Made by a program: the position numbers and the translations under genes. A stretch of DNA of 64,000 nucleotides from Candidatus Omnitrophota bacterium (GTDB lineage Bacteria; Omnitrophota; Gorgyraeia; JABMRG01), in the NCBI GenBank assembly GCA_030593065.1, contig JAUVHV010000002.1, positions 33,003 through 97,002 on the forward strand, in the 5' to 3' direction. The notes beneath the pieces are model-generated. The model was not told the origin of the DNA. It did not search any database and saw only the letters and a list, made by a program, of their open reading frames with translations. This document shows positions 1 through 64,000 of this stretch, piece by piece. Numbering within the stretch: position 1 is the first letter of the stretch; each line of letters starts with the position of its first letter.

Positions 1-3000
1 GGCGGTGCGATTGCGAATTAGAGGCAGGGGAATCTGGATAATAATCCCCAATTCCTCAATATGCCTGCGTAAAGAAGCAGGAATAAGCTCTAAATATTCT
101 TCTTTAAGCGAACATACCCTTAAACCTGCTTTATCAACTATCTGTAATGGCATATCCCTGGCGCTGATTATTTTAAAGTTACCAAAGTTAGTCGATTTAT
201 TCTCAGTAGGTTTTGTGGCGATAAAATCGGATTGGGCCAATAGTTCTTTCTCTATAAGCAAAGGCTGTTTATTGCCTTCATAATCAAGAAGGTAAATAGT
301 AAAGTTCTCATTTTGGGCAAGGCCAGCAAAGGTCTTCCAACTCCTTTGGGCAAGCATAGCGTCAAGTTCGGGGATAGTATTATCAATCGTCTTAATCCGC
401 CGCACTGTTACGCCTTGTTTTACGCTTTCATCATTAACTTTGCGTATGCCGGTGAGTTTAATCGCCTTTGGCTTGCCTGATGTGTCTTTGATTACAGTAA
501 AACTAAAGATGTAAGCGCGGTCTCGGTTTTTAGTAATAAACTCCAGTCTATCTACCCCCTCAAATATGGTATATTTACCGGTACCAAAAAACCCGGCTAA
601 CTCTATCTGTTCCCCCTTTGCCTTAGTCGATTTAGGAATAAGCAGGGCTACTTCCTTAAGCGCGCCTGTGCCATCATCAGCAGCCTCTTCTACATACTCT
701 TCCTCTCCATACTCATTTTTCTGAAGGTAGAAATCAATTACCAGCTCTGAACTTTCCGCATCGCTTGAGTTCTGGGTAATCTCGCGAGCATAACCACCGG
801 ACTCAGCTTGCACGGTTATATTTTTCAATAACTCGGCCTCTAAGCTATTAGAACGCTTGGGGGGACTATGGATATGCTCAAGAAGATAATCTATATCCAT
901 AACTATATCCTCTTCACCGGCTTTGGGACGCCTCTGCTCTAATTTAATTATCTGAGAAAGTTCAATTCCCCCTTTAGCAAGGGCAAAATCTCTACCAATG
1001 AAAACAAGGCGCCTTTTTTCTTTTATCTGCTCTACCTCATTAGCAAGAAAGATTATAAATGCCCGCGCTTCACCCAGATTATGGGGTTTATCCGGGTGTT
1101 CAATATAGGAAAGAATATCATCGAAATCAAGAACCTTAAATGTCTGGTGCAATCTTTCCAGGAACTTTCTCTTTACCCCATCTTTTGCATCAAGAATTTT
1201 AGAGAGCTGATTTTTTACAACTTGGATATTTTTACCATCGTCCAAGCTTGCGGCACAGGAAAGAAATTGAACAATATCAGTAATCTCAGAGAGTTTAATC
1301 TGATTATAGGTTGCTCCTTTCAGATCCTGGATAAAACGGGCAATAAGAGGAATGGCATCAACCTTTTCCTGAGCATCTATATCCCACCCATGACCTAATA
1401 CCTCAAAAACATTGCTATCAATAACGTCAAATCTTAATTCAGGATTGCTGCTCAGCCAAAATAGTTGGCTAAATAAAATATTATAAAAGTCCTTTTGGAC
1501 TGTATATTCTTCCTGGGTGAGCAGACCTGCTACAGAATTGAGATATTCAGGAAGAACCTTCAGGATCTCGTGCATTCTTTCGCTAAGCATATCAAAGGGC
1601 AAAGGTATGCCTAAATCCAAAGTCTCACCACTTAAAGCGTCTTTATATCTTTTTACAATCTCTTTCTCCTGGTCTTCATACAGTTTAGTAATAAATTGTT
1701 TAATTATGCGTTCAATGTCCCCCTCATATTCTTCAGGAATTAGCTCAAGAAACGGTTCATAAGCAATTTTTGCCTGAGCGATGAATTCATCTCTTCTGGG
1801 CAAAATATTATTTTGCCACAATTTAATTGCCTTTTTTTCATCTTTAGTTTCAATTTCGAAATCCTGCTTAGTTTCGGGCATACCCGAAATCCCTCTCCAT
1901 TCATCATGATAGCTTTGTGCCACAGCTTGAGCAATAGCGGCTAAGGTTTCTGCTTTATGATCTGACGAAGGAATGTTATTTACTACTATAGTGAGGGCTT
2001 GGGTAACCAACTCCTGAGCCTGGGTGATGTTACCGCTTTGTGCCGCAGCCTGAGCAATAGCAGCTAAGGCTTTTGTTTTATGATAAAAGTCAAAAATATC
2101 ATTTTCTGTTATTGTGAGAGCTTGGGTGACCAACTCCTGGGCTTGGGTGATGTTACCGCTTTGTGCTGCAGCCTGAGCAATAGCAGCTAAGGCTTTTGTT
2201 TTATGATAATAAGAGTTAGAAATATCATTTTCTGCTATTGTGAGGGCTTGGGTGACCAACTCCTGAGCTTGGGTGATGTTGCCGCTTTGTGCTAGAGCTT
2301 GAGCAATAGCAGCTAAGGTTTTTGTTTTATAAGGGAGGTCAAGAATATCATTTCTTGCTATGGTGAGGGCTTGGGTAAATAACTTCTGGGCTTGGGTGAT
2401 GTTGCCGCTTTGTGCTGCAGCCTGAGCAATAGCAGCTAAGGTTTCTGCTTTATAAAAGGAACTGGTAATTTCATTTCTTACTATTGTAAGAGCTTGAGTA
2501 ATATCGCCGCTTTGTGCTAGAGCTTGAGCAATAGCAGTTAAGACTTCTGTTTTATAGGAGAAGTCAAGAATATCATTCCTTGCTATGGTAAGAGCTTGGG
2601 CAAATAACTTCTGGGCTTGGGTGATGTTGCCGCTTTGTGCTGCAGCCTGAGCAATAGCAGCTAAGGTTTTTGCTTTATAATAATAAGAGTCAGAAATATC
2701 ATTTTCTGCTATTGTGAGGGCTTGGGTGACCAACTCCTGAGATTGGGTAATATCGCCGCTTTGTGCTAGAGCTTGAGCAATAGCAGCTAAGGCTTCTGCT
2801 TTATAAAAAGGATCACTAATCTCATTCGCGGCAAGTAAAAGTCCGTTAAATATTTCTTCCTGCCTTGTATCAATGGGGCCTTGCGCAGAGACAAAAATCG
2901 GCTCTTCGGGCCTGGCGGGGTCGAGATAGATTACATCCCCGGTTTTGGGGTTGAGAAAGACAAAGTATTTGCCGTCAAAAGAGACAGAGCTATATTCATA

Positions 3001-6000
3001 AGCAACTTTCAGCTTGTCAGAAGCTATGCTACCTTCAAGCCACCAGGTATTCTCTAAAATTACGGATTGATGAGGAAAACAAGCAGTAACCGCACCATTA
3101 AAACAACCTGTTTGATCACCGTCGAGATTGTATTCATAAATTTTCCCTTCAAAGTAAGATATCAACTTGCTCCTCGTGGGTTTATAATTCACAACCTCAC
3201 CTTTAAAAGGAATTTTCTTGCCGGGTTCCATACCAATCGCCACTGGATTATCCGGATCAGAGTTGTCGATGAAAAGATCAAAATGAGGGTGCTTGTATGC
3301 GCCTTTTTGATTTAGTCTCTGGAGCGGATCTACTGAAATGACTCTGTGAAACCATTCACCATCCCTGGCTGCCTTGTATGTCCCATTAATAAAACCCTCT
3401 CTATAATCAAAAGGCCCAAAACTCTTATCATAGATATCACCTTCTTCGGTAAAAAATAATGTTCTATTATTTTCAAATATTACCCAATAAACTGCTTTAC
3501 CGTTTTTCCAGCCTGTGCCTATACTTTGTATCTCCTCCCCTCCAAAATCGGGTAGATAAAGCAGATTCTTTATCTTATGAATATAGATAAATGTATCTCC
3601 AGATGTTGTGCCAACTGCTACTGTATATGTTCCGGTAGAATCAGTATGCAGGTACTTAAGCAGGTACTTAAGTTCGTCTCCAGCACCAACGCACTTTCCT
3701 GTTTCCAAATCAATCAAACTCATCAACGCAGAATCTTTATCCCGCACAAAGGCCACATTAGCAAAAGGATTGATAGCGTATTCCACATTGCCTTTGCCCA
3801 GATTAATACGGCCGATTATTTCTCCACCCTTATCAGGGAAAAACTCTGCAATAAAGGCACCTTTGGAAATTTTTAATTTTGTTTTCGCGGAAGCTACTGC
3901 TTCTACTGGGATTATCTTTATAATCACAAGCTCTTTTTGGCCTGTTTCTTTGTCTTCCAAATAGGTCAAGTACTTGCCATCTTTGCTGAATTGGAGATCA
4001 GAATAAGGGTTTTGTAATGGCTTAACCGTAGGCTGCATAGAAAAACCTGACCCCAAATAATATTTTTGCCCATTCTCTACATCAAAGACTTCTCCATTCA
4101 TTGTGCCGTCTCTCCTTTGCACATAGGCAAAGCGTTTGCCAGATGGAATAATTATATCGCCTTCATCTTTAGAAACATGGAATACTGGTGGAAAAAAGAT
4201 ATCCTTACCTAATTTTTGGATATTACATGAACTCTTTGTTGTAACTTTATAGTATCCTTTTCCTAACAGTTCTATCTGCTCTATAGCTCTATGCCTACTG
4301 GCTATATTTGTCTCCAGGTCAAGCAGGTCTCCATTCTCTAACAATACAGTTTTTTGGTTAGCATCAAGAGGAGGTTTATTAGTTTTTGCGATTGGTGCTT
4401 CAACAGAAACAGGGGGCCTGGCAAGAAACTTATTAATTGCCTCTGAATCAATCTCGCCTTGGCTTTTTATAAGGTCAGCCTGAGAAGCTAATCTCAGGTT
4501 TTCTTTGGGTTTGGTAATCTCATAAGAGGTAACCACCTGTTCAGCGGTAATTATATTGACTATCTGTAAGAGCAAGGCCAATTCTCTCTCTTCATCACCT
4601 GTTAATCCTTTCACTCTTTTAGCTGTTAATTCACTAAGCCTCTTGCTGCCTGATAAGTTACTGGCAATGGCAATAAACCTGTCTGTCCTGATGATGGGCA
4701 ACCGGCCTTCCTGCTGCCAGGTATGCCACTGGCGATGGTATCTTAAGACACCTTTTAGGCTCTCTTCAGTAAATGGAACGAGAACCAGCGGTAAGTGTTT
4801 ATCCCCATCCAAGCTGATACCAGAGACTACAACTCCTCCGATCTCCTTAAGGCTCAATACCCCCTGCCAATCAAACAAGTTCTTATTCACAAACAGAACT
4901 TCTTTGCCTTGCGGAATGGTCAATTTTTTAAATAGTTTATCGTGGGGTAAAATAACAAAGTTCTCTTCTCTTAAGGCACTTATAATTTCCGCTAAAAGTT
5001 TCTGAGTATTCGCACAGATAGCCTTGATAGTGTGAGCATAGTTTTCATTGCCCTGGATTAATTCCTCAAGCCCCACTACAATGGTATTGATATATCTGAT
5101 TTTGTCAACATTGGAGAGGGTGGAATGACTGATGATTTCAATAATAGCTTTCTCTACTGCCAACTGAAAATTGGATTTTTCTCCCGACTTAAGTTCAAGT
5201 GGAATGATGATATTGTCCCGGGATTCAGGCACATCTAAAAGAGAGCCAAACTCAATCATCAGCCCGCCCTCAGTAGTAGCCTCTTTAGCAATATCCTGTG
5301 GAATGTCAACAGCCACAATCACCTCGCTGTTTCTGGAGAAAGAGACTCTATGGGGGAGTGTAGTATCCTGCACCACCTTAATCTTGCTAAGTTCTTTCTG
5401 AGCTGCTTCACCACTTAAAGGCTCTGGATGCTTGGTTCCCTGTTTAGGAACAAACATCCGGGAAAGAACCCCTGCTGCCATACCTCTACCATTATCTATT
5501 ATTTTTACTGTGTGCCCGCGTAATTGAATCTGAATATTACCCGCTCTTTTTTCCGGTGTATAAACCGAGTCTTTAGGAGGAACTATAACCTCTTTCTCTC
5601 CAAAACCATTCACTTTTTGGGGTTCTTTATTCTCTACTTGAGTGGTTATTTCTACAGCAGTAACATAAGGGAAACGCTTGTGAATAGCTTCTGCAATGCC
5701 TTCCTGGGAATTACGGCGTTGCCTACCAAGTTCCTCACCTGTTAATGGTAGCTTATTCTTAGTAGCTATCTTCACCACTGTTCCCTGCTCTACTGTCTGG
5801 CCACAGGCCTTTTGAAATACCTGAAGAGAAATCTTTCTAATCTGGATATAATTCTGCCCTTGTGTATCTTTGAGTATAATAAGCTGATAAGGCAGTCCTT
5901 GCTTTTCCTTTGTAAAAACATCTATCCTGTCTGCGCCCGTAGGCTCTAACCAATCAATGATTTGCTTGACACCTTTGCCAAATTGACCAATCTCAAGTCC

Positions 6001-8139
6001 AAGCGCATCAAGGCCGTTAGAAATAGCTTCTAATATTCCCTGGGCACGGGGATTTTTGTTTTGTCCAATAATCTCAATCCTTAGCCTGGGGTCCTGATAA
6101 GTTGAGTTATTAATAAGGTTGATAATCTCCCTGGTATAACCTTTTTCAGTAAGGCTCTCATAGATCCTCTGATAAGCAGCATCTCTGAAAAGCCCCTGTT
6201 TAACACCCAAAACAGAAAGAATTCTTTGCAGTACTTCCGATGGTAAATTCTGCTCCGCCAGTTTATTCTGCGCCCAGACAAAATGTTCAAGGCTAACTCC
6301 AAAAAAGTTTTGCTTAGAGTCCGAATATTCAAATGCCTGTTGGCTTTTCTTGACTATTTTGGCGTCTTGCGGCTTAAATGGTAACCAGGTCGATTCTAAA
6401 GAATCGCCCTCTTTGGCCCTCTCCTTGCCCGCAGAGGAGGCTTTTCCCTTCTCTGCCATATTCCAAATTTCTTTAAAAGCCTCTTTCGTATATTCTCTTA
6501 TTTCCCGTGGACAAAGATCGCCGTTAACAAGAGGCGCTGAGAGCATATGCTTAAAAGATTCTGTTAATTCCGCAATGTCCGGTAATATGCCTGCCATTCT
6601 GTCTGAGTACAGCTTTTCGTAATTTTCTATGCCAATGTTTGGACATATTACAACGTAGGATATATCTTTCTCTTTTAATATATTTGTTATGCCCTGGGTA
6701 TGAAAGCCGCCTGTTATGAGCATGGCTCTCTCTTTACGGCTGCGGCTCATAGCCTTTAGCGTGTTACCTACTAACGCTATGTCTCTTTTTAAAGCAAGTT
6801 GATAGTATCTTTTGGAATTATCTATCGCCTGTTGTTCTATGCAGGTTGAAGTGACAACATGGTTTAGATTCAGGCCATATTCAGCAAAAGCTGCTTTTAA
6901 AAATTGCTGAATATTTACAATGTTGGATGATTGTAAATTTTTATCTAAGTAATGCAGTTGCCTGGGGGTAAGTTCCAAGCTATATAGGCCTTGTAATATC
7001 TTTACTGACTTACTATACAATACCAGGTTTTTCTGAATGGGCGTTTTAGACAGGGCAAGCATAAGCTCCCCTTCCAGGTCTTCTGCTTCATCAAATACTT
7101 TAATATGGTTTATCTCTTTGGAGAATTTTAGGTAGTCGATGTATATGGTTAAGTGGTTATAGGTGTTTGGTGTTAAAAATTGTTCAAGATAATTATAAAA
7201 GGCTATATCCGAGAGCTTATTGAGTTTGAAGTCGAGGCTATTTTTAAGAAGCTCCTGCAGCTTCTCATTCTCTAGGTTTTCGGAGAGGTGCTTAATCAAC
7301 TCTTCTCTCTGAGCTTGGGCATCTTTAAAATCTACGCTCTTCTCTTTTTCAATAAGCCGGATGAACTCATTGAGGCTCTTATATTTCTCGATATCTACTT
7401 TTGTCTTTTTGGAGTAATATTGCAATGCTTCAAGATATTCCGGAAGTTGGAGCTGCTTTGCGTAATAAAAACCGGCTTTCTTATCTATATCTTTTAACTG
7501 TTTAGAATATACCTTTTTCTTTAAGATATTTATGCTTATTTCAACAGCTTTAAGGAATTTTAAGATTTTGTCTCTATCTAATCTATTCTCTTTGTAGGAT
7601 GCAAGGTGTTCTAAGTAGGCGGCTTTATCTTCCGTACCCTGAGCCTTGAGGGACTTATCCGTATTTGTTATCTTATAAAACTCAGCACCGGTAAAAAGGC
7701 CTTTTTCAACGAAGAGCTTAGCTGTTTTATTCTTTATCTTACCATCCGGGAATTTATTGTAGAACAAGGTATTGAGTTCTTTTGACGCACCCTCTAAACA
7801 CATAAGGTGTGTATTATGCTTTATATTAAACTCATCTATTATCTTCGCTATGTTAAGCTGGGCAACAGGGTCTATATGGCGGTCCTGGATATGTACAACC
7901 AAAAAGTCTCCTTCGCCCTTATAGGTATCTATGACCCTTCCTATCGATTCAGGTATAGTGATAGAGCCGGGATCGCTTACTATGTCAGTTCTTTTTTGCG
8001 TTAAACTATCCTCTACCAGATATCTTTTGGCATGAGGTTGTGATCCAAATAAGGTAGGATAGCAATAACCATAGGTACTGGTCAAAGCTATACTACTGCT
8101 GAGTATTATAGATAATATTCTTTTAATATTTAAACTCAT
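1..8139 (-). CDS. Giant multidomain protein. N-terminal 2713 codons lie in the window; the gene starts at ATG 8139 and runs off the window at position 1 without a stop.
   Basis: I translated the reverse complement block by block in the frame whose codons end at plus-strand coordinates divisible by 3. No stop codon occurs from 8139 down to 1. An in-frame TAG lies immediately upstream at 8140-8142. The N-terminus reads MSLNIKRILSIILSSSIALTSTYGYCYP. The ORF track omits it because it has no in-window stop. Confidence 0.8.
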   Translation of the reverse strand, partial: MSLNIKRILSIILSSSIALTSTYGYCYPTLFGSQPHAKRYLVEDSLTQKRTDIVSDPGSITIPESIGRVIDTYKGEGDFLVVHIQDRHIDPVAQLNIAKIIDEFNIKHNTHLMCLEGASKELNTLFYNKFPDGKIKNKTAKLFVEKGLFTGAEFYKITNTDKSLKAQGTEDKAAYLEHLASYKENRLDRDKILKFLKAVEISINILKKKVYSKQLKDIDKKAGFYYAKQLQLPEYLEALQYYSKKTKVDIEKYKSLNEFIRLIEKEKSVDFKDAQAQREELIKHLSENLENEKLQELLKNSLDFKLNKLSDIAFYNYLEQFLTPNTYNHLTIYIDYLKFSKEINHIKVFDEAEDLEGELMLALSKTPIQKNLVLYSKSVKILQGLYSLELTPRQLHYLDKNLQSSNIVNIQQFLKAAFAEYGLNLNHVVTSTCIEQQAIDNSKRYYQLALKRDIALVGNTLKAMSRSRKERAMLITGGFHTQGITNILKEKDISYVVICPNIGIENYEKLYSDRMAGILPDIAELTESFKHMLSAPLVNGDLCPREIREYTKEAFKEIWNMAEKGKASSAGKERAKEGDSLESTWLPFKPQDAKIVKKSQQAFEYSDSKQNFFGVSLEHFVWAQNKLAEQNLPSEVLQRILSVLGVKQGLFRDAAYQRIYESLTEKGYTREIINLINNSTYQDPRLRIEIIGQNKNPRAQGILEAISNGLDALGLEIGQFGKGVKQIIDWLEPTGADRIDVFTKEKQGLPYQLIILKDTQGQNYIQIRKISLQVFQKACGQTVEQGTVVKIATKNKLPLTGEELGRQRRNSQEGIAEAIHKRFPYVTAVEITTQVENKEPQKVNGFGEKEVIVPPKDSVYTPEKRAGNIQIQLRGHTVKIIDNGRGMAAGVLSRMFVPKQGTKHPEPLSGEAAQKELSKIKVVQDTTLPHRVSFSRNSEVIVAVDIPQDIAKEATTEGGLMIEFGSLLDVPESRDNIIIPLELKSGEKSNFQLAVEKAIIEIISHSTLSNVDKIRYINTIVVGLEELIQGNENYAHTIKAICANTQKLLAEIISALREENFVILPHDKLFKKLTIPQGKEVLFVNKNLFDWQGVLSLKEIGGVVVSGISLDGDKHLPLVLVPFTEESLKGVLRYHRQWHTWQQEGRLPIIRTDRFIAIASNLSGSKRLSELTAKRVKGLTGDEERELALLLQIVNIITAEQVVTSYEITKPKENLRLASQADLIKSQGEIDSEAINKFLARPPVSVEAPIAKTNKPPLDANQKTVLLENGDLLDLETNIASRHRAIEQIELLGKGYYKVTTKSSCNIQKLGKDIFFPPVFHVSKDEGDIIIPSGKRFAYVQRRDGTMNGEVFDVENGQKYYLGSGFSMQPTVKPLQNPYSDLQFSKDGKYLTYLEDKETGQKELVIIKIIPVEAVASAKTKLKISKGAFIAEFFPDKGGEIIGRINLGKGNVEYAINPFANVAFVRDKDSALMSLIDLETGKCVGAGDELKYLLKYLHTDSTGTYTVAVGTTSGDTFIYIHKIKNLLYLPDFGGEEIQSIGTGWKNGKAVYWVIFENNRTLFFTEEGDIYDKSFGPFDYREGFINGTYKAARDGEWFHRVISVDPLQRLNQKGAYKHPHFDLFIDNSDPDNPVAIGMEPGKKIPFKGEVVNYKPTRSKLISYFEGKIYEYNLDGDQTGCFNGAVTACFPHQSVILENTWWLEGSIASDKLKVAYEYSSVSFDGKYFVFLNPKTGDVIYLDPARPEEPIFVSAQGPIDTRQEEIFNGLLLAANEISDPFYKAEALAAIAQALAQSGDITQSQELVTQALTIAENDISDSYYYKAKTLAAIAQAAAQSGNITQAQKLFAQALTIARNDILDFSYKTEVLTAIAQALAQSGDITQALTIVRNEITSSFYKAETLAAIAQAAAQSGNITQAQKLFTQALTIARNDILDLPYKTKTLAAIAQALAQSGNITQAQELVTQALTIAENDISNSYYHKTKALAAIAQAAAQSGNITQAQELVTQALTITENDIFDFYHKTKALAAIAQAAAQSGNITQAQELVTQALTIVVNNIPSSDHKAETLAAIAQAVAQSYHDEWRGISGMPETKQDFEIETKDEKKAIKLWQNNILPRRDEFIAQAKIAYEPFLELIPEEYEGDIERIIKQFITKLYEDQEKEIVKRYKDALSGETLDLGIPLPFDMLSERMHEILKVLPEYLNSVAGLLTQEEYTVQKDFYNILFSQLFWLSSNPELRFDVIDSNVFEVLGHGWDIDAQEKVDAIPLIARFIQDLKGATYNQIKLSEITDIVQFLSCAASLDDGKNIQVVKNQLSKILDAKDGVKRKFLERLHQTFKVLDFDDILSYIEHPDKPHNLGEARAFIIFLANEVEQIKEKRRLVFIGRDFALAKGGIELSQIIKLEQRRPKAGEEDIVMDIDYLLEHIHSPPKRSNSLEAELLKNITVQAESGGYAREITQNSSDAESSELVIDFYLQKNEYGEEEYVEEAADDGTGALKEVALLIPKSTKAKGEQIELAGFFGTGKYTIFEGVDRLEFITKNRDRAYIFSFTVIKDTSGKPKAIKLTGIRKVNDESVKQGVTVRRIKTIDNTIPELDAMLAQRSWKTFAGLAQNENFTIYLLDYEGNKQPLLIEKELLAQSDFIATKPTENKSTNFGNFKIISARDMPLQIVDKAGLRVCSLKEEYLELIPASLRRHIEELGIIIQIPLPLIRNRTA
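560..790 (-). other. HSP90/sacsin/MORC-type HATPase (Bergerat fold) motif set in the C-proximal part of the giant protein
   Basis: N-box REITQNSSDA occupies 757-780. About 34 aa later, G1 box AADDGTGA occupies 661-678. About 28 aa later, G2 box GFFGTGKYTIF occupies 568-594. Order and spacing match HSP90 motifs I, II and III. Confidence 0.55.
1925..2815 (-). repeat. About 7.5 tandem copies of a 120-bp unit encoding 40-aa alpha-helical TPR-like repeats (one copy is 99 bp / 33 aa)
   Basis: The repeat is directly visible as a 120-nt periodicity: ttgtgc(c/t)gcagcctgagcaatagcagctaaggc ... gggcttgggtgatgtt. It translates to YKA(K/E)TLAAIAQA(A/L)AQSG(N/D)ITQAQ(E/K)L(V/F)TQALTIA(E/R)NDI. Confidence 0.9.
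2880..4300 (-). other. Beta-strand-rich region of the giant protein, possibly a beta-propeller
   Basis: Repeated patterns such as KDGKYLTY, GTYTVAVG and DGKYFVFLNPKTGDVIYL are reminiscent of propeller blades. This is inference only. Confidence 0.25.
5480..6050 (-). other. GHKL-superfamily-like motifs in the giant protein
   Basis: ILEAISNGLDAL is N-box-like (E-x-I-x-N-x-x-D-A). VKIIDNGRGMAAGV is G1-box-like (D-N-G-x-G-M). The spacing between them, about 180 aa, is atypical. Confidence 0.3.
6650..7920 (-). other. Region of the giant protein with TraB/GumN/Tiki-like motifs
   Basis: GDFLVVHIQDRH lies near 7890. The downstream motif MLITGGFHTQGITNILKEKDISYVV lies near 6690 and resembles the GxxH ... 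GGxHxxG pattern of the TraB/GumN family. This is a weak, motif-only call. Confidence 0.25.
8073..8118 (-). other. N-terminal hydrophobic segment of the giant protein (signal peptide or membrane anchor)
   Basis: Residues about 8-22 (ILSIILSSSIALTST) follow the positively charged stretch KR. Confidence 0.4.
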
Positions 8140-8344
8140 ACTTATACCCTATAAATAATCTTTACCTTATTAAAAGGTCTTAATATGTGGGGTTAATAAA
8201 CTGGCTGCTCACTTGTTTTGTCGCAACTCTTATTACTATATAAAAAAGATACCCTGTTTTTCGCTTTAAGTCAAGGGGGAGGGGCTATTTTTCGTATTAT
8301 TATTAGAGTTTCGTTGAAACTCTTTAGATTGGATAAGTGGTGAA

Positions 8345-8453
8345 AATATTACTTGTGTCTTCTGCCTTTAGCAGCGCATTGGCTTTTTTTGCCATGAACG
8401 TAAATAGACGGCAAAAATACCTGCGCTGCTAAAGGCAAAGGCATAAGTAATAT
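8345..8453. repeat. Palindromic ~110-bp intergenic element, copy 1 of 3
   Basis: Inverted arms (c)ttatgcctttgcctttagcagcgc / gcgctgctaaaggcaaaggcataag flank a centre that holds an inner hairpin ggctttttttgcc ... ggcaaaaatacc. Near-identical copies lie at 13674-13783 and 57139-57240. Confidence 0.85.
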
Positions 8454-8461
8454 TCCTATCA

Positions 8462-9115
8462 TTAGATAAATCCATGATTAGACAGGAATTCTTTACTTAG
8501 ATTTGTATTAGCAGAATAGCCAGTTGTATTTTTATCCATAAGATTATGAGCGTATTTTGCCAGGATATCTGTCTCGATATTTAACCTGCTGCCCCTATCC
8601 TTGTCTATAAGGGTTGTGGAATGCAATGTATGAGGTATAAGCATAATTGTAAAACTATTATTAGAGACATTATTCACTGTAAGGCTTACCCCATCTACAG
8701 TAACAGAGCCTTTTTCCGCTAAAAAGCGCTCAAAACCTTTAGCAATCTCTATTTTAATCTCTACACAATCTCCTTTAAGTATTTTGGAGAGTATCTTTGC
8801 CGTATAATCTATATGGCCTGTTACGAAATGGCCCCCTAACCTGTCTTCCATTTTTAATGAGCGTTCAACATTCACTTTTTCTCCTGCTGTTAAATCGGCT
8901 AAATTGGCCCTTTTCAAAGTCTCAGGGCTGACATCAAAAGTGAGTATAGCACCATCTATCTTCGTTAATGTCAGACAGCACCCGTTTACACTTATGCTAT
9001 CGCCTTGTTTTGAATGAAGAGAGCATACCTTGCTTTCAATGACTAATTGCGCGATCTTATCTGCGCAAAATAAATTCCTAACAATTCCTACCTCTTCAAT
9101 TATCCCTGTAAACAT
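8462..9115 (-). CDS. ribE: Riboflavin synthase alpha subunit
   Basis: N-terminus MFTGIIEEVGIVRN, with the internal lumazine-binding repeat. Confidence 0.9.
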   Translation of the reverse strand: MFTGIIEEVGIVRNLFCADKIAQLVIESKVCSLHSKQGDSISVNGCCLTLTKIDGAILTFDVSPETLKRANLADLTAGEKVNVERSLKMEDRLGGHFVTGHIDYTAKILSKILKGDCVEIKIEIAKGFERFLAEKGSVTVDGVSLTVNNVSNNSFTIMLIPHTLHSTTLIDKDRGSRLNIETDILAKYAHNLMDKNTTGYSANTNLSKEFLSNHGFI

Positions 9116-10199
9116 CTGTCTCCACCAAAAGATCCTTCCCTATCCTTTTTACCTTAAGATCTGTAAGTTTTACTGCCTGGCTTATTTTTGCCACTCCATC
9201 GCCGCCTATCGAGCAGGGAGCGCCCCTTCCGCCTATTAAGATTGGCGCAATAAAGAGATAAAGTTTATCAATGAATCGTTTTTCAAGCAAAGATGCCGCA
9301 ATTTCACCGCCGCCTTCTACCAGGACACTTCCTATCCCCATTAAAAGCAGCTGCTTCATAAGCGCTTTTAAACCAACCCTGTTTGAGATAGAGCCAACAC
9401 GTATAATACGGGCTCCTTTATCTCTTAGAGCACGCTCCTTAATCCTGGAAGAACGCATTGTTGTTGCTATAATAGTCTTTCCTGGGGATAGGCTGGTAAA
9501 TACCTTAGCAGTAAGAGGGGCCTTAAGCTTTGTATCTACTATTACCTTAAAGGGTTGCCTTTTTGAATTACGAATAGTAAGTGCTGGATCATCACTTATA
9601 AGTGTATTTATACCTATCAGGATAGCATCATGTTTTTTTCTTAAATCCTGAACAAGCTTTCGCGATTCCGGGGAACTTACCCATTTAGAATCACCTTTAT
9701 TTGTAGCGATCTTTCCATCCAGGCTCTGCGCGAGTTTTAAGGTAGTTAACGGCCTTTCTCGTCTCATCCTCCTGAAAAATCCTGTATTTAACGCCTCTGC
9801 CTCTCTCTTTAAAATGCCTGTGCTTACAATTATCCCATGTTGTTTAAGGATTTTCAAACCCCTGCCCCTGTTTAATGGATTAGGATCCTTAGCCGCGCAG
9901 ACAAGCTCTTTTACGCCTGAGCGGATAACCGTATCTACACAAGGTGGGGTTTTCCCATAATAGGCGCAGGGCTCAAGAGTTACATAACAGGTTGCGCCTT
10001 CTGCTTTTTTACCCGCTTTTTTTAAGGCAACTATCTCCGCATGAGGGCCGCCAAATTGCTTGTGATATCCGGAAGCTACTATTTTTTTATTCTTTGTAAT
10101 AACACAGCCTACCAGAGGATTAGGAGTTGTCTTATCCGCGCCTCTCTTTGCTTGCTTAATAGCAAGCCTCATATATTTTTCAGCTGTTTTTAGATCCAT
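9096..10199 (-). CDS. ribD: Bifunctional diaminohydroxyphosphoribosylaminopyrimidine deaminase / 5-amino-6-(5-phosphoribosylamino)uracil reductase
   Basis: Deaminase motifs HAEIVAL and PCxxC (TLEPCAYYGKTPPC) are followed by the C-terminal reductase domain. Confidence 0.9.
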   Translation of the reverse strand: MDLKTAEKYMRLAIKQAKRGADKTTPNPLVGCVITKNKKIVASGYHKQFGGPHAEIVALKKAGKKAEGATCYVTLEPCAYYGKTPPCVDTVIRSGVKELVCAAKDPNPLNRGRGLKILKQHGIIVSTGILKREAEALNTGFFRRMRRERPLTTLKLAQSLDGKIATNKGDSKWVSSPESRKLVQDLRKKHDAILIGINTLISDDPALTIRNSKRQPFKVIVDTKLKAPLTAKVFTSLSPGKTIIATTMRSSRIKERALRDKGARIIRVGSISNRVGLKALMKQLLLMGIGSVLVEGGGEIAASLLEKRFIDKLYLFIAPILIGGRGAPCSIGGDGVAKISQAVKLTDLKVKRIGKDLLVETDVYRDN

Positions 10200-11004
10200 T
10201 TTTTAAGGCCTCGACATAAGAATAAGGAATTGAAGTCTTTCCTATTAAACTAGTGCCTTTGGCATCACCATGGCAATCAGAGCCACCTGTAATTATCAGG
10301 CTGTTCTCAATAGCAAACTTCTCATAGCGCTTTGCCGTTAAACCAACCTGTTCAGTATGAAAAACCTCTATTCCTTCTAATCCTTCTTTTACCAGCCTTG
10401 GCAATATCGAGTCGAGCCTATTGACCACAGGATGGGCTATTACCGGTACACCATTGGCCTTTCTTATAAAATCGATTACCATTTTCGAAGTATACCTAAA
10501 ATTTGATACATAGCAGGATTTTGTATCCCCTATATACTTTTTAAAAGCAACGCGCCAATTAGGAATAAGCCCTTTAGCTTCCATATACTTAGCAATATGA
10601 AGCCTGCTTATAGACACGCCACCTGTAAATTTTATAATGTCTTCAGCATCTATGTTTAAGCCATGGCCATTAAGAGCATCTACCATCTTGTAGAGCCTCT
10701 CTATCCTGTCCTGCCTTATCTTACTTAGAAACCCCAAAAAAACAGGATCCCTGTAATCTATACAGTAACCGAGTATATGCATCTCCTTACCACTCTCCTC
10801 AGCGCTTACTTCAACACCAGGTATAATCTCAACGCTATACCTATTACCCGCGCTCATAGCCTCATCAAGTCCGGATACACTGTCATGGTCTGTAATAGCA
10901 ATACAGCACAGCCCCTCTTTACTCGCAACCCGCACAGCCTCTTCGGGGCTAAAAGAGCCATCCGAATATTTTGTATGTACATGAAGGTCTGCCAGTCTTT
11001 TCAT
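10180..11004 (-). CDS. PHP-domain metal-dependent phosphoesterase (TrpH/YciV-like)
   Basis: N-terminus LHVHTKYSDGSFSPEE ... ITDHD. Confidence 0.8.
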   Translation of the reverse strand: MKRLADLHVHTKYSDGSFSPEEAVRVASKEGLCCIAITDHDSVSGLDEAMSAGNRYSVEIIPGVEVSAEESGKEMHILGYCIDYRDPVFLGFLSKIRQDRIERLYKMVDALNGHGLNIDAEDIIKFTGGVSISRLHIAKYMEAKGLIPNWRVAFKKYIGDTKSCYVSNFRYTSKMVIDFIRKANGVPVIAHPVVNRLDSILPRLVKEGLEGIEVFHTEQVGLTAKRYEKFAIENSLIITGGSDCHGDAKGTSLIGKTSIPYSYVEALKNGSKNS

Positions 11005-11430
11005 CTATTTTTTTAGCTCTTTTTTATTTATCTTATCTAAAATACCATTTACAAATTTACCTGATTCCAGATCACCATATTTTTTTGCCAGATCCACAGC
11101 CTCATTTATCGACACTTTTGCGGGTATATCATCAAGGAAGAGAAGCTCGTAACAGCTCATACGCATTATATTCCTGTCAATTACTGCCATTCTCTTAAGC
11201 TGCCAGTTTTGAGCATACAATGATATCGTAGTGTCTATTTTTTTAAGATTTTTATGAGTACCTTGTGCGAGATTTGTGGCAAACTCCTGTATAGACCTCT
11301 CCATCTCTTCAGGGTGCTGAGATAGGTTTTCCCAGAAACTACCCAGCATGGAACTTATCTCCTCATGCCTTATATCAGCTTGATATAAAAGTTGCAATGC
11401 CAATTCTCTTGCTCTTGTTCTCTTTCTCAT
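11005..11430 (-). CDS. nusB: Transcription antitermination factor NusB
   Basis: N-terminus [17 protein letters not shown]. Confidence 0.9.
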
Positions 11431-11897
11431 TTGCTAATGACGTTTAAAAGATTTGCCATCTCAATAGCTGATATAGCGGCATCCCTGCCTTTATTTCCTT
11501 CTTTTGCTCCGGCACGCTTTATAGCCTGCTCAAGGTTATCAGCAGTAATCACGCCAAAGATAGTAGGTATATTCGCGTCCAGGCCCACCCTGGCAACACC
11601 CTTGGCAACCTCTGATGCTATATAATCAAAATGTGGTGTCTCCCCGCGAATAATAGTGCCAAGACAGATTATTGCGTCATATTTTTTAGAGGCTGCCATC
11701 TTCTTAGCAACAAGCGGTACCTCAAACGCGCCAGGCACCCAGGCAACTTCTATATCCTGGTCTTTTCCGCCATGCCTTATTAATGTGTCTATGCATGCTT
11801 CCAGCAGTTTCTTTGTAATAAAATCATTAAAACGTGATATCACAATGCCAAAGTTTTTCCCCTTCGCGATTAACGCGCCTTCTAATATCTTTACCAT
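11427..11897 (-). CDS. ribH: 6,7-dimethyl-8-ribityllumazine synthase
   Basis: [11 protein letters not shown] ... GAFE(V/I)P motifs. Confidence 0.9.
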
Positions 11898-11911
11898 GCT
11901 ATTCCTCCTTG

Positions 11912-13108
11912 TTATATGTTTTCCAGGTAATGGCCAAGCTTATCCTTCTTGGCCTTTAAATATCTTTTATTCTCATTTGTCATACCAATCTCAATCGGCA
12001 CTCTCTCTATAATTCTAAGGCCATATCCTTCAAGGCCTATAACCTTCTGCGGGTTATTTGTAAGCAGCCTAATATTACTTATACCAAGATCTGCCAGTAT
12101 CTGCGCTCCTATACCGTAATCTCTTAGATCAGCTTCAAAGCCAAGGGCATGATTTGCCTCTACAGTATCAAGCCCTTCATCCTGTAATGAATAAGCTTTA
12201 ACCTTATTGACAAGCCCAATGCCCCTTCCTTCCTGACTCATATATAACAGAACTCCGCAACCCTGATCACTGATCTTTTTGAGCGCACTATGTAACTGTT
12301 GTCCGCAATCACACCTTTTTGAACCAAATATATCACCTGTAAGGCACTGAGAATGAACCCTTACCAGCACCCCGTTAATATTCCTATGTTTTATATCGCC
12401 TTTTACCATAGCAATATGGTGATAATTATCTATTTTTGATTCATAAACATGTAATGTAAAATCACCAAACTGTGTAGGTAATTTTGCCTGCGCAAGGTGC
12501 CTTATAAGCTTATCGCATTTACGCCTGTATTCTATAAGGTCCTTTATCGAGCATATCTTTAAGTTATGCTCCTTGGCATGCTCTAATAGTTCAGGCGTGC
12601 GCGCCATTGTACCATCATCATTCATTATCTCGCAAATAACACCTGCTGGAGAAACCTTCGCAAGCCTTGCAAGGTCAATAGATGCCTCGGTATGGCCTGC
12701 TCGTACCAATACACCGCCTTCTTTTGAACGCAAAGGAAATATATGGCCCGGACGCGCAAGATCTTCAGGTTTCGCGTTTGAAGCTATCAAAACCTTGACA
12801 GTTCGTGCTCTATCGTATGCGGATATACCTGTTGTTATGCCTTCTGCCGCATCTACTGAGATAGCCCATGCAGTGCCAAAAGGTGTATTTGAGCTATGTA
12901 TCATAGGATGTAAACCGAGCTTATCCATAATGTTGCCTTCAAGCGAAACGCATATAAGGCCCCGGCCATACCTTGCCATAAAATTTATATTTTCTGCAGT
13001 TGCAAACGAGGCAGCGACAACAAGGTCTCCTTCGTTCTCGCGTGATTCATCATCAATCACTATAACTATCTTGCCTTGCTTTATATCTTCTACTACTTCT
13101 GGTATTGT
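11912..13108 (-). CDS. ribBA: Bifunctional DHBP synthase / GTP cyclohydrolase II. I place the start at GTG 13108; the ORF-track ATG at 13201 lies inside the riboswitch.
   Basis: RibB N-terminal motif [23 protein letters not shown] and GTP cyclohydrolase II motifs (CxCG ... RDY). An AAGGAG Shine-Dalgarno sequence lies 7 nt upstream of GTG 13108, after the riboswitch terminator. Confidence 0.85.
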
Positions 13109-13139
13109 GTTTAAATTCACTCTATTGCTCCTTAAATAT

Positions 13140-13170
13140 AAAAATCCCGAAGGATAACCTTCGGGACATA
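13140..13170 (-). terminator. Intrinsic terminator hairpin, the expression platform of the FMN riboswitch
   Basis: On the minus strand: gtcccgaaggttatccttcgggatttttata. This is a GC stem followed by a T-run, and then the SD and GTG of ribBA. Confidence 0.6.
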
Positions 13171-13174
13171 ATAT

Positions 13175-13325
13175 CATAAAAACTGCCTTCTCTTCTCTCA
13201 TCTAGACTATACTATTGGCAAAGGAATCACACCTTTTCTGCCCTGTTAAAGGCTCGTCGGCTTTACGACCAGTAGGGAATTACGCCCTATCCCGAAGACG
13301 AGATAAGTATACCATAAACTTCAAA
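13175..13325 (-). promoter_or_regulatory. FMN riboswitch (RFN element) aptamer in the leader of ribBA-ribH-nusB
   Basis: Minus-strand sequence CTTCGGGATAGGGCGTAATTCCCTACTGGTCG ... GCCAATAGT ... AGTCTAGATGAGAGAAG matches conserved RFN blocks. B. subtilis has CTTCGGGGCAGGGTGAAATTCCCGACCGGCGG ... GCCGACAGT ... AGTCTGGATGGGAGAAG. Confidence 0.7.
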
Positions 13326-13388
13326 TCTGTCAAGCGAAAACAAAAAAGTTACCTATAATCTCTCATCCGCTGCCCTCCTCTACGCTGA

Positions 13389-13542
13389 GAGTTTTGGTGC
13401 AGCTTTTGCAGGAACGTGAAATTTTTCCCTGCGAGAAAAATTTCACTCCAAGTTGGCGCTCGCTCTCGCGTAGAACTTAATCAGGGCGAACCATGCCCGC
13501 TCGCACCACCAAGGTCCTGCGTAAGCTGCACCAAAACTCTCT
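13389..13542. repeat. 154-bp element bounded by 19-bp perfect inverted repeats, with a nested inner hairpin
   Basis: Outer arms gagagttttggtgcagctt / aagctgcaccaaaactctc. Inner hairpin gtgaaatttttc ... gaaaaatttcac. The element is intergenic, between the riboswitch and the GGDEF gene. Confidence 0.7.
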
Positions 13543-13673
13543 CTTGAGGGGGCAAGGCTTGTAAGCAAACTCCTCTTGCTGTTTATTAAGAATTGTTCTG
13601 AAAACCAGCTTTTTGAGCAATGAGAACAGAACTTCTTTCTTGCGAGCATTCTCTGGCTTGGGCAAGAAACTAG

Positions 13674-13783
13674 AATATTACTTATGCCTTTGCCTTTAGC
13701 AGCGCATTGGCTTTTTTTGCCCTGAGTGTAAATAGATAGCAAAAATACCTGCGCTGCTAAAGGCAAAGGCATAAGTAATATTC
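13674..13783. repeat. Palindromic ~110-bp element, copy 2 of 3 (33-bp perfect arms)
   Basis: gaatattacttatgcctttgcctttagcagcgc ... gcgctgctaaaggcaaaggcataagtaatattc. Confidence 0.85.
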
Positions 13784-13851
13784 CTATCAGCAAAAGTTGC
13801 TGCGAAACTCTCAACTTAGATGGAAACAGCTTTGATCTTTCTTTTAATTGC

Positions 13852-13879
13852 AGCTTGACAATGGCGAACATCGTTATAT
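13852..13879 (+). promoter_or_regulatory. Putative sigma70-type promoter of the GGDEF gene
   Basis: TTGACA, a 16-17 nt spacer, then TATAAT. The first ATG codons follow immediately at 13883 and 13892. Confidence 0.35.
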
Positions 13880-13882
13880 AAT

Positions 13883-15062
13883 AATGCTTGCTATGAATGA
13901 TAAGGTTAAAAAATTACAAAAAGAGCTGCTGAAAACCAAGGCGGAACTTTGGCTCTTATATGAAATATCAAACGCAATAAGAACAACTTTAAACCTGCCT
14001 GAGGTACTCTACGTAATATTAAGCGCTGTAACATCTCAAGAAGGCCTCGGTTTTAATAGGGCAATGCTTTTTCTTGTAAATAAGACCCGTTCAGCGCTTG
14101 AAGGTGTTATGGCTATAGGGTCTACCAATGCTGAAGAAGCGTATGCCATATGGAAAAAGATTGAGGAAGAAAAATTAAGCCTTGATAAAATAGTGGATAT
14201 GTTTCACAGGATAGATAGCCATGTAATAAAAGCGCCCTTAAATAATATTGTAAAGAAAATAAGGCTGCCGCTGAATGAAACCAGTGGGATACTTGCAATG
14301 TGTACGCTTGAAGGTATGAATTTTGAGATTACATCCAGGCCTGCCAGAAAAAAGATATCAGACCCAACTCTCGATAAGCTTCATGTGGATCTTTTTACAG
14401 CTGTGCCTCTTAAAGGAAAACGTGAAACTTTAGGCGTTCTTCTGGTAGATAATATGATAACACAGAAACCTATTACCAGGAATGATATCCGCATCCTTAC
14501 TATGTTTGCAAACCAGGCAGGCCTTGCGATAGAGAACGCCCATCTTTATGAAACTACAAAATTTCAGGCGCATACCGACTCCTTGACAAGATTATGGAAC
14601 CATGGATATTTTCAAAACAGTTTAACAGAAGCTATAAGAGAAGCCAGATCGCGGAAATCTAGTGTTACGCTTGCAATGATAGACCTGGATAATTTCAAAA
14701 TATATAATGACATTCTTGGCCATCAAAAAGGTGATGTCGCTCTTCGTGAGGTTGCGTCTGTGTTAAAGAAAAGTACTCGCAATCAGGACCTTGTGTGCAG
14801 GTATGGTGGTGAAGAATTTGCAATCATAATGCCTGGCATAGAAAAAGAAAACTCATCTTATACTATTGAGAGGTTAAGACTGGCCATAGAAAAGACTTTT
14901 AAACGTATTGAAAAAAAGAGATCTTTTCCACCTCTTACAATAAGCGCAGGCATCGCGTCTTTTCCAAATGACGCCAAAAAAAAAGAGAGTCTCATCAAAA
15001 AAGCTGATGAGGCTCTCTATACTGCGAAGCATGCCGGAAAAAACAGGGTAAACAGCTGTTAA
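13883..15062 (+). CDS. GAF-domain diguanylate cyclase (GGDEF). The ORF-track start at 13848 probably lies inside the promoter.
   Basis: The C-terminal GGDEF domain carries the RYGGEEF active-site motif. The N-terminal domain is GAF-like. Confidence 0.8.
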
Positions 15063-18000
15063 ACTTTCCCATCCGTAACACGCTCTTTTGATACTTTTGC
15101 TGTAACCGCTCCTGTCACATCCTGATTAAACTTTTTTGTTGCCGTTTCTTCAAACTCTTTCTTTCTGCTGGCTATCTTCTCATCATCCACAAGCTGAACC
15201 GAAACTATCTTAGATATACCGGATTTTTCCATTGTGATGCCATACATCAGGTCACAGACAGAGATAGTTTTCTTATTATGTGTGATAATAATAAACTGCG
15301 TTGTCTTTATAAACTCCTGCAATATTCTGCTGAAACGGTCTATATTAGCTTCATCCAGAGGCGCATCGATCTCGTCTAATATGCAAAATGGGGTTGGCCT
15401 TACCTTGAAAAGCGCAAAAAGGAGTGCCACAGATGTAAGCGCCTTCTCTCCTCCTGATAATAATGAAATGCATTGAAGCTTCTTTCCCGGGGGCCGAACC
15501 GCTATCTCTATACCGCTCTCTAATATATCAGCCTGATCCATAAGGAAAAGTTCTGCCGCGCCACCACCAAATAGAAGCTTAAAATACTCTTTAAAGGCAA
15601 CTTGAATCTGTTCGAATGTTTCGATAAACATTCTCCTCGTAGTACGATTTATTTTGTTTATCGCTTTATGAAGACTTTCTTTCGCGCTCAAAAGATCTTC
15701 CTGTTGGCTGCTCAAAAAATCATACCTCTCTTGCAATTCCTTGTGTTCTTCAATCGCAACAAGGTTTACATGGCCCATCTTATCTATCTTTACCTTTATA
15801 GATCCCACCTCTTGCGCTATTCTTTCCCAGTCTTCGGTTCCTTCAAATACAACCTGTTCTTTATCAAGATCGACCTTGTACGCTAATTCTATTCTCTCTT
15901 TTATACTGTTAGCCTTGTGTGTAAGCTCGCTTATATTTAGATAAAAATTTGATATGTTATTTCTAATCTCATCAAGATCCTTCTGCATATTACGGGCCTT
16001 TTTCTCCATCTCATTAACCTGCGTATACGCCCTGCTTCTATCTCCCAAAAGCGCCGTAAGCTCCTCATTAACAACGGTAAGTTTCTCTCTTAATGCTATA
16101 TTCTCTTCAGTAGCACGTTCAATATCAGTTGTCAAAGAAGAAGATTTGGCATGAGCTTTTTCATGCTGATTCTTTCTCTCTGAAACTGATATATTCTCAT
16201 TATGCAATGACTCCTTAAGCATATTAAGGGATGCGTTTTGTGAATCATAGTTTTCAGCAACAAGCGACATCTGAGTCCGCAATTCTGCGAGAGATACTAT
16301 GGCCTTCTCTTTCTCATCAGCTTGTTGAGCAATTGTTTCCTGATTCTGGCTTACAAAGGCTTCTATCTTGTTCTGTTCTGCCTCAAGGTTTATTAATTCT
16401 GTATTCAATGATTCTTCTCGCTGCTTGAGCGTAGCCTCTTCCGCGGTTGTCTCATCCAATTCAAGTTCAATGAGGGTCAATTCCTCTTGTAGTTTATCTT
16501 TCTGCTCTTTAACTTTTATTTTTTGAGACTCTTTTTCATGAAGTTTTATCTCTTCTTTCTTTGCTGCCTCTTCCTGGCTCGCCACATCCTTCTTCAATTG
16601 CTCAAGCCTAAATGCCGTGCTGGAATGCTCTTGCTCATAACCAGAGATCCGGCTCTTGAGGATATTTACCTCATTCGCAAGCTCATTTATCTTTGCGTCT
16701 CTCCCTATGATACTGGTATATTCATCCGCAAAGTTCGGGCCACCGGAATAAATAATGCCGCCTTTCATGTCACCTTCTTTTGTCACGAATACCATAGAAG
16801 AGTTTACATTTTGTGTATCATCAGGTATATGTTTTACTAAATATGTCTCTTTTAATAAATAATTAAGCGTATCTTTACCTCCATCTCTTGCCCCTATAAG
16901 CTCAGACAACTTTACCGCCTCAGGTACAGGGCAAGAAAAATTATCTTCACGCAAAACACTAGGTATATCTTCAGAAACTATGAACTGTGCCCTGCCCTTT
17001 TTGTTCTCCTTAAGAAAAATCAGTGCTTTCTGACGAGCTGTACTATTCCTTACTATTATGGCCTGGCTTTTTTCACCCAAAACACATTCAAGCGGCCTGA
17101 TAAGGTTCTCCTTTGCTTCTATCATATCTGCTACAATACCTACAAACAGCTCTTTCTGCTGGGGGTCATTTTCTATAAACTCCATGTAGGCCTTTACCCC
17201 CTCAGAAAAACCTTCCTGATTCCGTTTAAGATCTCTTAAAACCTCTAACTTTGAGCTGGATGAAGCGAGCTTCTGCTTCATCTTATCTATAATATCTCTT
17301 TTCTCCTTAAAATTAATACCAAGCTGCGTAAAGGCATTCTTAAGCGAATGTAAAAGCTGTAGAACGTTTTCTAAAACTTTTCTTTGCTCAATAAACGCGG
17401 TCTCCGCAACCTGCAAGCTCGCTTCAACCGCATCCTTATCTTTTATAATCTTATCTTTTTCAATGCTCAGCCTGCGATTACGTGATAAAGCAGTAGCAAC
17501 ACCAGCTGAGGCTTTACTCAATTCATTCCTGGCCTTTGACTGGTTCGAGGCATTCTCCATTACAGTAACCTTACTATCAGATATAGCCTTTTCACACTGT
17601 TTTATAATTTGGGTTATATTATTTAACCCATCTTCTGTTTCAGCTACAAGCGCCTGTTTCTTTTCGCGCTCATCATTTACCAGGTTAAATTCATATTCCA
17701 CGGAAGTTATCTTCTGCCGCATTTCAGAGGTTCTTCTTCCAATCTCCTCTATCTCTCTTGCGAGTGATCCGGAACGTTGTTTCAGCTCTTCTATCCTCTC
17801 AGTATCTACTCTTATACTGTTTTCATTCACACCTATAGCAGCTGAGGCCTGAGATACTCTCTCTCTTGTCTGTGCTATATTCTCATCAAATGAATTTATC
17901 TTTTCGCGATATATGCGCAATTCATCCTGCGCCAGATTAAGCCCTAAGGAGAGGTGCCCTTCTTTCTGTTTAAAAGAGCCTGTACAAAGTTTTTTATCTT

Positions 18001-18724
18001 TCTCCTGCTCCCTGACTTCGTTATATTCATGTAAAGTCAATTTAATATCAAGATTTTTTAATGTATCAAATTGCGCCCGGAATTTCTCTGCCTTCTGCGC
18101 CTGTCTCTCAATAGAATTTATCTGGCGCCTTACTTCATTTACAATATCCGCTATCCTGACAAGATTACTATCTGTATGCTCTAGCTTATTCAGCGCCTCT
18201 TTTCTCTTAACCTTATACTTTGTGATACCGCTTGCTTCCTCAAATATCTCACGACGGTCTTCAGGCTTTGCGTGAAGCACGCGATCCATTTTACCCTGCT
18301 CAGCTATAGAGTACGAGCTTACACCAATACCGGTACCTGCTAAAAGCGCGGTTATATCCTTAAGGCGTACCTGCGTCTTATTTAAAAGATATTCACTTTC
18401 GCCTGAACGAAAAATCCTTCTTGCTATAATAACTTCATCATAATCTACGGGAAGAGTGCGATCAATATTGGAAAAGGTCAGGGATACCTCAGCAAAATTG
18501 ACTGCTTCAGTATTGTCGGCGCCATTAAAGATTATATCTTCCATCTTTGAACCGCGCAGCTCCTTGGCACTCTGCTCACCAAGAACCCATTTGATGCTGT
18601 CGCTGATATTAGACTTTCCGCAGCCATTTGGGCCTACTATGGCTGCGACACCGGGCTCAAAACTGAGGGTTGTTTTATTAGCAAAAGATTTAAATCCATA
18701 TAATTCGATTTTTTTAAGGTACAA
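15059..18724 (-). CDS. smc: Chromosome segregation protein SMC
   Basis: N-terminal Walker A GPNGCGKSN, long coiled coils, and the C-terminal signature LSGGEKALT followed by a D-loop. Confidence 0.9.
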   Translation of the reverse strand: MYLKKIELYGFKSFANKTTLSFEPGVAAIVGPNGCGKSNISDSIKWVLGEQSAKELRGSKMEDIIFNGADNTEAVNFAEVSLTFSNIDRTLPVDYDEVIIARRIFRSGESEYLLNKTQVRLKDITALLAGTGIGVSSYSIAEQGKMDRVLHAKPEDRREIFEEASGITKYKVKRKEALNKLEHTDSNLVRIADIVNEVRRQINSIERQAQKAEKFRAQFDTLKNLDIKLTLHEYNEVREQEKDKKLCTGSFKQKEGHLSLGLNLAQDELRIYREKINSFDENIAQTRERVSQASAAIGVNENSIRVDTERIEELKQRSGSLAREIEEIGRRTSEMRQKITSVEYEFNLVNDEREKKQALVAETEDGLNNITQIIKQCEKAISDSKVTVMENASNQSKARNELSKASAGVATALSRNRRLSIEKDKIIKDKDAVEASLQVAETAFIEQRKVLENVLQLLHSLKNAFTQLGINFKEKRDIIDKMKQKLASSSSKLEVLRDLKRNQEGFSEGVKAYMEFIENDPQQKELFVGIVADMIEAKENLIRPLECVLGEKSQAIIVRNSTARQKALIFLKENKKGRAQFIVSEDIPSVLREDNFSCPVPEAVKLSELIGARDGGKDTLNYLLKETYLVKHIPDDTQNVNSSMVFVTKEGDMKGGIIYSGGPNFADEYTSIIGRDAKINELANEVNILKSRISGYEQEHSSTAFRLEQLKKDVASQEEAAKKEEIKLHEKESQKIKVKEQKDKLQEELTLIELELDETTAEEATLKQREESLNTELINLEAEQNKIEAFVSQNQETIAQQADEKEKAIVSLAELRTQMSLVAENYDSQNASLNMLKESLHNENISVSERKNQHEKAHAKSSSLTTDIERATEENIALREKLTVVNEELTALLGDRSRAYTQVNEMEKKARNMQKDLDEIRNNISNFYLNISELTHKANSIKERIELAYKVDLDKEQVVFEGTEDWERIAQEVGSIKVKIDKMGHVNLVAIEEHKELQERYDFLSSQQEDLLSAKESLHKAINKINRTTRRMFIETFEQIQVAFKEYFKLLFGGGAAELFLMDQADILESGIEIAVRPPGKKLQCISLLSGGEKALTSVALLFALFKVRPTPFCILDEIDAPLDEANIDRFSRILQEFIKTTQFIIITHNKKTISVCDLMYGITMEKSGISKIVSVQLVDDEKIASRKKEFEETATKKFNQDVTGAVTAKVSKERVTDGKV

Positions 18725-18871
18725 TTACCGCTCCCTCCATTTTCGTGCGAATCTGCTTACATATATAATAAAACCTGCTTTTTTACAGGCAGGCTCGTCT
18801 ATCTCTTGATACAAAAACCCACCGAATATAGTTTTATTATTACAGAATATCGACGGGTTGTCAAGATTAAA

Positions 18872-20065
18872 TTAGGCTAAGATAGATTTGATTTTTTTGG
18901 TAAGAACAGGTATGATTTCATGAAGATCGCCTACTATCCCATAGTTTGCGACCTTAAAAATAGGTGCGTCGGGGTCTTTGTTAATAGCTATAATTATATC
19001 AGAAGAGGACATACCTGCCAAATGCTGTATCTGCCCCGATATACCGCATGATATGTATATTTTCGGGCAGACTGTCTTTCCTGTCTGGCCAACCTGATGT
19101 GAATATGCGATCCAATCAGCGTCAACAGCCGCGCGTGAAGCGCCTACCGCGCCACCTAATGCATCCGCCAGTTCGTGCAGAAGCGCAAAATTCTCAGGCT
19201 TGCTCAGGCCCCTTCCGCCTGATACTATTATATCTGCTTCAGAAAGATTTACTGTGCTGCCCTCTTCTTCTATTACATTCACCAGTTTTGTTCTTGATGA
19301 TAACATATTATCATTGTAAACTTTCTTAATAACCTCTCCGCTCTTTGAAGTATCAACTTCAGCCTCTTTCATAACCTTGTGCCTTACCGTTGCCATCTGG
19401 GGCCTATGGTTTGGGCAGATAATAGTAGCCATTATATTTCCACCAAAAGCAGGGCGTGTTTGCAGAAGAAGCCCTTTCTCCTGGTCTATATCAAGGCTTG
19501 TACAATCCGCTGTAAGGCCGGCATTTATCTTTACAGCAACCCTTGCTATTAATGAACGCCCGGTTGATGTTGCGCCGCATAAAACTATTTCCGGCTTATA
19601 CTCATTTATAAGCTCGATAATAACCTTAGAATAAGGCTCATTCTGATACTGTAAAAGCTCCGGTGAATCAACAAGATATACCTTCTCTGCGCCGCGATGT
19701 ATCATCTCATCTGTTTTTTCACATATATCTTTGCCTAAAAGTACTGCGCAGAGTTCAACGCCTAATTTATCCGCAAGCTCCCTGCCTTTTCCCAGAAGCT
19801 CATAAGTAACACTTTGTATGTCACCTCTGTATTGCTCTGCCACAACCCACACACCCTTGTAAGCTGATATATCCTGCGCAACTGCTTCTTCTTTCCTTAA
19901 AAGTATGGCATCAAACTTACATGAATCCACACAGGCACCGCATAAATTACATGTATCAAAATCTATAACAGCAAGCTTTCCCTCCATGCTTATTGCGCCA
20001 AAAGGACACGCACTTAAACATGCCTGGCAGCCAACACATTTTTCTGTAATTATCTCTATAGCCAT
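18872..20065 (-). CDS. etfA: Electron transfer flavoprotein alpha subunit with an N-terminal 2x[4Fe-4S] ferredoxin domain
   Basis: CVGCQACLSACP and CNLCGACVDSCK clusters are followed by the EtfA FAD-binding domain. Confidence 0.85.
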   Translation of the reverse strand: MAIEIITEKCVGCQACLSACPFGAISMEGKLAVIDFDTCNLCGACVDSCKFDAILLRKEEAVAQDISAYKGVWVVAEQYRGDIQSVTYELLGKGRELADKLGVELCAVLLGKDICEKTDEMIHRGAEKVYLVDSPELLQYQNEPYSKVIIELINEYKPEIVLCGATSTGRSLIARVAVKINAGLTADCTSLDIDQEKGLLLQTRPAFGGNIMATIICPNHRPQMATVRHKVMKEAEVDTSKSGEVIKKVYNDNMLSSRTKLVNVIEEEGSTVNLSEADIIVSGGRGLSKPENFALLHELADALGGAVGASRAAVDADWIAYSHQVGQTGKTVCPKIYISCGISGQIQHLAGMSSSDIIIAINKDPDAPIFKVANYGIVGDLHEIIPVLTKKIKSILA

Positions 20066-20067
20066 TA

Positions 20068-20859
20068 TTATATTTTACTTTTACACTCGTCCTTAAGGAC
20101 TTTCACTAACTTATCGACTATCTCTTCCGTAGAACCTGTAAGCATCTCGCCCCCTTCGCGTGGAGGAGGGGTAAATATCTTGACAACCTGTGTAGGTGAG
20201 CCATTCAGCCCCAATAATTTCTCATCAGCATCGAGATCTTTCGCAGTCAAAGCTTTTATCTGCGCGGATTTGGCTTTCATTTTACCTTTAAGCGACGGAA
20301 TGCGCGGCTCATTAATCTCTTTTACAACTGTAAACAACACGGGTAAGGGGGCCTCGATAATTTCATAGCCTTCTTCTGTCATGCGTTCTACCCTTGCCCG
20401 ATCTGCTGTCACCTCTTCTATCTTTTTAACATATGTAACCTGCGGAATATCAAGATGCATTGATATCCCAGGGCCTACCTGCGCTGTATCGCCATCTGCT
20501 GCCTGTTTACCACAAAATATAATATCAAATTTACCTATTTTTCTTATTGCACAGGCCAATGTATAACTTGTTGCCCATGTGTCACTTCCCGCAAATGCCC
20601 TGTCAGAGACAAGAACAGCTTCATCAACACCCATAGATATCGCCTCACGAAGAGCAATCTCTGCTTGTGGAGGGCCCATTGTAACGGCAATTACATTGCC
20701 ATTTAATTTCTCCTTAGTTCGTACCGCTTCTTCTATAGCATACATATCAAAAGGATTTATGATAGACTCAACCCCTTCACGAATCAAAGTATTTGTCTGC
20801 GGATCTATCTCTATATTAGCAGTATCCGGTACCTGTTTTATGCATACTATTATATTCAT
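20068..20859 (-). CDS. etfB: Electron transfer flavoprotein beta subunit
   Basis: N-terminus MNIIVCIKQVPD. Confidence 0.85.
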   Translation of the reverse strand: MNIIVCIKQVPDTANIEIDPQTNTLIREGVESIINPFDMYAIEEAVRTKEKLNGNVIAVTMGPPQAEIALREAISMGVDEAVLVSDRAFAGSDTWATSYTLACAIRKIGKFDIIFCGKQAADGDTAQVGPGISMHLDIPQVTYVKKIEEVTADRARVERMTEEGYEIIEAPLPVLFTVVKEINEPRIPSLKGKMKAKSAQIKALTAKDLDADEKLLGLNGSPTQVVKIFTPPPREGGEMLTGSTEEIVDKLVKVLKDECKSKI

Positions 20860-20868
20860 ATATTGCTG

Positions 20869-22023
20869 CTACTTCCTCAGCATCTCCTTAATCATCTCCA
20901 CTGCTATTATGCTACGCTGTATCTGATTCGTACCTTCATATATCTGAGTAATCTTTGCATCACGCATATATTTTTCGACCGGATAATCACGCATATAACC
21001 ATAACCACCAAATACCTGAACAGCGTCTGTCGTTACTTTCATTGCAACATCTGACGCAAAGAGCTTTGACATCGCGGATAGCTTGGATATATCCTTTGCT
21101 CCGGAATCGATCAGTCCTGCGGCTAAATAGACTAATGCGCGTGCTGCCTCTACTTGTGTTCCCATATCTGCCAGCATAAACTGCATTCCCTGAAAACTCG
21201 ATATAGGCTTTCCAAACTGAACACGTTCCTTTGCGTATTTTAACGCGTGGTCAAGCGCGCCCTGAGCAATGCCAACAGCCTGCGCGCCTATTCCCGGGCG
21301 CGATTTATCAAATGTCTTCATAGCGACTATAAAACCTAAGCCCTCCTTACCCAAAAGATTCTCTTTGGGAATTTTGCAGTTTGTAAATATAAGCTCTCTT
21401 GTCGCAGAAGACCTTATACCAAGTTTTTTCTCTTTTTTACCGAATTCAAAACCAGGTGTACCTTTTTCTACAATAAACGCGCTTGCTCCACGGCTCCCCT
21501 TTGTTTTGTCTGTCATGGCTATAACAGTATATGTTTCAGCTTCACCGCCATTTGTAATCCATTGTTTTACGCCATCTAAAATATAATAATCTCCGTCTTT
21601 TTTAGCTGTAGTGCTTACAGCGCCCGCATCACTCCCGGCTCCCGCCTCTGTAAGTCCAAAAGCAGCCAATTTTTTACCCTTGGCAATATCAGGAAGGTAT
21701 TTCTTCTTCTGGTCTTCTGATCCGTAAAGTATTATAGGATATGCTCCCAACGCGCTTGCAGCGTAGCTAACAGCAATACCGCCACATGCTTTTGAAAATT
21801 CCTCAGTAGCTATGCAGAGCTCTGTTACACCGCCGCCCATACCACCGTATGCCTCTTCAATATATATACCAGCTAAATCACTCTCTGCTATAACCTTGAG
21901 TATAGGCCAGGGAAACTCCTCCTTTTCATCATACTCAGCAGCAACAGGACGTATCTTCTCATCCGCTATCTGACGTGCCAGATCTCTGATCATCTTCTGC
22001 TCTTCAGTCAATAAATAAGACAT
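20869..22023 (-). CDS. Acyl-CoA (butyryl-CoA-type) dehydrogenase
   Basis: ACAD fold, including the C-terminal YEGTNQIQR motif. Confidence 0.85.
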   Translation of the reverse strand: MSYLLTEEQKMIRDLARQIADEKIRPVAAEYDEKEEFPWPILKVIAESDLAGIYIEEAYGGMGGGVTELCIATEEFSKACGGIAVSYAASALGAYPIILYGSEDQKKKYLPDIAKGKKLAAFGLTEAGAGSDAGAVSTTAKKDGDYYILDGVKQWITNGGEAETYTVIAMTDKTKGSRGASAFIVEKGTPGFEFGKKEKKLGIRSSATRELIFTNCKIPKENLLGKEGLGFIVAMKTFDKSRPGIGAQAVGIAQGALDHALKYAKERVQFGKPISSFQGMQFMLADMGTQVEAARALVYLAAGLIDSGAKDISKLSAMSKLFASDVAMKVTTDAVQVFGGYGYMRDYPVEKYMRDAKITQIYEGTNQIQRSIIAVEMIKEMLRK

Positions 22024-22138
22024 TTTTTCTCCTTTGGATTAAAATAAAAGAGATAGTAAATAGCGGAATATCACCACATTCGCTATGTGCTATCCCTGCC
22101 TGGCCCCTGCCTATCGGCTAATACGCAAGTGTTATATA

Positions 22139-23380
22139 TTAATCGCTGATCTTCCTTATTGCGATTGTAGCGTTATGCCCACCAAAACCAAGGCTATTAG
22201 ATATAGCTATATCAACTTCCATCTCTCTGGCCTTGTTAGGTACATAGTCCAGATCACAGTCTGGATCAGGGTATTCATAATTTATTGTAGGAGCTACAAC
22301 ACTATTTGATATTGTAAGAGCAGTAGCTGCAAGCTCTACCCCCCCAGCAGCACCAAGCATATGGCCTGTCATTGATTTGGTAGAACTTATTGCTATATTT
22401 TTAGCATGTTCGCCGAATAGCACCTTTATAGCCTTTGTCTCCATTGTATCATTAAGCACTGTTGATGTGCCGTGAGCATTTATATAGGTTACATCTTCGG
22501 AACATATATTCGCATCTTTTAACGCTTCCTGCATGCACCTTATAGCGCCTTCACCATCTGGATTAGGCGCTGTCATGTGGTATGCATCACAACTCATGCC
22601 ATAGCCAATAACCTCTGCATAGATTTTAGCGCCCCTTGCCTTAGCGCGATCATGCTCCTCTAAAAGAATAATCCCTGAACCTTCTGCCATTACAAAACCA
22701 TTTCTCTGAATATCAAACGGCCTGGATGCTTTTTGAGGGTCGTCATTCCTTGTTGATAACGCTCTGGCCGCACAGAAACCTCCGATACCCATGGGGCTTA
22801 TGGCAGCTTCGCTTCCTCCTGAAAACATAACATCAGCATATCCATGCTGTATTATTCTAAATGCTTCACCAATAGAGTGATTAGCCGAGGCACAAGCTGT
22901 TACAGAACAAGAGTTGGGCCCTTTAAGCCCAAGGTTTATCCCAACCATACCCGATGCCATATTCACAATAATCATAGGAATAAAAAATGGAGATATACGA
23001 GAAGGCCCATTCTTTAATAGGATCTGGTGCTCTCTCTCAATAGTATGGATACCACCTATACCAGAACCTATGATAGAGCCTGCTTTGTAAGGATCTACAG
23101 TAGAAAGATCGAGTTTAGCATCCTCTAAAGCCATTTTAGCCGCAACAACAGCAAATTGAGTAAACCTGTCACTTCTCTTTATATCCTTTTTAGACATATA
23201 AGAAGTAAGATCGAGATCCCGTACTACTCCCGCGATGCGGGAAGTATAGGCAGAAGCGTCAAAACTGGTTATCTCAGTTACTCCGGATTTCCCGGATTTT
23301 AGAGCTTCCCAATAATCGTCTTTGCCATTGCCTATTGAGGATACTATACCAAGGCCTGTAATAACTACGCGTCTTTTCAT
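22139..23380 (-). CDS. fabF: 3-oxoacyl-ACP synthase II
   Basis: N-terminus RRVVITGLGIVS, active-site Cys region, and HGTST motif. Confidence 0.9.
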   Translation of the reverse strand: MKRRVVITGLGIVSSIGNGKDDYWEALKSGKSGVTEITSFDASAYTSRIAGVVRDLDLTSYMSKKDIKRSDRFTQFAVVAAKMALEDAKLDLSTVDPYKAGSIIGSGIGGIHTIEREHQILLKNGPSRISPFFIPMIIVNMASGMVGINLGLKGPNSCSVTACASANHSIGEAFRIIQHGYADVMFSGGSEAAISPMGIGGFCAARALSTRNDDPQKASRPFDIQRNGFVMAEGSGIILLEEHDRAKARGAKIYAEVIGYGMSCDAYHMTAPNPDGEGAIRCMQEALKDANICSEDVTYINAHGTSTVLNDTMETKAIKVLFGEHAKNIAISSTKSMTGHMLGAAGGVELAATALTISNSVVAPTINYEYPDPDCDLDYVPNKAREMEVDIAISNSLGFGGHNATIAIRKISD

Positions 23381-23404
23381 TTATGTATTAGCGGGGATTG
23401 TAAA

Positions 23405-23647
23405 TTAGCTTTTTGTAGAAACTTTATCTTCTATGTATTTGATAGCTTCTGAAACCTTGCTCATCTTCTCCGCATCTTCATCAGGTATCTCAATACTGAA
23501 TTCCTCTTCAAGAGCCATAACAAGCTCTACTGTATCTAAAGAATCAGCGCCAAGATCATCGATAAAAGATGCCTCTTGAGTTACTTCCTCTGGCTTAACA
23601 CCCAATTGCTCTGCGATAATAGATTTTACCTTTTCATCTGTTGCCAT
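23405..23647 (-). CDS. acpP: Acyl carrier protein
   Basis: LGADSLD phosphopantetheine-attachment motif. Confidence 0.9.
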
Positions 23648-23722
23648 ATTTCTTCCTCCTTTTTTAATATGCTAACCCCACGCTCAACTATTTTAACATA
23701 TACACATAGTACATGCTTTCAC

Positions 23723-24463
23723 TTACATTACCATGCCGCCATCAACCTTTATTACTTCACCTGTTATGTATGATGAGGCATCACTCACCAAAAATAAAAC
23801 AAGATCCGCGACATTCTTCGGCTTGCCCAAAGATCCAAGAGGTATAAGCTTTAGCATAGCAACTCTCTGCTCATCTGTAAGCTTATCTGTCATAAGAGTC
23901 TGTATAAAACCTGGGGCAACTGCGTTAACATTGATACCCCGCAAAGCCAACTCTTTCGCGCTACTCTTGGTAAGCCCTATAAGGCCTGCTTTGCTTGCAG
24001 CGTAATTAGCCTGGCCCGCATTTCCCATAATTCCGATAATTGAAGCGATATTGACTATCTTACCATACCGCTGCTTAATCATCGTTCTACAAACCGCTTT
24101 TGTGAAATTGAAAGCGCCTTTTAGGTTTACGGTAAGAACTGCATCCCAGTCTTCTTCTTTCATCCGCATCAATAATGCATCCCTGGTGATGCCAGCATTG
24201 TTGATGAGTATATCAATTCTACTGAATTTGTCAAGTGATTTATTGACCATATCTTCACAAGAACCGGATTTTCCCACATCAACAACCGCGATGAGGCATT
24301 TCCTGCCCAGGGCCTCTATCTCAGATTTAACCTGTTCAAGCGCGGCTTTATCTATATCGCATATTGCTATATTGGCACCTTCATTAGCAAGTGCGAGAGC
24401 AATCTCTTTCCCTATGCCTCTTGCCGCTCCTGTAACTATAGCTGTCTTATCTTTTAGTTTCAT
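23723..24463 (-). CDS. fabG: 3-oxoacyl-ACP reductase
   Basis: TGAARGIG Rossmann motif and SDR fold. Confidence 0.9.
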   Translation of the reverse strand: MKLKDKTAIVTGAARGIGKEIALALANEGANIAICDIDKAALEQVKSEIEALGRKCLIAVVDVGKSGSCEDMVNKSLDKFSRIDILINNAGITRDALLMRMKEEDWDAVLTVNLKGAFNFTKAVCRTMIKQRYGKIVNIASIIGIMGNAGQANYAASKAGLIGLTKSSAKELALRGINVNAVAPGFIQTLMTDKLTDEQRVAMLKLIPLGSLGKPKNVADLVLFLVSDASSYITGEVIKVDGGMVM

Positions 24464-24527
24464 AGTATATATATGATTAACATAATAATTAGTATCTAGT
24501 CAAGTAAAATTTTCCTATATTAGAAAA

Positions 24528-24941
24528 TTAATCCTGATAAATCTGTTCCCAGTCACTGAGTTTCTCATCAGCATTAAAGAAGAAATATATCTTTTCACCC
24601 TTAAAAAAGGTAGAGGTTGGCGGTTTATAAGCCCATCTTGAACCATTACCAGCCTTTGCTGCAGGATCACCGCACTGCTTCATAATATCATCTTTTGAGA
24701 GGCCTTCTGTTATTTCAGAGCCCTGAATAAACTCTTTTGCCTTCTGGTAATTATCACCTTCTACCCGGCGCTCCTTGGCCATCCTGTCCATACTGGCTTT
24801 TAAGCCCGTAAGCCTTCTTATCACACCAACCGCAAAGAGTGGCTTAATATGCATACCAGAAAAAACTGATAAAATTATTATAAAAACCGCTGCCTGTCTC
24901 ATATGTAAGATTATTTTATCATTATTAGCATTAATTTTCAA
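24528..24941 (-). CDS. Small secreted or lipoprotein-like hypothetical protein (BamE/SmpA-like fold possible)
   Basis: N-terminal hydrophobic segment. The C-terminus has W.Y ... FF motifs. This is a weak call. Confidence 0.4.
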   Translation of the reverse strand: MKINANNDKIILHMRQAAVFIIILSVFSGMHIKPLFAVGVIRRLTGLKASMDRMAKERRVEGDNYQKAKEFIQGSEITEGLSKDDIMKQCGDPAAKAGNGSRWAYKPPTSTFFKGEKIYFFFNADEKLSDWEQIYQD

Positions 24942-24947
24942 CCAATT

Positions 24948-26558
24948 TCATTGCAAATGCTCTGATAGATATCCACCAGTAAGCCCATCTATGTTTGCTG
25001 TAAGTTCGTCGAGTCGTAACTGTTTAAACACTCTTTTATTATTATCTGGCGGATCCTGCAGAAGCTCCATCTGAAGCCTCCTTCTCTCAAAATACAGTTT
25101 TGTTACTTCATCAAGCAGATCATTTCTAAGCTGCACCATAAGCCTGGAACGTACGTCTATGTTGGTCTGGTCATCATTCCAGATAAGTTCTCCCAGGTCC
25201 CATGAAAAATCGATATCCCACCCAAAGTTTCTATCACTTGGCCCCTCAATATAAAAATCAGAAGTTGTGGTGCTTCCGCGATCAAGGCTTACTGTATTAC
25301 CTATACTACCATCAAGGCCAAAACTGACCTTTGGCAGCAATGCCTTATTCTGAGCTGACCTGCGCATCCACTTTATCTTATCAGGATATACTTCTGCGTA
25401 ATCGATGGCAACCTGCTGTATCTCTAATATATCAGGCTCTTTATCATGCATACTATTATATTCTTCTTTAGTATCTATGCTCATGCAGGTGGATACCTTA
25501 TCCAGCTCAGCACTGAACAGCCCCCGATCTGTCGCGGCATAAATAAGCCCCTGCGGAGAAGAAGCATCCATCATATTTATTCTCAAAGTAGTCAATCCGC
25601 TTGAACAGCTTCTCCATGCGCCTACTTTCTTATTATACTCAAATATACCTTTCTTAGTCGCAGCAAATATTCTCGCGCCGGTTGCCAGAATAAATTTTAC
25701 CTGCCTGGTCAACAGCCCTTCGTAAGTAACCATTTGCCAATCCCGTGATTCTAATAGAGAGGTATAAAGGCCGAAATCGGTAGCCAGATATACTCTCTTA
25801 TCATCAATTACCAGATAATTAAGCTCGCTGTACCCCTCTTCATTACCATTGTCACCCTTTTCATCATACGTCTTTATAACATATATCCTGTCCCATGAGA
25901 CATAATTTCTCTTTGTATAATAGACACCGTCAATTGCGCATACATAGAGACAATTATCACCTATGGCAACAGAATTTATTTGCCTGTTGATAAAAGTCTC
26001 TTCCACGCTCCAACTCTTTGCCTTATCACAACTCTTGAAAAGTCCTCTCTTTGTACCTATTAAAATCGTATCGCTATCATGGCTGATGCCAATACAGTTT
26101 ACATGCCTCTGCAGATCATCCATACCCTTAAAAGACCTATGCCAGGCGTTTCCGTCATCCTGACTTATATATAATCCATCAGATGTGGCGGCAAATATTT
26201 TAGAAAAATCTTTCGGATCATAAGAGATAAAGTTTACACTTTTTCTTTCACCCTTTAACATAAATACCCTTACCCAGTTATTACCTGAATCGATACTCCT
26301 GTAGATACCCCTTTCCCCTCCCGCATAGACTATATTTGGCCTCTCCTTAATTACACATACTGCTGTAACTATAGTCTCATTTATACCATTATCAGAATTG
26401 CGCCATAAAAGCTCTTCATCCGCGAAACCTACTGCAACAGGCAGAGTAAAAATCATTAAAATAAAAAGAGTCATAACCCATTTTTTAAATCTTATAAATT
26501 TTGGATCGATACTACCACCCTGTCTCCTTTTGATAAACTTCCTTTTTCGTCTTCTCAT
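24948..26558 (-). CDS. Secreted BNR/Asp-box repeat beta-propeller protein (Ycf48-like)
   Basis: N-terminal transmembrane or signal segment. Repeated S-x-D-x-G-x-x-W boxes: SIDSGNNW, SQDDGNAW, SCDKAKSW. Confidence 0.6.
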   Translation of the reverse strand: MRRRKRKFIKRRQGGSIDPKFIRFKKWVMTLFILMIFTLPVAVGFADEELLWRNSDNGINETIVTAVCVIKERPNIVYAGGERGIYRSIDSGNNWVRVFMLKGERKSVNFISYDPKDFSKIFAATSDGLYISQDDGNAWHRSFKGMDDLQRHVNCIGISHDSDTILIGTKRGLFKSCDKAKSWSVEETFINRQINSVAIGDNCLYVCAIDGVYYTKRNYVSWDRIYVIKTYDEKGDNGNEEGYSELNYLVIDDKRVYLATDFGLYTSLLESRDWQMVTYEGLLTRQVKFILATGARIFAATKKGIFEYNKKVGAWRSCSSGLTTLRINMMDASSPQGLIYAATDRGLFSAELDKVSTCMSIDTKEEYNSMHDKEPDILEIQQVAIDYAEVYPDKIKWMRRSAQNKALLPKVSFGLDGSIGNTVSLDRGSTTTSDFYIEGPSDRNFGWDIDFSWDLGELIWNDDQTNIDVRSRLMVQLRNDLLDEVTKLYFERRRLQMELLQDPPDNNKRVFKQLRLDELTANIDGLTGGYLSEHLQ

Positions 26559-26674
26559 CTCCTGCCTCCCCTTGTTTTTTCTACACTATCAATAATTTGA
26601 TGATTTGTCAACATAAATTTCATTAAATATCAAATTGGTATACTAATTTTTGCATTTTTATCAAATTTTATCTT

Positions 26675-26703
26675 GACAAAACAGGCCATTACTGGTACAT
26701 TGA
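26675..26703 (+). promoter_or_regulatory. Putative sigma70 promoter of the XRE regulator; the transcript may be leaderless
   Basis: TTGACA, a 17-nt spacer, then TACATT, which ends about 7 nt before ATG 26711. Confidence 0.35.
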
Positions 26704-26710
26704 CTATGTT

Positions 26711-27262
26711 ATGAATATAGGCAAAAAGATACATGAACTCAGAAAAGAAAAGAATATGACGCTCAGAGAACTCTCTGAGGCAAGTGGTGTCGCGCTAGCT
26801 ACATTAAGCAGGATAGAGACAAATAAAATGGTTGGAACAATAGAATCACATAAAGCCATAGCTTCTGCTCTCGGGAAAAACCTGCCTCAGCTCTATAGCA
26901 ATATTGAGATTGAAAACAGGCCTATTGAATTTCAGCCGATTAAAAATCGCACAGATCTCTTTATGCATAATGAAAAAGCTTCTTACTATATGCTGACAAA
27001 CAATGTATTAACAAAAAAGATGATGCCTGTTATCCTAAAGATAGCTCCGGGCGGGGAAAGCTCTGCAGAACAACTTCCTAAAGATACAGAAAAATTCGTG
27101 TATATATTAAAGGGGGAGTTTCACATAAGAGTTGGAGATAAAGATCATATCGTAAAAAAAGGTGAAACATTATATTTTGACGCTTCCACGCTTCACTATT
27201 TTAAAAACTTAGGGCGCGAAGAGATACAGGCAATATGCGTAATCACCCCACCTGCCCTTTAG
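26711..27262 (+). CDS. XRE-family HTH transcriptional regulator with a C-terminal cupin domain
   Basis: The HTH region reads LRELSEASGVALATLSRIE. The cupin region contains GETLYFDASTLHYFKN. Confidence 0.8.
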   Translation: MNIGKKIHELRKEKNMTLRELSEASGVALATLSRIETNKMVGTIESHKAIASALGKNLPQLYSNIEIENRPIEFQPIKNRTDLFMHNEKASYYMLTNNVLTKKMMPVILKIAPGGESSAEQLPKDTEKFVYILKGEFHIRVGDKDHIVKKGETLYFDASTLHYFKNLGREEIQAICVITPPAL

Positions 27263-27272
27263 GAGATCTATT

Positions 27273-27632
27273 ATGGATAAAAAAAAGATTCTTATATGCG
27301 ATGATGAAGAAAATATACGCAAGTCACTCAAACTAATCCTCTCTGATAAATACGATACAGCCGTTGCTGAAAATGGCGAAGAAGCCATAAGAAAGATCCA
27401 TGCAGATCCAGACATAAAAGTAGTGCTTCTTGATATAAAGATGCCTGGTAAAAATGGCCTTGATGTATTAAAAGAGATAAAATCCTATAAAAAGATATCA
27501 ATTGTTATAGTAACAGGTTATCAGAGTGTTGAAACAGCGGCGGAATTTGTAAAGGCTGGCGCAGCTCATTATATCACAAAACCTTTTGAATCAGAAGATG
27601 TGCTTGAGACGATAGAAAAAGCTATCTCGTAA
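27273..27632 (+). CDS. Stand-alone response-regulator receiver domain (CheY-like)
   Basis: The LICDDEE ... LLDIKMPG ... K pattern. There is no output domain. Confidence 0.85.
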   Translation: MDKKKILICDDEENIRKSLKLILSDKYDTAVAENGEEAIRKIHADPDIKVVLLDIKMPGKNGLDVLKEIKSYKKISIVIVTGYQSVETAAEFVKAGAAHYITKPFESEDVLETIEKAIS

Positions 27633-27634
27633 AA

Positions 27635-29209
27635 ATGTTTCCCTATTATATAACCTCTTTATTGACCACCGTTGCCTCTCTTGGCTTAGGACTCTTTGTA
27701 TTCTATAAAAATCCAAAAAACCGCCTCCATCAATCACTCCTTAGGCTAAATCTGGTTGTTGCCGTCTGGAGCCTGTTTCTTTTTCTGCATTATATTTCTA
27801 GAACACTGTCTATCGCAGCATTTACACTGTATATACTGCATACCGCGGTCATATTTATACCAGCCTGCTATCTTCATCTTGTATCAGACCTGTTAAATAT
27901 CAATAAGCAAAAAATCATTAGAGCCTCCTACGTAATCAGCATAATATTCGCGGTTTTAATCTACAATAACAATTTTATAGCAGGTATTGAACCAAAATTA
28001 TATTTTCGATTCTATGCTACTGCCGGCAGGCTCTATCTGTTATGGATTATTGCCTATCTAATTATATCCGGATACGCTACATACCTTTTATTGAAAAACT
28101 ACTCTGGATCATCACATATAAAGAAGATCCGGATAAGATATGTGCTCTTTGCCTCTTTTATAGGTTTTGCCGGTGGCAGTACCATATATCCTCTCTTCTA
28201 TAATATACAGATTCCTCCATGGGGCGAACACATAATATTCATATACCCTGTAATCTTCTCTATTGCCGTCCTTAAGCACGATGTCCTTGAACTAAACATA
28301 GCAATAAAACGCACAATAGTCTATTCTGTATCAATTCTTATTATAACTATCACATATCTTGTAATAGTGCTGCTTTCAGAAAGATTATTACGAAATATGA
28401 TGGGATACCAGTCGATATGGGTAACAGTCGCTGCTGCTGTAATAATAGCGCTAATCTTTACCCCATTAAAAAATATGGTAGAATCATTAATAGAAAAATT
28501 CTACATAACAAATGCTTATCAACGCCTTCAAAGAGAACTTATAGATTCTGATAGAAGCAAGGCTCTGGCGCAGTTGGCAGCCGGCATGGCTCACGAGATA
28601 AGAAATCCTTTAACTGCTATAAAAACATTCAGCGAATATTTACCTAAAAAATTTGATGATAGGGATTTCAGAAACGAGTTCTCCCAAATAGTCAAGACAG
28701 AGGTTGATAAGATAAACTCTCTTATTACCCAGCTTCTTGAATTCTCAAAACCAACAAGCCCTGTCCTTGTCTCTGTAGATCCGCATCAGCTTCTGGATTA
28801 TACATTAGATATTTTGTCTGCGGAGATATTAAAAAATAATGTAAAGATAGTCAAAAATTATACAGCAGATGCCAGCCTCATAGAGGCTGATTCGAACAAG
28901 TTAAAGCATGTTCTGTTTAATATTATCAGGAACGCTACAGAAGCTATGCGATACAGTGGCACCTTGTCCATAAATACTTTGAATCAAAAAGATAACTTTA
29001 TAATAGAGGTTGCCGATACCGGGTGCGGCATTAAAAGAAATGACCTTAAGAAGATATTTCAACCCTTCTTTTCAACCAAACCAAAAGGTACTGGCCTTGG
29101 CCTTGCAGTAACAGAAAGCATAATAGCTGAACATAATGGAAATATTTCAGCAAAGAGCGCTATTGGTAAAGGCACAACATTCACAATATCCCTCCCAAAA
29201 AGCAGCTAA
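27635..29209 (+). CDS. Sensor histidine kinase with a polytopic (about 7-TM) N-terminal membrane domain
   Basis: The H-box is HEIRNPLTAIK. The N, G1 and G2 boxes are NATEAM, DTGCGI and GTGLGL. Confidence 0.85.
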   Translation: MFPYYITSLLTTVASLGLGLFVFYKNPKNRLHQSLLRLNLVVAVWSLFLFLHYISRTLSIAAFTLYILHTAVIFIPACYLHLVSDLLNINKQKIIRASYVISIIFAVLIYNNNFIAGIEPKLYFRFYATAGRLYLLWIIAYLIISGYATYLLLKNYSGSSHIKKIRIRYVLFASFIGFAGGSTIYPLFYNIQIPPWGEHIIFIYPVIFSIAVLKHDVLELNIAIKRTIVYSVSILIITITYLVIVLLSERLLRNMMGYQSIWVTVAAAVIIALIFTPLKNMVESLIEKFYITNAYQRLQRELIDSDRSKALAQLAAGMAHEIRNPLTAIKTFSEYLPKKFDDRDFRNEFSQIVKTEVDKINSLITQLLEFSKPTSPVLVSVDPHQLLDYTLDILSAEILKNNVKIVKNYTADASLIEADSNKLKHVLFNIIRNATEAMRYSGTLSINTLNQKDNFIIEVADTGCGIKRNDLKKIFQPFFSTKPKGTGLGLAVTESIIAEHNGNISAKSAIGKGTTFTISLPKSS

Positions 29210-29221
29210 TCATCCTCAATA

Positions 29222-29421
29222 GCCACAGACGTTTTAAAAGTTGTTCGGTCCACTGTCCACAAATTGAGCTTTACATTGTACCCTATAAGGACAGATGGTC
29301 GCTATATATATTCATCTGGATTTAAAACAATGTTGGCTCTTGCTTGAAATCTCCTTTTTGAGACACTGTCGTGCTCGAATTGGGGACAGTGTCCCTATTA
29401 AGAATCAAAACGTCTGTGGCT
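29222..29421. repeat. About 200-bp intergenic element with nested inverted repeats
   Basis: Outer inverted repeat ccacagacgtttt / aaaacgtctgtgg. Inner inverted repeat tccactgtcc / ggacagtgtcc. Confidence 0.6.
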
Positions 29422-29509
29422 TTACACGCTGGGAAAAATTTTGTGTTTCTGCGGAATTGCTCAAAAGCTGGCTGTGGGTAACGTTTTATTATGGGTAGGA
29501 CTGTATCTT

Positions 29510-29701
29510 CTATAGCCTAATGATGAAAAAGACTATAAAGCTTAATAATAAAATCACTATAAAGGCCGTCGCAACATGCGAGTACCTGATATCACTTAAA
29601 AATCCTATCCTGCGGTTAAGGAACTCTCCACAATATATACACCTTAAAGCATCATCATCAAAGTTGGGTTTTTTACAATGCGGGCAGATATATTCAGCCA
29701 T
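29510..29701 (-). CDS. Small zinc-ribbon protein with a C-terminal transmembrane helix
   Basis: CPHC ... CIYC zinc-binding pairs, and a C-terminal IVILLLSFIVFFII segment. Confidence 0.55.
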   Translation of the reverse strand: MAEYICPHCKKPNFDDDALRCIYCGEFLNRRIGFLSDIRYSHVATAFIVILLLSFIVFFIIRL

Positions 29702-30413
29702 TTAATCTACTCCCCTCTTTTCTCATACCACATTTAGCACAACTTTTATCGCTAATCAGGTTTGCGTAATCGCAGTTACCGCATATCCACGTATCTCCGG
29801 AAGATTTTATCGTACTGGCCTTATTAGCGTGGTTACAATTATCACATTCTGTAAGAAGCTTACTATTCTCTGCGCCGCATTTTCTGCAAATCCAGTTATC
29901 AGGAGAAGAGGGTTTTCCGAAGCTCTTCTTATATGCCCTCTTAATGATGCGCTTCATATATATGTATAGGATAATAACTATAGCAATCGGAATCAGTATA
30001 ATAAAAATAATCTTTGAACTGATATAATAGAGATAAAGCAATAATGCTATGGAAATAATTCCCGCGCATATTTTAGCGATAATATCCTCAACGCTATCCG
30101 GCAACAGGCCTCCACCGCCAATCTCAAATATTATCAATAGTAAAAGCGCAAAACCAGATAATGTTCCAAACAGCATAAGCCATTTTTTTATAGGCAGCTG
30201 TTCCTTCTGCCGGGCTTCTTGTTCAACGTTGGGCCCATATTGGTTATGAGATATACCCGAATCTATATAATGGCCTTGCGAAAAAATAGCTGCGGGAATA
30301 ACTATGTAGCCGGGAGCTAAACTTAAAAGAATGAACAAAACCGATAAAATAGATTTTATTTTTTTCATGGACGAAAATAAATGGGGCCGCATCTCAAAGA
30401 AGTGCAGCCCCAT
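29694..30413 (-). CDS. Membrane protein with two C-terminal RanBP2-type zinc fingers
   Basis: WICRKCGAENS ... CDNC and WICGNCDYAN ... CAKCG, preceded by 3-4 transmembrane segments. The likely start is an internal Met (MKKIKSILSV). Confidence 0.6.
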   Translation of the reverse strand: MGLHFFEMRPHLFSSMKKIKSILSVLFILLSLAPGYIVIPAAIFSQGHYIDSGISHNQYGPNVEQEARQKEQLPIKKWLMLFGTLSGFALLLLIIFEIGGGGLLPDSVEDIIAKICAGIISIALLLYLYYISSKIIFIILIPIAIVIILYIYMKRIIKRAYKKSFGKPSSPDNWICRKCGAENSKLLTECDNCNHANKASTIKSSGDTWICGNCDYANLISDKSCAKCGMRKEGSRLNG

Positions 30414-30427
30414 TTTTTTGTTATTTC

Positions 30428-31072
30428 TTAAGTTTGAATTTCTTCTTCATCATTAACACCAGCAAAAGGGCGGTTTCCATTTTCAGAAGAAACAACCTCT
30501 ATCTTAGAAATCTGCTGCAGATAACCGGAAGTAATCATCAATATCGCGAAAGGTACTGCTAAGAGGCTAACGAGCCAGCCAATCACCGGAATCTGTCCGG
30601 ACAAGCTGCTCAAGAGAATGTATATGGCAGCAAGTGCCAGATTCATCCAAAAACCTCTATCAATAACAAGCTTCCAGCTTGCCTTAAGAGAGTCTATAAC
30701 ACCTTTATCCTGGTCTACCATGAAAAAGTAGGTGTAGAGCCACATAGTCATCAGGATAATTCCAGGAATAATCAATAAGATAAATCCTGAAAATACAGCC
30801 AATCCCTGCAAAAAGAAGAGCCCTACCAATGGCCAGAATTTGGTAAACATCTTAAACATATCATTGAGCTCTATCTTCTTATCCTCTCTTCGTATAGCAT
30901 TCATTGCCATAAGGCAATATCCACCGAATAAAGGCCCTGCTAAGATAAGTAACGTAAAAAGAGATATGACCTGAAAAATAAGGACTGAAAGCAAGAGCAT
31001 TAATATGTTAACCTTATATACTTCTAACGCATCTGTAAAACATTTGCTTATATCAAGCTGTTTCTGTTCCAT
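30428..31072 (-). CDS. Polytopic membrane protein of unknown function
   Basis: Four or more hydrophobic helices and a C-terminal acidic tail. Confidence 0.55.
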   Translation of the reverse strand: MEQKQLDISKCFTDALEVYKVNILMLLLSVLIFQVISLFTLLILAGPLFGGYCLMAMNAIRREDKKIELNDMFKMFTKFWPLVGLFFLQGLAVFSGFILLIIPGIILMTMWLYTYFFMVDQDKGVIDSLKASWKLVIDRGFWMNLALAAIYILLSSLSGQIPVIGWLVSLLAVPFAILMITSGYLQQISKIEVVSSENGNRPFAGVNDEEEIQT

Positions 31073-31094
31073 AATCTTCCTCCGATCTGTTTAC

Positions 31095-31895
31095 CTAAAA
31101 CCTTAATATAGCACTTGCTGAAAATGCAGTCTCATCGATAAAACGGCCTTCGGCATTTATTGACAGAGAATCAAACGCCAGTACGTCAAGCCCTGCAAAT
31201 ATACCAAACTGTGATTTCGGATCAAAACTATATTCATATGATTTACCGGATACTGTAGCCGTAGCTTTACCGCTTGCATCTGAATACTTGACACCTGCGT
31301 AAGGAGAGACTGTATTAAACTGGTACGAAACGCCTATGGCGGCTTGCCATTCATTGCAATTAAATTTTTTCTCTGTAAGTTCCGGGTCTGTTGAACAATA
31401 TATCGTATCGCCTACTTTAACCTTATCTACACCCAGATCAGAACTTCTATATTTTCCATCGATACCTATACGAAGTGTGGCTTTATTACCAGCATATTTA
31501 ACATCTTTTTCATATATTACAGCCGTACCCCCTACTCCCCAGGCAAGGTCTGTTTTCGTATCCCACTCTACTCTGCTGCCGGAGATCTTATACTTCTGGG
31601 CTGCTTCCGCGCCGCCTACAAGCCCGTATACATATGCCTTGTTACCTATTACTATTCCACCTTTACCGCCATAAAAGAAATACTCTGTATCGCTTGCCTG
31701 GCTTTTCATATTACGATCAGAATTAAGATCAACCTCAGCCCCGAGAATAAAGCCAAACTTGCTATTTTCATCTTTAAATACCATGCCTTTTTTTAATGTG
31801 GCTGGAGATCCTATATTTCCTACGGGCATGGCATAAGATGAAATCGCGCCGGCTACAATGACAAAACATATAATAAATAACAATAAACGCTTCAC
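31095..31895 (-). CDS. Outer-membrane beta-barrel protein
   Basis: Signal peptide, alternating amphipathic beta-strands rich in aromatic and Gly residues, and a C-terminal Phe (ILRF). Confidence 0.6.
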   Translation of the reverse strand: MKRLLLFIICFVIVAGAISSYAMPVGNIGSPATLKKGMVFKDENSKFGFILGAEVDLNSDRNMKSQASDTEYFFYGGKGGIVIGNKAYVYGLVGGAEAAQKYKISGSRVEWDTKTDLAWGVGGTAVIYEKDVKYAGNKATLRIGIDGKYRSSDLGVDKVKVGDTIYCSTDPELTEKKFNCNEWQAAIGVSYQFNTVSPYAGVKYSDASGKATATVSGKSYEYSFDPKSQFGIFAGLDVLAFDSLSINAEGRFIDETAFSASAILRF

Positions 31896-31914
31896 GTGTT
31901 CCTCCTTTTTTATT

Positions 31915-32826
31915 TTATGCGGCTATATTATGGCAAATAAGTTCCGGATCTATGCGGCGTAATAGCCCCTTTAAGACTGTGCCCGGGCCTATCTCCAAAA
32001 AAGTTTTGATACCGCGCAAAGCAACATGCCTTATAGATTCTTCCCAATAAGTCGTAGAGCTGAGCTGATCAACAAGATTTTCCTTTATCTGCTCAGGATT
32101 ATCTTGCGCATATGTCATAACATTGCTGACAACAGGAATTTTTGGCGGCAGCACTAAAACAGCTTCCAGCGCCTTTTTAAGCTTGTGAGAAGCCCCTGCC
32201 ATAAGAGTTGAATGAAACGGGCCGCTTACATCAAGCATTATAGCTCGTCTTGCGCCTTCTTCCTTTGCGCGTAAAACCGCTTTATCAACAGCATCCACGG
32301 CACCGGAGATAACTATCTGCCCAGGGCAATTTAGATTTGCTATCTCTGCGCCTGTCTCTTCACATATCTCTTCTATACTTTTTAAACCAAGGCCAAGTAT
32401 AGACGCCATTTTGCCGGGGTTTTCCCCTGACGCATCCTCCATAAGCTGGCCTCGTAAATGCACAAGTTTTACCGCATCACTAAATGACAATGATTCCGCG
32501 GCAACCAAAGCTGTATACTCTCCCAGGCTAAGGCCCAATGCTACCTGAGGTGTAAACTCTGATTTCTCTAAAAGATGGGCACGTAATACCGCGATAGAGG
32601 TAACAAGAATACCTACCTGGCAATTTTGCGTCTTTGTGAGCTCTTCCGCGGGGCCTTCAAAACAGAGGCGAGTTAAATCGAATTTTAAGATATCATTTGC
32701 ATGATTAAATGTCTTCTTAACAATATCATGTTTTTCATAAAGCGATTTACCCATGCCCACATACTGAGCGCCTTGTCCGGGAAATATAAAAGCTGTATCT
32801 ACCATTTCAGAACTATTGACCCCCAT
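31915..32826 (-). CDS. fabD: Malonyl-CoA:ACP transacylase (probable start at the internal Met, about 32805)
   Basis: FPGQGAQ and GLSLGE active-site motifs. Confidence 0.9.
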   Translation of the reverse strand: MGVNSSEMVDTAFIFPGQGAQYVGMGKSLYEKHDIVKKTFNHANDILKFDLTRLCFEGPAEELTKTQNCQVGILVTSIAVLRAHLLEKSEFTPQVALGLSLGEYTALVAAESLSFSDAVKLVHLRGQLMEDASGENPGKMASILGLGLKSIEEICEETGAEIANLNCPGQIVISGAVDAVDKAVLRAKEEGARRAIMLDVSGPFHSTLMAGASHKLKKALEAVLVLPPKIPVVSNVMTYAQDNPEQIKENLVDQLSSTTYWEESIRHVALRGIKTFLEIGPGTVLKGLLRRIDPELICHNIAA

Positions 32827-33785
32827 GTAAAACCAGCTCCAAAAGCTACAAGCACAACAATATCCCCCTTTTTGATTCTCTTCTCCTTCACCGCTTCACA
32901 CAAAGCTATTATTGTAGATGCGGCTGAAACATTGCCATACTTTGCGACATTAAGATAGACCTTATCTTCAGGAAGCCCGATCCTTTGCCTTACAGAATTT
33001 ATAATCCTTATATTCGCCTGGTGCGGGATTAAAAGAGATATATCCTTGCATCCTAAATTAGCATCGCAAACAGCGCGTGTCGCGGCATCTGTCATAAGCC
33101 TTACAGCAGACTTGAAAACTTCACTGCCGCTCATCTTGATATAATGAAGCCTATTTTTTAAGGTATCCTTTGAGGCAGGATTACATGAACCTCCTCCCGG
33201 AAGATATAACAGGTTAGCAAGGTCGCCATCAGCTCCAAGATAATGTGATAATATTCCACCTGAAGTAACGGGCCCAAGTACAGCCGCGCCTGCGCCGTCA
33301 CCGAAGAGCACACATGTATTTCTGTCTGTATAATCTGTAACTGATGTAAGCACCTCAACACCTATTACAAGCGCGTTCTTGTACATGCCTGAATCTATAA
33401 AATGTCTTGCTGTAACCAGGCCATATATAAAACCCGAACAGGCAGCTCCTATATCAAAACAGGCCGCGTTCTTTGCGCCTATCTTTGACTGTACAAAACA
33501 TGATGTTGATGGAAATGGCATATCAGGTGTTATGGTAGCGACAATAATTAATTCAATCTCTTCTGGTTTTAGATTTGCTGATTCCAGGGCCTTGTTCGCG
33601 GCCTTTGCGGCAAGTGTACTTGATGGCGTACCAGGCTGTACGAGCCTGCGCTCTTTTATCCCTGTTCTCGTAGTTATCCATTCATCGGATGTATCGACCA
33701 TCTTTTCCAGATCCCGGTTTGTAAGTACCTTTTTAGGTACATACATACCAAGGCCTGCGATACCAACCAACTTCTTTCTTGTCAT
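32799..33785 (-). CDS. fabH: 3-oxoacyl-ACP synthase III
   Basis: The ACSGF active-site Cys and the C-terminal GFG ... W motif. Confidence 0.9.
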   Translation of the reverse strand: MTRKKLVGIAGLGMYVPKKVLTNRDLEKMVDTSDEWITTRTGIKERRLVQPGTPSSTLAAKAANKALESANLKPEEIELIIVATITPDMPFPSTSCFVQSKIGAKNAACFDIGAACSGFIYGLVTARHFIDSGMYKNALVIGVEVLTSVTDYTDRNTCVLFGDGAGAAVLGPVTSGGILSHYLGADGDLANLLYLPGGGSCNPASKDTLKNRLHYIKMSGSEVFKSAVRLMTDAATRAVCDANLGCKDISLLIPHQANIRIINSVRQRIGLPEDKVYLNVAKYGNVSAASTIIALCEAVKEKRIKKGDIVVLVAFGAGFTWGSIVLKW

Positions 33786-33800
33786 CTAAAGAGATCCTTT

Positions 33801-34790
33801 CTACAATGCGATTGCATCCATAATATGTTGATTTATCTGAAGCTCTACAAATTCCGCTGCTTCCTTTATTGCATTTTTTATAGCTTTGGCTGAAGAGCCC
33901 CCATGTCCGATAATAGTAACACCACTTACACCAAGAAGAGGCGCACCGCCATATTCAGAGTAATCTATCTCTTTTTTCAGGGCATTAAATGCCGGCATGC
34001 TAAGAAGCGCGCCAATCTGTGTCATAATACCCTCTTTCAATTTTCTTTTTAGGAATATAGCGAGAGTATGCGCAAGTGATTCTGAAACCTTTAAGACCAC
34101 ATTACCAACAAATCCGTCACAGACTATAACATCATACTCGCCTGTGTATATATCACCGCCTTCAACGTTACCTATAAATTTTAATACGCTTGAATTGAGC
34201 AGCCGGTGAGTCTCCTTCATAAAATCTGTACCCTTGGCTTCTTCTCCCCCTACATTCAGAAGCCCTACTTTTACAACTTTCTTATTGAGCAGGTGCCTTT
34301 GCAGCGCATCACCCATAATCCCATATTGCAAAAGATGTTCCGGCTTTGGACTAATATTTGCGCCCACATCAATAAGCACACACAGATCTTTTAGGGTAGG
34401 GTATATCATGCTTATACCAGGACGATACACACCCTTTAAAAGCCCCATCCTTAATGCTACCGCGCATACAACCGCGCCTGTATTACCAGCTGATACAAAC
34501 GCGTCGACCTTACCGTCTCGTAAAAGCCTTGCTCCTACATTTATGGAAGAGTCTCTTTTTCGGCGAACACTCAATGCTGCCGGCTCATCCATACTTATGA
34601 CTTCTGAGGCATGGCACACAGATATACTTTTCGGGGCATTGACACCTTTCTTGAACAGTTCTTGTTGAATTATCGTATTATTTCCAACAAGTACAATATC
34701 ATATCCAAATTCCCGGGCAGCCATAACTGCCCCCTCTATGTTAATATAAGGCGCCTTATCACCGCCCATCGCGTCTATTGCAATACGCAT
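33801..34790 (-). CDS. plsX: Phosphate acyltransferase PlsX
   Basis: N-terminus MRIAIDAMGGD. Confidence 0.9.
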   Translation of the reverse strand: MRIAIDAMGGDKAPYINIEGAVMAAREFGYDIVLVGNNTIIQQELFKKGVNAPKSISVCHASEVISMDEPAALSVRRKRDSSINVGARLLRDGKVDAFVSAGNTGAVVCAVALRMGLLKGVYRPGISMIYPTLKDLCVLIDVGANISPKPEHLLQYGIMGDALQRHLLNKKVVKVGLLNVGGEEAKGTDFMKETHRLLNSSVLKFIGNVEGGDIYTGEYDVIVCDGFVGNVVLKVSESLAHTLAIFLKRKLKEGIMTQIGALLSMPAFNALKKEIDYSEYGGAPLLGVSGVTIIGHGGSSAKAIKNAIKEAAEFVELQINQHIMDAIAL

Positions 34791-34806
34791 ATCTCTTATA
34801 ACTCCT

Positions 34807-35007
34807 TTACTTCTTTGGCTTTTTGGTTTTCTCTTTTTTGACTACAATCTGCCTGCCTTTATAATAACCGCATTTTGAACATAGATGATGAGGAAGAACC
34901 ACATGGCCGCAATTGGAACATTTCACAACAGACAACTCATCGAGCTTATAATGTGTGCGTCTCTTTCTTCCTCTTGCTTTTGAATGTCTTCTTTTTGGTG
35001 TGCTCAC
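34807..35007 (-). CDS. rpmF: 50S ribosomal protein L32
   Basis: RHSKARGRKRR and the CxxC ... CxxC motifs. Confidence 0.9.
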   Translation of the reverse strand: MSTPKRRHSKARGRKRRTHYKLDELSVVKCSNCGHVVLPHHLCSKCGYYKGRQIVVKKEKTKKPKK

Positions 35008-35035
35008 TTTTTTAGTACCTCCATTTCTGCCATCT

Positions 35036-35335
35036 TCATTTTAACCTTAAAGCTAAATCAGTAAGGGTGCGAACCAGAAAAGCCTGAATAAATATTAAAC
35101 AAAGAACTGCTATAATAGGTGATATATCAACAGCCCAAAACTGCATCTTGAAGATCTTTCTTATAGGGGCAAGAATGGGGTCTGTTACCCGCTGTAAAAA
35201 TTGCACAATAGGGTTGAATGGATCGGGATTTACCCAGCTAACCAGTGACCTGATAATGATAATCCAGTAAAGAAGCGTGATTATAATATCAAGAAGGCGC
35301 GCTATGCTTAATAATAGATTCCCAAAAATAAACAT
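35036..35335 (-). CDS. yggT: YggT-family membrane protein
   Basis: YggT signature WVNPDP ... PILAPIR. Confidence 0.8.
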   Translation of the reverse strand: MFIFGNLLLSIARLLDIIITLLYWIIIIRSLVSWVNPDPFNPIVQFLQRVTDPILAPIRKIFKMQFWAVDISPIIAVLCLIFIQAFLVRTLTDLALRLK

Positions 35336-35351
35336 CCATTCCCCTTCTCTT

Positions 35352-36155
35352 TTACCTGCAAGAAAGCTGCTTTGACCTTTTAGCGGCTGCTGTCATCGCA
35401 ATTTTTACAGTTGTTGCAAATTCTTTTTTCTTAAAAATTTCTAATGCCGCTTCCGTTGTCCCGCCTTCTGATGTCACGTTTTTACGCAATACTGCGGGGT
35501 TCTCTGCCAAAGAATACTGTAAAAGGCTTGCGCCAAATGCTGTCTGGGTAACAAGCTTTAATGCTGTATCCTTTTTAAGGCCCAGGGCTTGAGCCCCATC
35601 CACCATAGCTTCCATAAGCAGAAAAAAATACGCCGGCCCGCTTCCTGACACAGCAGTTACAGCATCCATATCTTTTTCATTAAGCAGTATTGTTTCTCCG
35701 ACACAGGCATAGATGCTTTCCGTTATATCTATGTCAGATTTTTTAAGTCCGCTTCCGGCGGCAATCGCGGTCATTGCAAAACCTATTAACGCGGGTGTAT
35801 TAGGCATCACTCTTACCACTCTTTTCGCGCCTGTTTTCTTTTTTATAAAATCTATTGTAACACCCGCGGCTTTTGATATAATAAGCTTCGTTCTGGCAAC
35901 TTCTGCTATCTCACTAAGCGCAGATCCCATATCCTGGGGCTTGAGAGCCAGAATAATTATATCAGATTTTTTAACCGCCTCAATATTAGAAGCGGTAACC
36001 TTCACGTGATAATTCTTTTTTATAAATCTCAATCGTGAATCGCGATTATCAGAAATAATAATACGCGATCTTGTAAATAATTTTTTAGAGACAAGGCCCT
36101 TTAATAACGCCTCCCCCATATTGCCACAACCTATGATTGCTATTTTCTTATTCAC
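35352..36155 (-). CDS. proC: Pyrroline-5-carboxylate reductase
   Basis: N-terminal NAD-binding motif IAIIGCGNMGEAL. Confidence 0.85.
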   Translation of the reverse strand: MNKKIAIIGCGNMGEALLKGLVSKKLFTRSRIIISDNRDSRLRFIKKNYHVKVTASNIEAVKKSDIIILALKPQDMGSALSEIAEVARTKLIISKAAGVTIDFIKKKTGAKRVVRVMPNTPALIGFAMTAIAAGSGLKKSDIDITESIYACVGETILLNEKDMDAVTAVSGSGPAYFFLLMEAMVDGAQALGLKKDTALKLVTQTAFGASLLQYSLAENPAVLRKNVTSEGGTTEAALEIFKKKEFATTVKIAMTAAAKRSKQLSCR

Positions 36156-36215
36156 TTAATCCTTTTCAGCCGAAGGCTGATCCGCCTCCGGCGGAAACCT
36201 TAATCTTTTATATTT

Positions 36216-36908
36216 TCAGCCTTTGGCTGAAAATATAGCAGTCCCGATTCGTACAAAAGTAGCGCCTTCTTCTATTGCTGTTTCAAAATCCTGAGTCATA
36301 CCCATCGAAAGCTCTCTGACATCTGTATTTGGGATATCTTCTTTTAATAGATTATCCCTTAATATACACAGGTCTCTGAAGTACGGCCTTGCAGCTTCTG
36401 AGGTTTCCGCGAAAGGTGCCATTGTCATAAGGCCTATTATATGCAAATTAGGCAGTAGAGATACTTCTTTAATAAAATTAGGGGCATCACCCGGGCTGAT
36501 ACCATACTTTGCCTCTTCTCCGGAAACATTGACCTCTACGAAACAGTCTATTCGCTTGTTTATTGCTTTAAGGTGCTTATCCAATTCAACAGCAAGCCTT
36601 AAGCTATCCAGAGAATGAATTACATCAAAGACCTTTAGGAACTTCTTGAGCTTATTGACCTGAAGATGGCCTATCATATGCCATCTTAAATCATTAGATA
36701 GTCTACCCAGGTAATTAAACTTTGAAAGAGCGTCATTGACCCTGTTTTCACCGATATCAGTTATGCCCAGGGCCAAAGCTTCTCTTATTTCAGTTGAGCT
36801 AATACTTTTTGTAACACAGACTAAAGTAATCTCTTGGGGGTTTCGCCCCGCCCTTTTGGCTGAACTTTCTATTCTCTGCTTAACTTGAGCGAGATTTTGT
36901 GCAATCAT
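36216..36908 (-). CDS. yggS: PLP-homeostasis protein (YggS/YlmE family)
   Basis: VCVTKSIS ... ENRVND ... the lysine of the alanine-racemase-like fold. Confidence 0.85.
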   Translation of the reverse strand: MIAQNLAQVKQRIESSAKRAGRNPQEITLVCVTKSISSTEIREALALGITDIGENRVNDALSKFNYLGRLSNDLRWHMIGHLQVNKLKKFLKVFDVIHSLDSLRLAVELDKHLKAINKRIDCFVEVNVSGEEAKYGISPGDAPNFIKEVSLLPNLHIIGLMTMAPFAETSEAARPYFRDLCILRDNLLKEDIPNTDVRELSMGMTQDFETAIEEGATFVRIGTAIFSAKG

Positions 36909-36976
36909 TTTGGATACTTTAGCATAATATAATACTCAAGTCAATTAAATTTAAATCGAAACTGTTTCTAGTATTA

Positions 36977-38206
36977 TTAAAAATAATCAGTATATAAACG
37001 GCGAGTATAGTCTAAGAGCACCATTGCCCAATTTTTAGGGCTCATCTTAAATATAGACTTCTTGGACTGCTTAACTATGCTGCCCATCTTAAGTAAGCCG
37101 ACAGCAGTAGCATAAATATGGCTCGGAAGCGGTTTCGGCGCTGAACCCAGGTTCATTATGTGGCCTATCTTGACAGGCAGGTTAAAAATATTCTCCGCCA
37201 ACTCGAGAACGCCATCCATTATCACAGGCTGCCCGCAGACTAACGCGCCGCTTGAAATACTATCAATATATCCTGAGATATCGAGCTCTTTCTTAATTAT
37301 ATTAAAAAGGTTAGTATATTCTGAAATCAATATACCCCTTAATTTAGCGCGCGATATGGTTATTTTTCGTGATACCACAGTTACATTTATCTTCTCACCT
37401 TTTTTGATATCCTCTATAGTGCTGTTTTCTATCTTTAGCTTTTCTGCTATACCTTCTGGGAGAGAGAGCTTCTCTGCAATCTTCTTGGTTATATTATCGC
37501 CGCCCAAAGGTAAAACTTTTAAAAAAACCGGCCTTGATTCAGAAAAAACAAGTATCTCTGTTATGTCAGCGCCAATATCAATGAAAACCATGCCTAAGTT
37601 TTTTTCATGCTGTGAAACAGAAGAAGCTGATGTTGCCAAAGGCGAAATAATATAACCTTCTACACCTATACCTGACTGGTTAATAGCTTTTTTCAGATTA
37701 TCAATAATAGATATTTTTGCGGTAATAAGAAATAATTCTGTCTCAAGTTTTATGCCGAACATGCCTACAGGGTTTATAATCCCTTTTTCGCCATCAACAA
37801 CAAAACCTTTTCTAGCGGAATAGACAATATCCCGTTCATATGGCATGTGTATCGCTTTTGCGTTTGATATTACTCTATCCAGATCATGCTTTGTGATCTC
37901 ATTGTCCCTGTCAGATATAACTACCTCACCATGCGATGGTATACCTTTTAAATGGGTACCTGAAATATTAAAAAAAGCGGATTGAACCTTTCTCCCGCTC
38001 GTCTCTTCTGCCTTGTAAACCGCATCTGATATAGCCTCTGAAAGAACCTTTATATCTGCTACTACGCCTTTTTTCAGACAGTCATGATGGCATATACCAT
38101 AACCTAAAACATCAAGTATGCCTTTTGATATTGGAAGAGCCGCTATCAGGCAGCATACCTTGGATGCGCCTATATCAATTGCTGTTATAAGATTTTCCTT
38201 CTTCAT
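36977..38206 (-). CDS. ftsA: Cell division protein FtsA
   Basis: Actin-fold N-terminus IDIGASKV, sitting in dcw-cluster context. Confidence 0.9.
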   Translation of the reverse strand: MKKENLITAIDIGASKVCCLIAALPISKGILDVLGYGICHHDCLKKGVVADIKVLSEAISDAVYKAEETSGRKVQSAFFNISGTHLKGIPSHGEVVISDRDNEITKHDLDRVISNAKAIHMPYERDIVYSARKGFVVDGEKGIINPVGMFGIKLETELFLITAKISIIDNLKKAINQSGIGVEGYIISPLATSASSVSQHEKNLGMVFIDIGADITEILVFSESRPVFLKVLPLGGDNITKKIAEKLSLPEGIAEKLKIENSTIEDIKKGEKINVTVVSRKITISRAKLRGILISEYTNLFNIIKKELDISGYIDSISSGALVCGQPVIMDGVLELAENIFNLPVKIGHIMNLGSAPKPLPSHIYATAVGLLKMGSIVKQSKKSIFKMSPKNWAMVLLDYTRRLYTDYF

Positions 38207-38213
38207 CCTTACC

Positions 38214-39029
38214 TCACCTGGGTATCACAACAACATCCTCAAACCTAAGATCTATTACTCTGGCTTTCTTATTCTTTGATGCTAACTCATCTATTATCTC
38301 TTTAAGAAGAGGCTCTTTCTCCTTGAAACTGAATTCACCAAGTTCGACCTTTGTTCTGTCTTTTAAAAACAGAACAGGGTTGTTCTTATCATATATATTT
38401 ATCTTTACAACATCCTGGTATTGGCTCGGAAAATTGCTATCCTTAATCTCTTTGATTATCGCAATAGCTCTTTTCAACCCATCTTTATATGACTGCTTAG
38501 TGGGTGCGAGTTTTTGCGCGGAGATCCTGATGCCTGTTACTATAGTCAGATTAGGCTCCTTAAACTTTTGTGGATTAGGCAGAATAGTCGCGTCATCACA
38601 TACCATGTAATAATAGCCTGAACCGACCTGGCATATGGGTTTGCGTACCTTATAGGTAACTGACAATGTATCCGGCAAAAACCTCTGAACAATTATGTTT
38701 TTAAGCTCCGGGCAGGCCTTTTCTATCGTTGTTTGGCATATCTTTATATCTGCACTAAAAATATTATCACCATTTTTTGACTGCAGTCTCTTTTGGATAA
38801 CTAATGAGGCGCCTGGGGATTCGTTACTTAAAATTTCTATTTTTTTTATCTTAAAGTAATTTGAATTGAACAAAAGTGACATTGTTATCTTTCCCACAAA
38901 TAATACTGCCGCGATAATTAATATATATGGAAATGCTTTATATATCATAGCAACGGCTGGCAATAATACTCCATTACGCGGAAGATGCTTTTTTCTTCTT
39001 GTAACTCTCTTTTTCTTTAGTTTTGCCAT
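38214..39029 (-). CDS. ftsQ: Cell division protein FtsQ (POTRA)
   Basis: Single transmembrane segment, POTRA domain, and position between ddl and ftsA. Confidence 0.75.
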   Translation of the reverse strand: MAKLKKKRVTRRKKHLPRNGVLLPAVAMIYKAFPYILIIAAVLFVGKITMSLLFNSNYFKIKKIEILSNESPGASLVIQKRLQSKNGDNIFSADIKICQTTIEKACPELKNIIVQRFLPDTLSVTYKVRKPICQVGSGYYYMVCDDATILPNPQKFKEPNLTIVTGIRISAQKLAPTKQSYKDGLKRAIAIIKEIKDSNFPSQYQDVVKINIYDKNNPVLFLKDRTKVELGEFSFKEKEPLLKEIIDELASKNKKARVIDLRFEDVVVIPR

Positions 39030-39050
39030 ATCTCCTTGCCCCTTCTTCTA

Positions 39051-40007
39051 TTATAATCTTTTTTTTAAAGCGCACCTTATCATCTCAACGCACATTTGCC
39101 CAAAATCTATTCCTGCGGCTTTCGCCGCTCTTGGAAGAAGGCTGGATGAGGTTAACCCCGGAATAGTATTTACCTCAAGCACTGTCAGAGAATTATCTCT
39201 TTTATTAATAAGCATATCTACCCTTGAAAATGAGCCGCACCCTAACGCCCGGTGCGCTAAAAGGGCAAGTTGCTGCACTGTTTTAGTTATTCTTTGCGAT
39301 AAAATTGCCGGCACAACATATTCACTCATACCATCTGTATATTTAGCCTTAAAATTATAAAACTTCTCTTTTGGCTTTATATTTATCACCGGGAGTGGTT
39401 TCTCGTTCAAAATACCTACGGTTATATCATCACCCTCTATATATTTCTCCTCTATAATTTCATCATCATATTTAAATGCCTCATCCATAGCTGGGATTAT
39501 CATATCACGCGCCTGAACAAGGCTCATACCTATGCTCGAACCTTCTTTAGATGGCTTCACCACAAATGGTAATGAAAGATGCTGCAAGTTATTCCCCTTA
39601 GAAAAGAGTTGGCGCTTACTTTTTTTGAGCACAATATAATCGGGAGTAGGTATATTCTGCTGTTTAAATATCTCTTTTGAGGCTATCTTGTTTAAAGCAA
39701 TCCGGCTTGCCTCAGGGCCTGAACCAATATAAGGGATATCCATATCATCAAGCGCTCTCTGCACCCCGCCATCCTCTCCAAATCTGCCGTGCAACGCGAT
39801 AAATGCCACGTCTATTTTGGATATTGTGACTTCTTTCTTAAAAGAACCCGCATCTTTCACATCTATCTTTACTGCATCATACCCTAAAGAAAGAAACGCA
39901 TCATATACAGTATTACCGCTTTTTATGGAGATATCCCGCTCACTTGATAGGCCTCCAAACAGGATACCTATTCTGCCCGCTCTCTCTATGTCCGATACTC
40001 TTCCCAT
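39051..40007 (-). CDS. ddl: D-alanine--D-alanine ligase
   Basis: ATP-grasp fold and dcw-cluster context. Confidence 0.9.
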   Translation of the reverse strand: MGRVSDIERAGRIGILFGGLSSERDISIKSGNTVYDAFLSLGYDAVKIDVKDAGSFKKEVTISKIDVAFIALHGRFGEDGGVQRALDDMDIPYIGSGPEASRIALNKIASKEIFKQQNIPTPDYIVLKKSKRQLFSKGNNLQHLSLPFVVKPSKEGSSIGMSLVQARDMIIPAMDEAFKYDDEIIEEKYIEGDDITVGILNEKPLPVINIKPKEKFYNFKAKYTDGMSEYVVPAILSQRITKTVQQLALLAHRALGCGSFSRVDMLINKRDNSLTVLEVNTIPGLTSSSLLPRAAKAAGIDFGQMCVEMIRCALKKRL

Positions 40008-40025
40008 ATTCTTACCTTATCGTTA

Positions 40026-40937
40026 TTACCAGCTTATTACCTCTAACTCCTGTTCAAGGACTACGCCTTCTTCCATTTCTACTTTTTTCTTTATAAACTG
40101 AATTAGATTTAATATATCCTTTGCGGTAGCCTTACCCTTATTAATAATAAAGTTCGCGTGCTTGCATGAGACTACAGCATCTCCTATTCTAGCCCCTTTT
40201 AAACCGCATCTATCTATCAGCCGGCCCGCGCTAATTTTTTTAGTCTTCGGATTCTTGAATACGCATCCAGCGCTCGGAGCAGTATAATCCTGATTCAAAA
40301 GCCTTTCTTTGATACACCTGTTTATTTTCTTTTGCGCAGTTGCTCTTTTACATCTCTTAAGCCCAAAAGTAGCTGATACAATTATTAAACCTTTTATGCT
40401 GCTTAAACGATACTTAAAACCCGCCTCTTGCGGCATTAAGATTATAAGGTTACCTGATCTATCAATGCACCGGATATCTTTTAATATATCCGATATTTCA
40501 CTTTGTTGCGCGCCTGCGTTCTGAATAATAGCTCCACCAATAGTTCCTGGTATGCCTACCAAAAATTCAGCGCCGCCTAAACCATTTTTTTCGGCAATAT
40601 TACAAAATTTGTTAAGGCTCAGGCCCGCGCCACAGGTTATATTATTTCCGCAGACAGCCACCTTCTTAAAAAATGGCGAGGTAAGTTTTACAAATATTTT
40701 TCGTGTGCCTTTATCAGGTACGATTATATTACTGCCATTTCCTAACGGCTGTAAAGATATCTTATCTCTTTTACATAAAAGAACCGATTCTTTCAGGTCT
40801 CTTATCCGCTTTGGAATATAAAGGCCTTTGGCAGGCCCGCCTACACGCATGGTAACATACGGCTTCATTACAACATTGGGTATAAATCTGCCGTCTAGAT
40901 TATGAAAAACTTTTTTGGATTGAGTTTTTTTATACAT
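40026..40937 (-). CDS. murB: UDP-N-acetylenolpyruvoylglucosamine reductase
   Basis: FAD-binding GGG.N motif and cluster context. Confidence 0.85.
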   Translation of the reverse strand: MYKKTQSKKVFHNLDGRFIPNVVMKPYVTMRVGGPAKGLYIPKRIRDLKESVLLCKRDKISLQPLGNGSNIIVPDKGTRKIFVKLTSPFFKKVAVCGNNITCGAGLSLNKFCNIAEKNGLGGAEFLVGIPGTIGGAIIQNAGAQQSEISDILKDIRCIDRSGNLIILMPQEAGFKYRLSSIKGLIIVSATFGLKRCKRATAQKKINRCIKERLLNQDYTAPSAGCVFKNPKTKKISAGRLIDRCGLKGARIGDAVVSCKHANFIINKGKATAKDILNLIQFIKKKVEMEEGVVLEQELEVISW

Positions 40938-40941
40938 TTGT

Positions 40942-42330
40942 CTATACAGGCTCTTTTTCTTTTCTTTCTTTTAGACGCGTAACAAATTCGCCTGAAAGCC
41001 TTCCGATATCACCGGCTCCTAAAAAGAGCAGTAAATCCCCGGGCCTTACAAAACTTATAAGATAATCCAAAAGCCTCTCTTTTACTATATAATTCGCATT
41101 TATTCTTTTCATCTTTAATATTTCATTATATATATTCATAGAAGTAACACCGAATATAGGCTTCTCATTGGCAGCATATATATCCATTAATATCAGATAA
41201 TCTGTGTCGTAAAATGCCTGCGCAAATTCTTTTTTAAGAAATTTAGTCCTTGTAAAACGGTGCGGTTGAAATATTGATATGAGGCGTTTGCATCTCATAT
41301 TACGCGCTACCTTAAGCGTTGCCTTTATCTCTGTGGGGTGATGGGCATAATCATCTATTACCGTTATATCACATATGCGGGCCTTTATCTGAAAACGGCG
41401 TTCCGCACCCTTATACTGATATATAGCGGATCTTATTGTATCCGGTGCGAGCCCTATCTCCATGCCTGTCAAAATTGCGGCCATGCTGTTTAAAATATTG
41501 TGTTCACCCGGCACGCGCAGCCTGAATAGGCCAATATCATTACCGTCATAGATACAGTTAAATTCAGATTCCATGCCTTCCAACTTTATCTTGTTACAGT
41601 AAAGATTGTTCTTTTTTGATTTTCCATACCTTAATACCCTTGCCTTCAGATGCCTTGTAATCTTCTTTATATGCGGGTCTCCGCCCCAGCAGACAACAGC
41701 TCCTTCGGGCTTGATATTATTCATGAACTTTAAATACGCGGCTCTTATCTGTTCTATATTATCATAATAATCAAGATGCTCGAGATCGATGTTTGTAATT
41801 ATACCGTAGTCAGGATTAAGATGGAGAAAAGAACCGTCAGATTCATCCGCCTCAACAACAAAATGTTCGCCATCACCAATAAAAGCATTGCCATTAAGAT
41901 ACGGCACCAACGCACCTACTATGCCGCTTGGCATAAGGTTTGCTTCTTTTAACATTGTCGATATCATTGAAGATGTGGTTGTCTTTCCATGTGCTCCTGT
42001 AACCGCAACACATTTTTTCCCTTCCGCAAGATAGGTTAAAAATTCTCCCCTTTTAAATACCGGTATATTTTTCCTGTTTGCTTCTGAAAGTTCCGGATTA
42101 TGGCTTAAGACAGCTGAAGAATAGACTACCATATCGATATCCCTGATATTCTCCCATCTGTGGCCTATCTCTATCTTTGCGCCCTCACTCTTTAACTTAT
42201 CGATAATATTACTCGATTTTATATCAGAACCGCTTATCTTATGCCCCTTTTTAAGGCAGAGCCATGCTATACCGCTCATACCTATACCACCTATACCTAT
42301 AAAATGTATTTTTTTTGAGCTACTCAGCAT
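40942..42330 (-). CDS. murC: UDP-N-acetylmuramate--L-alanine ligase
   Basis: HFIGIGGIGMS and GTNGKTTT motifs. Confidence 0.9.
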   Translation of the reverse strand: MLSSSKKIHFIGIGGIGMSGIAWLCLKKGHKISGSDIKSSNIIDKLKSEGAKIEIGHRWENIRDIDMVVYSSAVLSHNPELSEANRKNIPVFKRGEFLTYLAEGKKCVAVTGAHGKTTTSSMISTMLKEANLMPSGIVGALVPYLNGNAFIGDGEHFVVEADESDGSFLHLNPDYGIITNIDLEHLDYYDNIEQIRAAYLKFMNNIKPEGAVVCWGGDPHIKKITRHLKARVLRYGKSKKNNLYCNKIKLEGMESEFNCIYDGNDIGLFRLRVPGEHNILNSMAAILTGMEIGLAPDTIRSAIYQYKGAERRFQIKARICDITVIDDYAHHPTEIKATLKVARNMRCKRLISIFQPHRFTRTKFLKKEFAQAFYDTDYLILMDIYAANEKPIFGVTSMNIYNEILKMKRINANYIVKERLLDYLISFVRPGDLLLFLGAGDIGRLSGEFVTRLKERKEKEPV

Positions 42331-43423
42331 TTAAAAGCCCCATTACCGCGCCTGCCAGATCTTTGGCAGCATCGGGTTTTGAAAATATCCGCATATTTGT
42401 AACCATCCTTCGCATCCCATCTTCATCACTGATAATAGAGAATATTTCATGTTTAAGTTTTTTTGGCGATAATCTGCTCTCCTTTAATATTACTGCCGCT
42501 CCTTCCCTGGCAATAAAAGCGGCATTATCTCTCTGATGGTTGCCAGCCCATGGATACGGTATGAATAAGGCAGGTATACCAAACAATGCTATCTCTGAGA
42601 TTGTAGCAGCGCCTGCACGAGAAATAATCATATCAGAAGCTTTATAAGAAAAAGCCATCTTATCGTAAAAACCTCTTACCCAGTGCATTACCTTATTTAC
42701 TCTATACGCTTGCTCTACCATCTCACAGTCTTTATGCCCTGCTATATGAATTATCTGAATAGAATCTTTTTTTTCGTCACTAAGAAGTTTTACCATATCT
42801 ATCATTGCCTTGTTAATCGCCGAAGCGCCTCTGCTTCCTCCGAGTACAAGAAGAGTTTTTCTCTCTTTGGAAAATCTAAAAGCTTTAAGTGCTTCATCAT
42901 TAGTAATCATCTTAAAGCCATCCAGCAGTTCCTGCCTTATAGGGGTTCCGGTTAAGGTACATTTAGCATCCTTCTTTATCAGCGGGCTATTAAAACTCAA
43001 AGCAACCCTGTCAGCCATATTGAACAACATCCTGTTTGCCCGGCCCAAGAAAACATTCTGCTCATGTATCAGCATCTTTATGCCCATTGAACTCGCTGTC
43101 TGCATCACTGGGCCTGATATATATGCGCCGAAACCAATCGCTATATCAGGGTTTATCTGTGCCACAATCGGTTCTGCGTTTAATCGCGAAGTAATAAGCT
43201 TTATAATAAAAACAAGCCACTTGGCTGAAACCCCATAAGGCATCTTAGGAACAGCAAGAACCATAAAATCAAAACCTGCTTTCCTTATCAGTTCTTTATT
43301 TACCATGCTATCATCTACAACAAATACAGAGTCCGGGCAGCCTTTTCTTTTAAGCTCCTGGGCAAGCGCGATAGCAGGAAATATATGGCCGCCTGTGCCG
43401 CCACATGCTATAAGTATTCTCAT
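42320..43423 (-). CDS. murG: UDP-GlcNAc:undecaprenyl-PP-MurNAc-pentapeptide GlcNAc transferase
   Basis: GGTGGH N-terminal motif. Confidence 0.9.
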   Translation of the reverse strand: MRILIACGGTGGHIFPAIALAQELKRKGCPDSVFVVDDSMVNKELIRKAGFDFMVLAVPKMPYGVSAKWLVFIIKLITSRLNAEPIVAQINPDIAIGFGAYISGPVMQTASSMGIKMLIHEQNVFLGRANRMLFNMADRVALSFNSPLIKKDAKCTLTGTPIRQELLDGFKMITNDEALKAFRFSKERKTLLVLGGSRGASAINKAMIDMVKLLSDEKKDSIQIIHIAGHKDCEMVEQAYRVNKVMHWVRGFYDKMAFSYKASDMIISRAGAATISEIALFGIPALFIPYPWAGNHQRDNAAFIAREGAAVILKESRLSPKKLKHEIFSIISDEDGMRRMVTNMRIFSKPDAAKDLAGAVMGLLNAE

Positions 43424-43424
43424 A

Positions 43425-44510
43425 TTACCTTCTATGCTTTGCTATATTCAATAAAAGTCCTACACTTGCTAAACTATATACAAGCGAGGTGCCTCCATAA
43501 CTTATAAATGGTAAAGGCAGCCCCTTTGTAGGTATTAAACCTGTAACTGCCGCGATATTTATTATAACCTGTAAAGCCAGCATTGTAACTAAGCCAAAAG
43601 CAAGAAATTGACCAAATAGATCTCTTGCGGAATATGCTATCCTGAAACCCAACCATATAAATATCGCGAAAAGTATCACAATACCTAAAGTACCGATAAG
43701 TCCCAGCTCCTCACCAATTATAGAAAATATAAAATCTGTATGCGCCTCAGGCAGATAAAAAAGTTTCTGCTTGGAATGCGCAAGCCCTACACCAAAAAAA
43801 CCGCCGGTTCCCATAGCTATCATAGATTGTATTATCTGAAAACCCGACCCTCTCGGGTCGTTCCACGGATTCCAAAAAGCCATTACCCGTTTTATGCGAT
43901 AGGGCTTCATAACTATAAGCCCTATCAATGCAAGCAGGCCCGGTACAATCATAACAAATAGTTGTTTTATATCAACACCTGCGATAAATGCCATGATAAT
44001 TATCAAAAAAGCCAATGCTACAGCGGTTCCAAGATCAGGCTCCAGTAATATAAGTAAAATGCATACACCCAATGCTATCATAAGAGGTAAAAAGCCGTAT
44101 AAAAAATCTTTTATCTCTGACTGCTTGCGAGCAAGTAGATCGGCTGTATAAAAAACAAGTGCCATCTTTGCTATTTCTGAAGGTTGAAAATTGATTACCC
44201 CTAAACTTATCCATCGCCTTGCGCCGCCCGCACTTCGGCCCATACCCGGTATAAATACCGCTATAAGCAGGAATATGGAAAAGAGCAGAAACGGCTTTGT
44301 AAAATTCTTAAGTTTGCCGTAGTCAAAACTCATCAATAAGGCCGCGGCCATAAGCCCTACTAACACAAAAACAAGGTGCCGTTTTACAAAATAGGCGCTA
44401 CTGCCATAGGACTCATAAGCAAAGGCAGAGCTTGAAGAGTATATCATCACAGTACCTATGGCAAGCAAAAATGCTGTAACTAAAAAAAGGTTTATACGTA
44501 TCTGTCTCAT
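43425..44510 (-). CDS. ftsW: SEDS-family peptidoglycan glycosyltransferase FtsW
   Basis: About 10 transmembrane helices, SEDS motifs, and cluster context. Confidence 0.85.
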   Translation of the reverse strand: MRQIRINLFLVTAFLLAIGTVMIYSSSSAFAYESYGSSAYFVKRHLVFVLVGLMAAALLMSFDYGKLKNFTKPFLLFSIFLLIAVFIPGMGRSAGGARRWISLGVINFQPSEIAKMALVFYTADLLARKQSEIKDFLYGFLPLMIALGVCILLILLEPDLGTAVALAFLIIIMAFIAGVDIKQLFVMIVPGLLALIGLIVMKPYRIKRVMAFWNPWNDPRGSGFQIIQSMIAMGTGGFFGVGLAHSKQKLFYLPEAHTDFIFSIIGEELGLIGTLGIVILFAIFIWLGFRIAYSARDLFGQFLAFGLVTMLALQVIINIAAVTGLIPTKGLPLPFISYGGTSLVYSLASVGLLLNIAKHRR

Positions 44511-44532
44511 ATTTTGAAACCAATAACCATGC

Positions 44533-45885
44533 TCACACAGCTTGTAATCTCAATACTGCCTGTTTAAATGCGCTCCCGCGATCCTTATAATTTGAAAACA
44601 TATCAAAACTTGCGCACATAGGAGAAAGCAAAACTGTATCACCGCTTGCAGCCCTTTCTCTGGATATAGCAACTGCCTCATCTATAGAAGACGCCTCAAA
44701 CATATTCGCGGCACCCGCAAGATCGGCTCTTATCTTTTCCTTTGCCTCTCCAATCAGGATTATAGACTTTACTTTATCCCTGACCAGCTCTTTTATAACC
44801 TTATAATCGCTGCCTTTATCCCTTCCACCCGCTATAAGAATAACATTTTCAGCACATGAGTTTAAAGCAGCTTTACAAGCGTCAACAGTCGTTGCCTTAG
44901 AATCGTTTATATACCTTACACCATCTATAGTAGAAACTTGCTGAAAACGATGGTCCAGGCCTTTAAACCTGGTAAGCGCGCCCACAATATCTTTCAATCC
45001 TGCTCCCGCAAGATACGAACATAAGGTGCAGGCAAGTATATTTGACACATTATGCCTGCCTGGTAATTCTATATCGCTTATAGAACATATCTTCTTCTCA
45101 TTTGCATCAGTATTTAGAATAAGATCACCGCCTTTAAGATAAGCGCCCCTGACTTTTTTCTTTACACTGTAATAATATACCCTGGAACCGAGTTCATGTT
45201 CTAGAGCCATTATCTTTTTGTCATCGTAATTTAAGATACAAAAATCACTGCTATCCTGATTTTTGTATATATTTTTTTTAGACGCGAAATAATCGATAAA
45301 ATTGCCATGCCAATCAAAATGGTTCTGTGTAATATTTGATATAAGAGCAATCTTTGGCTTAAACTTATCTATTCTCTTAAGCTGAAAAGAGCTTACCTCC
45401 ACAACTGCGGGTTGGCCTTCTCTTATATCAAGCACGGCCTCTGAAAAAGCTTTACCGATATTACCACAAACAACCGGCCTTTTACCCGATGCCTCAAGCA
45501 TCAAGCCTATAAGTGTAACAATAGTGCTTTTTCCATTGGTACCTGTAACTGCTATAATAGGCCCTTTGCAAAACCAGGATGCCAGCTCGATTTCACTGAT
45601 TATAGGTATGGACCTGCTTTCCGCGATATCGAGAATATCAGAACCATCCTTAACACCAGGGCTTACCACAATTAGATCCGCGGCTTTTACAAAACCGGGC
45701 GTATACTTGCCGAGCTCTACCCTGATACCCTTTGTTTTAAGTTTTTTTGCAACCTGCGAAAGTTCCTGAGTAGTGTGTGAATCTATTGCGTAAACTATAG
45801 CGCCCTGCTTCTTAAGAAGCAGGGAAGCTGCCCTGCCGCTTATTCCGATACCGACTACTATTATCTTTTTACCATCTAATATCAT
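44533..45885 (-). CDS. murD: UDP-N-acetylmuramoylalanine--D-glutamate ligase
   Basis: GTNGKST motif. Confidence 0.9.
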   Translation of the reverse strand: MILDGKKIIVVGIGISGRAASLLLKKQGAIVYAIDSHTTQELSQVAKKLKTKGIRVELGKYTPGFVKAADLIVVSPGVKDGSDILDIAESRSIPIISEIELASWFCKGPIIAVTGTNGKSTIVTLIGLMLEASGKRPVVCGNIGKAFSEAVLDIREGQPAVVEVSSFQLKRIDKFKPKIALISNITQNHFDWHGNFIDYFASKKNIYKNQDSSDFCILNYDDKKIMALEHELGSRVYYYSVKKKVRGAYLKGGDLILNTDANEKKICSISDIELPGRHNVSNILACTLCSYLAGAGLKDIVGALTRFKGLDHRFQQVSTIDGVRYINDSKATTVDACKAALNSCAENVILIAGGRDKGSDYKVIKELVRDKVKSIILIGEAKEKIRADLAGAANMFEASSIDEAVAISRERAASGDTVLLSPMCASFDMFSNYKDRGSAFKQAVLRLQAV

Positions 45886-45913
45886 AAATTACTTGCCTTT
45901 TATACCTTGTCCG

Positions 45914-47005
45914 TTATCTTAGTTTCAGAGTCATAAGAGTAATGAGCACCAATATAGCAGCTACTATCCAAAAGCGTACAACTATTTTTGACTCGGGCCA
46001 TCCTTTCATCTCTAAATGATGGTGAAATGGCGCGCACAAAAATACCCTCTGGCGCTTTATTTTAAAAATTAATACCTGCAATATTACAGATATTGCTTCA
46101 AATACAAATATCCCGCCTACTATAAGAAGCAGCATCTCCTTCTTTATACAGCAGGCAACAACACCTATGCCCCCTCCCAAAGCGAGAGACCCTACATCAC
46201 CCATAAATACAGTGGCGGGGCATGAGTTAAACCAGAGAAAGCCCAACCCCGCACCTATCATTGCAGCGCAATATATAGCAAGCTCCCCGGTTCCTGGGAT
46301 ATAATTGATAAATAAGTAATTTGAAAGCTGGCTATTTCCAACAATATAGCTGATAACTGTATAAGCTAAGGCAACCATTACCATGCACCCTATAGCCAAT
46401 CCGTCAAGCCCATCTGTCAAATTTACCGCGTTAGATGTACCTACAATCACAAACATAACAAAGAATATATAAAATATTCCGATATTGAAGGCTATATTTT
46501 TAAAAAAAGGAAAATATATTTCGCTTCCTACATTAGAGTCCGCGAAAAGCACAATTCCTATTATCAATCCAAGTATAATCTGTCCTAGAAATTTGGTCTT
46601 CTTGCTAAGCCCGTTGCTTTTCTTTGCAACAAGCTTTATATAATCATCGATAAAACCAACAATGCCAAGCCATAATGTTGCGAATATCGTTAAGAGTATA
46701 TAACGATTATCCAATCGCGCCCAGAGAATGGTAGCAATCAATATAGATATCAATATAATCAGCCCACCCATTGTCGGGGTACCTTCCTTATCCTTATGCA
46801 TAGGGTATATACCCGGAACCTCTTCCCTGGAGCGTATACGCTCACCGATATTAAGGCTCTTAAGCAGCTTTATAACATATGGGCCAAGAATAATACTTAA
46901 CAAAAACGCGGTAATAATAGCGCCAACCGCCCTAAATGTTATATAACGGAATACATTAAATCCAAAAAATACCTCTTTTAGTGAACAGAATAGGTGGTAA
47001 AGCAA
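45914..47005 (-). CDS. murY: Phospho-N-acetylmuramoyl-pentapeptide transferase
   Basis: MraY transmembrane fold with NAVNLTDGLDGLA motif. The conventional symbol is mraY. Confidence 0.85.
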   Translation of the reverse strand: MLYHLFCSLKEVFFGFNVFRYITFRAVGAIITAFLLSIILGPYVIKLLKSLNIGERIRSREEVPGIYPMHKDKEGTPTMGGLIILISILIATILWARLDNRYILLTIFATLWLGIVGFIDDYIKLVAKKSNGLSKKTKFLGQIILGLIIGIVLFADSNVGSEIYFPFFKNIAFNIGIFYIFFVMFVIVGTSNAVNLTDGLDGLAIGCMVMVALAYTVISYIVGNSQLSNYLFINYIPGTGELAIYCAAMIGAGLGFLWFNSCPATVFMGDVGSLALGGGIGVVACCIKKEMLLLIVGGIFVFEAISVILQVLIFKIKRQRVFLCAPFHHHLEMKGWPESKIVVRFWIVAAILVLITLMTLKLR

Positions 47006-48339
47006 TCTACGACCTCCTCCATCTTCATACTTCTGGAACCTTTTATCAGGACTGTATCGCCCTTAGTTAGTATCTGCCTTAAAAAGGGTTGGATATCCTT
47101 CTTCTCTGTAAATACCTTTATATGGTTTTTATCCATACCATTATCGATTGCGCCTTTTCCGATAAAGAGGGCCTTGTCGCCAAATATAATAAGAAAATCC
47201 GCTGCTTTTGCCTGAGCCAGGAAACTTCCGCAGTCATAGTGAAATTTTTCTGAATTTTCACCAAGTTCATGCATATCAGCACAGCAGATAATCTTTTTCC
47301 CCTTAGATTTATATTCTTTTAACGAAGTAACCGCACATTCGAATGAGATAGGATTGGAATTATACGTATCATTTATTATGGTAAAACCGTCGCAATTCAC
47401 AGCCTCCATTCGCATTGAGGTACCTTCAAAACCCGCAAAGACATTCCCTGCCTTGCTTATATCCATAAAAAGGGATGCTGCTGTAATCGCGGCCAAAGCA
47501 TTATAAACATTATGTACCCCCAAAAGCGGTAGCTTGATGAGCTTTCCATTAAGAAAGAATTCCATGCCTTCGGCAGTCTGTGTTATGTTTTCTGCTTTAA
47601 AATCCGCTCTCTTATTTTTGATACCAAAATCTATAATCCTTATATCTTCATAATTCTCTTTCAAGAGCATCTCGTCATCGCAGTTGCGTATCCAGACACC
47701 TCTTTTATCGAGAGATTTTACCATAGCCATCTTTTCTCTAAGGACTCCCTCTCTGTTTCTTAAACCCTTAAGATGCGCGAGGCCTATATTCGTAGTTATA
47801 ACAACGGTAGGCGCAAGAACCGCGCTGTTATACTCTATCTCACCGATAAAACTTGTTCCCACCTCTATTACAGCTATCTGTTCATTTCTTAATCTCAGAA
47901 GAGTGCTTGCGACACCAATCTTATTATTGAGATTATCTTGAGTCTTCAAAACAGTAAGCTTCTTTCCCAGTATAAAGGCAAGCATATCCTTTGTTGCTGT
48001 CTTGCCATTTGACCCTACGACACCTATTACGGGAATATGGAATTTTTTTCTGTGTGCCTTTGCAAGGTCACTCAAAGCCTTTAATGTATTCTCAACCCTT
48101 ATTACAGGGATCTGCGCAGAGACCTCATCCTGTTTTTCGGTTACTGCCGCGAAAGCTCCCCTTTTAACAGCTTCCCCAATAAATTTTGCCCCATCACTTT
48201 TTTCTCCTTTTAAGGCAAGGAAAAGCTCGTTCTTCTTTATGCTGCGCGAATCAGTGGATATCGCGTCTATCTTCACGCTAGTATCACAATATATATTCTC
48301 TGCAGAAGTAATCCTGATTATATCTTTTATTGTAAACAC
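46978..48339 (-). CDS. murF: UDP-MurNAc-tripeptide--D-Ala-D-Ala ligase
   Basis: GSNGKT motif and cluster context. Confidence 0.9.
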   Translation of the reverse strand: MFTIKDIIRITSAENIYCDTSVKIDAISTDSRSIKKNELFLALKGEKSDGAKFIGEAVKRGAFAAVTEKQDEVSAQIPVIRVENTLKALSDLAKAHRKKFHIPVIGVVGSNGKTATKDMLAFILGKKLTVLKTQDNLNNKIGVASTLLRLRNEQIAVIEVGTSFIGEIEYNSAVLAPTVVITTNIGLAHLKGLRNREGVLREKMAMVKSLDKRGVWIRNCDDEMLLKENYEDIRIIDFGIKNKRADFKAENITQTAEGMEFFLNGKLIKLPLLGVHNVYNALAAITAASLFMDISKAGNVFAGFEGTSMRMEAVNCDGFTIINDTYNSNPISFECAVTSLKEYKSKGKKIICCADMHELGENSEKFHYDCGSFLAQAKAADFLIIFGDKALFIGKGAIDNGMDKNHIKVFTEKKDIQPFLRQILTKGDTVLIKGSRSMKMEEVVDCFTTYSVH

Positions 48340-48352
48340 TTATACCCTCTCC

Positions 48353-49819
48353 TTAAACCTTATTCTGCTCTAATACCTCTTCCACAATCTTTTTATCATC
48401 AAACGGAATTGTAGTATCCTTGAATATCTGATAGCTCTCATGCCCTTTCCCCGCTATTAATACCATGTCATTGCTTTTCACTATGCTAATCGCGTATTCA
48501 ATAGCCTTTTTGCGGTCAATACAAACCTTATAATTCTTGAAATCTTTTGGCAAGCCCTGCACTACATCATCGATTATTTTTTCCGGATCTTCGCTGCGGG
48601 GGTTATCACTTGTTATTACTACGTAATCTGCAAATTCCGCGGCTACTTTAGCCATTCCGGGACGTTTCTTTCTGTCTCTATCGCCGCCACAACCAAAAAC
48701 TACTATAATAACTCCTTTGGCAATCTTTTTAAGTGTACTCAGCACATTTAAAAGCGCGTCATCAGTGTGCGCGTAATCGATAAAAACCGAAAACCCTTTA
48801 TTGTCACAAACCTCTACTCGCTGAAGCCTGCCCGGGACTCCTTTAAAACTTCTTATCGCTTCCTGTATATCAGATGGTTTCAAACCCGTTGAATAGGCAA
48901 AGGATATAGCAGCCAGGATATTATATATATTATAAGTACCGATAAGATCTGTCTCTATATCCAAAACCTGTTTAGGTGTTTCAACTTTAAAAGAGGCGCC
49001 TTTACAAGATGTGCCTATATCAAACGCTCTTACATCCGATTTATTGTTGATACCATATGTCAGCACCCGGTTCTTATGCTCCTGGATAAGGAGCCTGCCG
49101 TAATTATCGTCGCTGTTTATTATCGCTACCGCGTCTTCTTTTAACATACCAAAAAGCTTGCTCTTAGCACTGAAATATTCTTTCATATCCTTATGGTAAT
49201 CAAGGTGTTCGCTTGTCAAGTTTGTAAATATAGCCTTATTAAATTCTATAGCATCGACGCGGTTTTGATCAAGCGCATGGCTTGAAACTTCCATAATGCA
49301 GTTCGTAATACCTGACATCTCCATTTCACGCAGGAACATCTGAAGCATAATAGGTGAAGGTGTTGTATTTACCGCAGGTATAAGCCTGTTCCCGATTCGA
49401 TAATTAATAGTACCTATCATACCGCAATTACGGCCCGAATATTGCATAATAGCAGCTATCAGGTAGAGTGTGGTTGTCTTTCCATTTGTTCCCGTAATAC
49501 CCGTAGTCTCTACCCGCTGTGATGGGTGCGAATAAAAATTAGCGGCTATTAAAGCGCATGCCTTTCTTATATCTTCAACAATTACTTTTGTTATACTTTT
49601 ATATGTTACAAAATCCTTCTCTGCTGCAACAGATACTGCTCCGCGCTCTATCGCCTCATCTATAAAATCATAACCATTATAATTCTTACCTTCTATGGCA
49701 AAGAAAAGCCCGGAATGCTTTATTTGTTTGGAATTATAAGATATATTCTCGATATCAAGACGCCTCTCTCCCCTTATCATAACAGAGCCTACTCCTTTAA
49801 GCAGGTGATTAAGCTTCAT
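48353..49819 (-). CDS. murE: UDP-MurNAc-L-Ala-D-Glu--2,6-diaminopimelate ligase
   Basis: GTNGKTT motif and DNPR motif. Confidence 0.9.
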   Translation of the reverse strand: MKLNHLLKGVGSVMIRGERRLDIENISYNSKQIKHSGLFFAIEGKNYNGYDFIDEAIERGAVSVAAEKDFVTYKSITKVIVEDIRKACALIAANFYSHPSQRVETTGITGTNGKTTTLYLIAAIMQYSGRNCGMIGTINYRIGNRLIPAVNTTPSPIMLQMFLREMEMSGITNCIMEVSSHALDQNRVDAIEFNKAIFTNLTSEHLDYHKDMKEYFSAKSKLFGMLKEDAVAIINSDDNYGRLLIQEHKNRVLTYGINNKSDVRAFDIGTSCKGASFKVETPKQVLDIETDLIGTYNIYNILAAISFAYSTGLKPSDIQEAIRSFKGVPGRLQRVEVCDNKGFSVFIDYAHTDDALLNVLSTLKKIAKGVIIVVFGCGGDRDRKKRPGMAKVAAEFADYVVITSDNPRSEDPEKIIDDVVQGLPKDFKNYKVCIDRKKAIEYAISIVKSNDMVLIAGKGHESYQIFKDTTIPFDDKKIVEEVLEQNKV

Positions 49820-51503
49820 CAGTCATCTCCTGTTCAATATCAAGATATCTCAACGTAGCATCACAAATCTCTTTAAACACAGGGCCTGATACCGTACCGC
49901 CAAAATAACCGTTGCGCGGAGTATCTACCATAACACATACCGCAATAATAGGTTTTTCTGCCGGTGCAAATCCTATAAAAGACGCTATGTAATCCTTGCG
50001 CGAATATCTGCCTGAAGGCCCGATCTTCTGCGCTGTGCCTGTCTTGCCCCCCGCGTCAAATCTATTAAGCCTGGCTCTTGTACCTGTGCCTCGCTCTATT
50101 ACACCCTTCATTATCTCTCTTACCTGCCTTGATGTCTCTTCAGAAATAACACGTCGTACTATTACAGGCTCATATTTTTTTATTACCTCTCCCCTGGAAT
50201 CTATGATACTCTCGACAATGCGCGGTTTTACAAGTTGTCCTCCATTAGCAATAGCAGATAGGCTTGTTATAAGCTGTAAAGACGTGACACCTATCTCCTG
50301 TCCCATGGGGATTGCTGTGATCGAGTATTTGCTCCATCGGTTAAGGGGCCGTACTATGCCCTTTATCTCTCCCGGTAAACCGATTCCCGTAGGGGTTCCG
50401 AACCCGTAAGCCTTTATATATTTGTAAAGATCCTTTTCTCCAAGCCGCATGGCTGCTTTTACCGTACCTATGTTGGATGATTTTTCAATGACCTCTCTGA
50501 ATGTCATATCCCCATGGCCATGGTGGTCATGAAGCGTATGGCCCGCAACATACCAGGCACCGTTTTCACAAAAGAAATTATCCTCGATAGATACCTTTCC
50601 TGTATCAAGGCAGGCAGAGGCTGTAATAATCTTAAATACAGACCCAGGTTCATAGTAATCAGATATTGCGCGGTTTCTCTTAACGTCATCCGCGGCATAG
50701 CTAAAATTATTAAGATCAAAAGATGGCAATGCAGCCAAAGCCAGGATACCCCCTTTATATGGATCCATTACTATTGCAATACCTGCTTTTGCTCTATGCT
50801 TATCATAAGCTTTTTTCAGGGCCTTTTCAGCTATATGCTGTATAACCTCATCTAAGGTAAGAACTATGCTGTAACCATCTACTGGAGGAATATAAGTACC
50901 TTCAAAAGCATGTATCTCTCTGCCCTTAGCATCTCTTGCTATGGTCTTATAGCCTTTTTTACCATGCATATACCTGTCATAAAAAACTTCAATACCTTCT
51001 AACCCGGTATTATCAATCCCCGCAAAACCTATAACCTGCGACGCGAGGTTTGCGCCGGGATAGAAACGCTTTGTCTCATCAATTAAATAAATACCTTTGA
51101 GATTTAACTCTTTTACCTTTTTCGCGCTTTCAGGCGGAATCTTTCTTGCAAGCCATACAAAAAGCTTATCGCGGGCCAGCCTTTCATAGAGAAATGACTC
51201 ATCCCTGCCAAGGATGGGCGCAAGTAACCTTGCGGACTCTTCTTTCTTCTTAACATCTCTAGCCACAGCATACACAGAATCTACTTTCAAATTAAGAGCA
51301 AGCTTACGCATATTTCTGTCTAATATAGCGCCGCGCCTCGGTTCAAGCTCAATACGAACAGAATGCTGTGCCTGCGCAAGATCGACTGCTCTTTTATTAA
51401 ATGCAAGGTGGATATATAATATGCGGAATGTTATAAGAGTAAGTAACATTATAAATGTAAGTGTTACTATACCTATTCGTAATTTGTATCGTCTTATATG
51501 CAA
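49809..51503 (-). CDS. ftsI: Peptidoglycan D,D-transpeptidase FtsI (PBP3)
   Basis: N-terminal transmembrane segment, with STFK-type, SxN and KTG(T) motifs. Confidence 0.9.
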   Translation of the reverse strand: MHIRRYKLRIGIVTLTFIMLLTLITFRILYIHLAFNKRAVDLAQAQHSVRIELEPRRGAILDRNMRKLALNLKVDSVYAVARDVKKKEESARLLAPILGRDESFLYERLARDKLFVWLARKIPPESAKKVKELNLKGIYLIDETKRFYPGANLASQVIGFAGIDNTGLEGIEVFYDRYMHGKKGYKTIARDAKGREIHAFEGTYIPPVDGYSIVLTLDEVIQHIAEKALKKAYDKHRAKAGIAIVMDPYKGGILALAALPSFDLNNFSYAADDVKRNRAISDYYEPGSVFKIITASACLDTGKVSIEDNFFCENGAWYVAGHTLHDHHGHGDMTFREVIEKSSNIGTVKAAMRLGEKDLYKYIKAYGFGTPTGIGLPGEIKGIVRPLNRWSKYSITAIPMGQEIGVTSLQLITSLSAIANGGQLVKPRIVESIIDSRGEVIKKYEPVIVRRVISEETSRQVREIMKGVIERGTGTRARLNRFDAGGKTGTAQKIGPSGRYSRKDYIASFIGFAPAEKPIIAVCVMVDTPRNGYFGGTVSGPVFKEICDATLRYLDIEQEMTDEA

Positions 51504-51536
51504 TGTAGGGGCTCTTTTTAAAAATGGGGGAATTGC

Positions 51537-51911
51537 TTACTTCGGTTCTTCTGCCACTGCTTCGGTACCAAATAAAAACATGCTTAGCACCATCTTACCG
51601 GCATGTATAAGTGGAAATGATGTAACAACCATGCTATCAAAAACAACAGGCTCCTTTACCTTAACATTATAGCAATCGAGCGGTATATAAACCTGTGCAT
51701 CTTGCTTAGATGTTATCACTTTTTCAAGCCGGGCAGGTGATTCTAGCCTTGATATATTATATCTTAAAGAACGGTTACGGTCAATCAATAAAGAGAGGCT
51801 ATGTCTTCCAGTATTTATAAAATAGCTGTATTCTATCAATCTTGCATGTTGATATACATACAGACTGGATAATAATGTTACTGCTATAATAGCTGTTAAA
51901 GCTTTTTTCAT
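51537..51911 (-). CDS. ftsL: Cell division protein FtsL-like (single-pass transmembrane plus coiled coil)
   Basis: Position between rsmH and ftsI, small size, and an N-terminal transmembrane segment. Confidence 0.6.
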   Translation of the reverse strand: MKKALTAIIAVTLLSSLYVYQHARLIEYSYFINTGRHSLSLLIDRNRSLRYNISRLESPARLEKVITSKQDAQVYIPLDCYNVKVKEPVVFDSMVVTSFPLIHAGKMVLSMFLFGTEAVAEEPK

Positions 51912-51912
51912 C

Positions 51913-52791
51913 TTAAACTCTCTCTGCTGCTCTCAGCTTTGAACTGCGGGAACGCGGATTATTAATTGTCTCTGTTTCGCTCGGCCTTATCGGTCTTTTT
52001 GTCAAAATCCTTAAAACCTTCTCTGAAGCCTCCGCCTTAAAGGTATGTTTTACTATTCTGTCCTCAAGCGAATGAAACGATATTACCACTATCCTCCCGC
52101 CGCTGTTTAAAAACTTAGGCACTTTTAAAAGAGCTTCTTTCAGGGCATTCAATTCATCATTAATAAATATTCTGAGCGCCTGAAAGGTTCTTGTCGCAGG
52201 ATCAATTCTTGATCCCGGCCGATATCTCGCGGCATCTCTCACTATCCCGGCAAGCCTTAAGGTATCTTTTATAGGAGAGATTCTATTTTCAGTTACTATC
52301 GCTTTGGCTATTCTGCGCCAGTACCTCTCTTGCCCAAGATCCCTTATGACAGCGCCTATCTCAGCTTCACTCTTCTTTCTTAATACCTGCCAAAGAGGCA
52401 TCCCTCTTTCTCTATCCATGCGCATATCCAAGGGGCCTTCTTTCAAAAAACTAAAGCCTCTTGAGGCCTCATCCAGTTGAAATGAAGATGTGCCAAGGTC
52501 AAAGAGCACCGCATCAACGCTTCCTATACCTATAGTTGTCAATACCTTGTCAAGATTTCTGTAATTTTCGTTTACTAATTCGAAAGCGCCTTCAAAACTC
52601 TTTAAGTTTCTTCTTGCTGTTTCAAGCGCTAGTTTGTCCGCGTCTATTCCAATAAGTTTTCCACCGGGTAAAATACTTTCTAATATTTTCTCCGCGTGCC
52701 CTGCGCCGCCAATAGTACAATCCAATATAGTCTGTTTTTTTTTGCAGCTCAAATACTCAAGAGTCTCATTAAGCAATACGCTTTTGTGCAC
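51913..52791 (-). CDS. rsmH: 16S rRNA m4C1402 methyltransferase
   Basis: SVLLNE ... DCTIGGAGH motifs. Confidence 0.9.
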   Translation of the reverse strand: MHKSVLLNETLEYLSCKKKQTILDCTIGGAGHAEKILESILPGGKLIGIDADKLALETARRNLKSFEGAFELVNENYRNLDKVLTTIGIGSVDAVLFDLGTSSFQLDEASRGFSFLKEGPLDMRMDRERGMPLWQVLRKKSEAEIGAVIRDLGQERYWRRIAKAIVTENRISPIKDTLRLAGIVRDAARYRPGSRIDPATRTFQALRIFINDELNALKEALLKVPKFLNSGGRIVVISFHSLEDRIVKHTFKAEASEKVLRILTKRPIRPSETETINNPRSRSSKLRAAERV

Positions 52792-52992
52792 TTAGAAGCC
52801 CTGTTTTAAGTAATACCTACCTGTTATTGCTAAAAGCTCTTTCAAGGCGAGGGTTAATGCCTACCAACCTGGAATTACCATTAAGGGCACGCAGCTTCTT
52901 AAGCCGTTCTATCAGAACATAACTCTCTTCAAGGAGCTTCTTCTTTCTGGCTGTTGCCTCAGCAGTTAATAGCATATCTCTTATCCTCCTCC

Positions 52993-53430
52993 CTATTCAT
53001 TAATAAGGTTCTCCGCGATCTCTTCGTATGATTCTTTTGAAGTATCGTAAAACTCTTTCCATGACTCTTTTGCCCAGATCTCAATTCTATTTGATACACC
53101 GATAAAAACCACTTCTCTTTTTATATTCGCATAATCCTTAAGATACGACGACAAAAGAATTCTGCCCTGTTTATCGGCAACTACATCCTGTGCCCCTGAA
53201 AAAAACAGGCGGTTAAATTTGCGATGCTCTGATTTAGTAAAAGAGATAGACCTGAATTTACCTTCCTGCGTCTTCCACTCTTCCTCAGTAAAAACAAAGA
53301 GGCACTTATCAAGGCCACGCGTAATATAAAGTTTTTCCGCGTAAGCCTCTTTTAAGGCCTCCCGAAATTTAGAAGGAATAATCAACCGTCCTTTGCGGTC
53401 TAAACTATGTGCGAACTCTCCATAAAACAT
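52993..53430 (-). CDS. mraZ: Transcriptional regulator MraZ
   Basis: Duplicated SpoVT/AbrB-like halves, the first starting with the DRKGR motif. Confidence 0.9.
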   Translation of the reverse strand: MFYGEFAHSLDRKGRLIIPSKFREALKEAYAEKLYITRGLDKCLFVFTEEEWKTQEGKFRSISFTKSEHRKFNRLFFSGAQDVVADKQGRILLSSYLKDYANIKREVVFIGVSNRIEIWAKESWKEFYDTSKESYEEIAENLINE

Positions 53431-53755
53431 CTCTTAGCCTCTCTCCCCACCGAGAAGGGCCTTAACCTACACCACATCAAAAAACTGTTTCTGCCTCATT
53501 CCTTATCGCCCACCGAGAAGGAATCTATCTTCCCATCAAAAAGGTATTTCTATACTCCACTTTACTCTACTTTCAACCACTTTGTAGTAAATATACACCA
53601 TAATTCCCTTATTGTCAAGGTATTATTTTTCATTTTTTAACATGGATTTAAAAAGTTTTTGATAGGAGGTTAAAATATACTAAATAATGGGGTTATAACA
53701 TATTTGAACTACTACATGTGGGGAATATTACTGAAAAGCTATTTTTAGGAAAAAC

Positions 53756-53829
53756 GAAACTGTTTCCAAACTGTGAGGGACAGTGGGCATGTATGCGCCC
53801 ACTGTCCCTCACAGTTTGGAAACAGTTTC
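53756..53829. terminator. Near-perfect 74-bp palindrome; a probable bidirectional terminator or insulator between the nuclease gene and the dcw promoter region
   Basis: gaaactgtttccaaactgtgagggacagtgggc atgtatgc gcccactgtccctcacagtttggaaacagtttc. Confidence 0.6.
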
Positions 53830-53837
53830 TAGCACTT

Positions 53838-54278
53838 CTACTTAGCCCAGATACCTTTGCCTTCCTGCCTGGCCTTACGTTGAAGTTTCAAAAATTCATC
53901 AGCATATTTTTCATTGGGTGGAAGAATAAGTATCTTGGCGTAACCTTCTTCAACCATCTTCTTATTTATAAATATATCATTTACATATACATATGCGAGC
54001 AATCTTCGATACCTGTCTCTTTCTCGTGCATCAAATTCAAGGCGTACTATTTTTCCGCCGACCAATCCCTGGTTGAAAGCCTTCGCATCCTTAGCAAGAT
54101 ATTCAGCGGGAGGATTCTTATAATTCATCTCAGGGGTATCTATCCCTAAATACCTTACCTTCTCACCGTTTACAAGCCTTATTGTATCACCATCATAAAC
54201 ATAAACAACCCTGGAAGAGTAACCGCCTTGTGGATATTGCAGACAACTGGATAACGAAATCGCCAACTGGATTATCAA
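53838..54278 (-). CDS. Secreted thermonuclease (staphylococcal nuclease homologue)
   Basis: SNase core motifs DGDT ... R ... YVY. Confidence 0.8.
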   Translation of the reverse strand: MIIQLAISLSSCLQYPQGGYSSRVVYVYDGDTIRLVNGEKVRYLGIDTPEMNYKNPPAEYLAKDAKAFNQGLVGGKIVRLEFDARERDRYRRLLAYVYVNDIFINKKMVEEGYAKILILPPNEKYADEFLKLQRKARQEGKGIWAK

Positions 54279-54322
54279 AAAAAATATAAAAAACTTAATA
54301 GCGGGCTCCTAATTCTCTAATA

Positions 54323-55213
54323 TCAGTATGGCATCACGTAGCTCTCTTCATCAACAATATTCATATAATCTTCAAAAGTCATTTGGCCTGTTATCTCCTT
54401 GTTTACATGTGCCTTTCTGGCAGAAAGGTAAGGGTGGGTAAACCAATAGCGCTTTGGCCCGGTCTTTCTTTCCATCTGCCACTGAAGAAGTTTATCAAGT
54501 GCGCTAAGCATGCCTTCAGGGTTATAACCTGCCTTCTTAAGATATTTTACTGCCAGGGCATCCGCCTCAAACTCATCTTCCCTGCTGTTTGCAAGCATGA
54601 GCTGTCCGAAAGCCTCGCCTGCCTTACGGCGTGTATAAGAATCCTTCGCGCCTCTCATAACAAGTATCTGCATAATCTGATAACCAAGGCTGCTCTGAAG
54701 CCTTTTTATACCATGCCTTGCGCAGACATGGCCTACCTCATGTGCTATAATAGCGGCAAGCTCATCATCATCCAACTTTTCAAGCAGTGCCTTAAAGATA
54801 TATACATACCCTCCGGGAAGCGCGAAAGCATTCTCAATATCATCCTTATCAAGTACCTTGAACGTAAAAATAAGTTCTTTCCTGTCAGATACATCCGCTA
54901 TCTTTTTGCCAATCTCCGCGACCTTCTCCTGGTTAAGATAATTCTCATCAAGGTCAAATTTTTCTTCAACCTGCTCAGCTATAGAGCGGCCCATATTTAT
55001 CTCCTTTTCTTTGGAGATAAGAAGGTTTTCTTCCCGGCCTGTAGCAAGATTATATTCAGGGTAAGCGTAATTTGTGATAAAAATAGAAGATAAAACCGAC
55101 AGGCTAATAAACAACTTACTGATATTCATTAACAACCTATTTCTCATGCAGTAAATTAAAAAGCAAGCGCTTATAAGCCGAGTTCTGTTAATTAGCAAGC
55201 GCGTAAGTAACAT
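54323..55213 (-). CDS. M48-family Zn metallopeptidase (probable start at the internal Met, near 55129)
   Basis: HEVGH zinc-binding motif plus a downstream E. The signal peptide reads MNISKLFISLSVLSSIF. Confidence 0.8.
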   Translation of the reverse strand: MLLTRLLINRTRLISACFLIYCMRNRLLMNISKLFISLSVLSSIFITNYAYPEYNLATGREENLLISKEKEINMGRSIAEQVEEKFDLDENYLNQEKVAEIGKKIADVSDRKELIFTFKVLDKDDIENAFALPGGYVYIFKALLEKLDDDELAAIIAHEVGHVCARHGIKRLQSSLGYQIMQILVMRGAKDSYTRRKAGEAFGQLMLANSREDEFEADALAVKYLKKAGYNPEGMLSALDKLLQWQMERKTGPKRYWFTHPYLSARKAHVNKEITGQMTFEDYMNIVDEESYVMPY

Positions 55214-55224
55214 ACACTTGTTAA

Positions 55225-55620
55225 TCAGATGGCCATCTATCTTGTCCTGTCATTACTGGCAGGATCCTTATCCTCTTTAAGGAAAATAGCGACCTAACCC
55301 ACTCCGCTAACTGAGGAACGGACCATTCCTATGGCGGAGCCTATTTGGTCTTGCACCACGTAGAGATTGCCGCGTTTCACATCACGATTAAATGCAATTA
55401 TGCTATAAGAGAGTTTCAGGCCGTCAGGCTCAAATACTCTCATGCGCAAAGCAATAATCGATACTCGTCTCTGTGGCTCTTATCCGTCCCCACTTTTGTT
55501 TTACAAAAATGGGAAGGCGGGCGTTACCCGCTACGCTGTCCTATGGAGCTCGGACTTTCCTCCCCCATAGCTCTACTTAAACAAAGTTAAACATGAGGGT
55601 AGCCATCAAGCGCCTGCTTC
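55225..55620 (-). ncRNA. rnpB: RNase P RNA, bacterial type A (ends approximate)
   Basis: Minus-strand sequence GAAGCAGGCG ... GGGGGAGGAAAGUCCGAGCUCCAUAGGACAGCGUAGCGGGUAACGCCCGCC ... GGUGCAAGACCAAAUAGGCUCCGCCAUAGGAAUGGUCCG. It matches the conserved P4 and universal regions of E. coli M1 RNA (GGAGGAAAGUCCGGGCUCCAUAGGGCAGGGUGCCAGGUAACGCCUGG ... AGCAAGGCCAAAUAGGGG). Confidence 0.8.
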
Positions 55621-55645
55621 AAAAAACTTATTAAAAGAACAAAAC

Positions 55646-56155
55646 TTAAAAATTCTGTCTGGATTTCAATATAAAAGATTTTCCGGGTCTTTTTTTACCT
55701 GCATCATCGATCGCCTTATTGGCAAGTTTATCAGCAATTTTATTATCTTCTCTCGGTATATTATTTATCCTTACCTGTTCAAAACTATTTAGTAGCCGTG
55801 TAACTTTAGCGTAAAAATCTTTAAGGACAGGGCTTTTTACCTTATACACCCCTCCCAGTTGTTTAGCAACAAGCTCACTGTCTGTATTTATTATAAGCTC
55901 TTTTGCTCCCAAGCCACGCGCTTCTTCCATACCAGATATGAGGGCTGTATATTCAGCTATATTATTGGTTGCCTGCCCTATAGATTTATCTATGTTCTTA
56001 AGGACAACGCCACTTTCATCGGTAATAACTATTCCTATGCCAGCCGGTCCTGGATTGCCTCGGGATGCGCCATCAATATATATATGCAGGATACTGTAAT
56101 TAGGCTTTTTCATCTTTAATATAGAGTATGCGTTGGCAATTTTCACAAAAGACAA
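55646..56155 (-). CDS. rnhA: Ribonuclease HI (probable start at the internal Met, about 56113)
   Basis: IYIDGASRGNPGPAGIG ... the TNNIAEY motif. Confidence 0.85.
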   Translation of the reverse strand: MSFVKIANAYSILKMKKPNYSILHIYIDGASRGNPGPAGIGIVITDESGVVLKNIDKSIGQATNNIAEYTALISGMEEARGLGAKELIINTDSELVAKQLGGVYKVKSPVLKDFYAKVTRLLNSFEQVRINNIPREDNKIADKLANKAIDDAGKKRPGKSFILKSRQNF

Positions 56156-56831
56156 TCTTTTCCTTCATATTAATCTCGTTTATAACCTGAGGTGGAAGCT
56201 GCATATAACAACCACCACAATTATCATTCACAACCTCTGCCAATGCCTGTCCGTCTTTTCCAACAAGAATTCTTTCATACTCACTCAGAAACTTTTTACC
56301 TATAAGCGGGGTAAGGCCTTCTCTCTTTTTTTTAAGCTCAATAGCTGCTTCTTCTATATCGTTTATCTGTTGCTTAATCTCTTTTATCCGCGTATCTATA
56401 CTTTTCGATTCTTCAGCAAATTTTTGTTTCTCCAAAACAATGCGAGCTTTTGCCTGATCTATACTGTCCATAAATTTTATGATCTCTTCTTCCAGAAGTG
56501 AGTTATCTGCTTTATGGCTCTCTATCTCGTTAATCATAGTAGTATATTCTTTGTTGGTCTTTATCTGATTAAGCTGGCCCTGCAACTTTCTGACCTCCTC
56601 CTCCTTGGTACCGAGCATTATCTCTTTTTCTTTGTGTTTGAGTTGAATACTTTTAAGATTATCCTCAGCCTCTTTCATACCAGACTGTTTCAGCTTTTGT
56701 GAATCCTCAAGATTATTAATCTCCAGAGGCTTGAGTTCTTTTTCAGATATCATTTTATAGATCTGCGTATCAAGTGCCTGTAAGCTTATCAGGAGATCTG
56801 TCTGTTCTGCTATATTTATCTTCTCATTCAT
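56100..56831 (-). CDS. Coiled-coil protein with a C-terminal C4 zinc ribbon (COG1579-like)
   Basis: Long coiled coil. The C-terminus reads CGGCYMQLP ... CENCQRILY. Confidence 0.7.
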   Translation of the reverse strand: MNEKINIAEQTDLLISLQALDTQIYKMISEKELKPLEINNLEDSQKLKQSGMKEAEDNLKSIQLKHKEKEIMLGTKEEEVRKLQGQLNQIKTNKEYTTMINEIESHKADNSLLEEEIIKFMDSIDQAKARIVLEKQKFAEESKSIDTRIKEIKQQINDIEEAAIELKKKREGLTPLIGKKFLSEYERILVGKDGQALAEVVNDNCGGCYMQLPPQVINEINMKEKIVFCENCQRILYIKDEKA

Positions 56832-56915
56832 AATGTAAAAATTATACCATAAGAATATAAAAATACAAGTAAAAACAGGTCCCGCTTATCAAGAACGGTT
56901 CTTGATAAGCGGTAA

Positions 56916-56992
56916 TGGTAGCGGCGAGTGGAATTGAACCACTGACAACACGGGTATGAGCCGTGTGCTCTAACCATCTGAGCTACGCCGCC
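56916..56992 (-). tRNA. tRNA with anticodon CAU (elongator Met, or Ile2 if lysidine-modified). The 3' CCA is encoded.
   Basis: I folded it manually. The acceptor stem is GGCGGCG / CGCCGCU. The D stem is GCUC / GAGC. The anticodon stem is CACGG / CCGUG with loop CUCAUAC. The T stem is AGUGG / CCACU with loop UUCAAUU. It lacks the initiator-type anticodon stem GGG/CCC. Confidence 0.85.
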
Positions 56993-57080
56993 ACAGAACT
57001 ACACATTCACACTTGTGCCCCAAAGCCCTGTATGCAAAGGGCGGAGGGGTACGCCGCCACAAAACTACACATTCACACTT
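56986..57080. repeat. Two direct copies of a 29-bp segment, tRNA 5' end plus 22 nt of upstream flank
   Basis: cgccgccacagaactacacattcacactt occupies 56986-57014. cgccgccacaaaactacacattcacactt occupies 57052-57080. Confidence 0.8.
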
Positions 57081-57138
57081 ACAATTTTATTATGAGATTA
57101 TAGCAAAAAATGTTACTCATTGCAACGTAATTCATATA

Positions 57139-57240
57139 ATCTCTTATGCCTTTGCCTTTAGCAGCGCTTTGGCTTTTTTTGCCATAAATGTAAATAGACG
57201 GCAAAAATACCTGCGCTGCGAAGGCAAAGGCATAAGAGAT
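57139..57240. repeat. Palindromic ~110-bp element, copy 3 of 3
   Basis: atctcttatgcctttgcctttagcagcgc ... gcgctgcgaaggcaaaggcataagagat. Confidence 0.85.
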
Positions 57241-57262
57241 AAGAGATTATAGGTAGTGTTAA

Positions 57263-60200
57263 TTATAAGCCGGCCGGCTCTTTGTAGGTACCGTTTTTAC
57301 GGCATCTTATCATGCTTGAATGATGCGTAAGCTTAAGCGAAATATCATCTACTATAGAATAAACACAAGGTATTACAATAAGAGTTAAGAGCGTTGCAAA
57401 TATTATGCCCCAACATATAGAAAGCGCCATAGGAACCAGAAAAGGGTCTTTCCCGCCTATACCATAAGCAACCGTAGATAACCCGCCAGCTGTCGTAACA
57501 GTGGTCAATATAACCGGCCTTAACCTTATCTGCCCTGCCTTAATAATGGAATCATGTCTATTGGTACCCTGCCTGCGTAATCTGTTTATAAAACTTACAA
57601 GCACTATCGAGTCATTTACAACAATGCCATTTAAGCCCACTATACCAAGTATTGCTAAAAATGACATGGGCAGGCCATGAGCAATAAAAGCTATAACAAC
57701 ACCTATAATACCAAACGGTATAGCAAGCATAACAATAAAGGGTTGAATAAGCGACCTGAAGAAGGAAGCTAATATAAGATAGATAATCAGGAAAGCATAA
57801 AAGAATGCCTTAAGAAGGCTTAGCAGCGATTTCATAGACTCTTCCTGTTCTCCTCCGTATTTCACTGAATAACCAAAATATCTGTCTCTTATATTTCTAA
57901 ACTTTTCTTGCAACATCTTATTTATCCTTATGGATGTTATCTTATCTGTATCAATATTAGATGACGCGGTAACTACGCGCTTTCCATCCAAATGACGTAT
58001 AGTTGTTGTGCCAGGCACCTTATCTATGTTTGCTATCTTTTTAAGTGGTATAAGGCTTCCATACTTATTTTGTATAAATATATAATCAAAAACATTTTCA
58101 TCATTTGAGATCTCTTTTGAAAACATAAGAGTAACATCCGTCTCTTCCTCCGCCTTTACCGGTTTTATCTTTGTAGCGACAATCCCTTCAAACACTCCCC
58201 TTACGGTTTTTGCTATTTGTACAATTGAAAGTCCGGCAGCTCTTGCTTTATTATTATCAACCTTTATGCGTATCTCTTCTTTACCCGGTTTATGATCCCA
58301 TGTTACATCGGTTGTTCCGTCGATTGTCTTGAGGTAATCCATATATTCAAAGGCTATCTTATCCAGAGTTTCAAAATCCTCACCCCTTGCCTTGACTTCA
58401 ACAGGTTTACCTACAGGGGGGCCCGCTTCCGGCTTATCCAGTCTAAGATCCGTAAAACCCTTGATATCTTTCATCTTTACCCGCAGTTGGGTAATAATCT
58501 GGTCAATACTCCTTCTCCTATCCTGTTCGGGTTTAAGATATACGGCAATCTGAACAAGATGGCTTGCCTTGCCGGCAAACGGATCATGGCGATCCTCTGC
58601 TATATTACCTACAGAGGTTACAAACGCATCCATCTCTTCTCTCGGAATCTTAGAGACTATCTCCTCAACAGGGGCTATAAGTTCGTTAGTCTTTTTAAGC
58701 GGTGTGCCTATAGGCGCCTCTGCCCTTATAAAAAAATAGTTTATTCCCGCACTTGGAAATAGTATAAATTTAAGCGGCCCCTTACCTGAAAAAGAGAGTA
58801 CCATAATAGCAATGGATATAATTGCCGCGATAGAGGTTGCTAAAAATACATACCATTTTCTCTTTACCGCGGTTTCAATGATTTTCGTATAAACAGCTAC
58901 AAGCCTCTTAAACCATGGTTGTTCTTTTTTTAAGCCCTTTGGTTTACCATCCGCGCCTATTTTTATCTTAACAAAATCGGCTAAATGGCTTGGCAATATA
59001 ATAAGAGCCTCTCCTAATGAGGCAATTAACGCTATAATAAGAACCGTTGGAATATTTCTTATAAACTTGCCTATTATGCCTGTCATAAATAAAAGCGGTG
59101 AAAACGCGGCTATAGTAGTAAAAACCGCGGCAGTTATAGCGCCCATTACATCCTCTGTGCCTTTTATAGCGGCCTCGCGGGGAGAAAGGCCTTCTTCCAT
59201 ATAACGGTAGGAGTTCTCCGCAACGATAATGCCGTCATCTACAAGCATACCCAGAACGATTATTAACCCGAACATACTCATTAGATTAATAGTGATACCC
59301 ATAGTACTCATAATAATAAACGTGGTAAAGAATGCTATCGGTATAGCCATAATAGCCACTATAGCAACACGATGCTGCAAGAAAAGCAGCATTATGGCTA
59401 TAACTATCAGAAGGCTTATCCATCCGTTATTACGTAAAACATTAAGCCGTCTCCGCGCCAAATACGAGTAATCATTTACATAGGATATCTTGAGGGCATC
59501 AGGACAATTCTTTAAAAATTCATCACATTTTATCTTAATCTTATCTACTATGCTTAACGCATCTCCGGACTCTTTTTTCATAATCAAAAGATTTATAGAA
59601 CGATCTCCAAATGTCTTATATATAATATCTTCTTTCTTGAATGAATCTTTTACAGCGGCTATATCTTTTATCCTCAACCAATTTCCGGCATCATTTGCCC
59701 GAATAATGATATCTTCTATCTCTTCTATTCCGGTAAACTCACCTGTAGTTCTTACGCTATATTCTGTGGTCTCTGAATTAAATTCTCCCGCAGGGATACT
59801 TACATTACGCGCGGCAAGAGCCTCTTCTACCTCATCAAAGGATACATAAAACTCTTTCATCTTCTCAGGATCAAGGTGTACCTGCACCTCTCTGTTCCGG
59901 TACCCTGACTTTGCAGCATTGGCAACTCCCGGAATATCCTCAAGCTGATCCTCTAATATATCTGCGTAATAACGGAGGCTCGATTCAACCATATCCCCGG
60001 AAAGTGAAACCTCAATAATAGCATACTGCTTGCTCGCTATCTCTGTTGTAACAGGATCTTCATGTATATCTTCAGGCAGGCCCTTCACCCTGTCTACGGC
60101 ATCCTTTATATCATTTACTATCTTTTTCTTATCACTCCCATCAGGGTCAATCTTTACAGTTATGTAAGATGCCCCTAATGCCGAGGAAGACCTTATCTCA

Positions 60201-60433
60201 TCGACCCCATCAACCTCTTTAAGCTCTCTTTCTATCGGAACCGTGATAAGCTTTTCTATATCAATAGGCGTAGCTCCCGGATAAGTAGTGCTTATAGTAA
60301 CCATATCAAAGCTTACATTAGGAAACACCTCTCTATTCATGCCAAGCAGAACAAATATACCTATCACAATAATCATAGCCGAAATCAGATTAACGAATAG
60401 AGACTGATTTACGCTAAATCGCGGCAAGCTCAT
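57263..60433 (-). CDS. RND-family efflux transporter permease (AcrB/CzcA-like; 12 transmembrane segments and two large periplasmic loops)
   Basis: 1056 aa, with typical RND topology and motifs. Confidence 0.85.
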   Translation of the reverse strand: MSLPRFSVNQSLFVNLISAMIIVIGIFVLLGMNREVFPNVSFDMVTISTTYPGATPIDIEKLITVPIERELKEVDGVDEIRSSSALGASYITVKIDPDGSDKKKIVNDIKDAVDRVKGLPEDIHEDPVTTEIASKQYAIIEVSLSGDMVESSLRYYADILEDQLEDIPGVANAAKSGYRNREVQVHLDPEKMKEFYVSFDEVEEALAARNVSIPAGEFNSETTEYSVRTTGEFTGIEEIEDIIIRANDAGNWLRIKDIAAVKDSFKKEDIIYKTFGDRSINLLIMKKESGDALSIVDKIKIKCDEFLKNCPDALKISYVNDYSYLARRRLNVLRNNGWISLLIVIAIMLLFLQHRVAIVAIMAIPIAFFTTFIIMSTMGITINLMSMFGLIIVLGMLVDDGIIVAENSYRYMEEGLSPREAAIKGTEDVMGAITAAVFTTIAAFSPLLFMTGIIGKFIRNIPTVLIIALIASLGEALIILPSHLADFVKIKIGADGKPKGLKKEQPWFKRLVAVYTKIIETAVKRKWYVFLATSIAAIISIAIMVLSFSGKGPLKFILFPSAGINYFFIRAEAPIGTPLKKTNELIAPVEEIVSKIPREEMDAFVTSVGNIAEDRHDPFAGKASHLVQIAVYLKPEQDRRRSIDQIITQLRVKMKDIKGFTDLRLDKPEAGPPVGKPVEVKARGEDFETLDKIAFEYMDYLKTIDGTTDVTWDHKPGKEEIRIKVDNNKARAAGLSIVQIAKTVRGVFEGIVATKIKPVKAEEETDVTLMFSKEISNDENVFDYIFIQNKYGSLIPLKKIANIDKVPGTTTIRHLDGKRVVTASSNIDTDKITSIRINKMLQEKFRNIRDRYFGYSVKYGGEQEESMKSLLSLLKAFFYAFLIIYLILASFFRSLIQPFIVMLAIPFGIIGVVIAFIAHGLPMSFLAILGIVGLNGIVVNDSIVLVSFINRLRRQGTNRHDSIIKAGQIRLRPVILTTVTTAGGLSTVAYGIGGKDPFLVPMALSICWGIIFATLLTLIVIPCVYSIVDDISLKLTHHSSMIRCRKNGTYKEPAGL

Positions 60434-61899
60434 AGCTTATCCTCATCTGTTTTTAACAGGTTATTCATTGCTACATTTAAATTAATTATCGCTTCTTTAT
60501 AATTATACAGAGATCTTAAGTGTATAAGTTCTGCTATAAAAAAGTCTTTCTGGTAACGCAGGAGCCTATCTGTATCAGAACGCCCCCTGTTAAACCTCTC
60601 TTCTTCACCTATGTATTTTTTATGTTCAAGTTCTGCCGCCTTTTTTAAAAGCCTGACTGAATTATACATCCTTTTTACATGTACAAACGCGTCATTGACC
60701 TCTACAAAGATAAGGCATTCTGTCTTTTTTAAGGCAACAAGCGCTCTTGCTTTTTCAAGCTCTTTTTGCGAATACTCAGCTCTTGCCCTGCTGTTCTCTA
60801 AAGGAAAGCTAAAGATTACTTTCGCAATATATTCAGGCCTGTCCTTGCTTGTTATCTCTCTTATGGAATCGTTAAACTCCCTATCAAGCCCGTTCTTTTT
60901 AAACGTACCTTTCAGGTCTATCTGCGGCCACATGGAACTTCTCTTGATCTCTAAATAAAGATCCATCGATTTTACAGTATTTTTGTCAGCTTTATAATCC
61001 CGCCTATTATTCAGGGCGGTAGTTATAACATCTTCAAATTTAGCGGTAACTTCCCGGCACTCAAAATCATCGACAGGATCTATTATTATGTCCTTATCCA
61101 AATTCAACTTAAGCCTTAGAAGATTAAGGGCGCTGTTAAGTTTATCATTCGCAAATAAGACATCGTTCTCTTTCTGATTCAGGTCTGCCTCTACCGCATA
61201 AAACTCAGGCAGCTCTATCATGCCTATATCATGCATTCTCTTATTTGCTATAAAGAGATTTTTTGTATTTTTCAGCATATTTTCCGTAAGCTCCAAATCT
61301 TTATACGCTAAAACCAGCTTCCAATAAGCCTCTTGAGAGTTGGCTAATTCATATTCTATTTTATCTAAAGAAGTATAACCTGTGTTCTTAATATCAAGCC
61401 CGGTTATTTTTATGGTATTTCTATCTATAATTCCGAGAAAGTTTCTGGCCAGAGGCTGCGTGATAGAGATCGTAGCCGCTGATTCATGATAAGGATTTAT
61501 GCTATATGATGTTGAATTTGTTACTCGGCGTGAATGATCGATATCCAATGACAGCACTGTGCCTGTTGGAAGTTTTTTACTTAAACTTCCCTGCTGCGCA
61601 ACTGTTGTAGTCCTGGTTCCCAATGCAACAGAGTTTTTATTAAGCCTGTCTTCCTCATATTCGTAATAAGCATCCAGATTAGTATCATACACAGACTCGG
61701 CCTTAAGAAGCTCTTTTTCGCTAATGCGCCGGTCTAGCCTATATATCAATATATCAAAATTATTCTCAAGCGCAAGCTTAGACACATCACCTATGCCAAG
61801 CTTTATCCTGTCTTGATCCTGGGCATTAATGGCGTTAACAGGCCCGCATAGAAAAAAAATCAGCAGGCTTACATAGATTGTTCCACATAGCATTCTCAT
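60430..61899 (-). CDS. Outer-membrane efflux channel (TolC/OEP family)
   Basis: Signal peptide and two OEP repeats. A 4-bp overlap with the RND gene suggests translational coupling. Confidence 0.8.
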   Translation of the reverse strand: MRMLCGTIYVSLLIFFLCGPVNAINAQDQDRIKLGIGDVSKLALENNFDILIYRLDRRISEKELLKAESVYDTNLDAYYEYEEDRLNKNSVALGTRTTTVAQQGSLSKKLPTGTVLSLDIDHSRRVTNSTSYSINPYHESAATISITQPLARNFLGIIDRNTIKITGLDIKNTGYTSLDKIEYELANSQEAYWKLVLAYKDLELTENMLKNTKNLFIANKRMHDIGMIELPEFYAVEADLNQKENDVLFANDKLNSALNLLRLKLNLDKDIIIDPVDDFECREVTAKFEDVITTALNNRRDYKADKNTVKSMDLYLEIKRSSMWPQIDLKGTFKKNGLDREFNDSIREITSKDRPEYIAKVIFSFPLENSRARAEYSQKELEKARALVALKKTECLIFVEVNDAFVHVKRMYNSVRLLKKAAELEHKKYIGEEERFNRGRSDTDRLLRYQKDFFIAELIHLRSLYNYKEAIINLNVAMNNLLKTDEDKL

Positions 61900-62993
61900 A
61901 TTTTATCCTTGTGCCTTGCAATCCAACCACCACCTATTACTGCGTTATTCTTATAAAATACCGCGGCTTGGCCCGGGGTAGGCGCATTTTGCGGTTTTGC
62001 AAATATAACTTCACATCTCCCGGGTGAAAAAATATTTAACACAGCTTTTGCCTTATCATGCCTATACCTTATCTTTACATCGACTTTAAGCCTTTTCTGT
62101 TTGGGCTTCAACGGTATGGCCCAACAAGCCTCTTTTATATTAACTCTCTTTCTCAGGGTATCACTATAATCACCTATTACGATATCTCCTGTCCTATGAT
62201 TAATATCTGTTACATATATAGGCTTGCCGTAAGCTATCCTCAAACCTCTCCTCTGGCCTATGGTATAAAAACATGTTCCGTAATGCCGGCCCAGGACTTT
62301 ACCTGTCTTCTCTTTTATGTATCCCGGCTTTATATCCTTTTTTAAATTCTTTTTCAAAAACTTATCCAGGTCATTATCCGCTACAAAACATATCTCCTGC
62401 GACTCTTCTCTATGGAATGACTTCAAATTGAGTTTCTTCGCGACAGACCGAATTTCGTCTTTAGTAAAATCTCCTACCGGAAGTATGAGTCGGGAAAGGA
62501 TATCCTGGTTTAAGCCGAATAGAACATAAGACTGATCCTTCTGCCTGTCTTTTCCGATCTTTACAGTAAACCGTTTTATTTTACGATTATATCCGCACCT
62601 TGCGTGATGGCCTGTTGAGATATATCGCGTATTAAACTCTCCGGCCTTTTTTAGCAATAATGGGAATTTAATTCTTTCATTACACGTGATGCAGGGATTT
62701 GGGGTCAGGCCTCTTTTATAGCTATCTAAAAACTTAACAATAATCTTCTTTTTAAACTCTTTTGCGCAATCTATTACATAATGCGGAATACCGAGTTTTT
62801 GGCATACTTGCCGGGCATCATCAGTCGCATCTGACGAACAATAACTCTTACGTGATTGTTTACCGCAACTTGATTTAGGCAAAACCTTAAAGGTTATACC
62901 TATTACAGAATACCCCTCACTCTTAAGCAGGTAAGCGGCAACCGATGAGTCCACGCCGCCGCTCATAGCAAGCACCACGGATTTTCTATTCAT
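61896..62993 (-). CDS. mnmA: tRNA-specific 2-thiouridylase
   Basis: PP-loop motif SGGVDSSV. Confidence 0.9.
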
Positions 62994-63007
62994 AATATAG
63001 AAAAATT

Positions 63008-64000
63008 CTATTTTACAAAAGTATTAGCCATAACAAATGCTGCAAATACAACAGAGACCATTGACATAAGCTTAATCAAAATATTCAAAGACGGGCCTGC
63101 GGTATCTTTGAATGGATCACCTACTGTATCACCTACAACACCTGCCTTATGAGCAAAGGAGTTCTTACCCCCATGGGCGCCTTCTTCTATATATTTCTTG
63201 GCATTATCCCAAACCCCACCTGTATTTGCCATCATAACAGCCAATACAAACCCTGAGACAAGTCCGCCAACCAAAAGCCCTACTACGGCTTCAAGTCCCG
63301 CGAATATGCCAACTATTATGGGGGCAAGTAACGCGAGAAGTGACGGCAAAACCATCTCTTTCTGCGCAGCTACAGTAGCTATATTAACACACGTTGCATA
63401 ATCTGCCTTTGCTGTTCCCTCCATAAGCCCTTTTATCTCTTTAAATTGACGGCGCACTTCAACAACTATCTTACTTGCTGCGCGCCCCACTGCCTGAAGC
63501 AGCATTGAACTGAAAAGAAATGGAAGCATGCCACCCATAAAGAGGCCTGTCAAAAGGCGTGGATTTAACAATGAAAGGTCAAGCTCTCTACCAAGAAGGT
63601 GGATCTGGTCTTTATACGCAACTATAAGAGCCAATGCTGTCAATGCCGCAGAGCCTATAGCGAAACCTTTGCCGGTTGCGGCAGTTGTATTGCCGAGTGA
63701 ATCGAGCGCATCGGTTCGTTTTCTTACTTCAGGACCTAAACCTGCCATCTCTACATTTCCACCCGCATTATCCGCGACAGGCCCGTAAGCGTCTGTCGCT
63801 AGTGTAATACCCAAAGTAGATAGCATACCAACAGCTGCTATACCTACACCATAAAGGCCCGCGTTAAAATTAGCTGCGCCGCCTGATAAGTAAAACGCGG
63901 CCAATATCGCCCCACAGACCGCCATAACAGGGATAGCAGTTGAAAGCATGCCAACAGATAAGCCTGCGATAACAGCTGTTGCAGGGCCTGTCTCAGCACT
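63008..64000 (-). CDS. hppA: Membrane-bound proton- or sodium-translocating pyrophosphatase, C-terminal part (the gene continues past the window end)
   Basis: [12 protein letters not shown] ... [11 protein letters not shown] ... the C-terminal transmembrane helices. Confidence 0.85.

Follow-up and report, generated by a model that had tools for sequence, protein, structure and literature searches.

[quoted passage not shown] In both species an RF00050 aptamer sits beside the promoter and an intrinsic terminator precedes the first rib gene, which is ribD in the ribDG-E-AB-H-T operon of B. subtilis. A second relevant arrangement is the ribD-ribE-ribBA-ribH-nusB cluster of Proteobacteria, Nitrospirota and Desulfobacterota, for example the main riboflavin operon of V. 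cholerae, where nusB directly follows ribH (PMC5312566). Of the 651 FMN-riboswitch units surveyed in that work, just 5 contain nusB, and its authors argue that repression by flavins is avoided for global regulators (PMC5312566).

The locus described here lies on the minus strand of the window, by which we mean the whole 64,000-nucleotide stretch of a Candidatus Omnitrophota contig that was analysed. We are confident that it is a canonical FMN attenuator heading a six-gene operon, ribBA-ribH-nusB-PHP-ribD-ribE, in which binding of FMN, termination in vivo and co-transcription of the six genes are the predicted behaviour. An FMN riboswitch with a classical terminator/antiterminator platform is a known kind of element, and this one is ordinary and well formed. 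With respect to B. subtilis and L. lactis, however, the operon begins with ribBA instead of ribD and adds nusB and a PHP-domain gene, the spacer between aptamer and terminator is very short (18 nt), P1 has 5 canonical pairs and the host is uncultivated and Omnitrophota-like. The nusB clusters of the other phyla, in turn, carry no FMN riboswitch in the loci examined, whereas the window unit is headed by one; its order is also cyclically permuted, with ribBA first, and PHP is inserted after nusB.

The original prediction placed an FMN riboswitch at 13140-13325 and proposed a search with the Rfam model RF00050. Run over the whole window, this search returned a single match, at 13303..13186 on the minus strand, which covers model positions 1-138 of 138 and, at 100.6 bits (E 3.7e-22), clears the gathering score of 66.2 and lies far above chance expectation. 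The two RFN blocks that had been pointed out, CTTCGGGATAGGGCGTAATTCCCTAC and AGTCTAGATGAGAGAAG, are both present on that strand. The element is real, though the predicted span stops short of the -35 box (13333..13328) at one end and of both ribosome-binding site and start codon at the other.

The aptamer (13186..13303, minus strand), with helices P1 to P6, ends 65 nt before the ribBA start on the same strand, and the promoter lies directly 5' of it. The core of P1 pairs 13298..13294 with 13195..13191. Two outer P1 pairs are non-standard according to cmscan, and P1 has only 5 canonical pairs in this clade. Thermodynamic folding with RNAfold did not recover the full aptamer fold, and the whole leader reaches a z-score of only -1.9. 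The comparative evidence comes from 20 Omnitrophota-type loci, window included, whose ribBA is preceded by an FMN aptamer according to RF00050 and to a model derived from eight of these aptamers. Their alignment, which was fitted to the model from eight of the same sequences and therefore somewhat favours the structure, has standard pairs in 96.3% of its cells, against 34-54% paired in slid controls. Each helix from P1 to P6 is 93-100% paired, compensatory changes on both sides occur at 17 of the 30 pairs, and the covariation score was reached by none of 500 shuffles. The P4 loop also contains a boxA-like GCCUUUAACAG, one base short of the E. coli boxA consensus, which was considered as a NusB/E site; since the loop is not alike in relatives, we treat the motif as a chance occurrence.

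Directly upstream, a sigma-70-type promoter spans 13306..13333 on the minus strand, with the -35 box TTGACA, a 16-nt spacer and the extended -10 element TGgTATACT, whose hexamer occupies 13311..13306. By pattern scan it agrees with 11 of 12 consensus positions, plus the TG, and transcription is predicted to start at about 13300-13298, at the foot of P1. A TTGACA/TATAAT-like pair lies at an equal distance from the aptamer in all 12 relatives inspected, and the promoter is near-identical in the closest ones, L086 and L087. The region 13134-13333 is regulatory RNA and promoter, not coding sequence; the plus-strand ORF 12573..13157 is probably spurious, being antisense to ribBA and to the riboswitch leader. 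Beyond the promoter, an Rfam search of 13320-13880 at a permissive threshold yielded nothing but generic hairpins of the miRNA-precursor kind, on both strands, at a palindromic repeat, and the structure at 13376-13560 had no Rfam match at that threshold.

The leader ends at a ribosome-binding site, AAGGAG (13133..13128), and, after a 7-nt spacer, at the GTG start codon of ribBA (13120..13118), the two together spanning 13118..13133 on the minus strand. A GTG start had been preferred over the ATG at 13201, and rightly so, but it had been put at 13108, where the coding strand has an ACA codon; the in-frame GTG lies 12 nt away, at 13120..13118. The ATG at 13201 does sit inside the aptamer, as had been claimed: it belongs to the conserved GAUG of J6/1, just 5' of the 3' strand of P1. 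The suggested comparison of RibB N-termini with those of relatives also supports the GTG, at 13120. In 11 related leaders the start codon is 0-1 codon away from the equivalent of GTG 13120, and the proteins open with M-[FL]-N-x-I or M-K-L-N-T-I-P where the window has M-N-L-N-T-I-P. In L086 and L087 the GTG itself is kept, with independent gene calls of 402 aa each, and the position of the window ATG 13201 is ACG in L087. Moreover, in the GTG product the Pfam DHBP_synthase domain starts at residue 8 and the NF006803 profile at residue 2. Relatives and profiles thus favour GTG 13120 over both longer candidates, ATG 13201 (429 aa), inside the aptamer, and ATG 13177 (a 421-aa Logan call), inside the aptamer/platform, either of which would have the aptamer and the terminator translated. 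For annotation, the ribBA product should be taken as 402 aa from GTG 13120, as the automatic 429- and 421-aa calls begin inside the riboswitch.

Between aptamer and start codon, the terminator expression platform proposed at the outset was found as a hairpin plus T-run at 13167..13134, to which the present analysis adds an antiterminator conserved in relatives. The terminator scan placed the intrinsic terminator hairpin at 13144..13167 on the minus strand (DNA GTCCCGAAGG-ttat-CCTTCGGGAT; RNA GUCCCGAAGG-uuau-CCUUCGGGAU). Its stem has 10 pairs, 6 of them G-C, closed by a 4-nt loop and followed by TTTTATATTT, with a stem energy of -17.0 kcal/mol; the U-tract UUUUAUAUUU occupies 13134..13143 on the same strand.

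[quoted passage not shown] The resulting antiterminator duplex, 13298..13289 with 13167..13158, has 10 bp and an energy of -15.8 kcal/mol, a value that shuffled terminator 5' arms (about -3 to -6 kcal/mol) did not reach in two independent sets of 200. Simulated folding of the nascent transcript gave the same picture. Up to the aptamer end the aptamer helices form; in a transcript ending at 13155 the minimum free energy structure (-40.0 kcal/mol) pairs UCUUCGGGAU with GUCCCGAAGG; and once the terminator 3' arm is added, the terminator hairpin replaces the antiterminator. With the full leader, the antiterminator-forced fold has -45.0 kcal/mol against -51.9 kcal/mol for the terminator-forced one, so that, according to these folding models, the choice is probably kinetic and made co-transcriptionally. 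An antiterminator built from the 3' strand of P1 and the terminator 5' arm was also considered and set aside in favour of the 5'-strand pairing, as it reaches only -0.9 kcal/mol here and is weak or inconsistent in relatives; against the two terminator arms the P1 3' strand gives weak duplexes of -0.9 and -6.0 kcal/mol.

The switch is conserved beyond the window. A terminator hairpin with co-varying arms is kept in about 20 relatives, and the aptamer 5' segment is complementary to the terminator 5' arm of its own locus in all 12 of the loci first inspected and in 19-20 of 20 later on. Three loci illustrate how the segments change together: L018, with aptamer 5' segment CTTCAGGGC, terminator 5' arm GCCCTGAAG and terminator 3' arm CTTCAGGGT; L010, with CTTTAGGGC, GCCCAAAGA and TCTTTGGGT in the same order; and L005, with CTTCGGGGT, ACCCCGAGGA and TCCGAGGGGT. 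Duplexes between aptamer segment and terminator arm average -13.84 kcal/mol within a locus and -11.21 kcal/mol across loci, and 0 of 5000 permutations gave a mean as low, figures that are supportive and not formal probabilities since the loci are phylogenetically related. Read in this way, they suggest that the two pairing segments co-evolve across related loci. The same aptamer-terminator complementarity is found in two ribD/ribE-first loci, one labelled Bacillota (L045) and one unclassified (L066).

Mechanistically, transcription would begin at the sigma-70-type promoter abutting the aptamer. At low FMN, UCUUCGGGAU (13298..13289) would capture GUCCCGAAGG (13167..13158) as soon as the latter is transcribed, giving a long-range antiterminator that encloses the aptamer. 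With the terminator stem blocked in this manner, the polymerase would enter ribBA at GTG 13120, and read-through would most likely span all six overlapping or abutting genes. Binding of FMN to the nascent aptamer, on the other hand, would close P1 and hold the 5' segment, leaving the hairpin 13167..13144 to form ahead of the U-tract and to stop transcription 14-23 nt before the start codon.

The gene content that had been proposed for the unit, ribBA-ribH-nusB-PHP-ribD-ribE, is matched by Pfam and NCBIfam profiles, and RibBA, RibH, NusB, RibD and RibE each score above a curated equivalog cutoff. All six genes are on the minus strand. ribBA (11912..13120) encodes a bifunctional DHBP synthase / GTP cyclohydrolase II of 402 aa (NF006803, 625 bits, cutoff 569; PF00926 and PF00925), and is followed by ribH (11427..11897), the lumazine synthase gene (TIGR00114, 181 bits, cutoff 84.6), and by nusB (11005..11430), for the transcription antitermination factor (TIGR01951, 145.6 bits, cutoff 88.35). 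The gene at 10180..11004 encodes a PHP-domain phosphoesterase of the TrpH/YciV type (PF02811; NF041577, under its cutoff). Downstream come ribD (9096..10199), the pyrimidine deaminase/reductase (TIGR00326, 362 bits, cutoff 156), and ribE (8462..9115), the riboflavin synthase and last gene of the unit (NF006767, 216.7 bits, cutoff 155).

These genes are tightly packed, the intergenic distances from ribBA to ribE being 14, -4, 0, -20 and -20 nt: ribH and nusB share a 4-nt overlap (ATGA), PHP abuts nusB, and both PHP/ribD and ribD/ribE overlap by 20 nt. PHP is translationally coupled to nusB and ribD. A pattern scan for terminators between the operon genes found none. One terminator-like site within PHP (10754..10742) was discarded, having a 5-bp stem in coding sequence, with 3 such sites counted where 5.3 are expected. 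Directly after the ribE stop codon lies a long, near-perfect hairpin of 117 nt (8345..8461, minus strand; -59.2 kcal/mol, z -9.8). It is a copy of a dispersed palindromic repeat with 92-93% identical copies at 13674..13789 and 57143..57236; the transcript probably ends here, and the hairpin may act as a terminator or stabiliser.

The gene order had been called unusual, a description that holds against other phyla and fails within the lineage. The comparison set comprised 80 loci obtained by a genome scan with RibBA; most of the best matches, which reach 64% identity, carry the label Candidatus Omnitrophota. In about 36 of the 80, all from other phyla, ribD and/or ribE lie upstream of ribBA, with ribH-nusB often after it, which corresponds to the familiar ribD-ribE-ribBA-ribH(-nusB) order. 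In about 23, ribBA leads and ribD-ribE lie downstream; most of these loci are Omnitrophota, and a few bear Planctomycetia, Auribacter or Eisenbacteria labels. The complete order ribBA-ribH-nusB-PHP-ribD-ribE occurs in around 26 related loci, mostly labelled Candidatus Omnitrophota, and is therefore the lineage norm and not a peculiarity of the window. PHP is found between nusB and ribD in 18 of the 80 loci, while in L013, L024 and L043 the operon is the same except that PHP is missing. The identical six-gene order also surrounds all 8 further metagenomic PHP homologues that were looked up (45-100% identity), and the SMC and GAF-GGDEF neighbours are the same in the 4 of these 8 contigs that extend far enough to include the upstream flank. 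In about six related operons with this gene order, RF00050 and the aptamer-derived model detect no riboswitch.

The unusual aspect of the locus is the combination of riboswitch and nusB, which is rare in published surveys. In our comparison set, nusB is absent from the riboswitch-bearing loci that begin with ribD/ribE (two labelled Bacillota, one Dendrosporobacter sp., one Spirochaetales and one unclassified), and where Nitrospirota, Desulfobacterota and other phyla have nusB in the cluster, the riboswitch is missing. In the Omnitrophota-type loci the two occur together in about 20 species. Because the genes overlap or abut, the packing of the window operon would place nusB and PHP under FMN control, as the original prediction had held.

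It could also be, however, that the riboswitch governs only ribBA and ribH, and that nusB, PHP, ribD and ribE owe most of their expression to one or several internal promoters, in which case the essential NusB would escape FMN. The scarcity of nusB in the 651 surveyed units (PMC5312566) speaks for such an arrangement, as do the ribH-nusB gaps of some relatives, which measure 70-142 nt in L005, L014 and L058 and 83-95 nt in L086-L088 and could hold a promoter. In the window itself, the 4-nt overlap of ribH with nusB and the abutment of nusB and PHP leave no intergenic room, and the operon holds 19 promoter-like matches where chance predicts 18.3, the best of those inside ribH agreeing with only 9 of 12 positions. 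The recurrence of riboswitch plus nusB in about 20 species argues further that the arrangement is not a one-off. Riboswitches seldom terminate every transcript, and a basal supply of NusB would persist under FMN repression. Taken globally, we regard separate expression of the distal genes as unlikely, and retain the reading in which the attenuator controls all six.

The second question raised by the operon is what the PHP protein does. Its family matches are limited to PF02811 and PHP-type NCBIfam models, and it scores under the equivalog cutoffs of the latter (NF041577, 166.8 against 400 bits; NF047791, 151 against 375 bits). The best relatives of solved structure are 2YB1, the 3',5'-nucleotide bisphosphate phosphatase Cv1693 (E 8e-30), 3E0F, a B. 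adolescentis phosphoesterase, 9ETK, and 7UG9, the E. coli RNase AM (E 5e-23). RNase AM coordinates three metals through His13, Asp20, His45, Glu72, His83, His198, Asp255 and His257, holds a buried 5'-phosphate with Arg107, Arg110 and Arg141, and stacks a base on Phe161 (PMC9410882). The operon protein resembles Cv1693 and RNase AM over nearly its full length, including the metal ligands, the arginine triad and the stacking phenylalanine. Residues H8, H10, D15, H40, E65, H76, H191, D243 and H245 are invariant in the 18 operon PHPs as well as in Cv1693, RNase AM and 3E0F, and R100, R103, R134 and F154, which correspond to R107, R110, R141 and F161 of RNase AM, are invariant in the 18 operon proteins, whose mutual identity is only 35-76%. 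One difference from RNase AM is R201, which contacts the bound sulfate/phosphate there and is a hydrophobic residue in the operon PHP.

From these alignments, PHP is a member of the pAp phosphatase/RNase AM-like family, its exact activity lying below the level of equivalog assignment. The invariant arginine triad and phenylalanine point to a substrate that carries a nucleotide 5'-phosphate besides the phosphate to be cleaved, and the protein is thus probably nucleotide-directed, either a pAp phosphatase or a 5'-to-3' oligoribonuclease, and not the missing phosphatase of the riboflavin pathway.

The competing view is that PHP sits in the operon for flavin metabolism, as the dedicated ARAPDP phosphatase or as a hydrolase of FAD-capped RNA or flavin nucleotides, instead of being a housekeeping enzyme that travels with nusB. 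Its constant position between nusB and ribD, often with overlaps of 4-20 nt, in the 18 genome loci despite the low identity, and again around the 8 metagenomic homologues, is consistent with such a role, and PHP is downstream of an FMN riboswitch in most of the rib operons that carry it. The ARAPDP phosphatases known so far come only from the HAD, histidine-phosphatase and IMPase families and never from a rib operon (PMC12051542, PMC13151069), and PHP falls outside all three folds (HAD YigB/YcsE, A. aeolicus histidine phosphatase and IMPase). The related E. coli RNase AM, in addition, strips FAD caps from RNA and binds FAD (PMC9410882), which keeps a flavin-linked role of PHP in play as a low-probability idea. 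We found no report of a TrpH/YciV PHP inside a riboswitch-headed rib operon in the literature searched.

Several observations go against a flavin role. ARAPDP has a single phosphate, which makes it a less likely substrate for a protein with the invariant R100/R103/R134/F154 set. Operon membership is itself weak evidence, since nusB shares the operon and shows that its genes need no riboflavin function, and L013, L024 and L043 dispense with PHP altogether. Finally, the 62 loci that lack the insertion, 59 of which belong to other phyla, show no PHP near the rib genes or within 7 kb of nusB, a result that also disposes of a general linkage between PHP and nusB. A function of PHP in flavin metabolism is accordingly improbable in our estimate, and a nucleotide-directed enzyme is the preferred reading.

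A mainly translational control, with the hairpin as sequestor of the ribosome-binding site or with action at both levels, is very improbable: the ribosome-binding site does lie directly 3' of the U-tract, and the full-length minimum free energy fold extends the terminator helix by pairing AGGAGC (13132..13127) with an upstream GUUUUU, but these are weak A-U and G-U pairs, the site is partly paired in the antiterminator-forced fold too so that its pairing cannot tell the two states apart, the hairpin-to-start distance ranges from 9 to 100 nt among relatives so that the pairing is not conserved, and in all relatives examined the hairpin runs into a T-rich tail. Such a tail is a classic sign of an intrinsic terminator, and transcription attenuation stays the favoured mechanism.

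Seen from the biology of the group, the analysis documents a classical attenuator of the B. subtilis type in an uncultivated, poorly studied phylum, and its modest interest lies in a rib operon that is headed by a riboswitch and systematically includes nusB and a PHP phosphoesterase. The roughly 20 independent examples of nusB within an FMN-riboswitch unit are a counter-example to the reported anticorrelation (5/651, PMC5312566). As a candidate for an activity linked to flavins, the PHP phosphoesterase would be inexpensive to test, even if its residues indicate an ordinary nucleotide-directed enzyme. There is a slim chance that PHP takes part in the flavin metabolism of Omnitrophota, as a fourth, operon-encoded type of ARAPDP phosphatase or by releasing FAD or flavin nucleotides from capped RNA at low FMN, and that NusB is tied to flavin status. 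If true, the tie between NusB and flavin would run against the published rule, and a dedicated phosphatase step of riboflavin synthesis would be filled.

The riboswitch and the rib operon are flanked on both sides by copies of a near-perfect palindrome, a long hairpin of 95-117 nt present in three copies (8345-8461, 13674-13789 and 57143-57236), all in the same orientation. The first lies directly 3' of the ribE stop codon, and the third is adjoined by a tRNA gene. The copies share 92-93% identity, and the hairpin has a fold z of -9.8. Rfam searches of both strands returned generic hairpin matches only. In appearance the palindrome suggests either a dispersed element of the REP/MITE type or a terminator that is used repeatedly.

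Just upstream of the predicted rib promoter, folding revealed a separate, highly structured long hairpin (13376-13560), with -106 kcal/mol and a z of -6.9 over 261 nt. Its fold is about equally strong on either strand and only one copy is present in the window; no Rfam match was found for it, and it is missing from the corresponding region of the close relative L087. Part of this hairpin, together with the entire palindrome copy at 13674-13789, is covered by a 142-aa ORF (13443..13871), which is probably spurious.

Within the FMN aptamer itself, the P4 loop bears a string, GCCUUUAACAG (13243-13253, minus strand), that resembles, with one base missing, the E. coli boxA consensus for NusB/E binding, GCUCUUUAACA. 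The string stands in the leader of an operon that itself encodes NusB. Since the P4 loop shows no conservation in relatives, this resemblance, seen in the sequence, is probably due to chance.

Beyond the operon, a giant ORF of at least 2716 aa (1-8148, minus strand) starts downstream of the hairpin that follows ribE and runs off the window start. Its sole Pfam match is to TPR repeats, at approximately residues 1780-2020. Close relatives, in contrast, carry acylphosphatase and DNA ligase genes in this place. Elsewhere in the window, Rfam identified a class A RNase P RNA gene (55158-55618, minus strand, 143 bits), with several sizeable insertions relative to the consensus, and a tRNA gene (56919-56992, minus strand) lies nearby.

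Among the related operons, the gene call at the ribD position in L084 (3284-3709) is just 141 aa long and includes the deaminase domain but lacks the RibD_C reductase domain. The gene could be genuinely split here, or the short call could stem from a frameshift or from an error in the assembly.

Large insertions, from ~40 to >130 nt and located in peripheral loops, were found in the FMN aptamers of five related Omnitrophota loci (L006, 6679-6944; L009, 6662-6918; L014, 6695-6948; L039, 6622-6847; L086, 2514-2668). These insertions reduce the Rfam scores to 70-77 bits, just over the threshold, so that routine annotation could miss such variants. Upstream of ribBA in six other loci, no FMN aptamer was detectable; five of these (L007, L011, L016, L058 and L063) have the same gene order as the window, and L013 has the same order minus the PHP phosphoesterase gene. 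Some members of the lineage have thus lost the riboswitch or had it replaced.

Follow-up and report, generated by a model that had tools for sequence, protein, structure and literature searches.

In the canonical dcw cluster of Gracilicutes (...ftsQ-ftsA-ftsZ) the terminal gene is ftsZ. Division without FtsZ is rare in peptidoglycan-building free-living or epibiotic bacteria. In the PVC group, the Chlamydiae have no FtsZ and keep FtsQ, FtsL, FtsI, FtsW and the Mur genes; FtsA is missing too, and chlamydial division depends on MreB. The Planctomycetota (Phycisphaerae, Planctomycetales and anammox bacteria) have also lost ftsZ and retain the other dcw genes partly or wholly, but with few exceptions ftsA and ftsB have been lost as well and the cluster is eroded or fragmented. 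With respect to Omnitrophota, Supplementary Note 1 of Seymour et al. (2023) reports no ftsZ homologue in the phylum except for an archaeal-like one, 89% identical to an archaeal protein. In the HMM survey of Pende et al. (2021; Supplementary Data 2 and legend to Fig. 5b), four of five Omnitrophica genomes lacked FtsZ, three of these four having FtsA. Omnitrophota dcw genes were described as 'highly conserved' by Henriques et al. (2025), who did not single out ftsZ, and neither FtsZ nor FtsA is mentioned in the main article of Seymour et al. (2023) or in a 2026 preprint on complete Omnitrophota genomes (bioRxiv 10.64898/2026.06.07.730766). Published mentions of the missing ftsZ are confined to one figure legend, one table and one supplementary note.

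The window analyzed in this work, which is the whole 64-kb stretch of DNA, provides a clean and contiguous example of ftsA without ftsZ in this same phylum. A complete mraZ-to-ftsA dcw cluster was found on the minus strand, from position 53430 down to 36977 (Table 1). As the original prediction had claimed, the cluster is intact according to Pfam and NCBIfam searches, with ftsL placed by position only; the putative ftsL product gave no family match in Pfam or NCBIfam. The order mraZ-rsmH-ftsL-ftsI-murE-murF-mraY-murD-ftsW-murG-murC-murB-ddl-ftsQ-ftsA is identical to the canonical one up to ftsA, and only the terminal ftsZ is missing. In contrast to Planctomycetota the cluster is contiguous and complete to ftsA, and in contrast to Chlamydiae FtsA itself is retained. 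Domain searches of the window confirmed that the cluster stops at ftsA and is followed by yggS-proC-yggT. The sequence read directly places the ftsA stop codon at 36977-36979 and the yggS ATG at 36906-36908, so that the gap is as short as predicted, although it has 68 bp instead of the 69 bp first given. No terminator-like site was found in this spacer.

Table 1. Features of the dcw cluster and of the genes that follow it in the window.
Feature	Coordinates	Strand	Evidence or remark
mraZ	52993-53430	-	PF02381 (MraZ), 131.6 bits; opens the dcw cluster
rsmH (mraW)	51913-52791	-	PF01795, 327 bits
putative ftsL	51537-51911	-	124-aa ORF between rsmH and ftsI, hydrophobic N-terminus; position only
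ftsI (PBP3-type transpeptidase)	49809-51503	-	PF00905 and PF03717
murE	48353-49819	-	Expected Pfam domains
murF	46978-48339	-	Expected Pfam domains
mraY	45914-47005	-	Expected Pfam domains
murD	44533-45885	-	Expected Pfam domains
ftsW	43425-44510	-	Expected Pfam domains
murG	42320-43423	-	Expected Pfam domains
murC	40942-42330	-	Expected Pfam domains
murB	40026-40937	-	Expected Pfam domains
ddl	39051-40007	-	Expected Pfam domains
ftsQ	38214-39029	-	PF08478 (POTRA_1), 29.6 bits versus a cut-off of 23; weak but passing
ftsA	36977-38206	-	PF14450 and PF02491; TIGR01174; final dcw gene, directly after ftsQ
ftsA-yggS spacer	36909-36976	-	68 bp; canonical site for ftsZ
Predicted yggS promoter, sigma-70-like	36916-36944	-	TTGACT, 17 bp, TG-extended TAAAGT; consensus scan
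yggS (ylmE), PLP-binding protein	36216-36908	-	TIGR00044, 191.8 bits; PF01168
proC	35352-36155 (longest ORF)	-	PF14748 and PF03807
yggT (ylmG)	35036-35335	-	PF02325, 68.3 bits
rpmF	34807-35007	-	66-aa L32-like ORF
plsX	33801-34790	-	PF02504, 343 bits

The organism from which the window derives belongs to Candidatus Omnitrophota, a PVC phylum. Among the FtsA homologues ranging from 100% down to 41% identity, every one with a named source comes from Candidatus Omnitrophica/Omnitrophota; these named relatives span 64-41% identity, whereas identities to other phyla drop to 37% or less. One of the relatives (L007) is a Candidatus Omnitrophota MAG. The closest MAGs carry the label 'uncultured Planctomycetia'; since ftsA is absent from Planctomycetia, this label was judged to be a coarse one. 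A loss of ftsZ of the kind found in the PVC group, as originally suggested, is consistent with this affiliation, although the lineage is Omnitrophota and not the Planctomycetes or Chlamydiae that had been named as known cases.

Related loci were covered up to 10 kb on either side of ftsA, and the position of ftsA after ftsQ is common to the relatives examined. Wherever a locus continues beyond ftsA (L001, L005-L010 and L013), this gene is followed by (yggS-)proC-yggT and ftsZ is absent. The same gene order without ftsZ is maintained in L008-L010, with an FtsA identity of 46%, and at 41% identity in L013, where the contig terminates inside proC; L006 lacks proC at an otherwise matching junction. 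In the three nearest non-Omnitrophota loci (L011, L015 and L016) ftsA and ftsZ are adjacent and unrelated genes follow ftsZ. As to sepF, which had also been named for this place, no Gracilicutes would be expected to have it. The three outgroup loci sampled lend no support to the view that ylmE (yggS) and ylmG (yggT) are the retained right-hand neighbors of a precisely excised ftsZ. In the window, yggS-proC-yggT constitutes the next transcription unit, abutting ftsA and having its own strongly conserved predicted promoter. This predicted promoter ends 7 nt before the ATG and is near-invariant in the alignment of the window with L001, L003, L005, L006 and L007, whereas the flanking spacer is unconserved, its part upstream of the promoter being missing altogether in L006 and reaching a length of about 220 bp in L003.

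An assembly or binning artefact, by which ftsZ would have been dropped through a mis-join at the 3' end of ftsA, was considered in view of the contigs of three close relatives (L002-L004) that stop 29-440 bp past ftsA, indicating that assemblies do break at this place. The junction is not a misassembly of a single data set, because an independent assembly, the Logan contig SRR18936876 (L001), shows the same ftsA-yggS junction, which also recurs in several relatives of separate sample and source. In addition, the tail of L003 runs into the same conserved yggS promoter, so that an artefact of this type has a negligible probability. A hidden or variable element located after ftsA in L002-L004 was also rejected, since L003 reaches the promoter and no FtsZ coding was found in the stretches of these three contigs beyond ftsA. 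The ORF that starts after ftsA at the contig break of L004 presumably resembles an IS30-type transposase.

Within the window, no Tubulin or FtsZ_C Pfam match was obtained among the ORFs scanned, and a tblastn search of the window and of L001-L007 with E. coli FtsZ as query gave no match better than E=3.6. When the FtsZ of the nearest outgroup (L011) was used for a database search, no Omnitrophota names appeared among the top 120 of the 8000 candidates scored, a result that weighs neither way. One genome labelled Omnitrophica (OLB16) carries ftsA-ftsZ, which counts against a phylum-wide absence.

Relocation only, with ftsZ placed outside the dcw cluster elsewhere in the same genome, could be compatible with the sequence covered, namely the 64-kb window and at most 10 kb on either side of ftsA in the relatives, and with the 2025 PVC survey that includes Omnitrophota among the phyla with conserved dcw genes. 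This explanation is nevertheless very improbable, considering that native ftsZ is missing from the phylum-wide marker survey in the supplement of Seymour et al. (2023) and from four of the five Omnitrophica proteomes in the data set of Pende et al. (2021), and that FtsA has changed at the very site where FtsZ would bind.

This site was compared in 30 Omnitrophota FtsAs and 23 outgroup FtsAs, together with the E. coli and S. aureus proteins (E. coli numbering is used). In E. coli FtsA the R300E substitution reportedly abolishes FtsZ binding, and R301 and E304 of T. maritima FtsA are reported to form salt bridges with FtsZ. The regions of E. coli FtsA contacting the FtsZ tail are located in subdomain 2B, at residues 234-245 and 294-304 (PMC10769210). 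Residues D242, P299, R300 and E303 are missing from all 30 Omnitrophota proteins, with the exception of one that keeps E303. In these sequences D242 is replaced by K, R, A, Q or V, the P299 position is variable, R300 is changed to E in 20 of the 30 proteins and to A, G, L or S in the others, and K, N, S or R are found instead of E303. The window protein has K242, S295, E296 and N299 (its own numbering) at these four places. By contrast, D242, R300 and E303 are invariant in the 23 outgroup sequences and P299 is present in 91% of them; E. coli FtsA has all four residues and S. aureus FtsA has D242, R300 and E303.

Both sets of sequences are equally diverse, with mean pairwise identities of 0.54 and 0.53 and entropies outside the site of 1.27 and 1.24 bits. 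An unbiased scan of FtsA in 11-residue segments gave the highest excess variability in Omnitrophota for E. coli residues 294-304 (+0.98 bits), followed by 240-250 (+0.80 bits), which correspond to the tail-contact regions given above. Lost columns showed a modest excess inside the pocket segments (5 of 9, versus 17 of 87 outside; Fisher p=0.027). The charged 2B pocket that binds the FtsZ C-terminal peptide has drifted in Omnitrophota FtsA. Loss of the pocket residues, with the strongest relaxation of the protein in this region, argues for an ancient and genuine loss of ftsZ and not for its relocation, since such changes would be unexpected if ftsZ had merely moved and FtsZ were still the partner of FtsA.

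FtsA itself is kept under purifying selection and retains its full fold, with its 1C/SHS2 subdomain as well as a C-terminal tail that is conserved. The window gene might still have ceased to serve division and encode an actin-fold protein of the PilM type or of another kind, given the weak PilM and MreB family matches of its product and a TIGR01174 score that reaches just some 60% of the value for a canonical outgroup FtsA (274.9 versus 468.3 bits). This score, however, passes the FtsA equivalog cut-off (175.85), and the FtsA-specific 1C insert is present (PF02491, SHS2_FTSA, 77.6 bits, residues 83-162). When the AF2 model (pLDDT 89.2) was compared with the PDB by Foldseek, the top 19 matches were all FtsA and the best five were proteobacterial FtsA structures (TM 0.82-0.92, rmsd 2.0-2.8 Å), far above PilM (TM 0.56-0.66) and MreB (about 0.5). 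Considering also that the place after ftsQ is kept across the phylum, it is quite improbable that this gene has left the division machinery.

The C-terminal tail of FtsA (...RRLYTDYF) is conserved across the phylum, and in the window protein residues 390-408 were modelled as a helix at low confidence. The hydrophobic moment of this tail, a candidate amphipathic helix for membrane targeting, was 0.40 and not above that of shuffled sequences; the moment was 0.53 for P0046, a value attained by a fraction of 0.007 of its shuffles, and the outgroup had 0.59. A loss of the ATP site was considered, as the phosphate-2 motif reads DIGAD(I/L/M)T in place of DIGGGT, and was rejected because the ATP-binding FtsA of S. 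aureus has DIGEDVT.

Therefore, between the loss and the relocation that the original prediction had left side by side, loss is favored by the Omnitrophota affiliation, by the supplementary and figure data of Seymour et al. (2023) and Pende et al. (2021), and by the disappearance of the FtsA pocket residues. Very probably, ftsZ was lost early in Omnitrophota and is truly absent here rather than relocated, with an FtsZ-independent division that would most likely be based on FtsA. For the organism of the window, whose genome is directly viewed over 64 kb of a contig of about 204 kb, we infer the absence of ftsZ from the phylum-level literature and the FtsA signature. Those two papers, in the parts cited, give presence or absence only; the ftsA/promoter/yggS-proC-yggT order and the pocket erosion do not appear in those parts, nor in the other literature found. 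The absence of ftsZ was already known, and the erosion of the FtsA pocket is the result added by the present analysis.

Replacement of FtsZ by a divergent or non-orthologous tubulin-like protein, or by another cytomotive protein encoded elsewhere and missed by standard models, is unlikely. Marker-gene HMM surveys see canonical FtsZ only, so that a very divergent member of the tubulin superfamily would escape them, and the window encodes several proteins without family (29694-30413 and 24528-24941, among others) and a giant TPR protein. Against this explanation, nothing tubulin-like was detected in the 64 kb by Pfam or tblastn, and no dcw-linked candidate was observed in any relative examined.

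Under the favored reading of an early ftsZ loss, the dcw cluster would have remained otherwise complete, ending at ftsA, and FtsA would have been retained under constraint while its FtsZ-tail pocket drifted. Most likely, membrane-bound FtsA would then organize or activate the septal peptidoglycan synthase formed by FtsQ, FtsL, FtsI and FtsW, which are encoded in the same operon. The more specific proposal of an 'actin-only' divisome, in which the phylum lost FtsZ at its base, the pocket decayed and FtsA came to organize FtsQ/FtsL/FtsI/FtsW septal synthesis without any tubulin homologue, is tentative and falls slightly short of an even chance. If true, it would represent a third and distinct FtsZ-independent solution in the PVC group, in addition to the MreB-based division of Chlamydiae and the budding of planctomycetes, with the decayed pocket serving as a sequence marker for dating the loss of ftsZ. 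Omnitrophota are the only PVC lineage with FtsA and without FtsZ, and they therefore offer a natural experiment on FtsA deprived of its canonical partner, for which pocket erosion provides a simple and testable sequence signature of FtsZ independence.

Concerning the genes located downstream, the Logan gene call (255 aa in L001) implies a proC start at 36119. The syntenic counterpart of rpmF in L008 is annotated as PF01783, and the genes rpmF-plsX-fabHD that follow yggS-proC-yggT correspond to the start of a fatty-acid synthesis cluster.

The genes of the window were identified by a six-frame ORF listing combined with profile searches, which revealed a contiguous division/cell-wall (dcw) cluster running from mraZ through ftsA, entirely on the minus strand. 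The cluster ends at ftsA and, across a spacer enclosed by the coordinates originally given (36908-36977), is followed by yggS and then, in order, by proC, yggT, rpmF, plsX, fabH and fabD. No ORF in the 64-kb window matched the Pfam Tubulin or FtsZ_C profiles, and tblastn with E. coli FtsZ found nothing in the window or in L001-L007 (the Logan contig SRR18936876 and six loci of relatives). An identical ftsA-yggS junction is present in SRR18936876, which was assembled independently; therefore, the junction is not an assembly artefact, an explanation to which practically no weight can be given. The original prediction that yggS directly follows ftsA with no ftsZ between them is thus a real observation, borne out by ORFs, profiles and the second assembly.

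Features of the window with their coordinates
Feature	Position	Strand	Remark
Open frame, at least 2716 aa	1-8148	minus	runs past window start
ribBA	11912-13201
FMN riboswitch	13186-13303	minus	100.6 bits
Acyl-CoA dehydrogenase, EtfB, ferredoxin-domain EtfA	18872-22023	minus	immediately downstream of fab-cluster fabF
266-aa protein	31095-31895	minus	after fabD
yggS	36216-36908	minus	TIGR00044, 191.8 bits
ftsA-yggS spacer	36909-36976	minus	68 bp
Sigma-70-like promoter	36944-36916	minus	TTGACT, 17 bp, TG-extended TAAAGT; directly upstream of yggS
ftsA	36977-38206	minus	last dcw gene
ftsQ	38214-39029	minus
murE, murF, mraY, murD, ftsW, murG, murC, murB, ddl	between ftsI and ftsQ	minus
ftsI	49809-51503	minus
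ORF in ftsL position	51537-51911	minus	124 aa; placed by position, no family match
rsmH	51913-52791	minus
mraZ	52993-53430	minus
M48 peptidase, longest ORF	54323-55213
RNase P RNA, class A	55158-55618	minus	143 bits
RNase H-like gene (RVT_3/RNase H)	55646-56155	minus
CT398-like coiled-coil/zinc-ribbon gene	56100-56831	minus
tRNA-Met (CAT)	56916-56992

The FtsA family is tight (100% to 41% identity), and every source-named member is a Candidatus Omnitrophica/Omnitrophota bacterium; beyond it, identities are at most 37%, and Aminicenantales and Deltaproteobacteria are among the names. In a scan of GTDB representatives with FtsA, six MAGs came up: five carry the label 'uncultured Planctomycetia' (86-62% identity), and the sixth, at 59%, is a Candidatus Omnitrophota MAG. 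The former label was read as coarse and the window was assigned to Omnitrophota, because Planctomycetia lack ftsA.

In the relatives, ftsA is followed by yggS-proC-yggT-plsX (L005, FtsA 75% identical to that of the window), yggS-yggT-plsX without proC (L006, 62%), yggS-proC-yggT (L007, 59%), proC-yggT-rpmF-plsX without yggS (L008-L010, 46%) or proC, inside which the contig stops (L013, 41%). All examined Omnitrophota loci reaching past ftsA thus show this (yggS-)proC-yggT order and never ftsZ, whereas a gene with Tubulin and FtsZ_C domains lies directly 3' of ftsA in the three nearest non-Omnitrophota loci (L011, L015, L016). The junction without ftsZ thus characterises the sampled phylum as a whole and not just one genome. 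It had also been proposed that yggS and yggT (ylmE and ylmG) are retained neighbours of an excised ftsZ, but this was not demonstrated, because unrelated genes lie 3' of ftsZ in the three outgroup loci. As for sepF, to whose absence attention had been drawn, no such gene is expected in Gracilicutes.

If ftsZ had merely moved elsewhere in the same genome, FtsA should retain its FtsZ-binding site. The position of the FtsZ C-terminal tail on E. coli FtsA has been mapped to subdomain 2B, around residues 234-245 and 294-304, which fits the genetic screen by Pichoff and Lutkenhaus (PMC10769210). An alignment of 30 Omnitrophota FtsAs, 23 outgroup FtsAs and E. coli FtsA (E. coli numbering) revealed that D242, R300 and E303, each 100% conserved in the outgroup, and P299 (91%) are replaced in Omnitrophota: D242 by K/R/A/Q/V, R300 by E in 20 of the 30 sequences and by A/G/L/S in the others, and E303 by K/N/S/R, with E retained in one sequence, while P299 is variable. 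E. coli FtsA has all four residues, and S. aureus FtsA has D242, R300 and E303, with alanine at the P299 position. Conservation of at least 87% in the outgroup defines 96 columns; Omnitrophota have lost 22 of these, namely 5 of 9 inside the pocket windows versus 17 of the 87 others (Fisher p=0.027). More telling is a site-agnostic scan of excess variability in Omnitrophota relative to the outgroup, in 11-residue windows. The two sets are equally diverse (mean pairwise identity 0.54 and 0.53; entropy outside the pocket site 1.27 and 1.24 bits), and the highest-ranking regions were 294-304 (+0.98 bits), 240-250 (+0.80 bits) and 270-282 (+0.77 bits). The first two coincide with the reported FtsZ-tail contact regions, and the third was judged to lie also within subdomain 2B. 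Since the substitutions differ from one Omnitrophota sub-lineage to another, the pattern suggests that constraint was relaxed, not that a new pocket became conserved. Together with the published surveys of the phylum, this loss of FtsZ-binding residues makes relocation of ftsZ highly improbable.

Outside the pocket, FtsA is well kept. The window protein passed TIGR01174 (274.9 bits; outgroup FtsA, 468.3) and retains the SHS2/1C insert. Its AlphaFold2 model (pLDDT 89.2, pTM 0.85) aligned at TM 0.83-0.91 with proteobacterial FtsA structures and at TM 0.74-0.83 with the T. maritima FtsA:FtsZ-peptide complex, PilM and MreB being poorer matches. The conserved C-terminal tail (...RRLYTDYF) is helical in the model; it is clearly amphipathic in other Omnitrophota FtsAs, but for the window sequence amphipathicity is not significant. 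At the phosphate-2 motif (FtsA residues 210-216), DIGADIT replaces DIGGGT, with DIGAD-x-T throughout Omnitrophota. This change is no sign of a dead ATP site because S. aureus FtsA carries a similar DIGEDVT, and the motif is a recurrent variant, not a nucleotide-site loss.

In the window, the operon for peptidoglycan precursors and the septal synthase is complete and has ftsA as its last gene; ftsZ is missing, and FtsA combines an intact fold with an eroded FtsZ pocket. We infer that the loss of ftsZ dates to the base of Omnitrophota or close to it; division would run without FtsZ, and FtsA, in the cytoplasm and associated with the membrane, would probably organise or activate FtsQ/FtsL/FtsI/FtsW in what might be an actin-only divisome. 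That FtsA has been repurposed away from division is very unlikely, and a cryptic, divergent tubulin-like protein in place of FtsZ is a somewhat less improbable, still unlikely, alternative to the loss of ftsZ without such a substitute.

The absence of ftsZ and the retention of FtsA are already known for the phylum, from a figure legend, a table and a supplementary note only. Seymour et al. [quoted passage not shown] In Pende et al. (2021), Omnitrophica are grouped with Planctomycetes and Chlamydiae as FtsZ-less, FtsA being also missing only in the latter two; in their table, FtsZ is missing in 4 of 5 Omnitrophica genomes, FtsA is present in 3 of these 4, and OLB16 alone has both. Rivas-Marin et al. 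(2016) left the question open, and Henriques et al. (2025) listed Omnitrophota among phyla with 'highly conserved' dcw genes without addressing ftsZ. Unlike Chlamydiae and Planctomycetes, Omnitrophota keep FtsA and an uninterrupted dcw cluster. The pocket erosion and the promoter at the junction, of which the accessible portions of the literature hold no mention, are modest additions that make genuine loss a testable reading.

This promoter hardly varies among the window, L001, L003, L005, L006 and L007, with YggS proteins just 54-67% identical. Its -10 element ends 7 nt 5' of the yggS ATG, and yggS-proC-yggT would thus be transcribed as a unit of its own, into an mRNA almost without a leader. 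The stretch from the ftsA stop to the promoter is absent in L006, about 30 bp in the window and about 220 bp in L003 (11228-11452 of that locus). The L002 contig stops 29 bp past ftsA, and in L004 an ORF starting just past ftsA (about 11400-11667; MELYNNTTKWKKYKHLNEVERYKIEGYLEAK...) presumably resembles an IS30-type transposase. In close relatives, the ftsA 3' end is a hot spot for insertions and assembly breaks.

Other features were found in the window. The longest M48 peptidase ORF shares its first ~55 nt with the RNase P RNA, so the true start of this gene is probably an ATG farther downstream. The RNase H-like gene has a 56-nt overlap with the end of the CT398-like gene. The sole match of the 266-aa protein is to 37 residues of PF01308 (Chlamydia major outer membrane protein, 47.5 bits); it occupies the same position in L001 (same Pfam match) and apparently in L005 (equal-length ORF), and may be a PVC-type outer-membrane protein. 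The acyl-CoA dehydrogenase/Etf genes look like an electron-bifurcating Bcd/Etf-type module. The open frame at the window start has Pfam matches to TPR repeats only (around residues 1784-2053) and fits the very long proteins for which Omnitrophota are known. The FMN riboswitch, directly upstream of ribBA, heads a riboflavin block of ribBA, ribH, a PHP-domain gene, ribD and riboflavin synthase.

Follow-up and report, generated by a model that had tools for sequence, protein, structure and literature searches.

A 74-bp palindrome upstream of mraZ in an Omnitrophota bacterium is very probably one copy of a dispersed intergenic repeat family

Introduction

REPINs are doublets of REP sequences which form hairpins and are mobilised by RAYT transposases, and they are known from Pseudomonas and Enterobacteria (PMC3116915). 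The REP units themselves bear a GTAG or CGTC tetranucleotide tag at one of their ends (PMC3733652). The stretch of DNA analysed here, referred to as the window, is 64 kb in length and comes from an Omnitrophota bacterium. It carries a long palindrome between a gene for an SNase-family protein and mraZ, and REPINs are the closest known class to this palindrome, although membership is not established. As in a REPIN, two conserved inverted units surround a less conserved spacer, a long hairpin is predicted and compensatory changes are seen, and the copies are extragenic, dispersed and multiple within one genome (three copies in the metagenome-assembled genome CAZDLP01). Further points of likeness are the single-unit and truncated copies, which resemble decayed remnants, the lack of a target-site duplication, and a short asymmetric motif on one side only. 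On the other hand, copies number about one per 64 kb here, with three exact-pattern copies in one MAG, whereas REPINs number tens to hundreds. The arms are 33 nt long and perfectly paired up to a loop of 8-10 nt, without the 60-70-nt spacer of a REPIN, and bear neither a GTAG nor a CGTC tag, the recurrent motif at the flank being TAAGT. In addition, no RAYT was seen among the ORFs that were checked, and the phylum lies outside those with described REPINs.

Similarities also exist to MITEs such as the Correia/NEMIS, RUP and ERIC elements, since the palindrome is small and non-coding, has terminal inverted repeats, shows insertion polymorphism between relatives, occupies intergenic slots and is a possible supplier of terminators or promoters to neighbouring genes. 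Unlike MITEs, its copies are without target-site duplication and it consists of almost nothing but its two "TIRs", and no parent IS with such ends was found in the loci that were fetched. With an intrinsic terminator the palindrome shares a stable hairpin 8 nt after a stop codon, with UUUUU within 1 nt on the coding strand; however, its stem is 33 bp, where 5-14 bp is usual, and starts from an A-U-rich base, the sequence is common to unrelated loci, and the U-tract is one-sided. Finally, replication template switching (the Ripley model) homogenises the arms of inverted repeats and inverts their spacers (PMC8604942, PMC8794818), and the homogenised arms, mirrored multi-nucleotide changes and spacer in both orientations found here are alike in kind. 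Nevertheless, template switching is a mutational process and not a class of elements, and it leaves the spread over several loci and the constant blocks within the arms unexplained.

Results

Structure of the palindrome

The palindrome is located at positions 53756-53829 of the window and is a perfect inverted repeat, its two arms (53756-53788 and 53797-53829) being 33 nt each and 100% complementary. The left arm, GAAACTGTTTCCAAACTGTGAGGGACAGTGGGC, belongs to what we term family type A and is identical to both arms of a copy on two other contigs (L012/L023), and the right arm is its exact reverse complement. Between the arms lies an asymmetric 8-nt centre, or loop, at 53789-53796, which reads ATGTATGC on the plus strand and GCATACAT on the gene strand. 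An earlier, sequence-only reading of this DNA had described a "near-perfect" 74-bp palindrome; the palindrome itself was confirmed, but the arms proved to be perfect and the asymmetry confined to the 8-nt centre. In the family, the outer arm ends read GAAAC or GACCC and the inner ones GGGC or GGGT, and the stem of the window has an A-U-rich base (GAAAC/GUUUC). Folded by itself as RNA, the hairpin has a predicted energy of -65 kcal/mol. In a 121-nt context the predicted energy is -73 kcal/mol as against -28.3 +/- 3.4 in dinucleotide shuffles (z = -13.06), a value equalled by none of 200 shuffles. A search of Rfam 15 gave nothing at or above the gathering score, the only matches being to generic miRNA-precursor hairpin models (14-42 bits, cut-offs 62-100).

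Long perfect palindromes may be fold-back chimeras of assembly or amplification, as MDA chimeras are able to yield them and assemblers break at such places. A Logan contig (L001) with a sequence identical to that of the window does stop 30 nt into a palindrome arm, as would be expected of an assembly graph with k = 31 that breaks at an inverted repeat. Nonetheless, the palindrome is flanked by different, collinear and conserved genes. The same or variant palindromes are also present at the SNase-mraZ site in independent JGI, ENA and NCBI assemblies, and lineage-specific variants recur both there and elsewhere. The palindrome is real, and the artefact reading, whose probability is practically nil, is effectively refuted.

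Gene context and the mraZ control region

The gene upstream of the palindrome (53838-54278, minus strand) encodes a putative lipoprotein of the SNase/thermonuclease family (Pfam PF00565, E = 5.7e-25), homologues of which carry the name thermonuclease in Candidatus Omnitrophica/Omnitrophota. Its TAG stop codon (53838-53840) and an 8-nt spacer, AAGTGCTA, precede the hairpin (together 53830-53840, minus strand). The mraZ gene (52993-53430, minus strand; PF02381) comes next, and is succeeded by rsmH, ftsL and a PBP gene; the order M48 peptidase, SNase, mraZ, rsmH was kept in all related contigs that were fetched. A putative mraZ (dcw) promoter, a sigma-70-like TTGACA-17-TATATT with 11 of 12 consensus matches, was mapped outside the repeat at 53618-53590 on the minus strand. 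It lies downstream of the palindrome on the gene strand, with 138 nt from the palindrome to the -35 box, in agreement with the placement between a nuclease gene and the mraZ promoter region that had been read from the sequence.

This promoter-like site is invariant in all relatives, whether the palindrome is present or absent. It is part of a region of about 300 nt downstream of the SNase-mraZ site which is nearly invariant and also holds three AAAGTRG boxes and two CCTTCTCGGTGGG repeats. The boxes form an array, AAAGTGG-N3-AAAGTAG-N3-AAAGTGG, at 53557-53583, directly after the -10 box, with a period of 10 bp and without change in relatives. By a published definition (PMC12957436), an MraZ operator has at least three direct GTG(G/T) boxes, spaced by 6 nt, in the vicinity of the dcw promoter; the predicted MraZ operator of this locus is the array at 53557-53583 and not the palindrome. 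The conserved elements of dcw control, namely the promoter, the MraZ boxes and the leader repeats, are all situated downstream of the palindrome and are independent of it.

Terminator-like geometry

On the gene strand, 8 nt separate the SNase stop codon from the hairpin, after which comes GUUUUUCC (G-UUUUU-CC), the G and the UUUUU tract lying immediately 3' of the hairpin at 53750-53755 (minus strand). The sequence features of an intrinsic terminator are all found on the minus strand: a stable G+C-containing hairpin with a U-tract directly after it, downstream of a gene. No other hairpin was found in the 407-nt SNase-mraZ intergenic region, which leaves the palindrome as the sole terminator candidate. 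It was not listed by a consensus terminator scanner, possibly because the scanner counts no more than 20 stem pairs. Going by what is generally known of terminators, RNA polymerase would be expected to respond to a hairpin of -65 kcal/mol with a U-tract. Judged from these features, the chance that the palindrome terminates transcription to a useful degree is slightly better than even, and we infer that it may end and stabilise the M48/SNase transcript and lower read-through into the mraZ promoter.

The palindrome had also been taken for a strong bidirectional terminator. While the minus strand is indeed terminator-like, the hairpin is followed on the plus strand by UAGCACUUCUAC, with no U-tract, and no plus-strand gene runs toward it, so that any effect would be one-directional. 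Moreover, every real-looking listed ORF of at least 100 aa between 29.7 and 64 kb is on the minus strand, and therefore nothing calls for termination in both directions. The same geometry recurs at another site of the family (S4, described below), where the hairpin is followed by GGUUUUAUUUUUUG. Termination is not a family-wide property, since two intact copies, that of L011 (site S3) and the type B copy of L006 at the SNase-mraZ site, are without an adjacent U-tract.

Presence and absence at the SNase-mraZ site

Conservation of the palindrome in relatives, which had been suggested as a check, turned out to be patchy. At the SNase-mraZ site (S1), four lineages carry the palindrome (the window, L029, L003 and L006-L009) and five do not (L002, L004/5, L026-28, L030 and L031/32). 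In L029, with SNase DNA 86% identical to that of the window, one A>G change in the left arm is mirrored by T>C in the right arm, and the loop is ATATACAT. The copy of L003 (88% SNase DNA identity) has 31 of 33 pairs and the loop ATGTATAC. L006-L009 (78%) have a type B copy, GACCC...CAAAG...GGGT, after which comes a separate canonical terminator. The closest relative, L002, which is the sister of the window in the SNase tree with 93% SNase DNA identity, shows a clean absence, its empty site reading TAA-AATTGA-TTTTCTT as compared to TAG-AAGTGCTA-(74 bp)-GTTTTTCCT in the window. This palindrome-free site retains the T-tract as GATTTTCTT, so that the tract is flanking DNA and not part of the repeat.

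Over the 113 nt after the SNase stop codon, the palindrome-free relatives reach predicted energies of only -6 to -12 kcal/mol and have no stable hairpin, whereas palindrome-bearing relatives reach -66 to -75 kcal/mol at the same position. Since five related lineages do without it, the palindrome is dispensable. Insulation of the dcw promoter, which had been proposed for it, is not a conserved need, as the lineages devoid of a stable hairpin include the closest one.

Mirrored changes in the arms and inversion of the centre

Type A (GAAAC...TGTGA...GGGC) and type B arms differ at eight positions (AA>CC, TGTGA>CAAAG and C>T), and every one of these differences is mirrored in the opposite arm, as is the additional A>G of L029. 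When seven distinct copies were compared, pairing was kept in 97% of cells, and 9 of the 33 pairs had changed on both sides; the covariation score was reached by none of 500 shuffles, and in slid controls pairing falls to 31-49%. G-U pairs are missing from the intact copies at S1 and S4, with the exception of a single terminal G-U in L029. The centre, too, varies in a particular manner. The loop of L003 matches that of the window at 7 of 8 positions after reverse complementing and at 3 of 8 directly, and the loops of L012 and L020, when oriented by their TAAGT flank, match at 7 of 10 and 2 of 10, respectively. From these comparisons the loop appears to flip its orientation between copies, and the copy of L003 looks like an A/B hybrid.

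Mirrored changes of this kind are not clean evidence of selection on an RNA stem, because there is almost no G-U, a whole 5-nt block is exchanged symmetrically and the centre is found in both orientations. The symmetric change of whole 5-nt blocks points to copying at the DNA level rather than to selection at the RNA level. Arm symmetry and centre inversion are most likely the outcome of DNA-level processes, more so than of selection acting only on the RNA stem. Within the arms, types A, B and C share two unchanging blocks, CTGTTTCCAAAC and GGGACAGTGGG (apart from the mirrored A>G in L029), separated by a variable block of 5 nt that reads TGTGA, CAAAG or TGAAT. The constant blocks hint at sequence-specific recognition, which template switching alone would leave unexplained.

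Other copies of the palindrome

A search pattern was built from the blocks common to types A and B, and only exact patterns of 21-23 nt were used in public genomes. The exact-pattern scan of GTDB representative genomes gave four loci in two MAGs, one of which, CAZDLP01, has three copies at three intergenic loci. A slightly shorter pattern found 13 more loci in JGI metagenomes. A relaxed 18-base pattern had no match in IMG/VR, and a phage origin of the palindrome was rejected on this ground. At least five independent genomic sites with near-identical arms were resolved. Besides S1, the window site between SNase and mraZ, a copy is located after an rsfS-like gene fragment and before argS (S2), with the outer 10 nt of one arm replaced. 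Another, between a gene of 404 aa and aroK (S3), is of type B, has mismatches at two arm positions and is without a T-tract. At S4, between a gene of 235 aa and an AmmeMemoRadiSam radical-SAM gene, the copy is of type A and both arms are identical to those of the window at 33 of 33 positions; its loop is TTTACCTCAT, and GGTTTTATTTTTTG follows. The copy at S5, between two pseudopilin genes, keeps only 13 nt of its right arm, at which point a perfect TTGACA-17-TATAAT takes over. Single arms of type C (block TGAAT) were seen on five contigs of one metagenome, right after the stop codons of GAF-SpoIIE phosphatase genes, so that truncated and single-arm copies exist besides intact palindromes. The ORFs adjoining these single-arm copies, read by eye, are ordinary-looking genes.

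CAZDLP01 has type B at S1 and type A at S2 and S4, which shows that the two types coexist in one genome. The arms of the window at S1 are identical at 33 of 33 positions to the arms of L012 at a different locus, and the SNase DNA of the two genomes is only about 78% identical. As a rough estimate, the chance of such identity against a 78% background would be 0.78^33, or about 3e-4 per arm. The S4 slot also differs among relatives, as three related genomes carry three different inserts there. The two relatives with radical-SAM proteins 88% and 84% identical have two different, unrelated inserts, and the same native T-rich tract is present in all three genomes.

Direct repeats indicative of a target-site duplication were looked for around all five sites and not found. 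Each of these independent sites does, on the other hand, have the motif TAAGT at a distance of 2-11 nt on one side of the palindrome; the motif may be part of the element or a target preference. In the window it overlaps the last sense codon and the stop codon of SNase. The codon difference between TAAGT and TAAAT was considered as a marker of the palindrome and was not conclusive, as L026 has TAAGT and no palindrome.

Within the 64-kb window no further copy was detected with a full arm at up to 3 mismatches, with blastn-short, with the 23 specified positions at up to 6 mismatches or with each block at up to 1 mismatch; the additional copies that had been suggested as a check came from other MAGs and metagenomes. 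Kinship with the 201-bp inverted repeat at 29221-29421, which the sequence-only reading (29222-29421) had put forward as a relative, was dismissed, as the best local alignment score of 10 was reached or exceeded by 47 of 500 shuffles. A resemblance between a flank of L021 and an insert of L033 was not significant and was dropped. No domain of a RAYT or other transposase was found in the 10-14 ORFs of the window that were scanned against Pfam. In about 250 kb of fetched loci there was no pair of arms enclosing a coding region, such as a candidate parent IS would have. Mobility is therefore inferred from the distribution of the copies, no transposase having been found among the ORFs checked. A search of the literature on palindromic repeats in Omnitrophota found nothing relevant.

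The suggestion that the palindrome may belong to a repeat family is well supported by copies at no fewer than four other loci in Omnitrophota MAGs and metagenomes, and we consider with high confidence that it is one copy of a dispersed family in this phylum. Small dispersed palindromic intergenic repeats are a known kind of element, met here in a little-studied phylum.

Discussion

The account that we favour, and which is somewhat better than an even bet as a whole, is that of a REPIN- or MITE-like dispersed palindromic repeat with symmetry kept at the DNA level and an incidental role as terminator and stabiliser of the SNase transcript. The palindrome would belong to a family of repeats of about 74-76 bp in one Omnitrophota lineage, resembling REPINs or minimal MITEs, each copy having two inverted 33-nt arms and a poorly conserved centre of 8-10 nt and occupying an intergenic slot just after a stop codon. 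The exact complementarity of the arms and the occasional inversion of the centre would come from template switching between the arms during replication, or from gene conversion by other copies. In the window, the copy would have inserted behind the SNase stop codon and in front of a T-rich tract that was already there, so that the SNase transcript would end in a hairpin of -65 kcal/mol followed by GUUUUUCC. The consequence would be a one-directional intrinsic terminator and a 3'-end stabiliser for the transcript of the M48 peptidase and SNase. Termination would in that case be a by-product of where the repeat sits, with no conserved design.

The palindrome might also be a neutral passenger, a selfish or relic repeat that is inactive or rarely moves and brings no meaningful termination to SNase. 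The closest relative and four other lineages have the same highly conserved mraZ regulatory region without the hairpin, other copies are truncated or devoid of a U-tract, and the genomes of the L006 type have a separate canonical terminator right behind the palindrome, as though more than the latter were needed. This reading is at odds with the hairpin lying 1 nt from five U residues in the window, L003 and L029 and being the sole terminator candidate in the 407-nt region, and we regard it as unlikely, if with a modest chance of being correct. A dedicated terminator or insulator, in which selection on the RNA stem would shield MraZ-controlled dcw expression from upstream read-through, would account for a location directly behind a stop codon, with the dcw promoter further downstream, for the perfect pairing with compensatory changes among orthologues, and for the U-tract after the hairpin on the gene strand. 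We find it highly improbable, as the same sequence occurs at unrelated loci, almost no G-U pairs are tolerated and 5-nt blocks change symmetrically, which argues for DNA-level copying (PMC8604942), and five related lineages lack a palindrome which, furthermore, is not bidirectional.

Two further readings give more weight to the constant blocks. In one, the arms would be bound at the DNA level by a dimeric or multimeric regulator, would serve as an auxiliary MraZ site, or would be recognised by a recombinase or HUH enzyme. The constancy of CTGTTTCCAAAC and GGGACAGTGGG in the three arm types, with the intervening block free to vary, is consistent with this, as are a sub-palindrome at the arm ends, GAAAC-W-GTTTC, which in type C becomes a perfect 21-bp palindrome (GTTTGGAAAC-T-GTTTCCAAAC), and the GTGA-N6-GTGG of type A arms, which is like two MraZ boxes (box definition, PMC12957436). 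However, the three-box MraZ operator is elsewhere (53557-53583) and invariant in relatives, the type B copy at S1 has just one GTGG per arm, and most copies are at loci unrelated to dcw. An auxiliary MraZ operator was rejected, as type A has at most GTGA-N6-GTGG per arm and type B a single box. In addition, no second occurrence of either constant block was seen in the 64-kb window, which thus gives no indication of a regulon. Integron attC sites, dif/Xer sites, protelomerase targets and parS have core motifs or a symmetry unlike those of the palindrome, and likeness to each of them was rejected, the centre being asymmetric, an R'/R'' core being absent and the half-sites being in the wrong order. 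Taken as a whole, recognition by a protein is quite improbable as the basis of the palindrome. The other reading, which we rate as rather improbable, is that of an active and previously undescribed hairpin replicator of Omnitrophota with an enzyme of its own. A RAYT-like HUH transposase or another hairpin-recognising recombinase would read the two constant blocks, insertion would take place beside TAAGT just after stop codons, and movement would involve hairpin-templated synthesis of a new second arm from the first. For the perfect arms, the variants mirrored block by block and the loop in flip-flop orientation, such a mechanism would be a better explanation than occasional template switching.

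Under the favoured account of a dispersed repeat, the palindrome should be annotated as a member of a repeat family with terminator-like geometry, and not as a conserved regulatory device of the dcw cluster. In uncultured Omnitrophota there are several families of small palindromic elements between genes, and these compete for the same slots after stop codons. The family is also a natural example of the concerted evolution of inverted-repeat arms, with mirrored multi-nucleotide changes and an apparently inverting spacer, and it calls for caution, as "compensatory" changes in long perfect hairpins do not prove that an RNA structure is under selection. Should the family have a cognate enzyme, this would be a new phylum for REPIN-like systems.

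Altered copies of the palindrome family and their sites

Several relatives of the 74-bp palindrome found between the SNase and mraZ genes do not retain two intact arms. In one contig (L021, 7246-7330) the right arm of the copy ends after 13 nt and is followed at once by a perfect TTGACA-17-TATAAT, which lies upstream of a duplicated pseudopilin gene, and it is possible that this repeat copy was co-opted or overwritten by a promoter. At another locus, found in L019 (6730-6842) as well as in L010, L017 and L020, a reading frame which we take to be rsfS-like (…KKAEDIRILDMQKVATFCDYFVIASAGSSKL*) enters the palindrome and ends at a TGA within the arm, the outer 10 nt of which are replaced. This frame looks like a gene fragment that was cut off at the repeat.

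In the post-stop-codon slot between the gene for a 231-235-aa protein and the AmmeMemoRadiSam radical-SAM gene, each of three related genomes carries a different insert. The 76-bp copy of the palindrome occupies the slot in L012 and L023, a ~190-bp element with inverted ends AGGGGACACCCCTGAG in L033-36, and a ~390-bp insert in L037-40. The native T-rich tract and a conserved promoter-like box (TAGTGATATAAT) lie directly downstream of all three. The slot is an insertion hot spot.

Stop codons also border the single-arm variant of the family (type C), which was located right behind the end of GAF-SpoIIE (PP2C) genes in L014, L016, L018, L022 and L024, all derived from metagenome Ga0265297. The outer arm of these copies is a perfect 21-bp palindrome, GTTTGGAAAC-T-GTTTCCAAAC. 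The last codons of the GAF-SpoIIE gene (VVMEA…) recur beyond the arm in four of the five contigs, resembling a 17-20-bp duplication, and in every one of the five the arm is near a contig end.

The two GTDB MAGs that carry the repeat (L009-L012) have records titled 'uncultured Planctomycetia bacterium', and the NCBI names of protein homologues of these loci are Candidatus Omnitrophica/Omnitrophota. The Planctomycetia labels are probably coarse or wrong.

Other inverted repeats in the window

A second palindromic family, represented by a ~100-bp element with the pattern TCTTATGCCTTTGCCTTTAGCAGCGC..TTGGCTTTTTTTGCC...GCAAAAATACCTGCGCTGC.AAGGCAAAGGCATAAGA, has two copies in the window (13673-13783 and 57139-57240). 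In one of them the 34-nt arms are perfect and enclose a 43-nt spacer, and in the second, 20-nt arms enclose a spacer of 62 nt. An inverted repeat with 32-nt arms of 88% complementarity was also found at 13387-13541, upstream of the FMN riboswitch on the minus strand (13186-13303). In the L037-40 genomes, the 390-bp insert (L037, 1050-1465) showed a weak but significant similarity to window positions 29435-29472 (E = 3e-7) and 13599-13647 (E = 1.5e-4), and these two matches suggest a third intergenic repeat family common to the window genome and the L037-40 genomes.

The 201-bp MITE-like inverted repeat at 29221-29421, which is preceded by a 524-aa ORF, has 59-nt arms of 73% complementarity and the ends AGCCACAGACGTTTT.../...AAAACGTCTGTGGCT. 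The sequence-only reading had pointed to it as a possible relative of the 74-bp palindrome; this kinship was rejected, the two being unrelated.

SNase start and neighboring genes

The only start available to the SNase ORF of the window is a TTG (region 54279-54322), which gives 146 aa; homologues of the protein have 164-167 aa and an N-terminal lipoprotein-type signal (…LSSC). A T8 run adjoins the missing start, and the short ORF may stem from a frameshift or a sequencing error, or the gene may use an unusual start codon. A class A RNase P RNA gene (55158-55618, minus strand, 143 bits) sits between the RNase H-like and M48 peptidase genes; since it occupies this interval, the ORFs called across 55294-55590 are spurious. 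A tRNA-Met was located at 56916-56992.

The mraZ control region

A MraZ-operator-like array, AAAGTGG-N3-AAAGTAG-N3-AAAGTGG (53557-53583, minus strand), begins 6 nt past the mraZ promoter's -10 hexamer; it has a 10-bp period and shows no variation in any relative compared. The array fits the published definition of the MraZ operator, three GTG(G/T) boxes set 6 nt apart (PMC12957436), except in its middle box, GTAG.

The sequence CCTTCTCGGTGGG, as written on the gene strand, occurs twice within the ~160-nt mraZ 5' leader, at a distance of 63 nt (53446-53458 and 53509-53521), each time with a possible small stem around it. Both copies are invariant even in relatives whose SNase DNA is just 66% identical, and a search of Rfam for a match to these repeats gave none. 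The pair may belong to a conserved leader RNA, or it may be a site for a protein.

The ~125 nt before the mraZ -35 box (53620-53745; CCCCACATGTAGTAGTTC...TATAACCCCATTATTTAGTATATTTTAACC...TATCAAAAACTTTTTAAA) are nearly unchanged among relatives, a conservation far above that expected of spacer DNA. This near-invariance suggests that additional regulatory sites lie upstream of the mraZ promoter.
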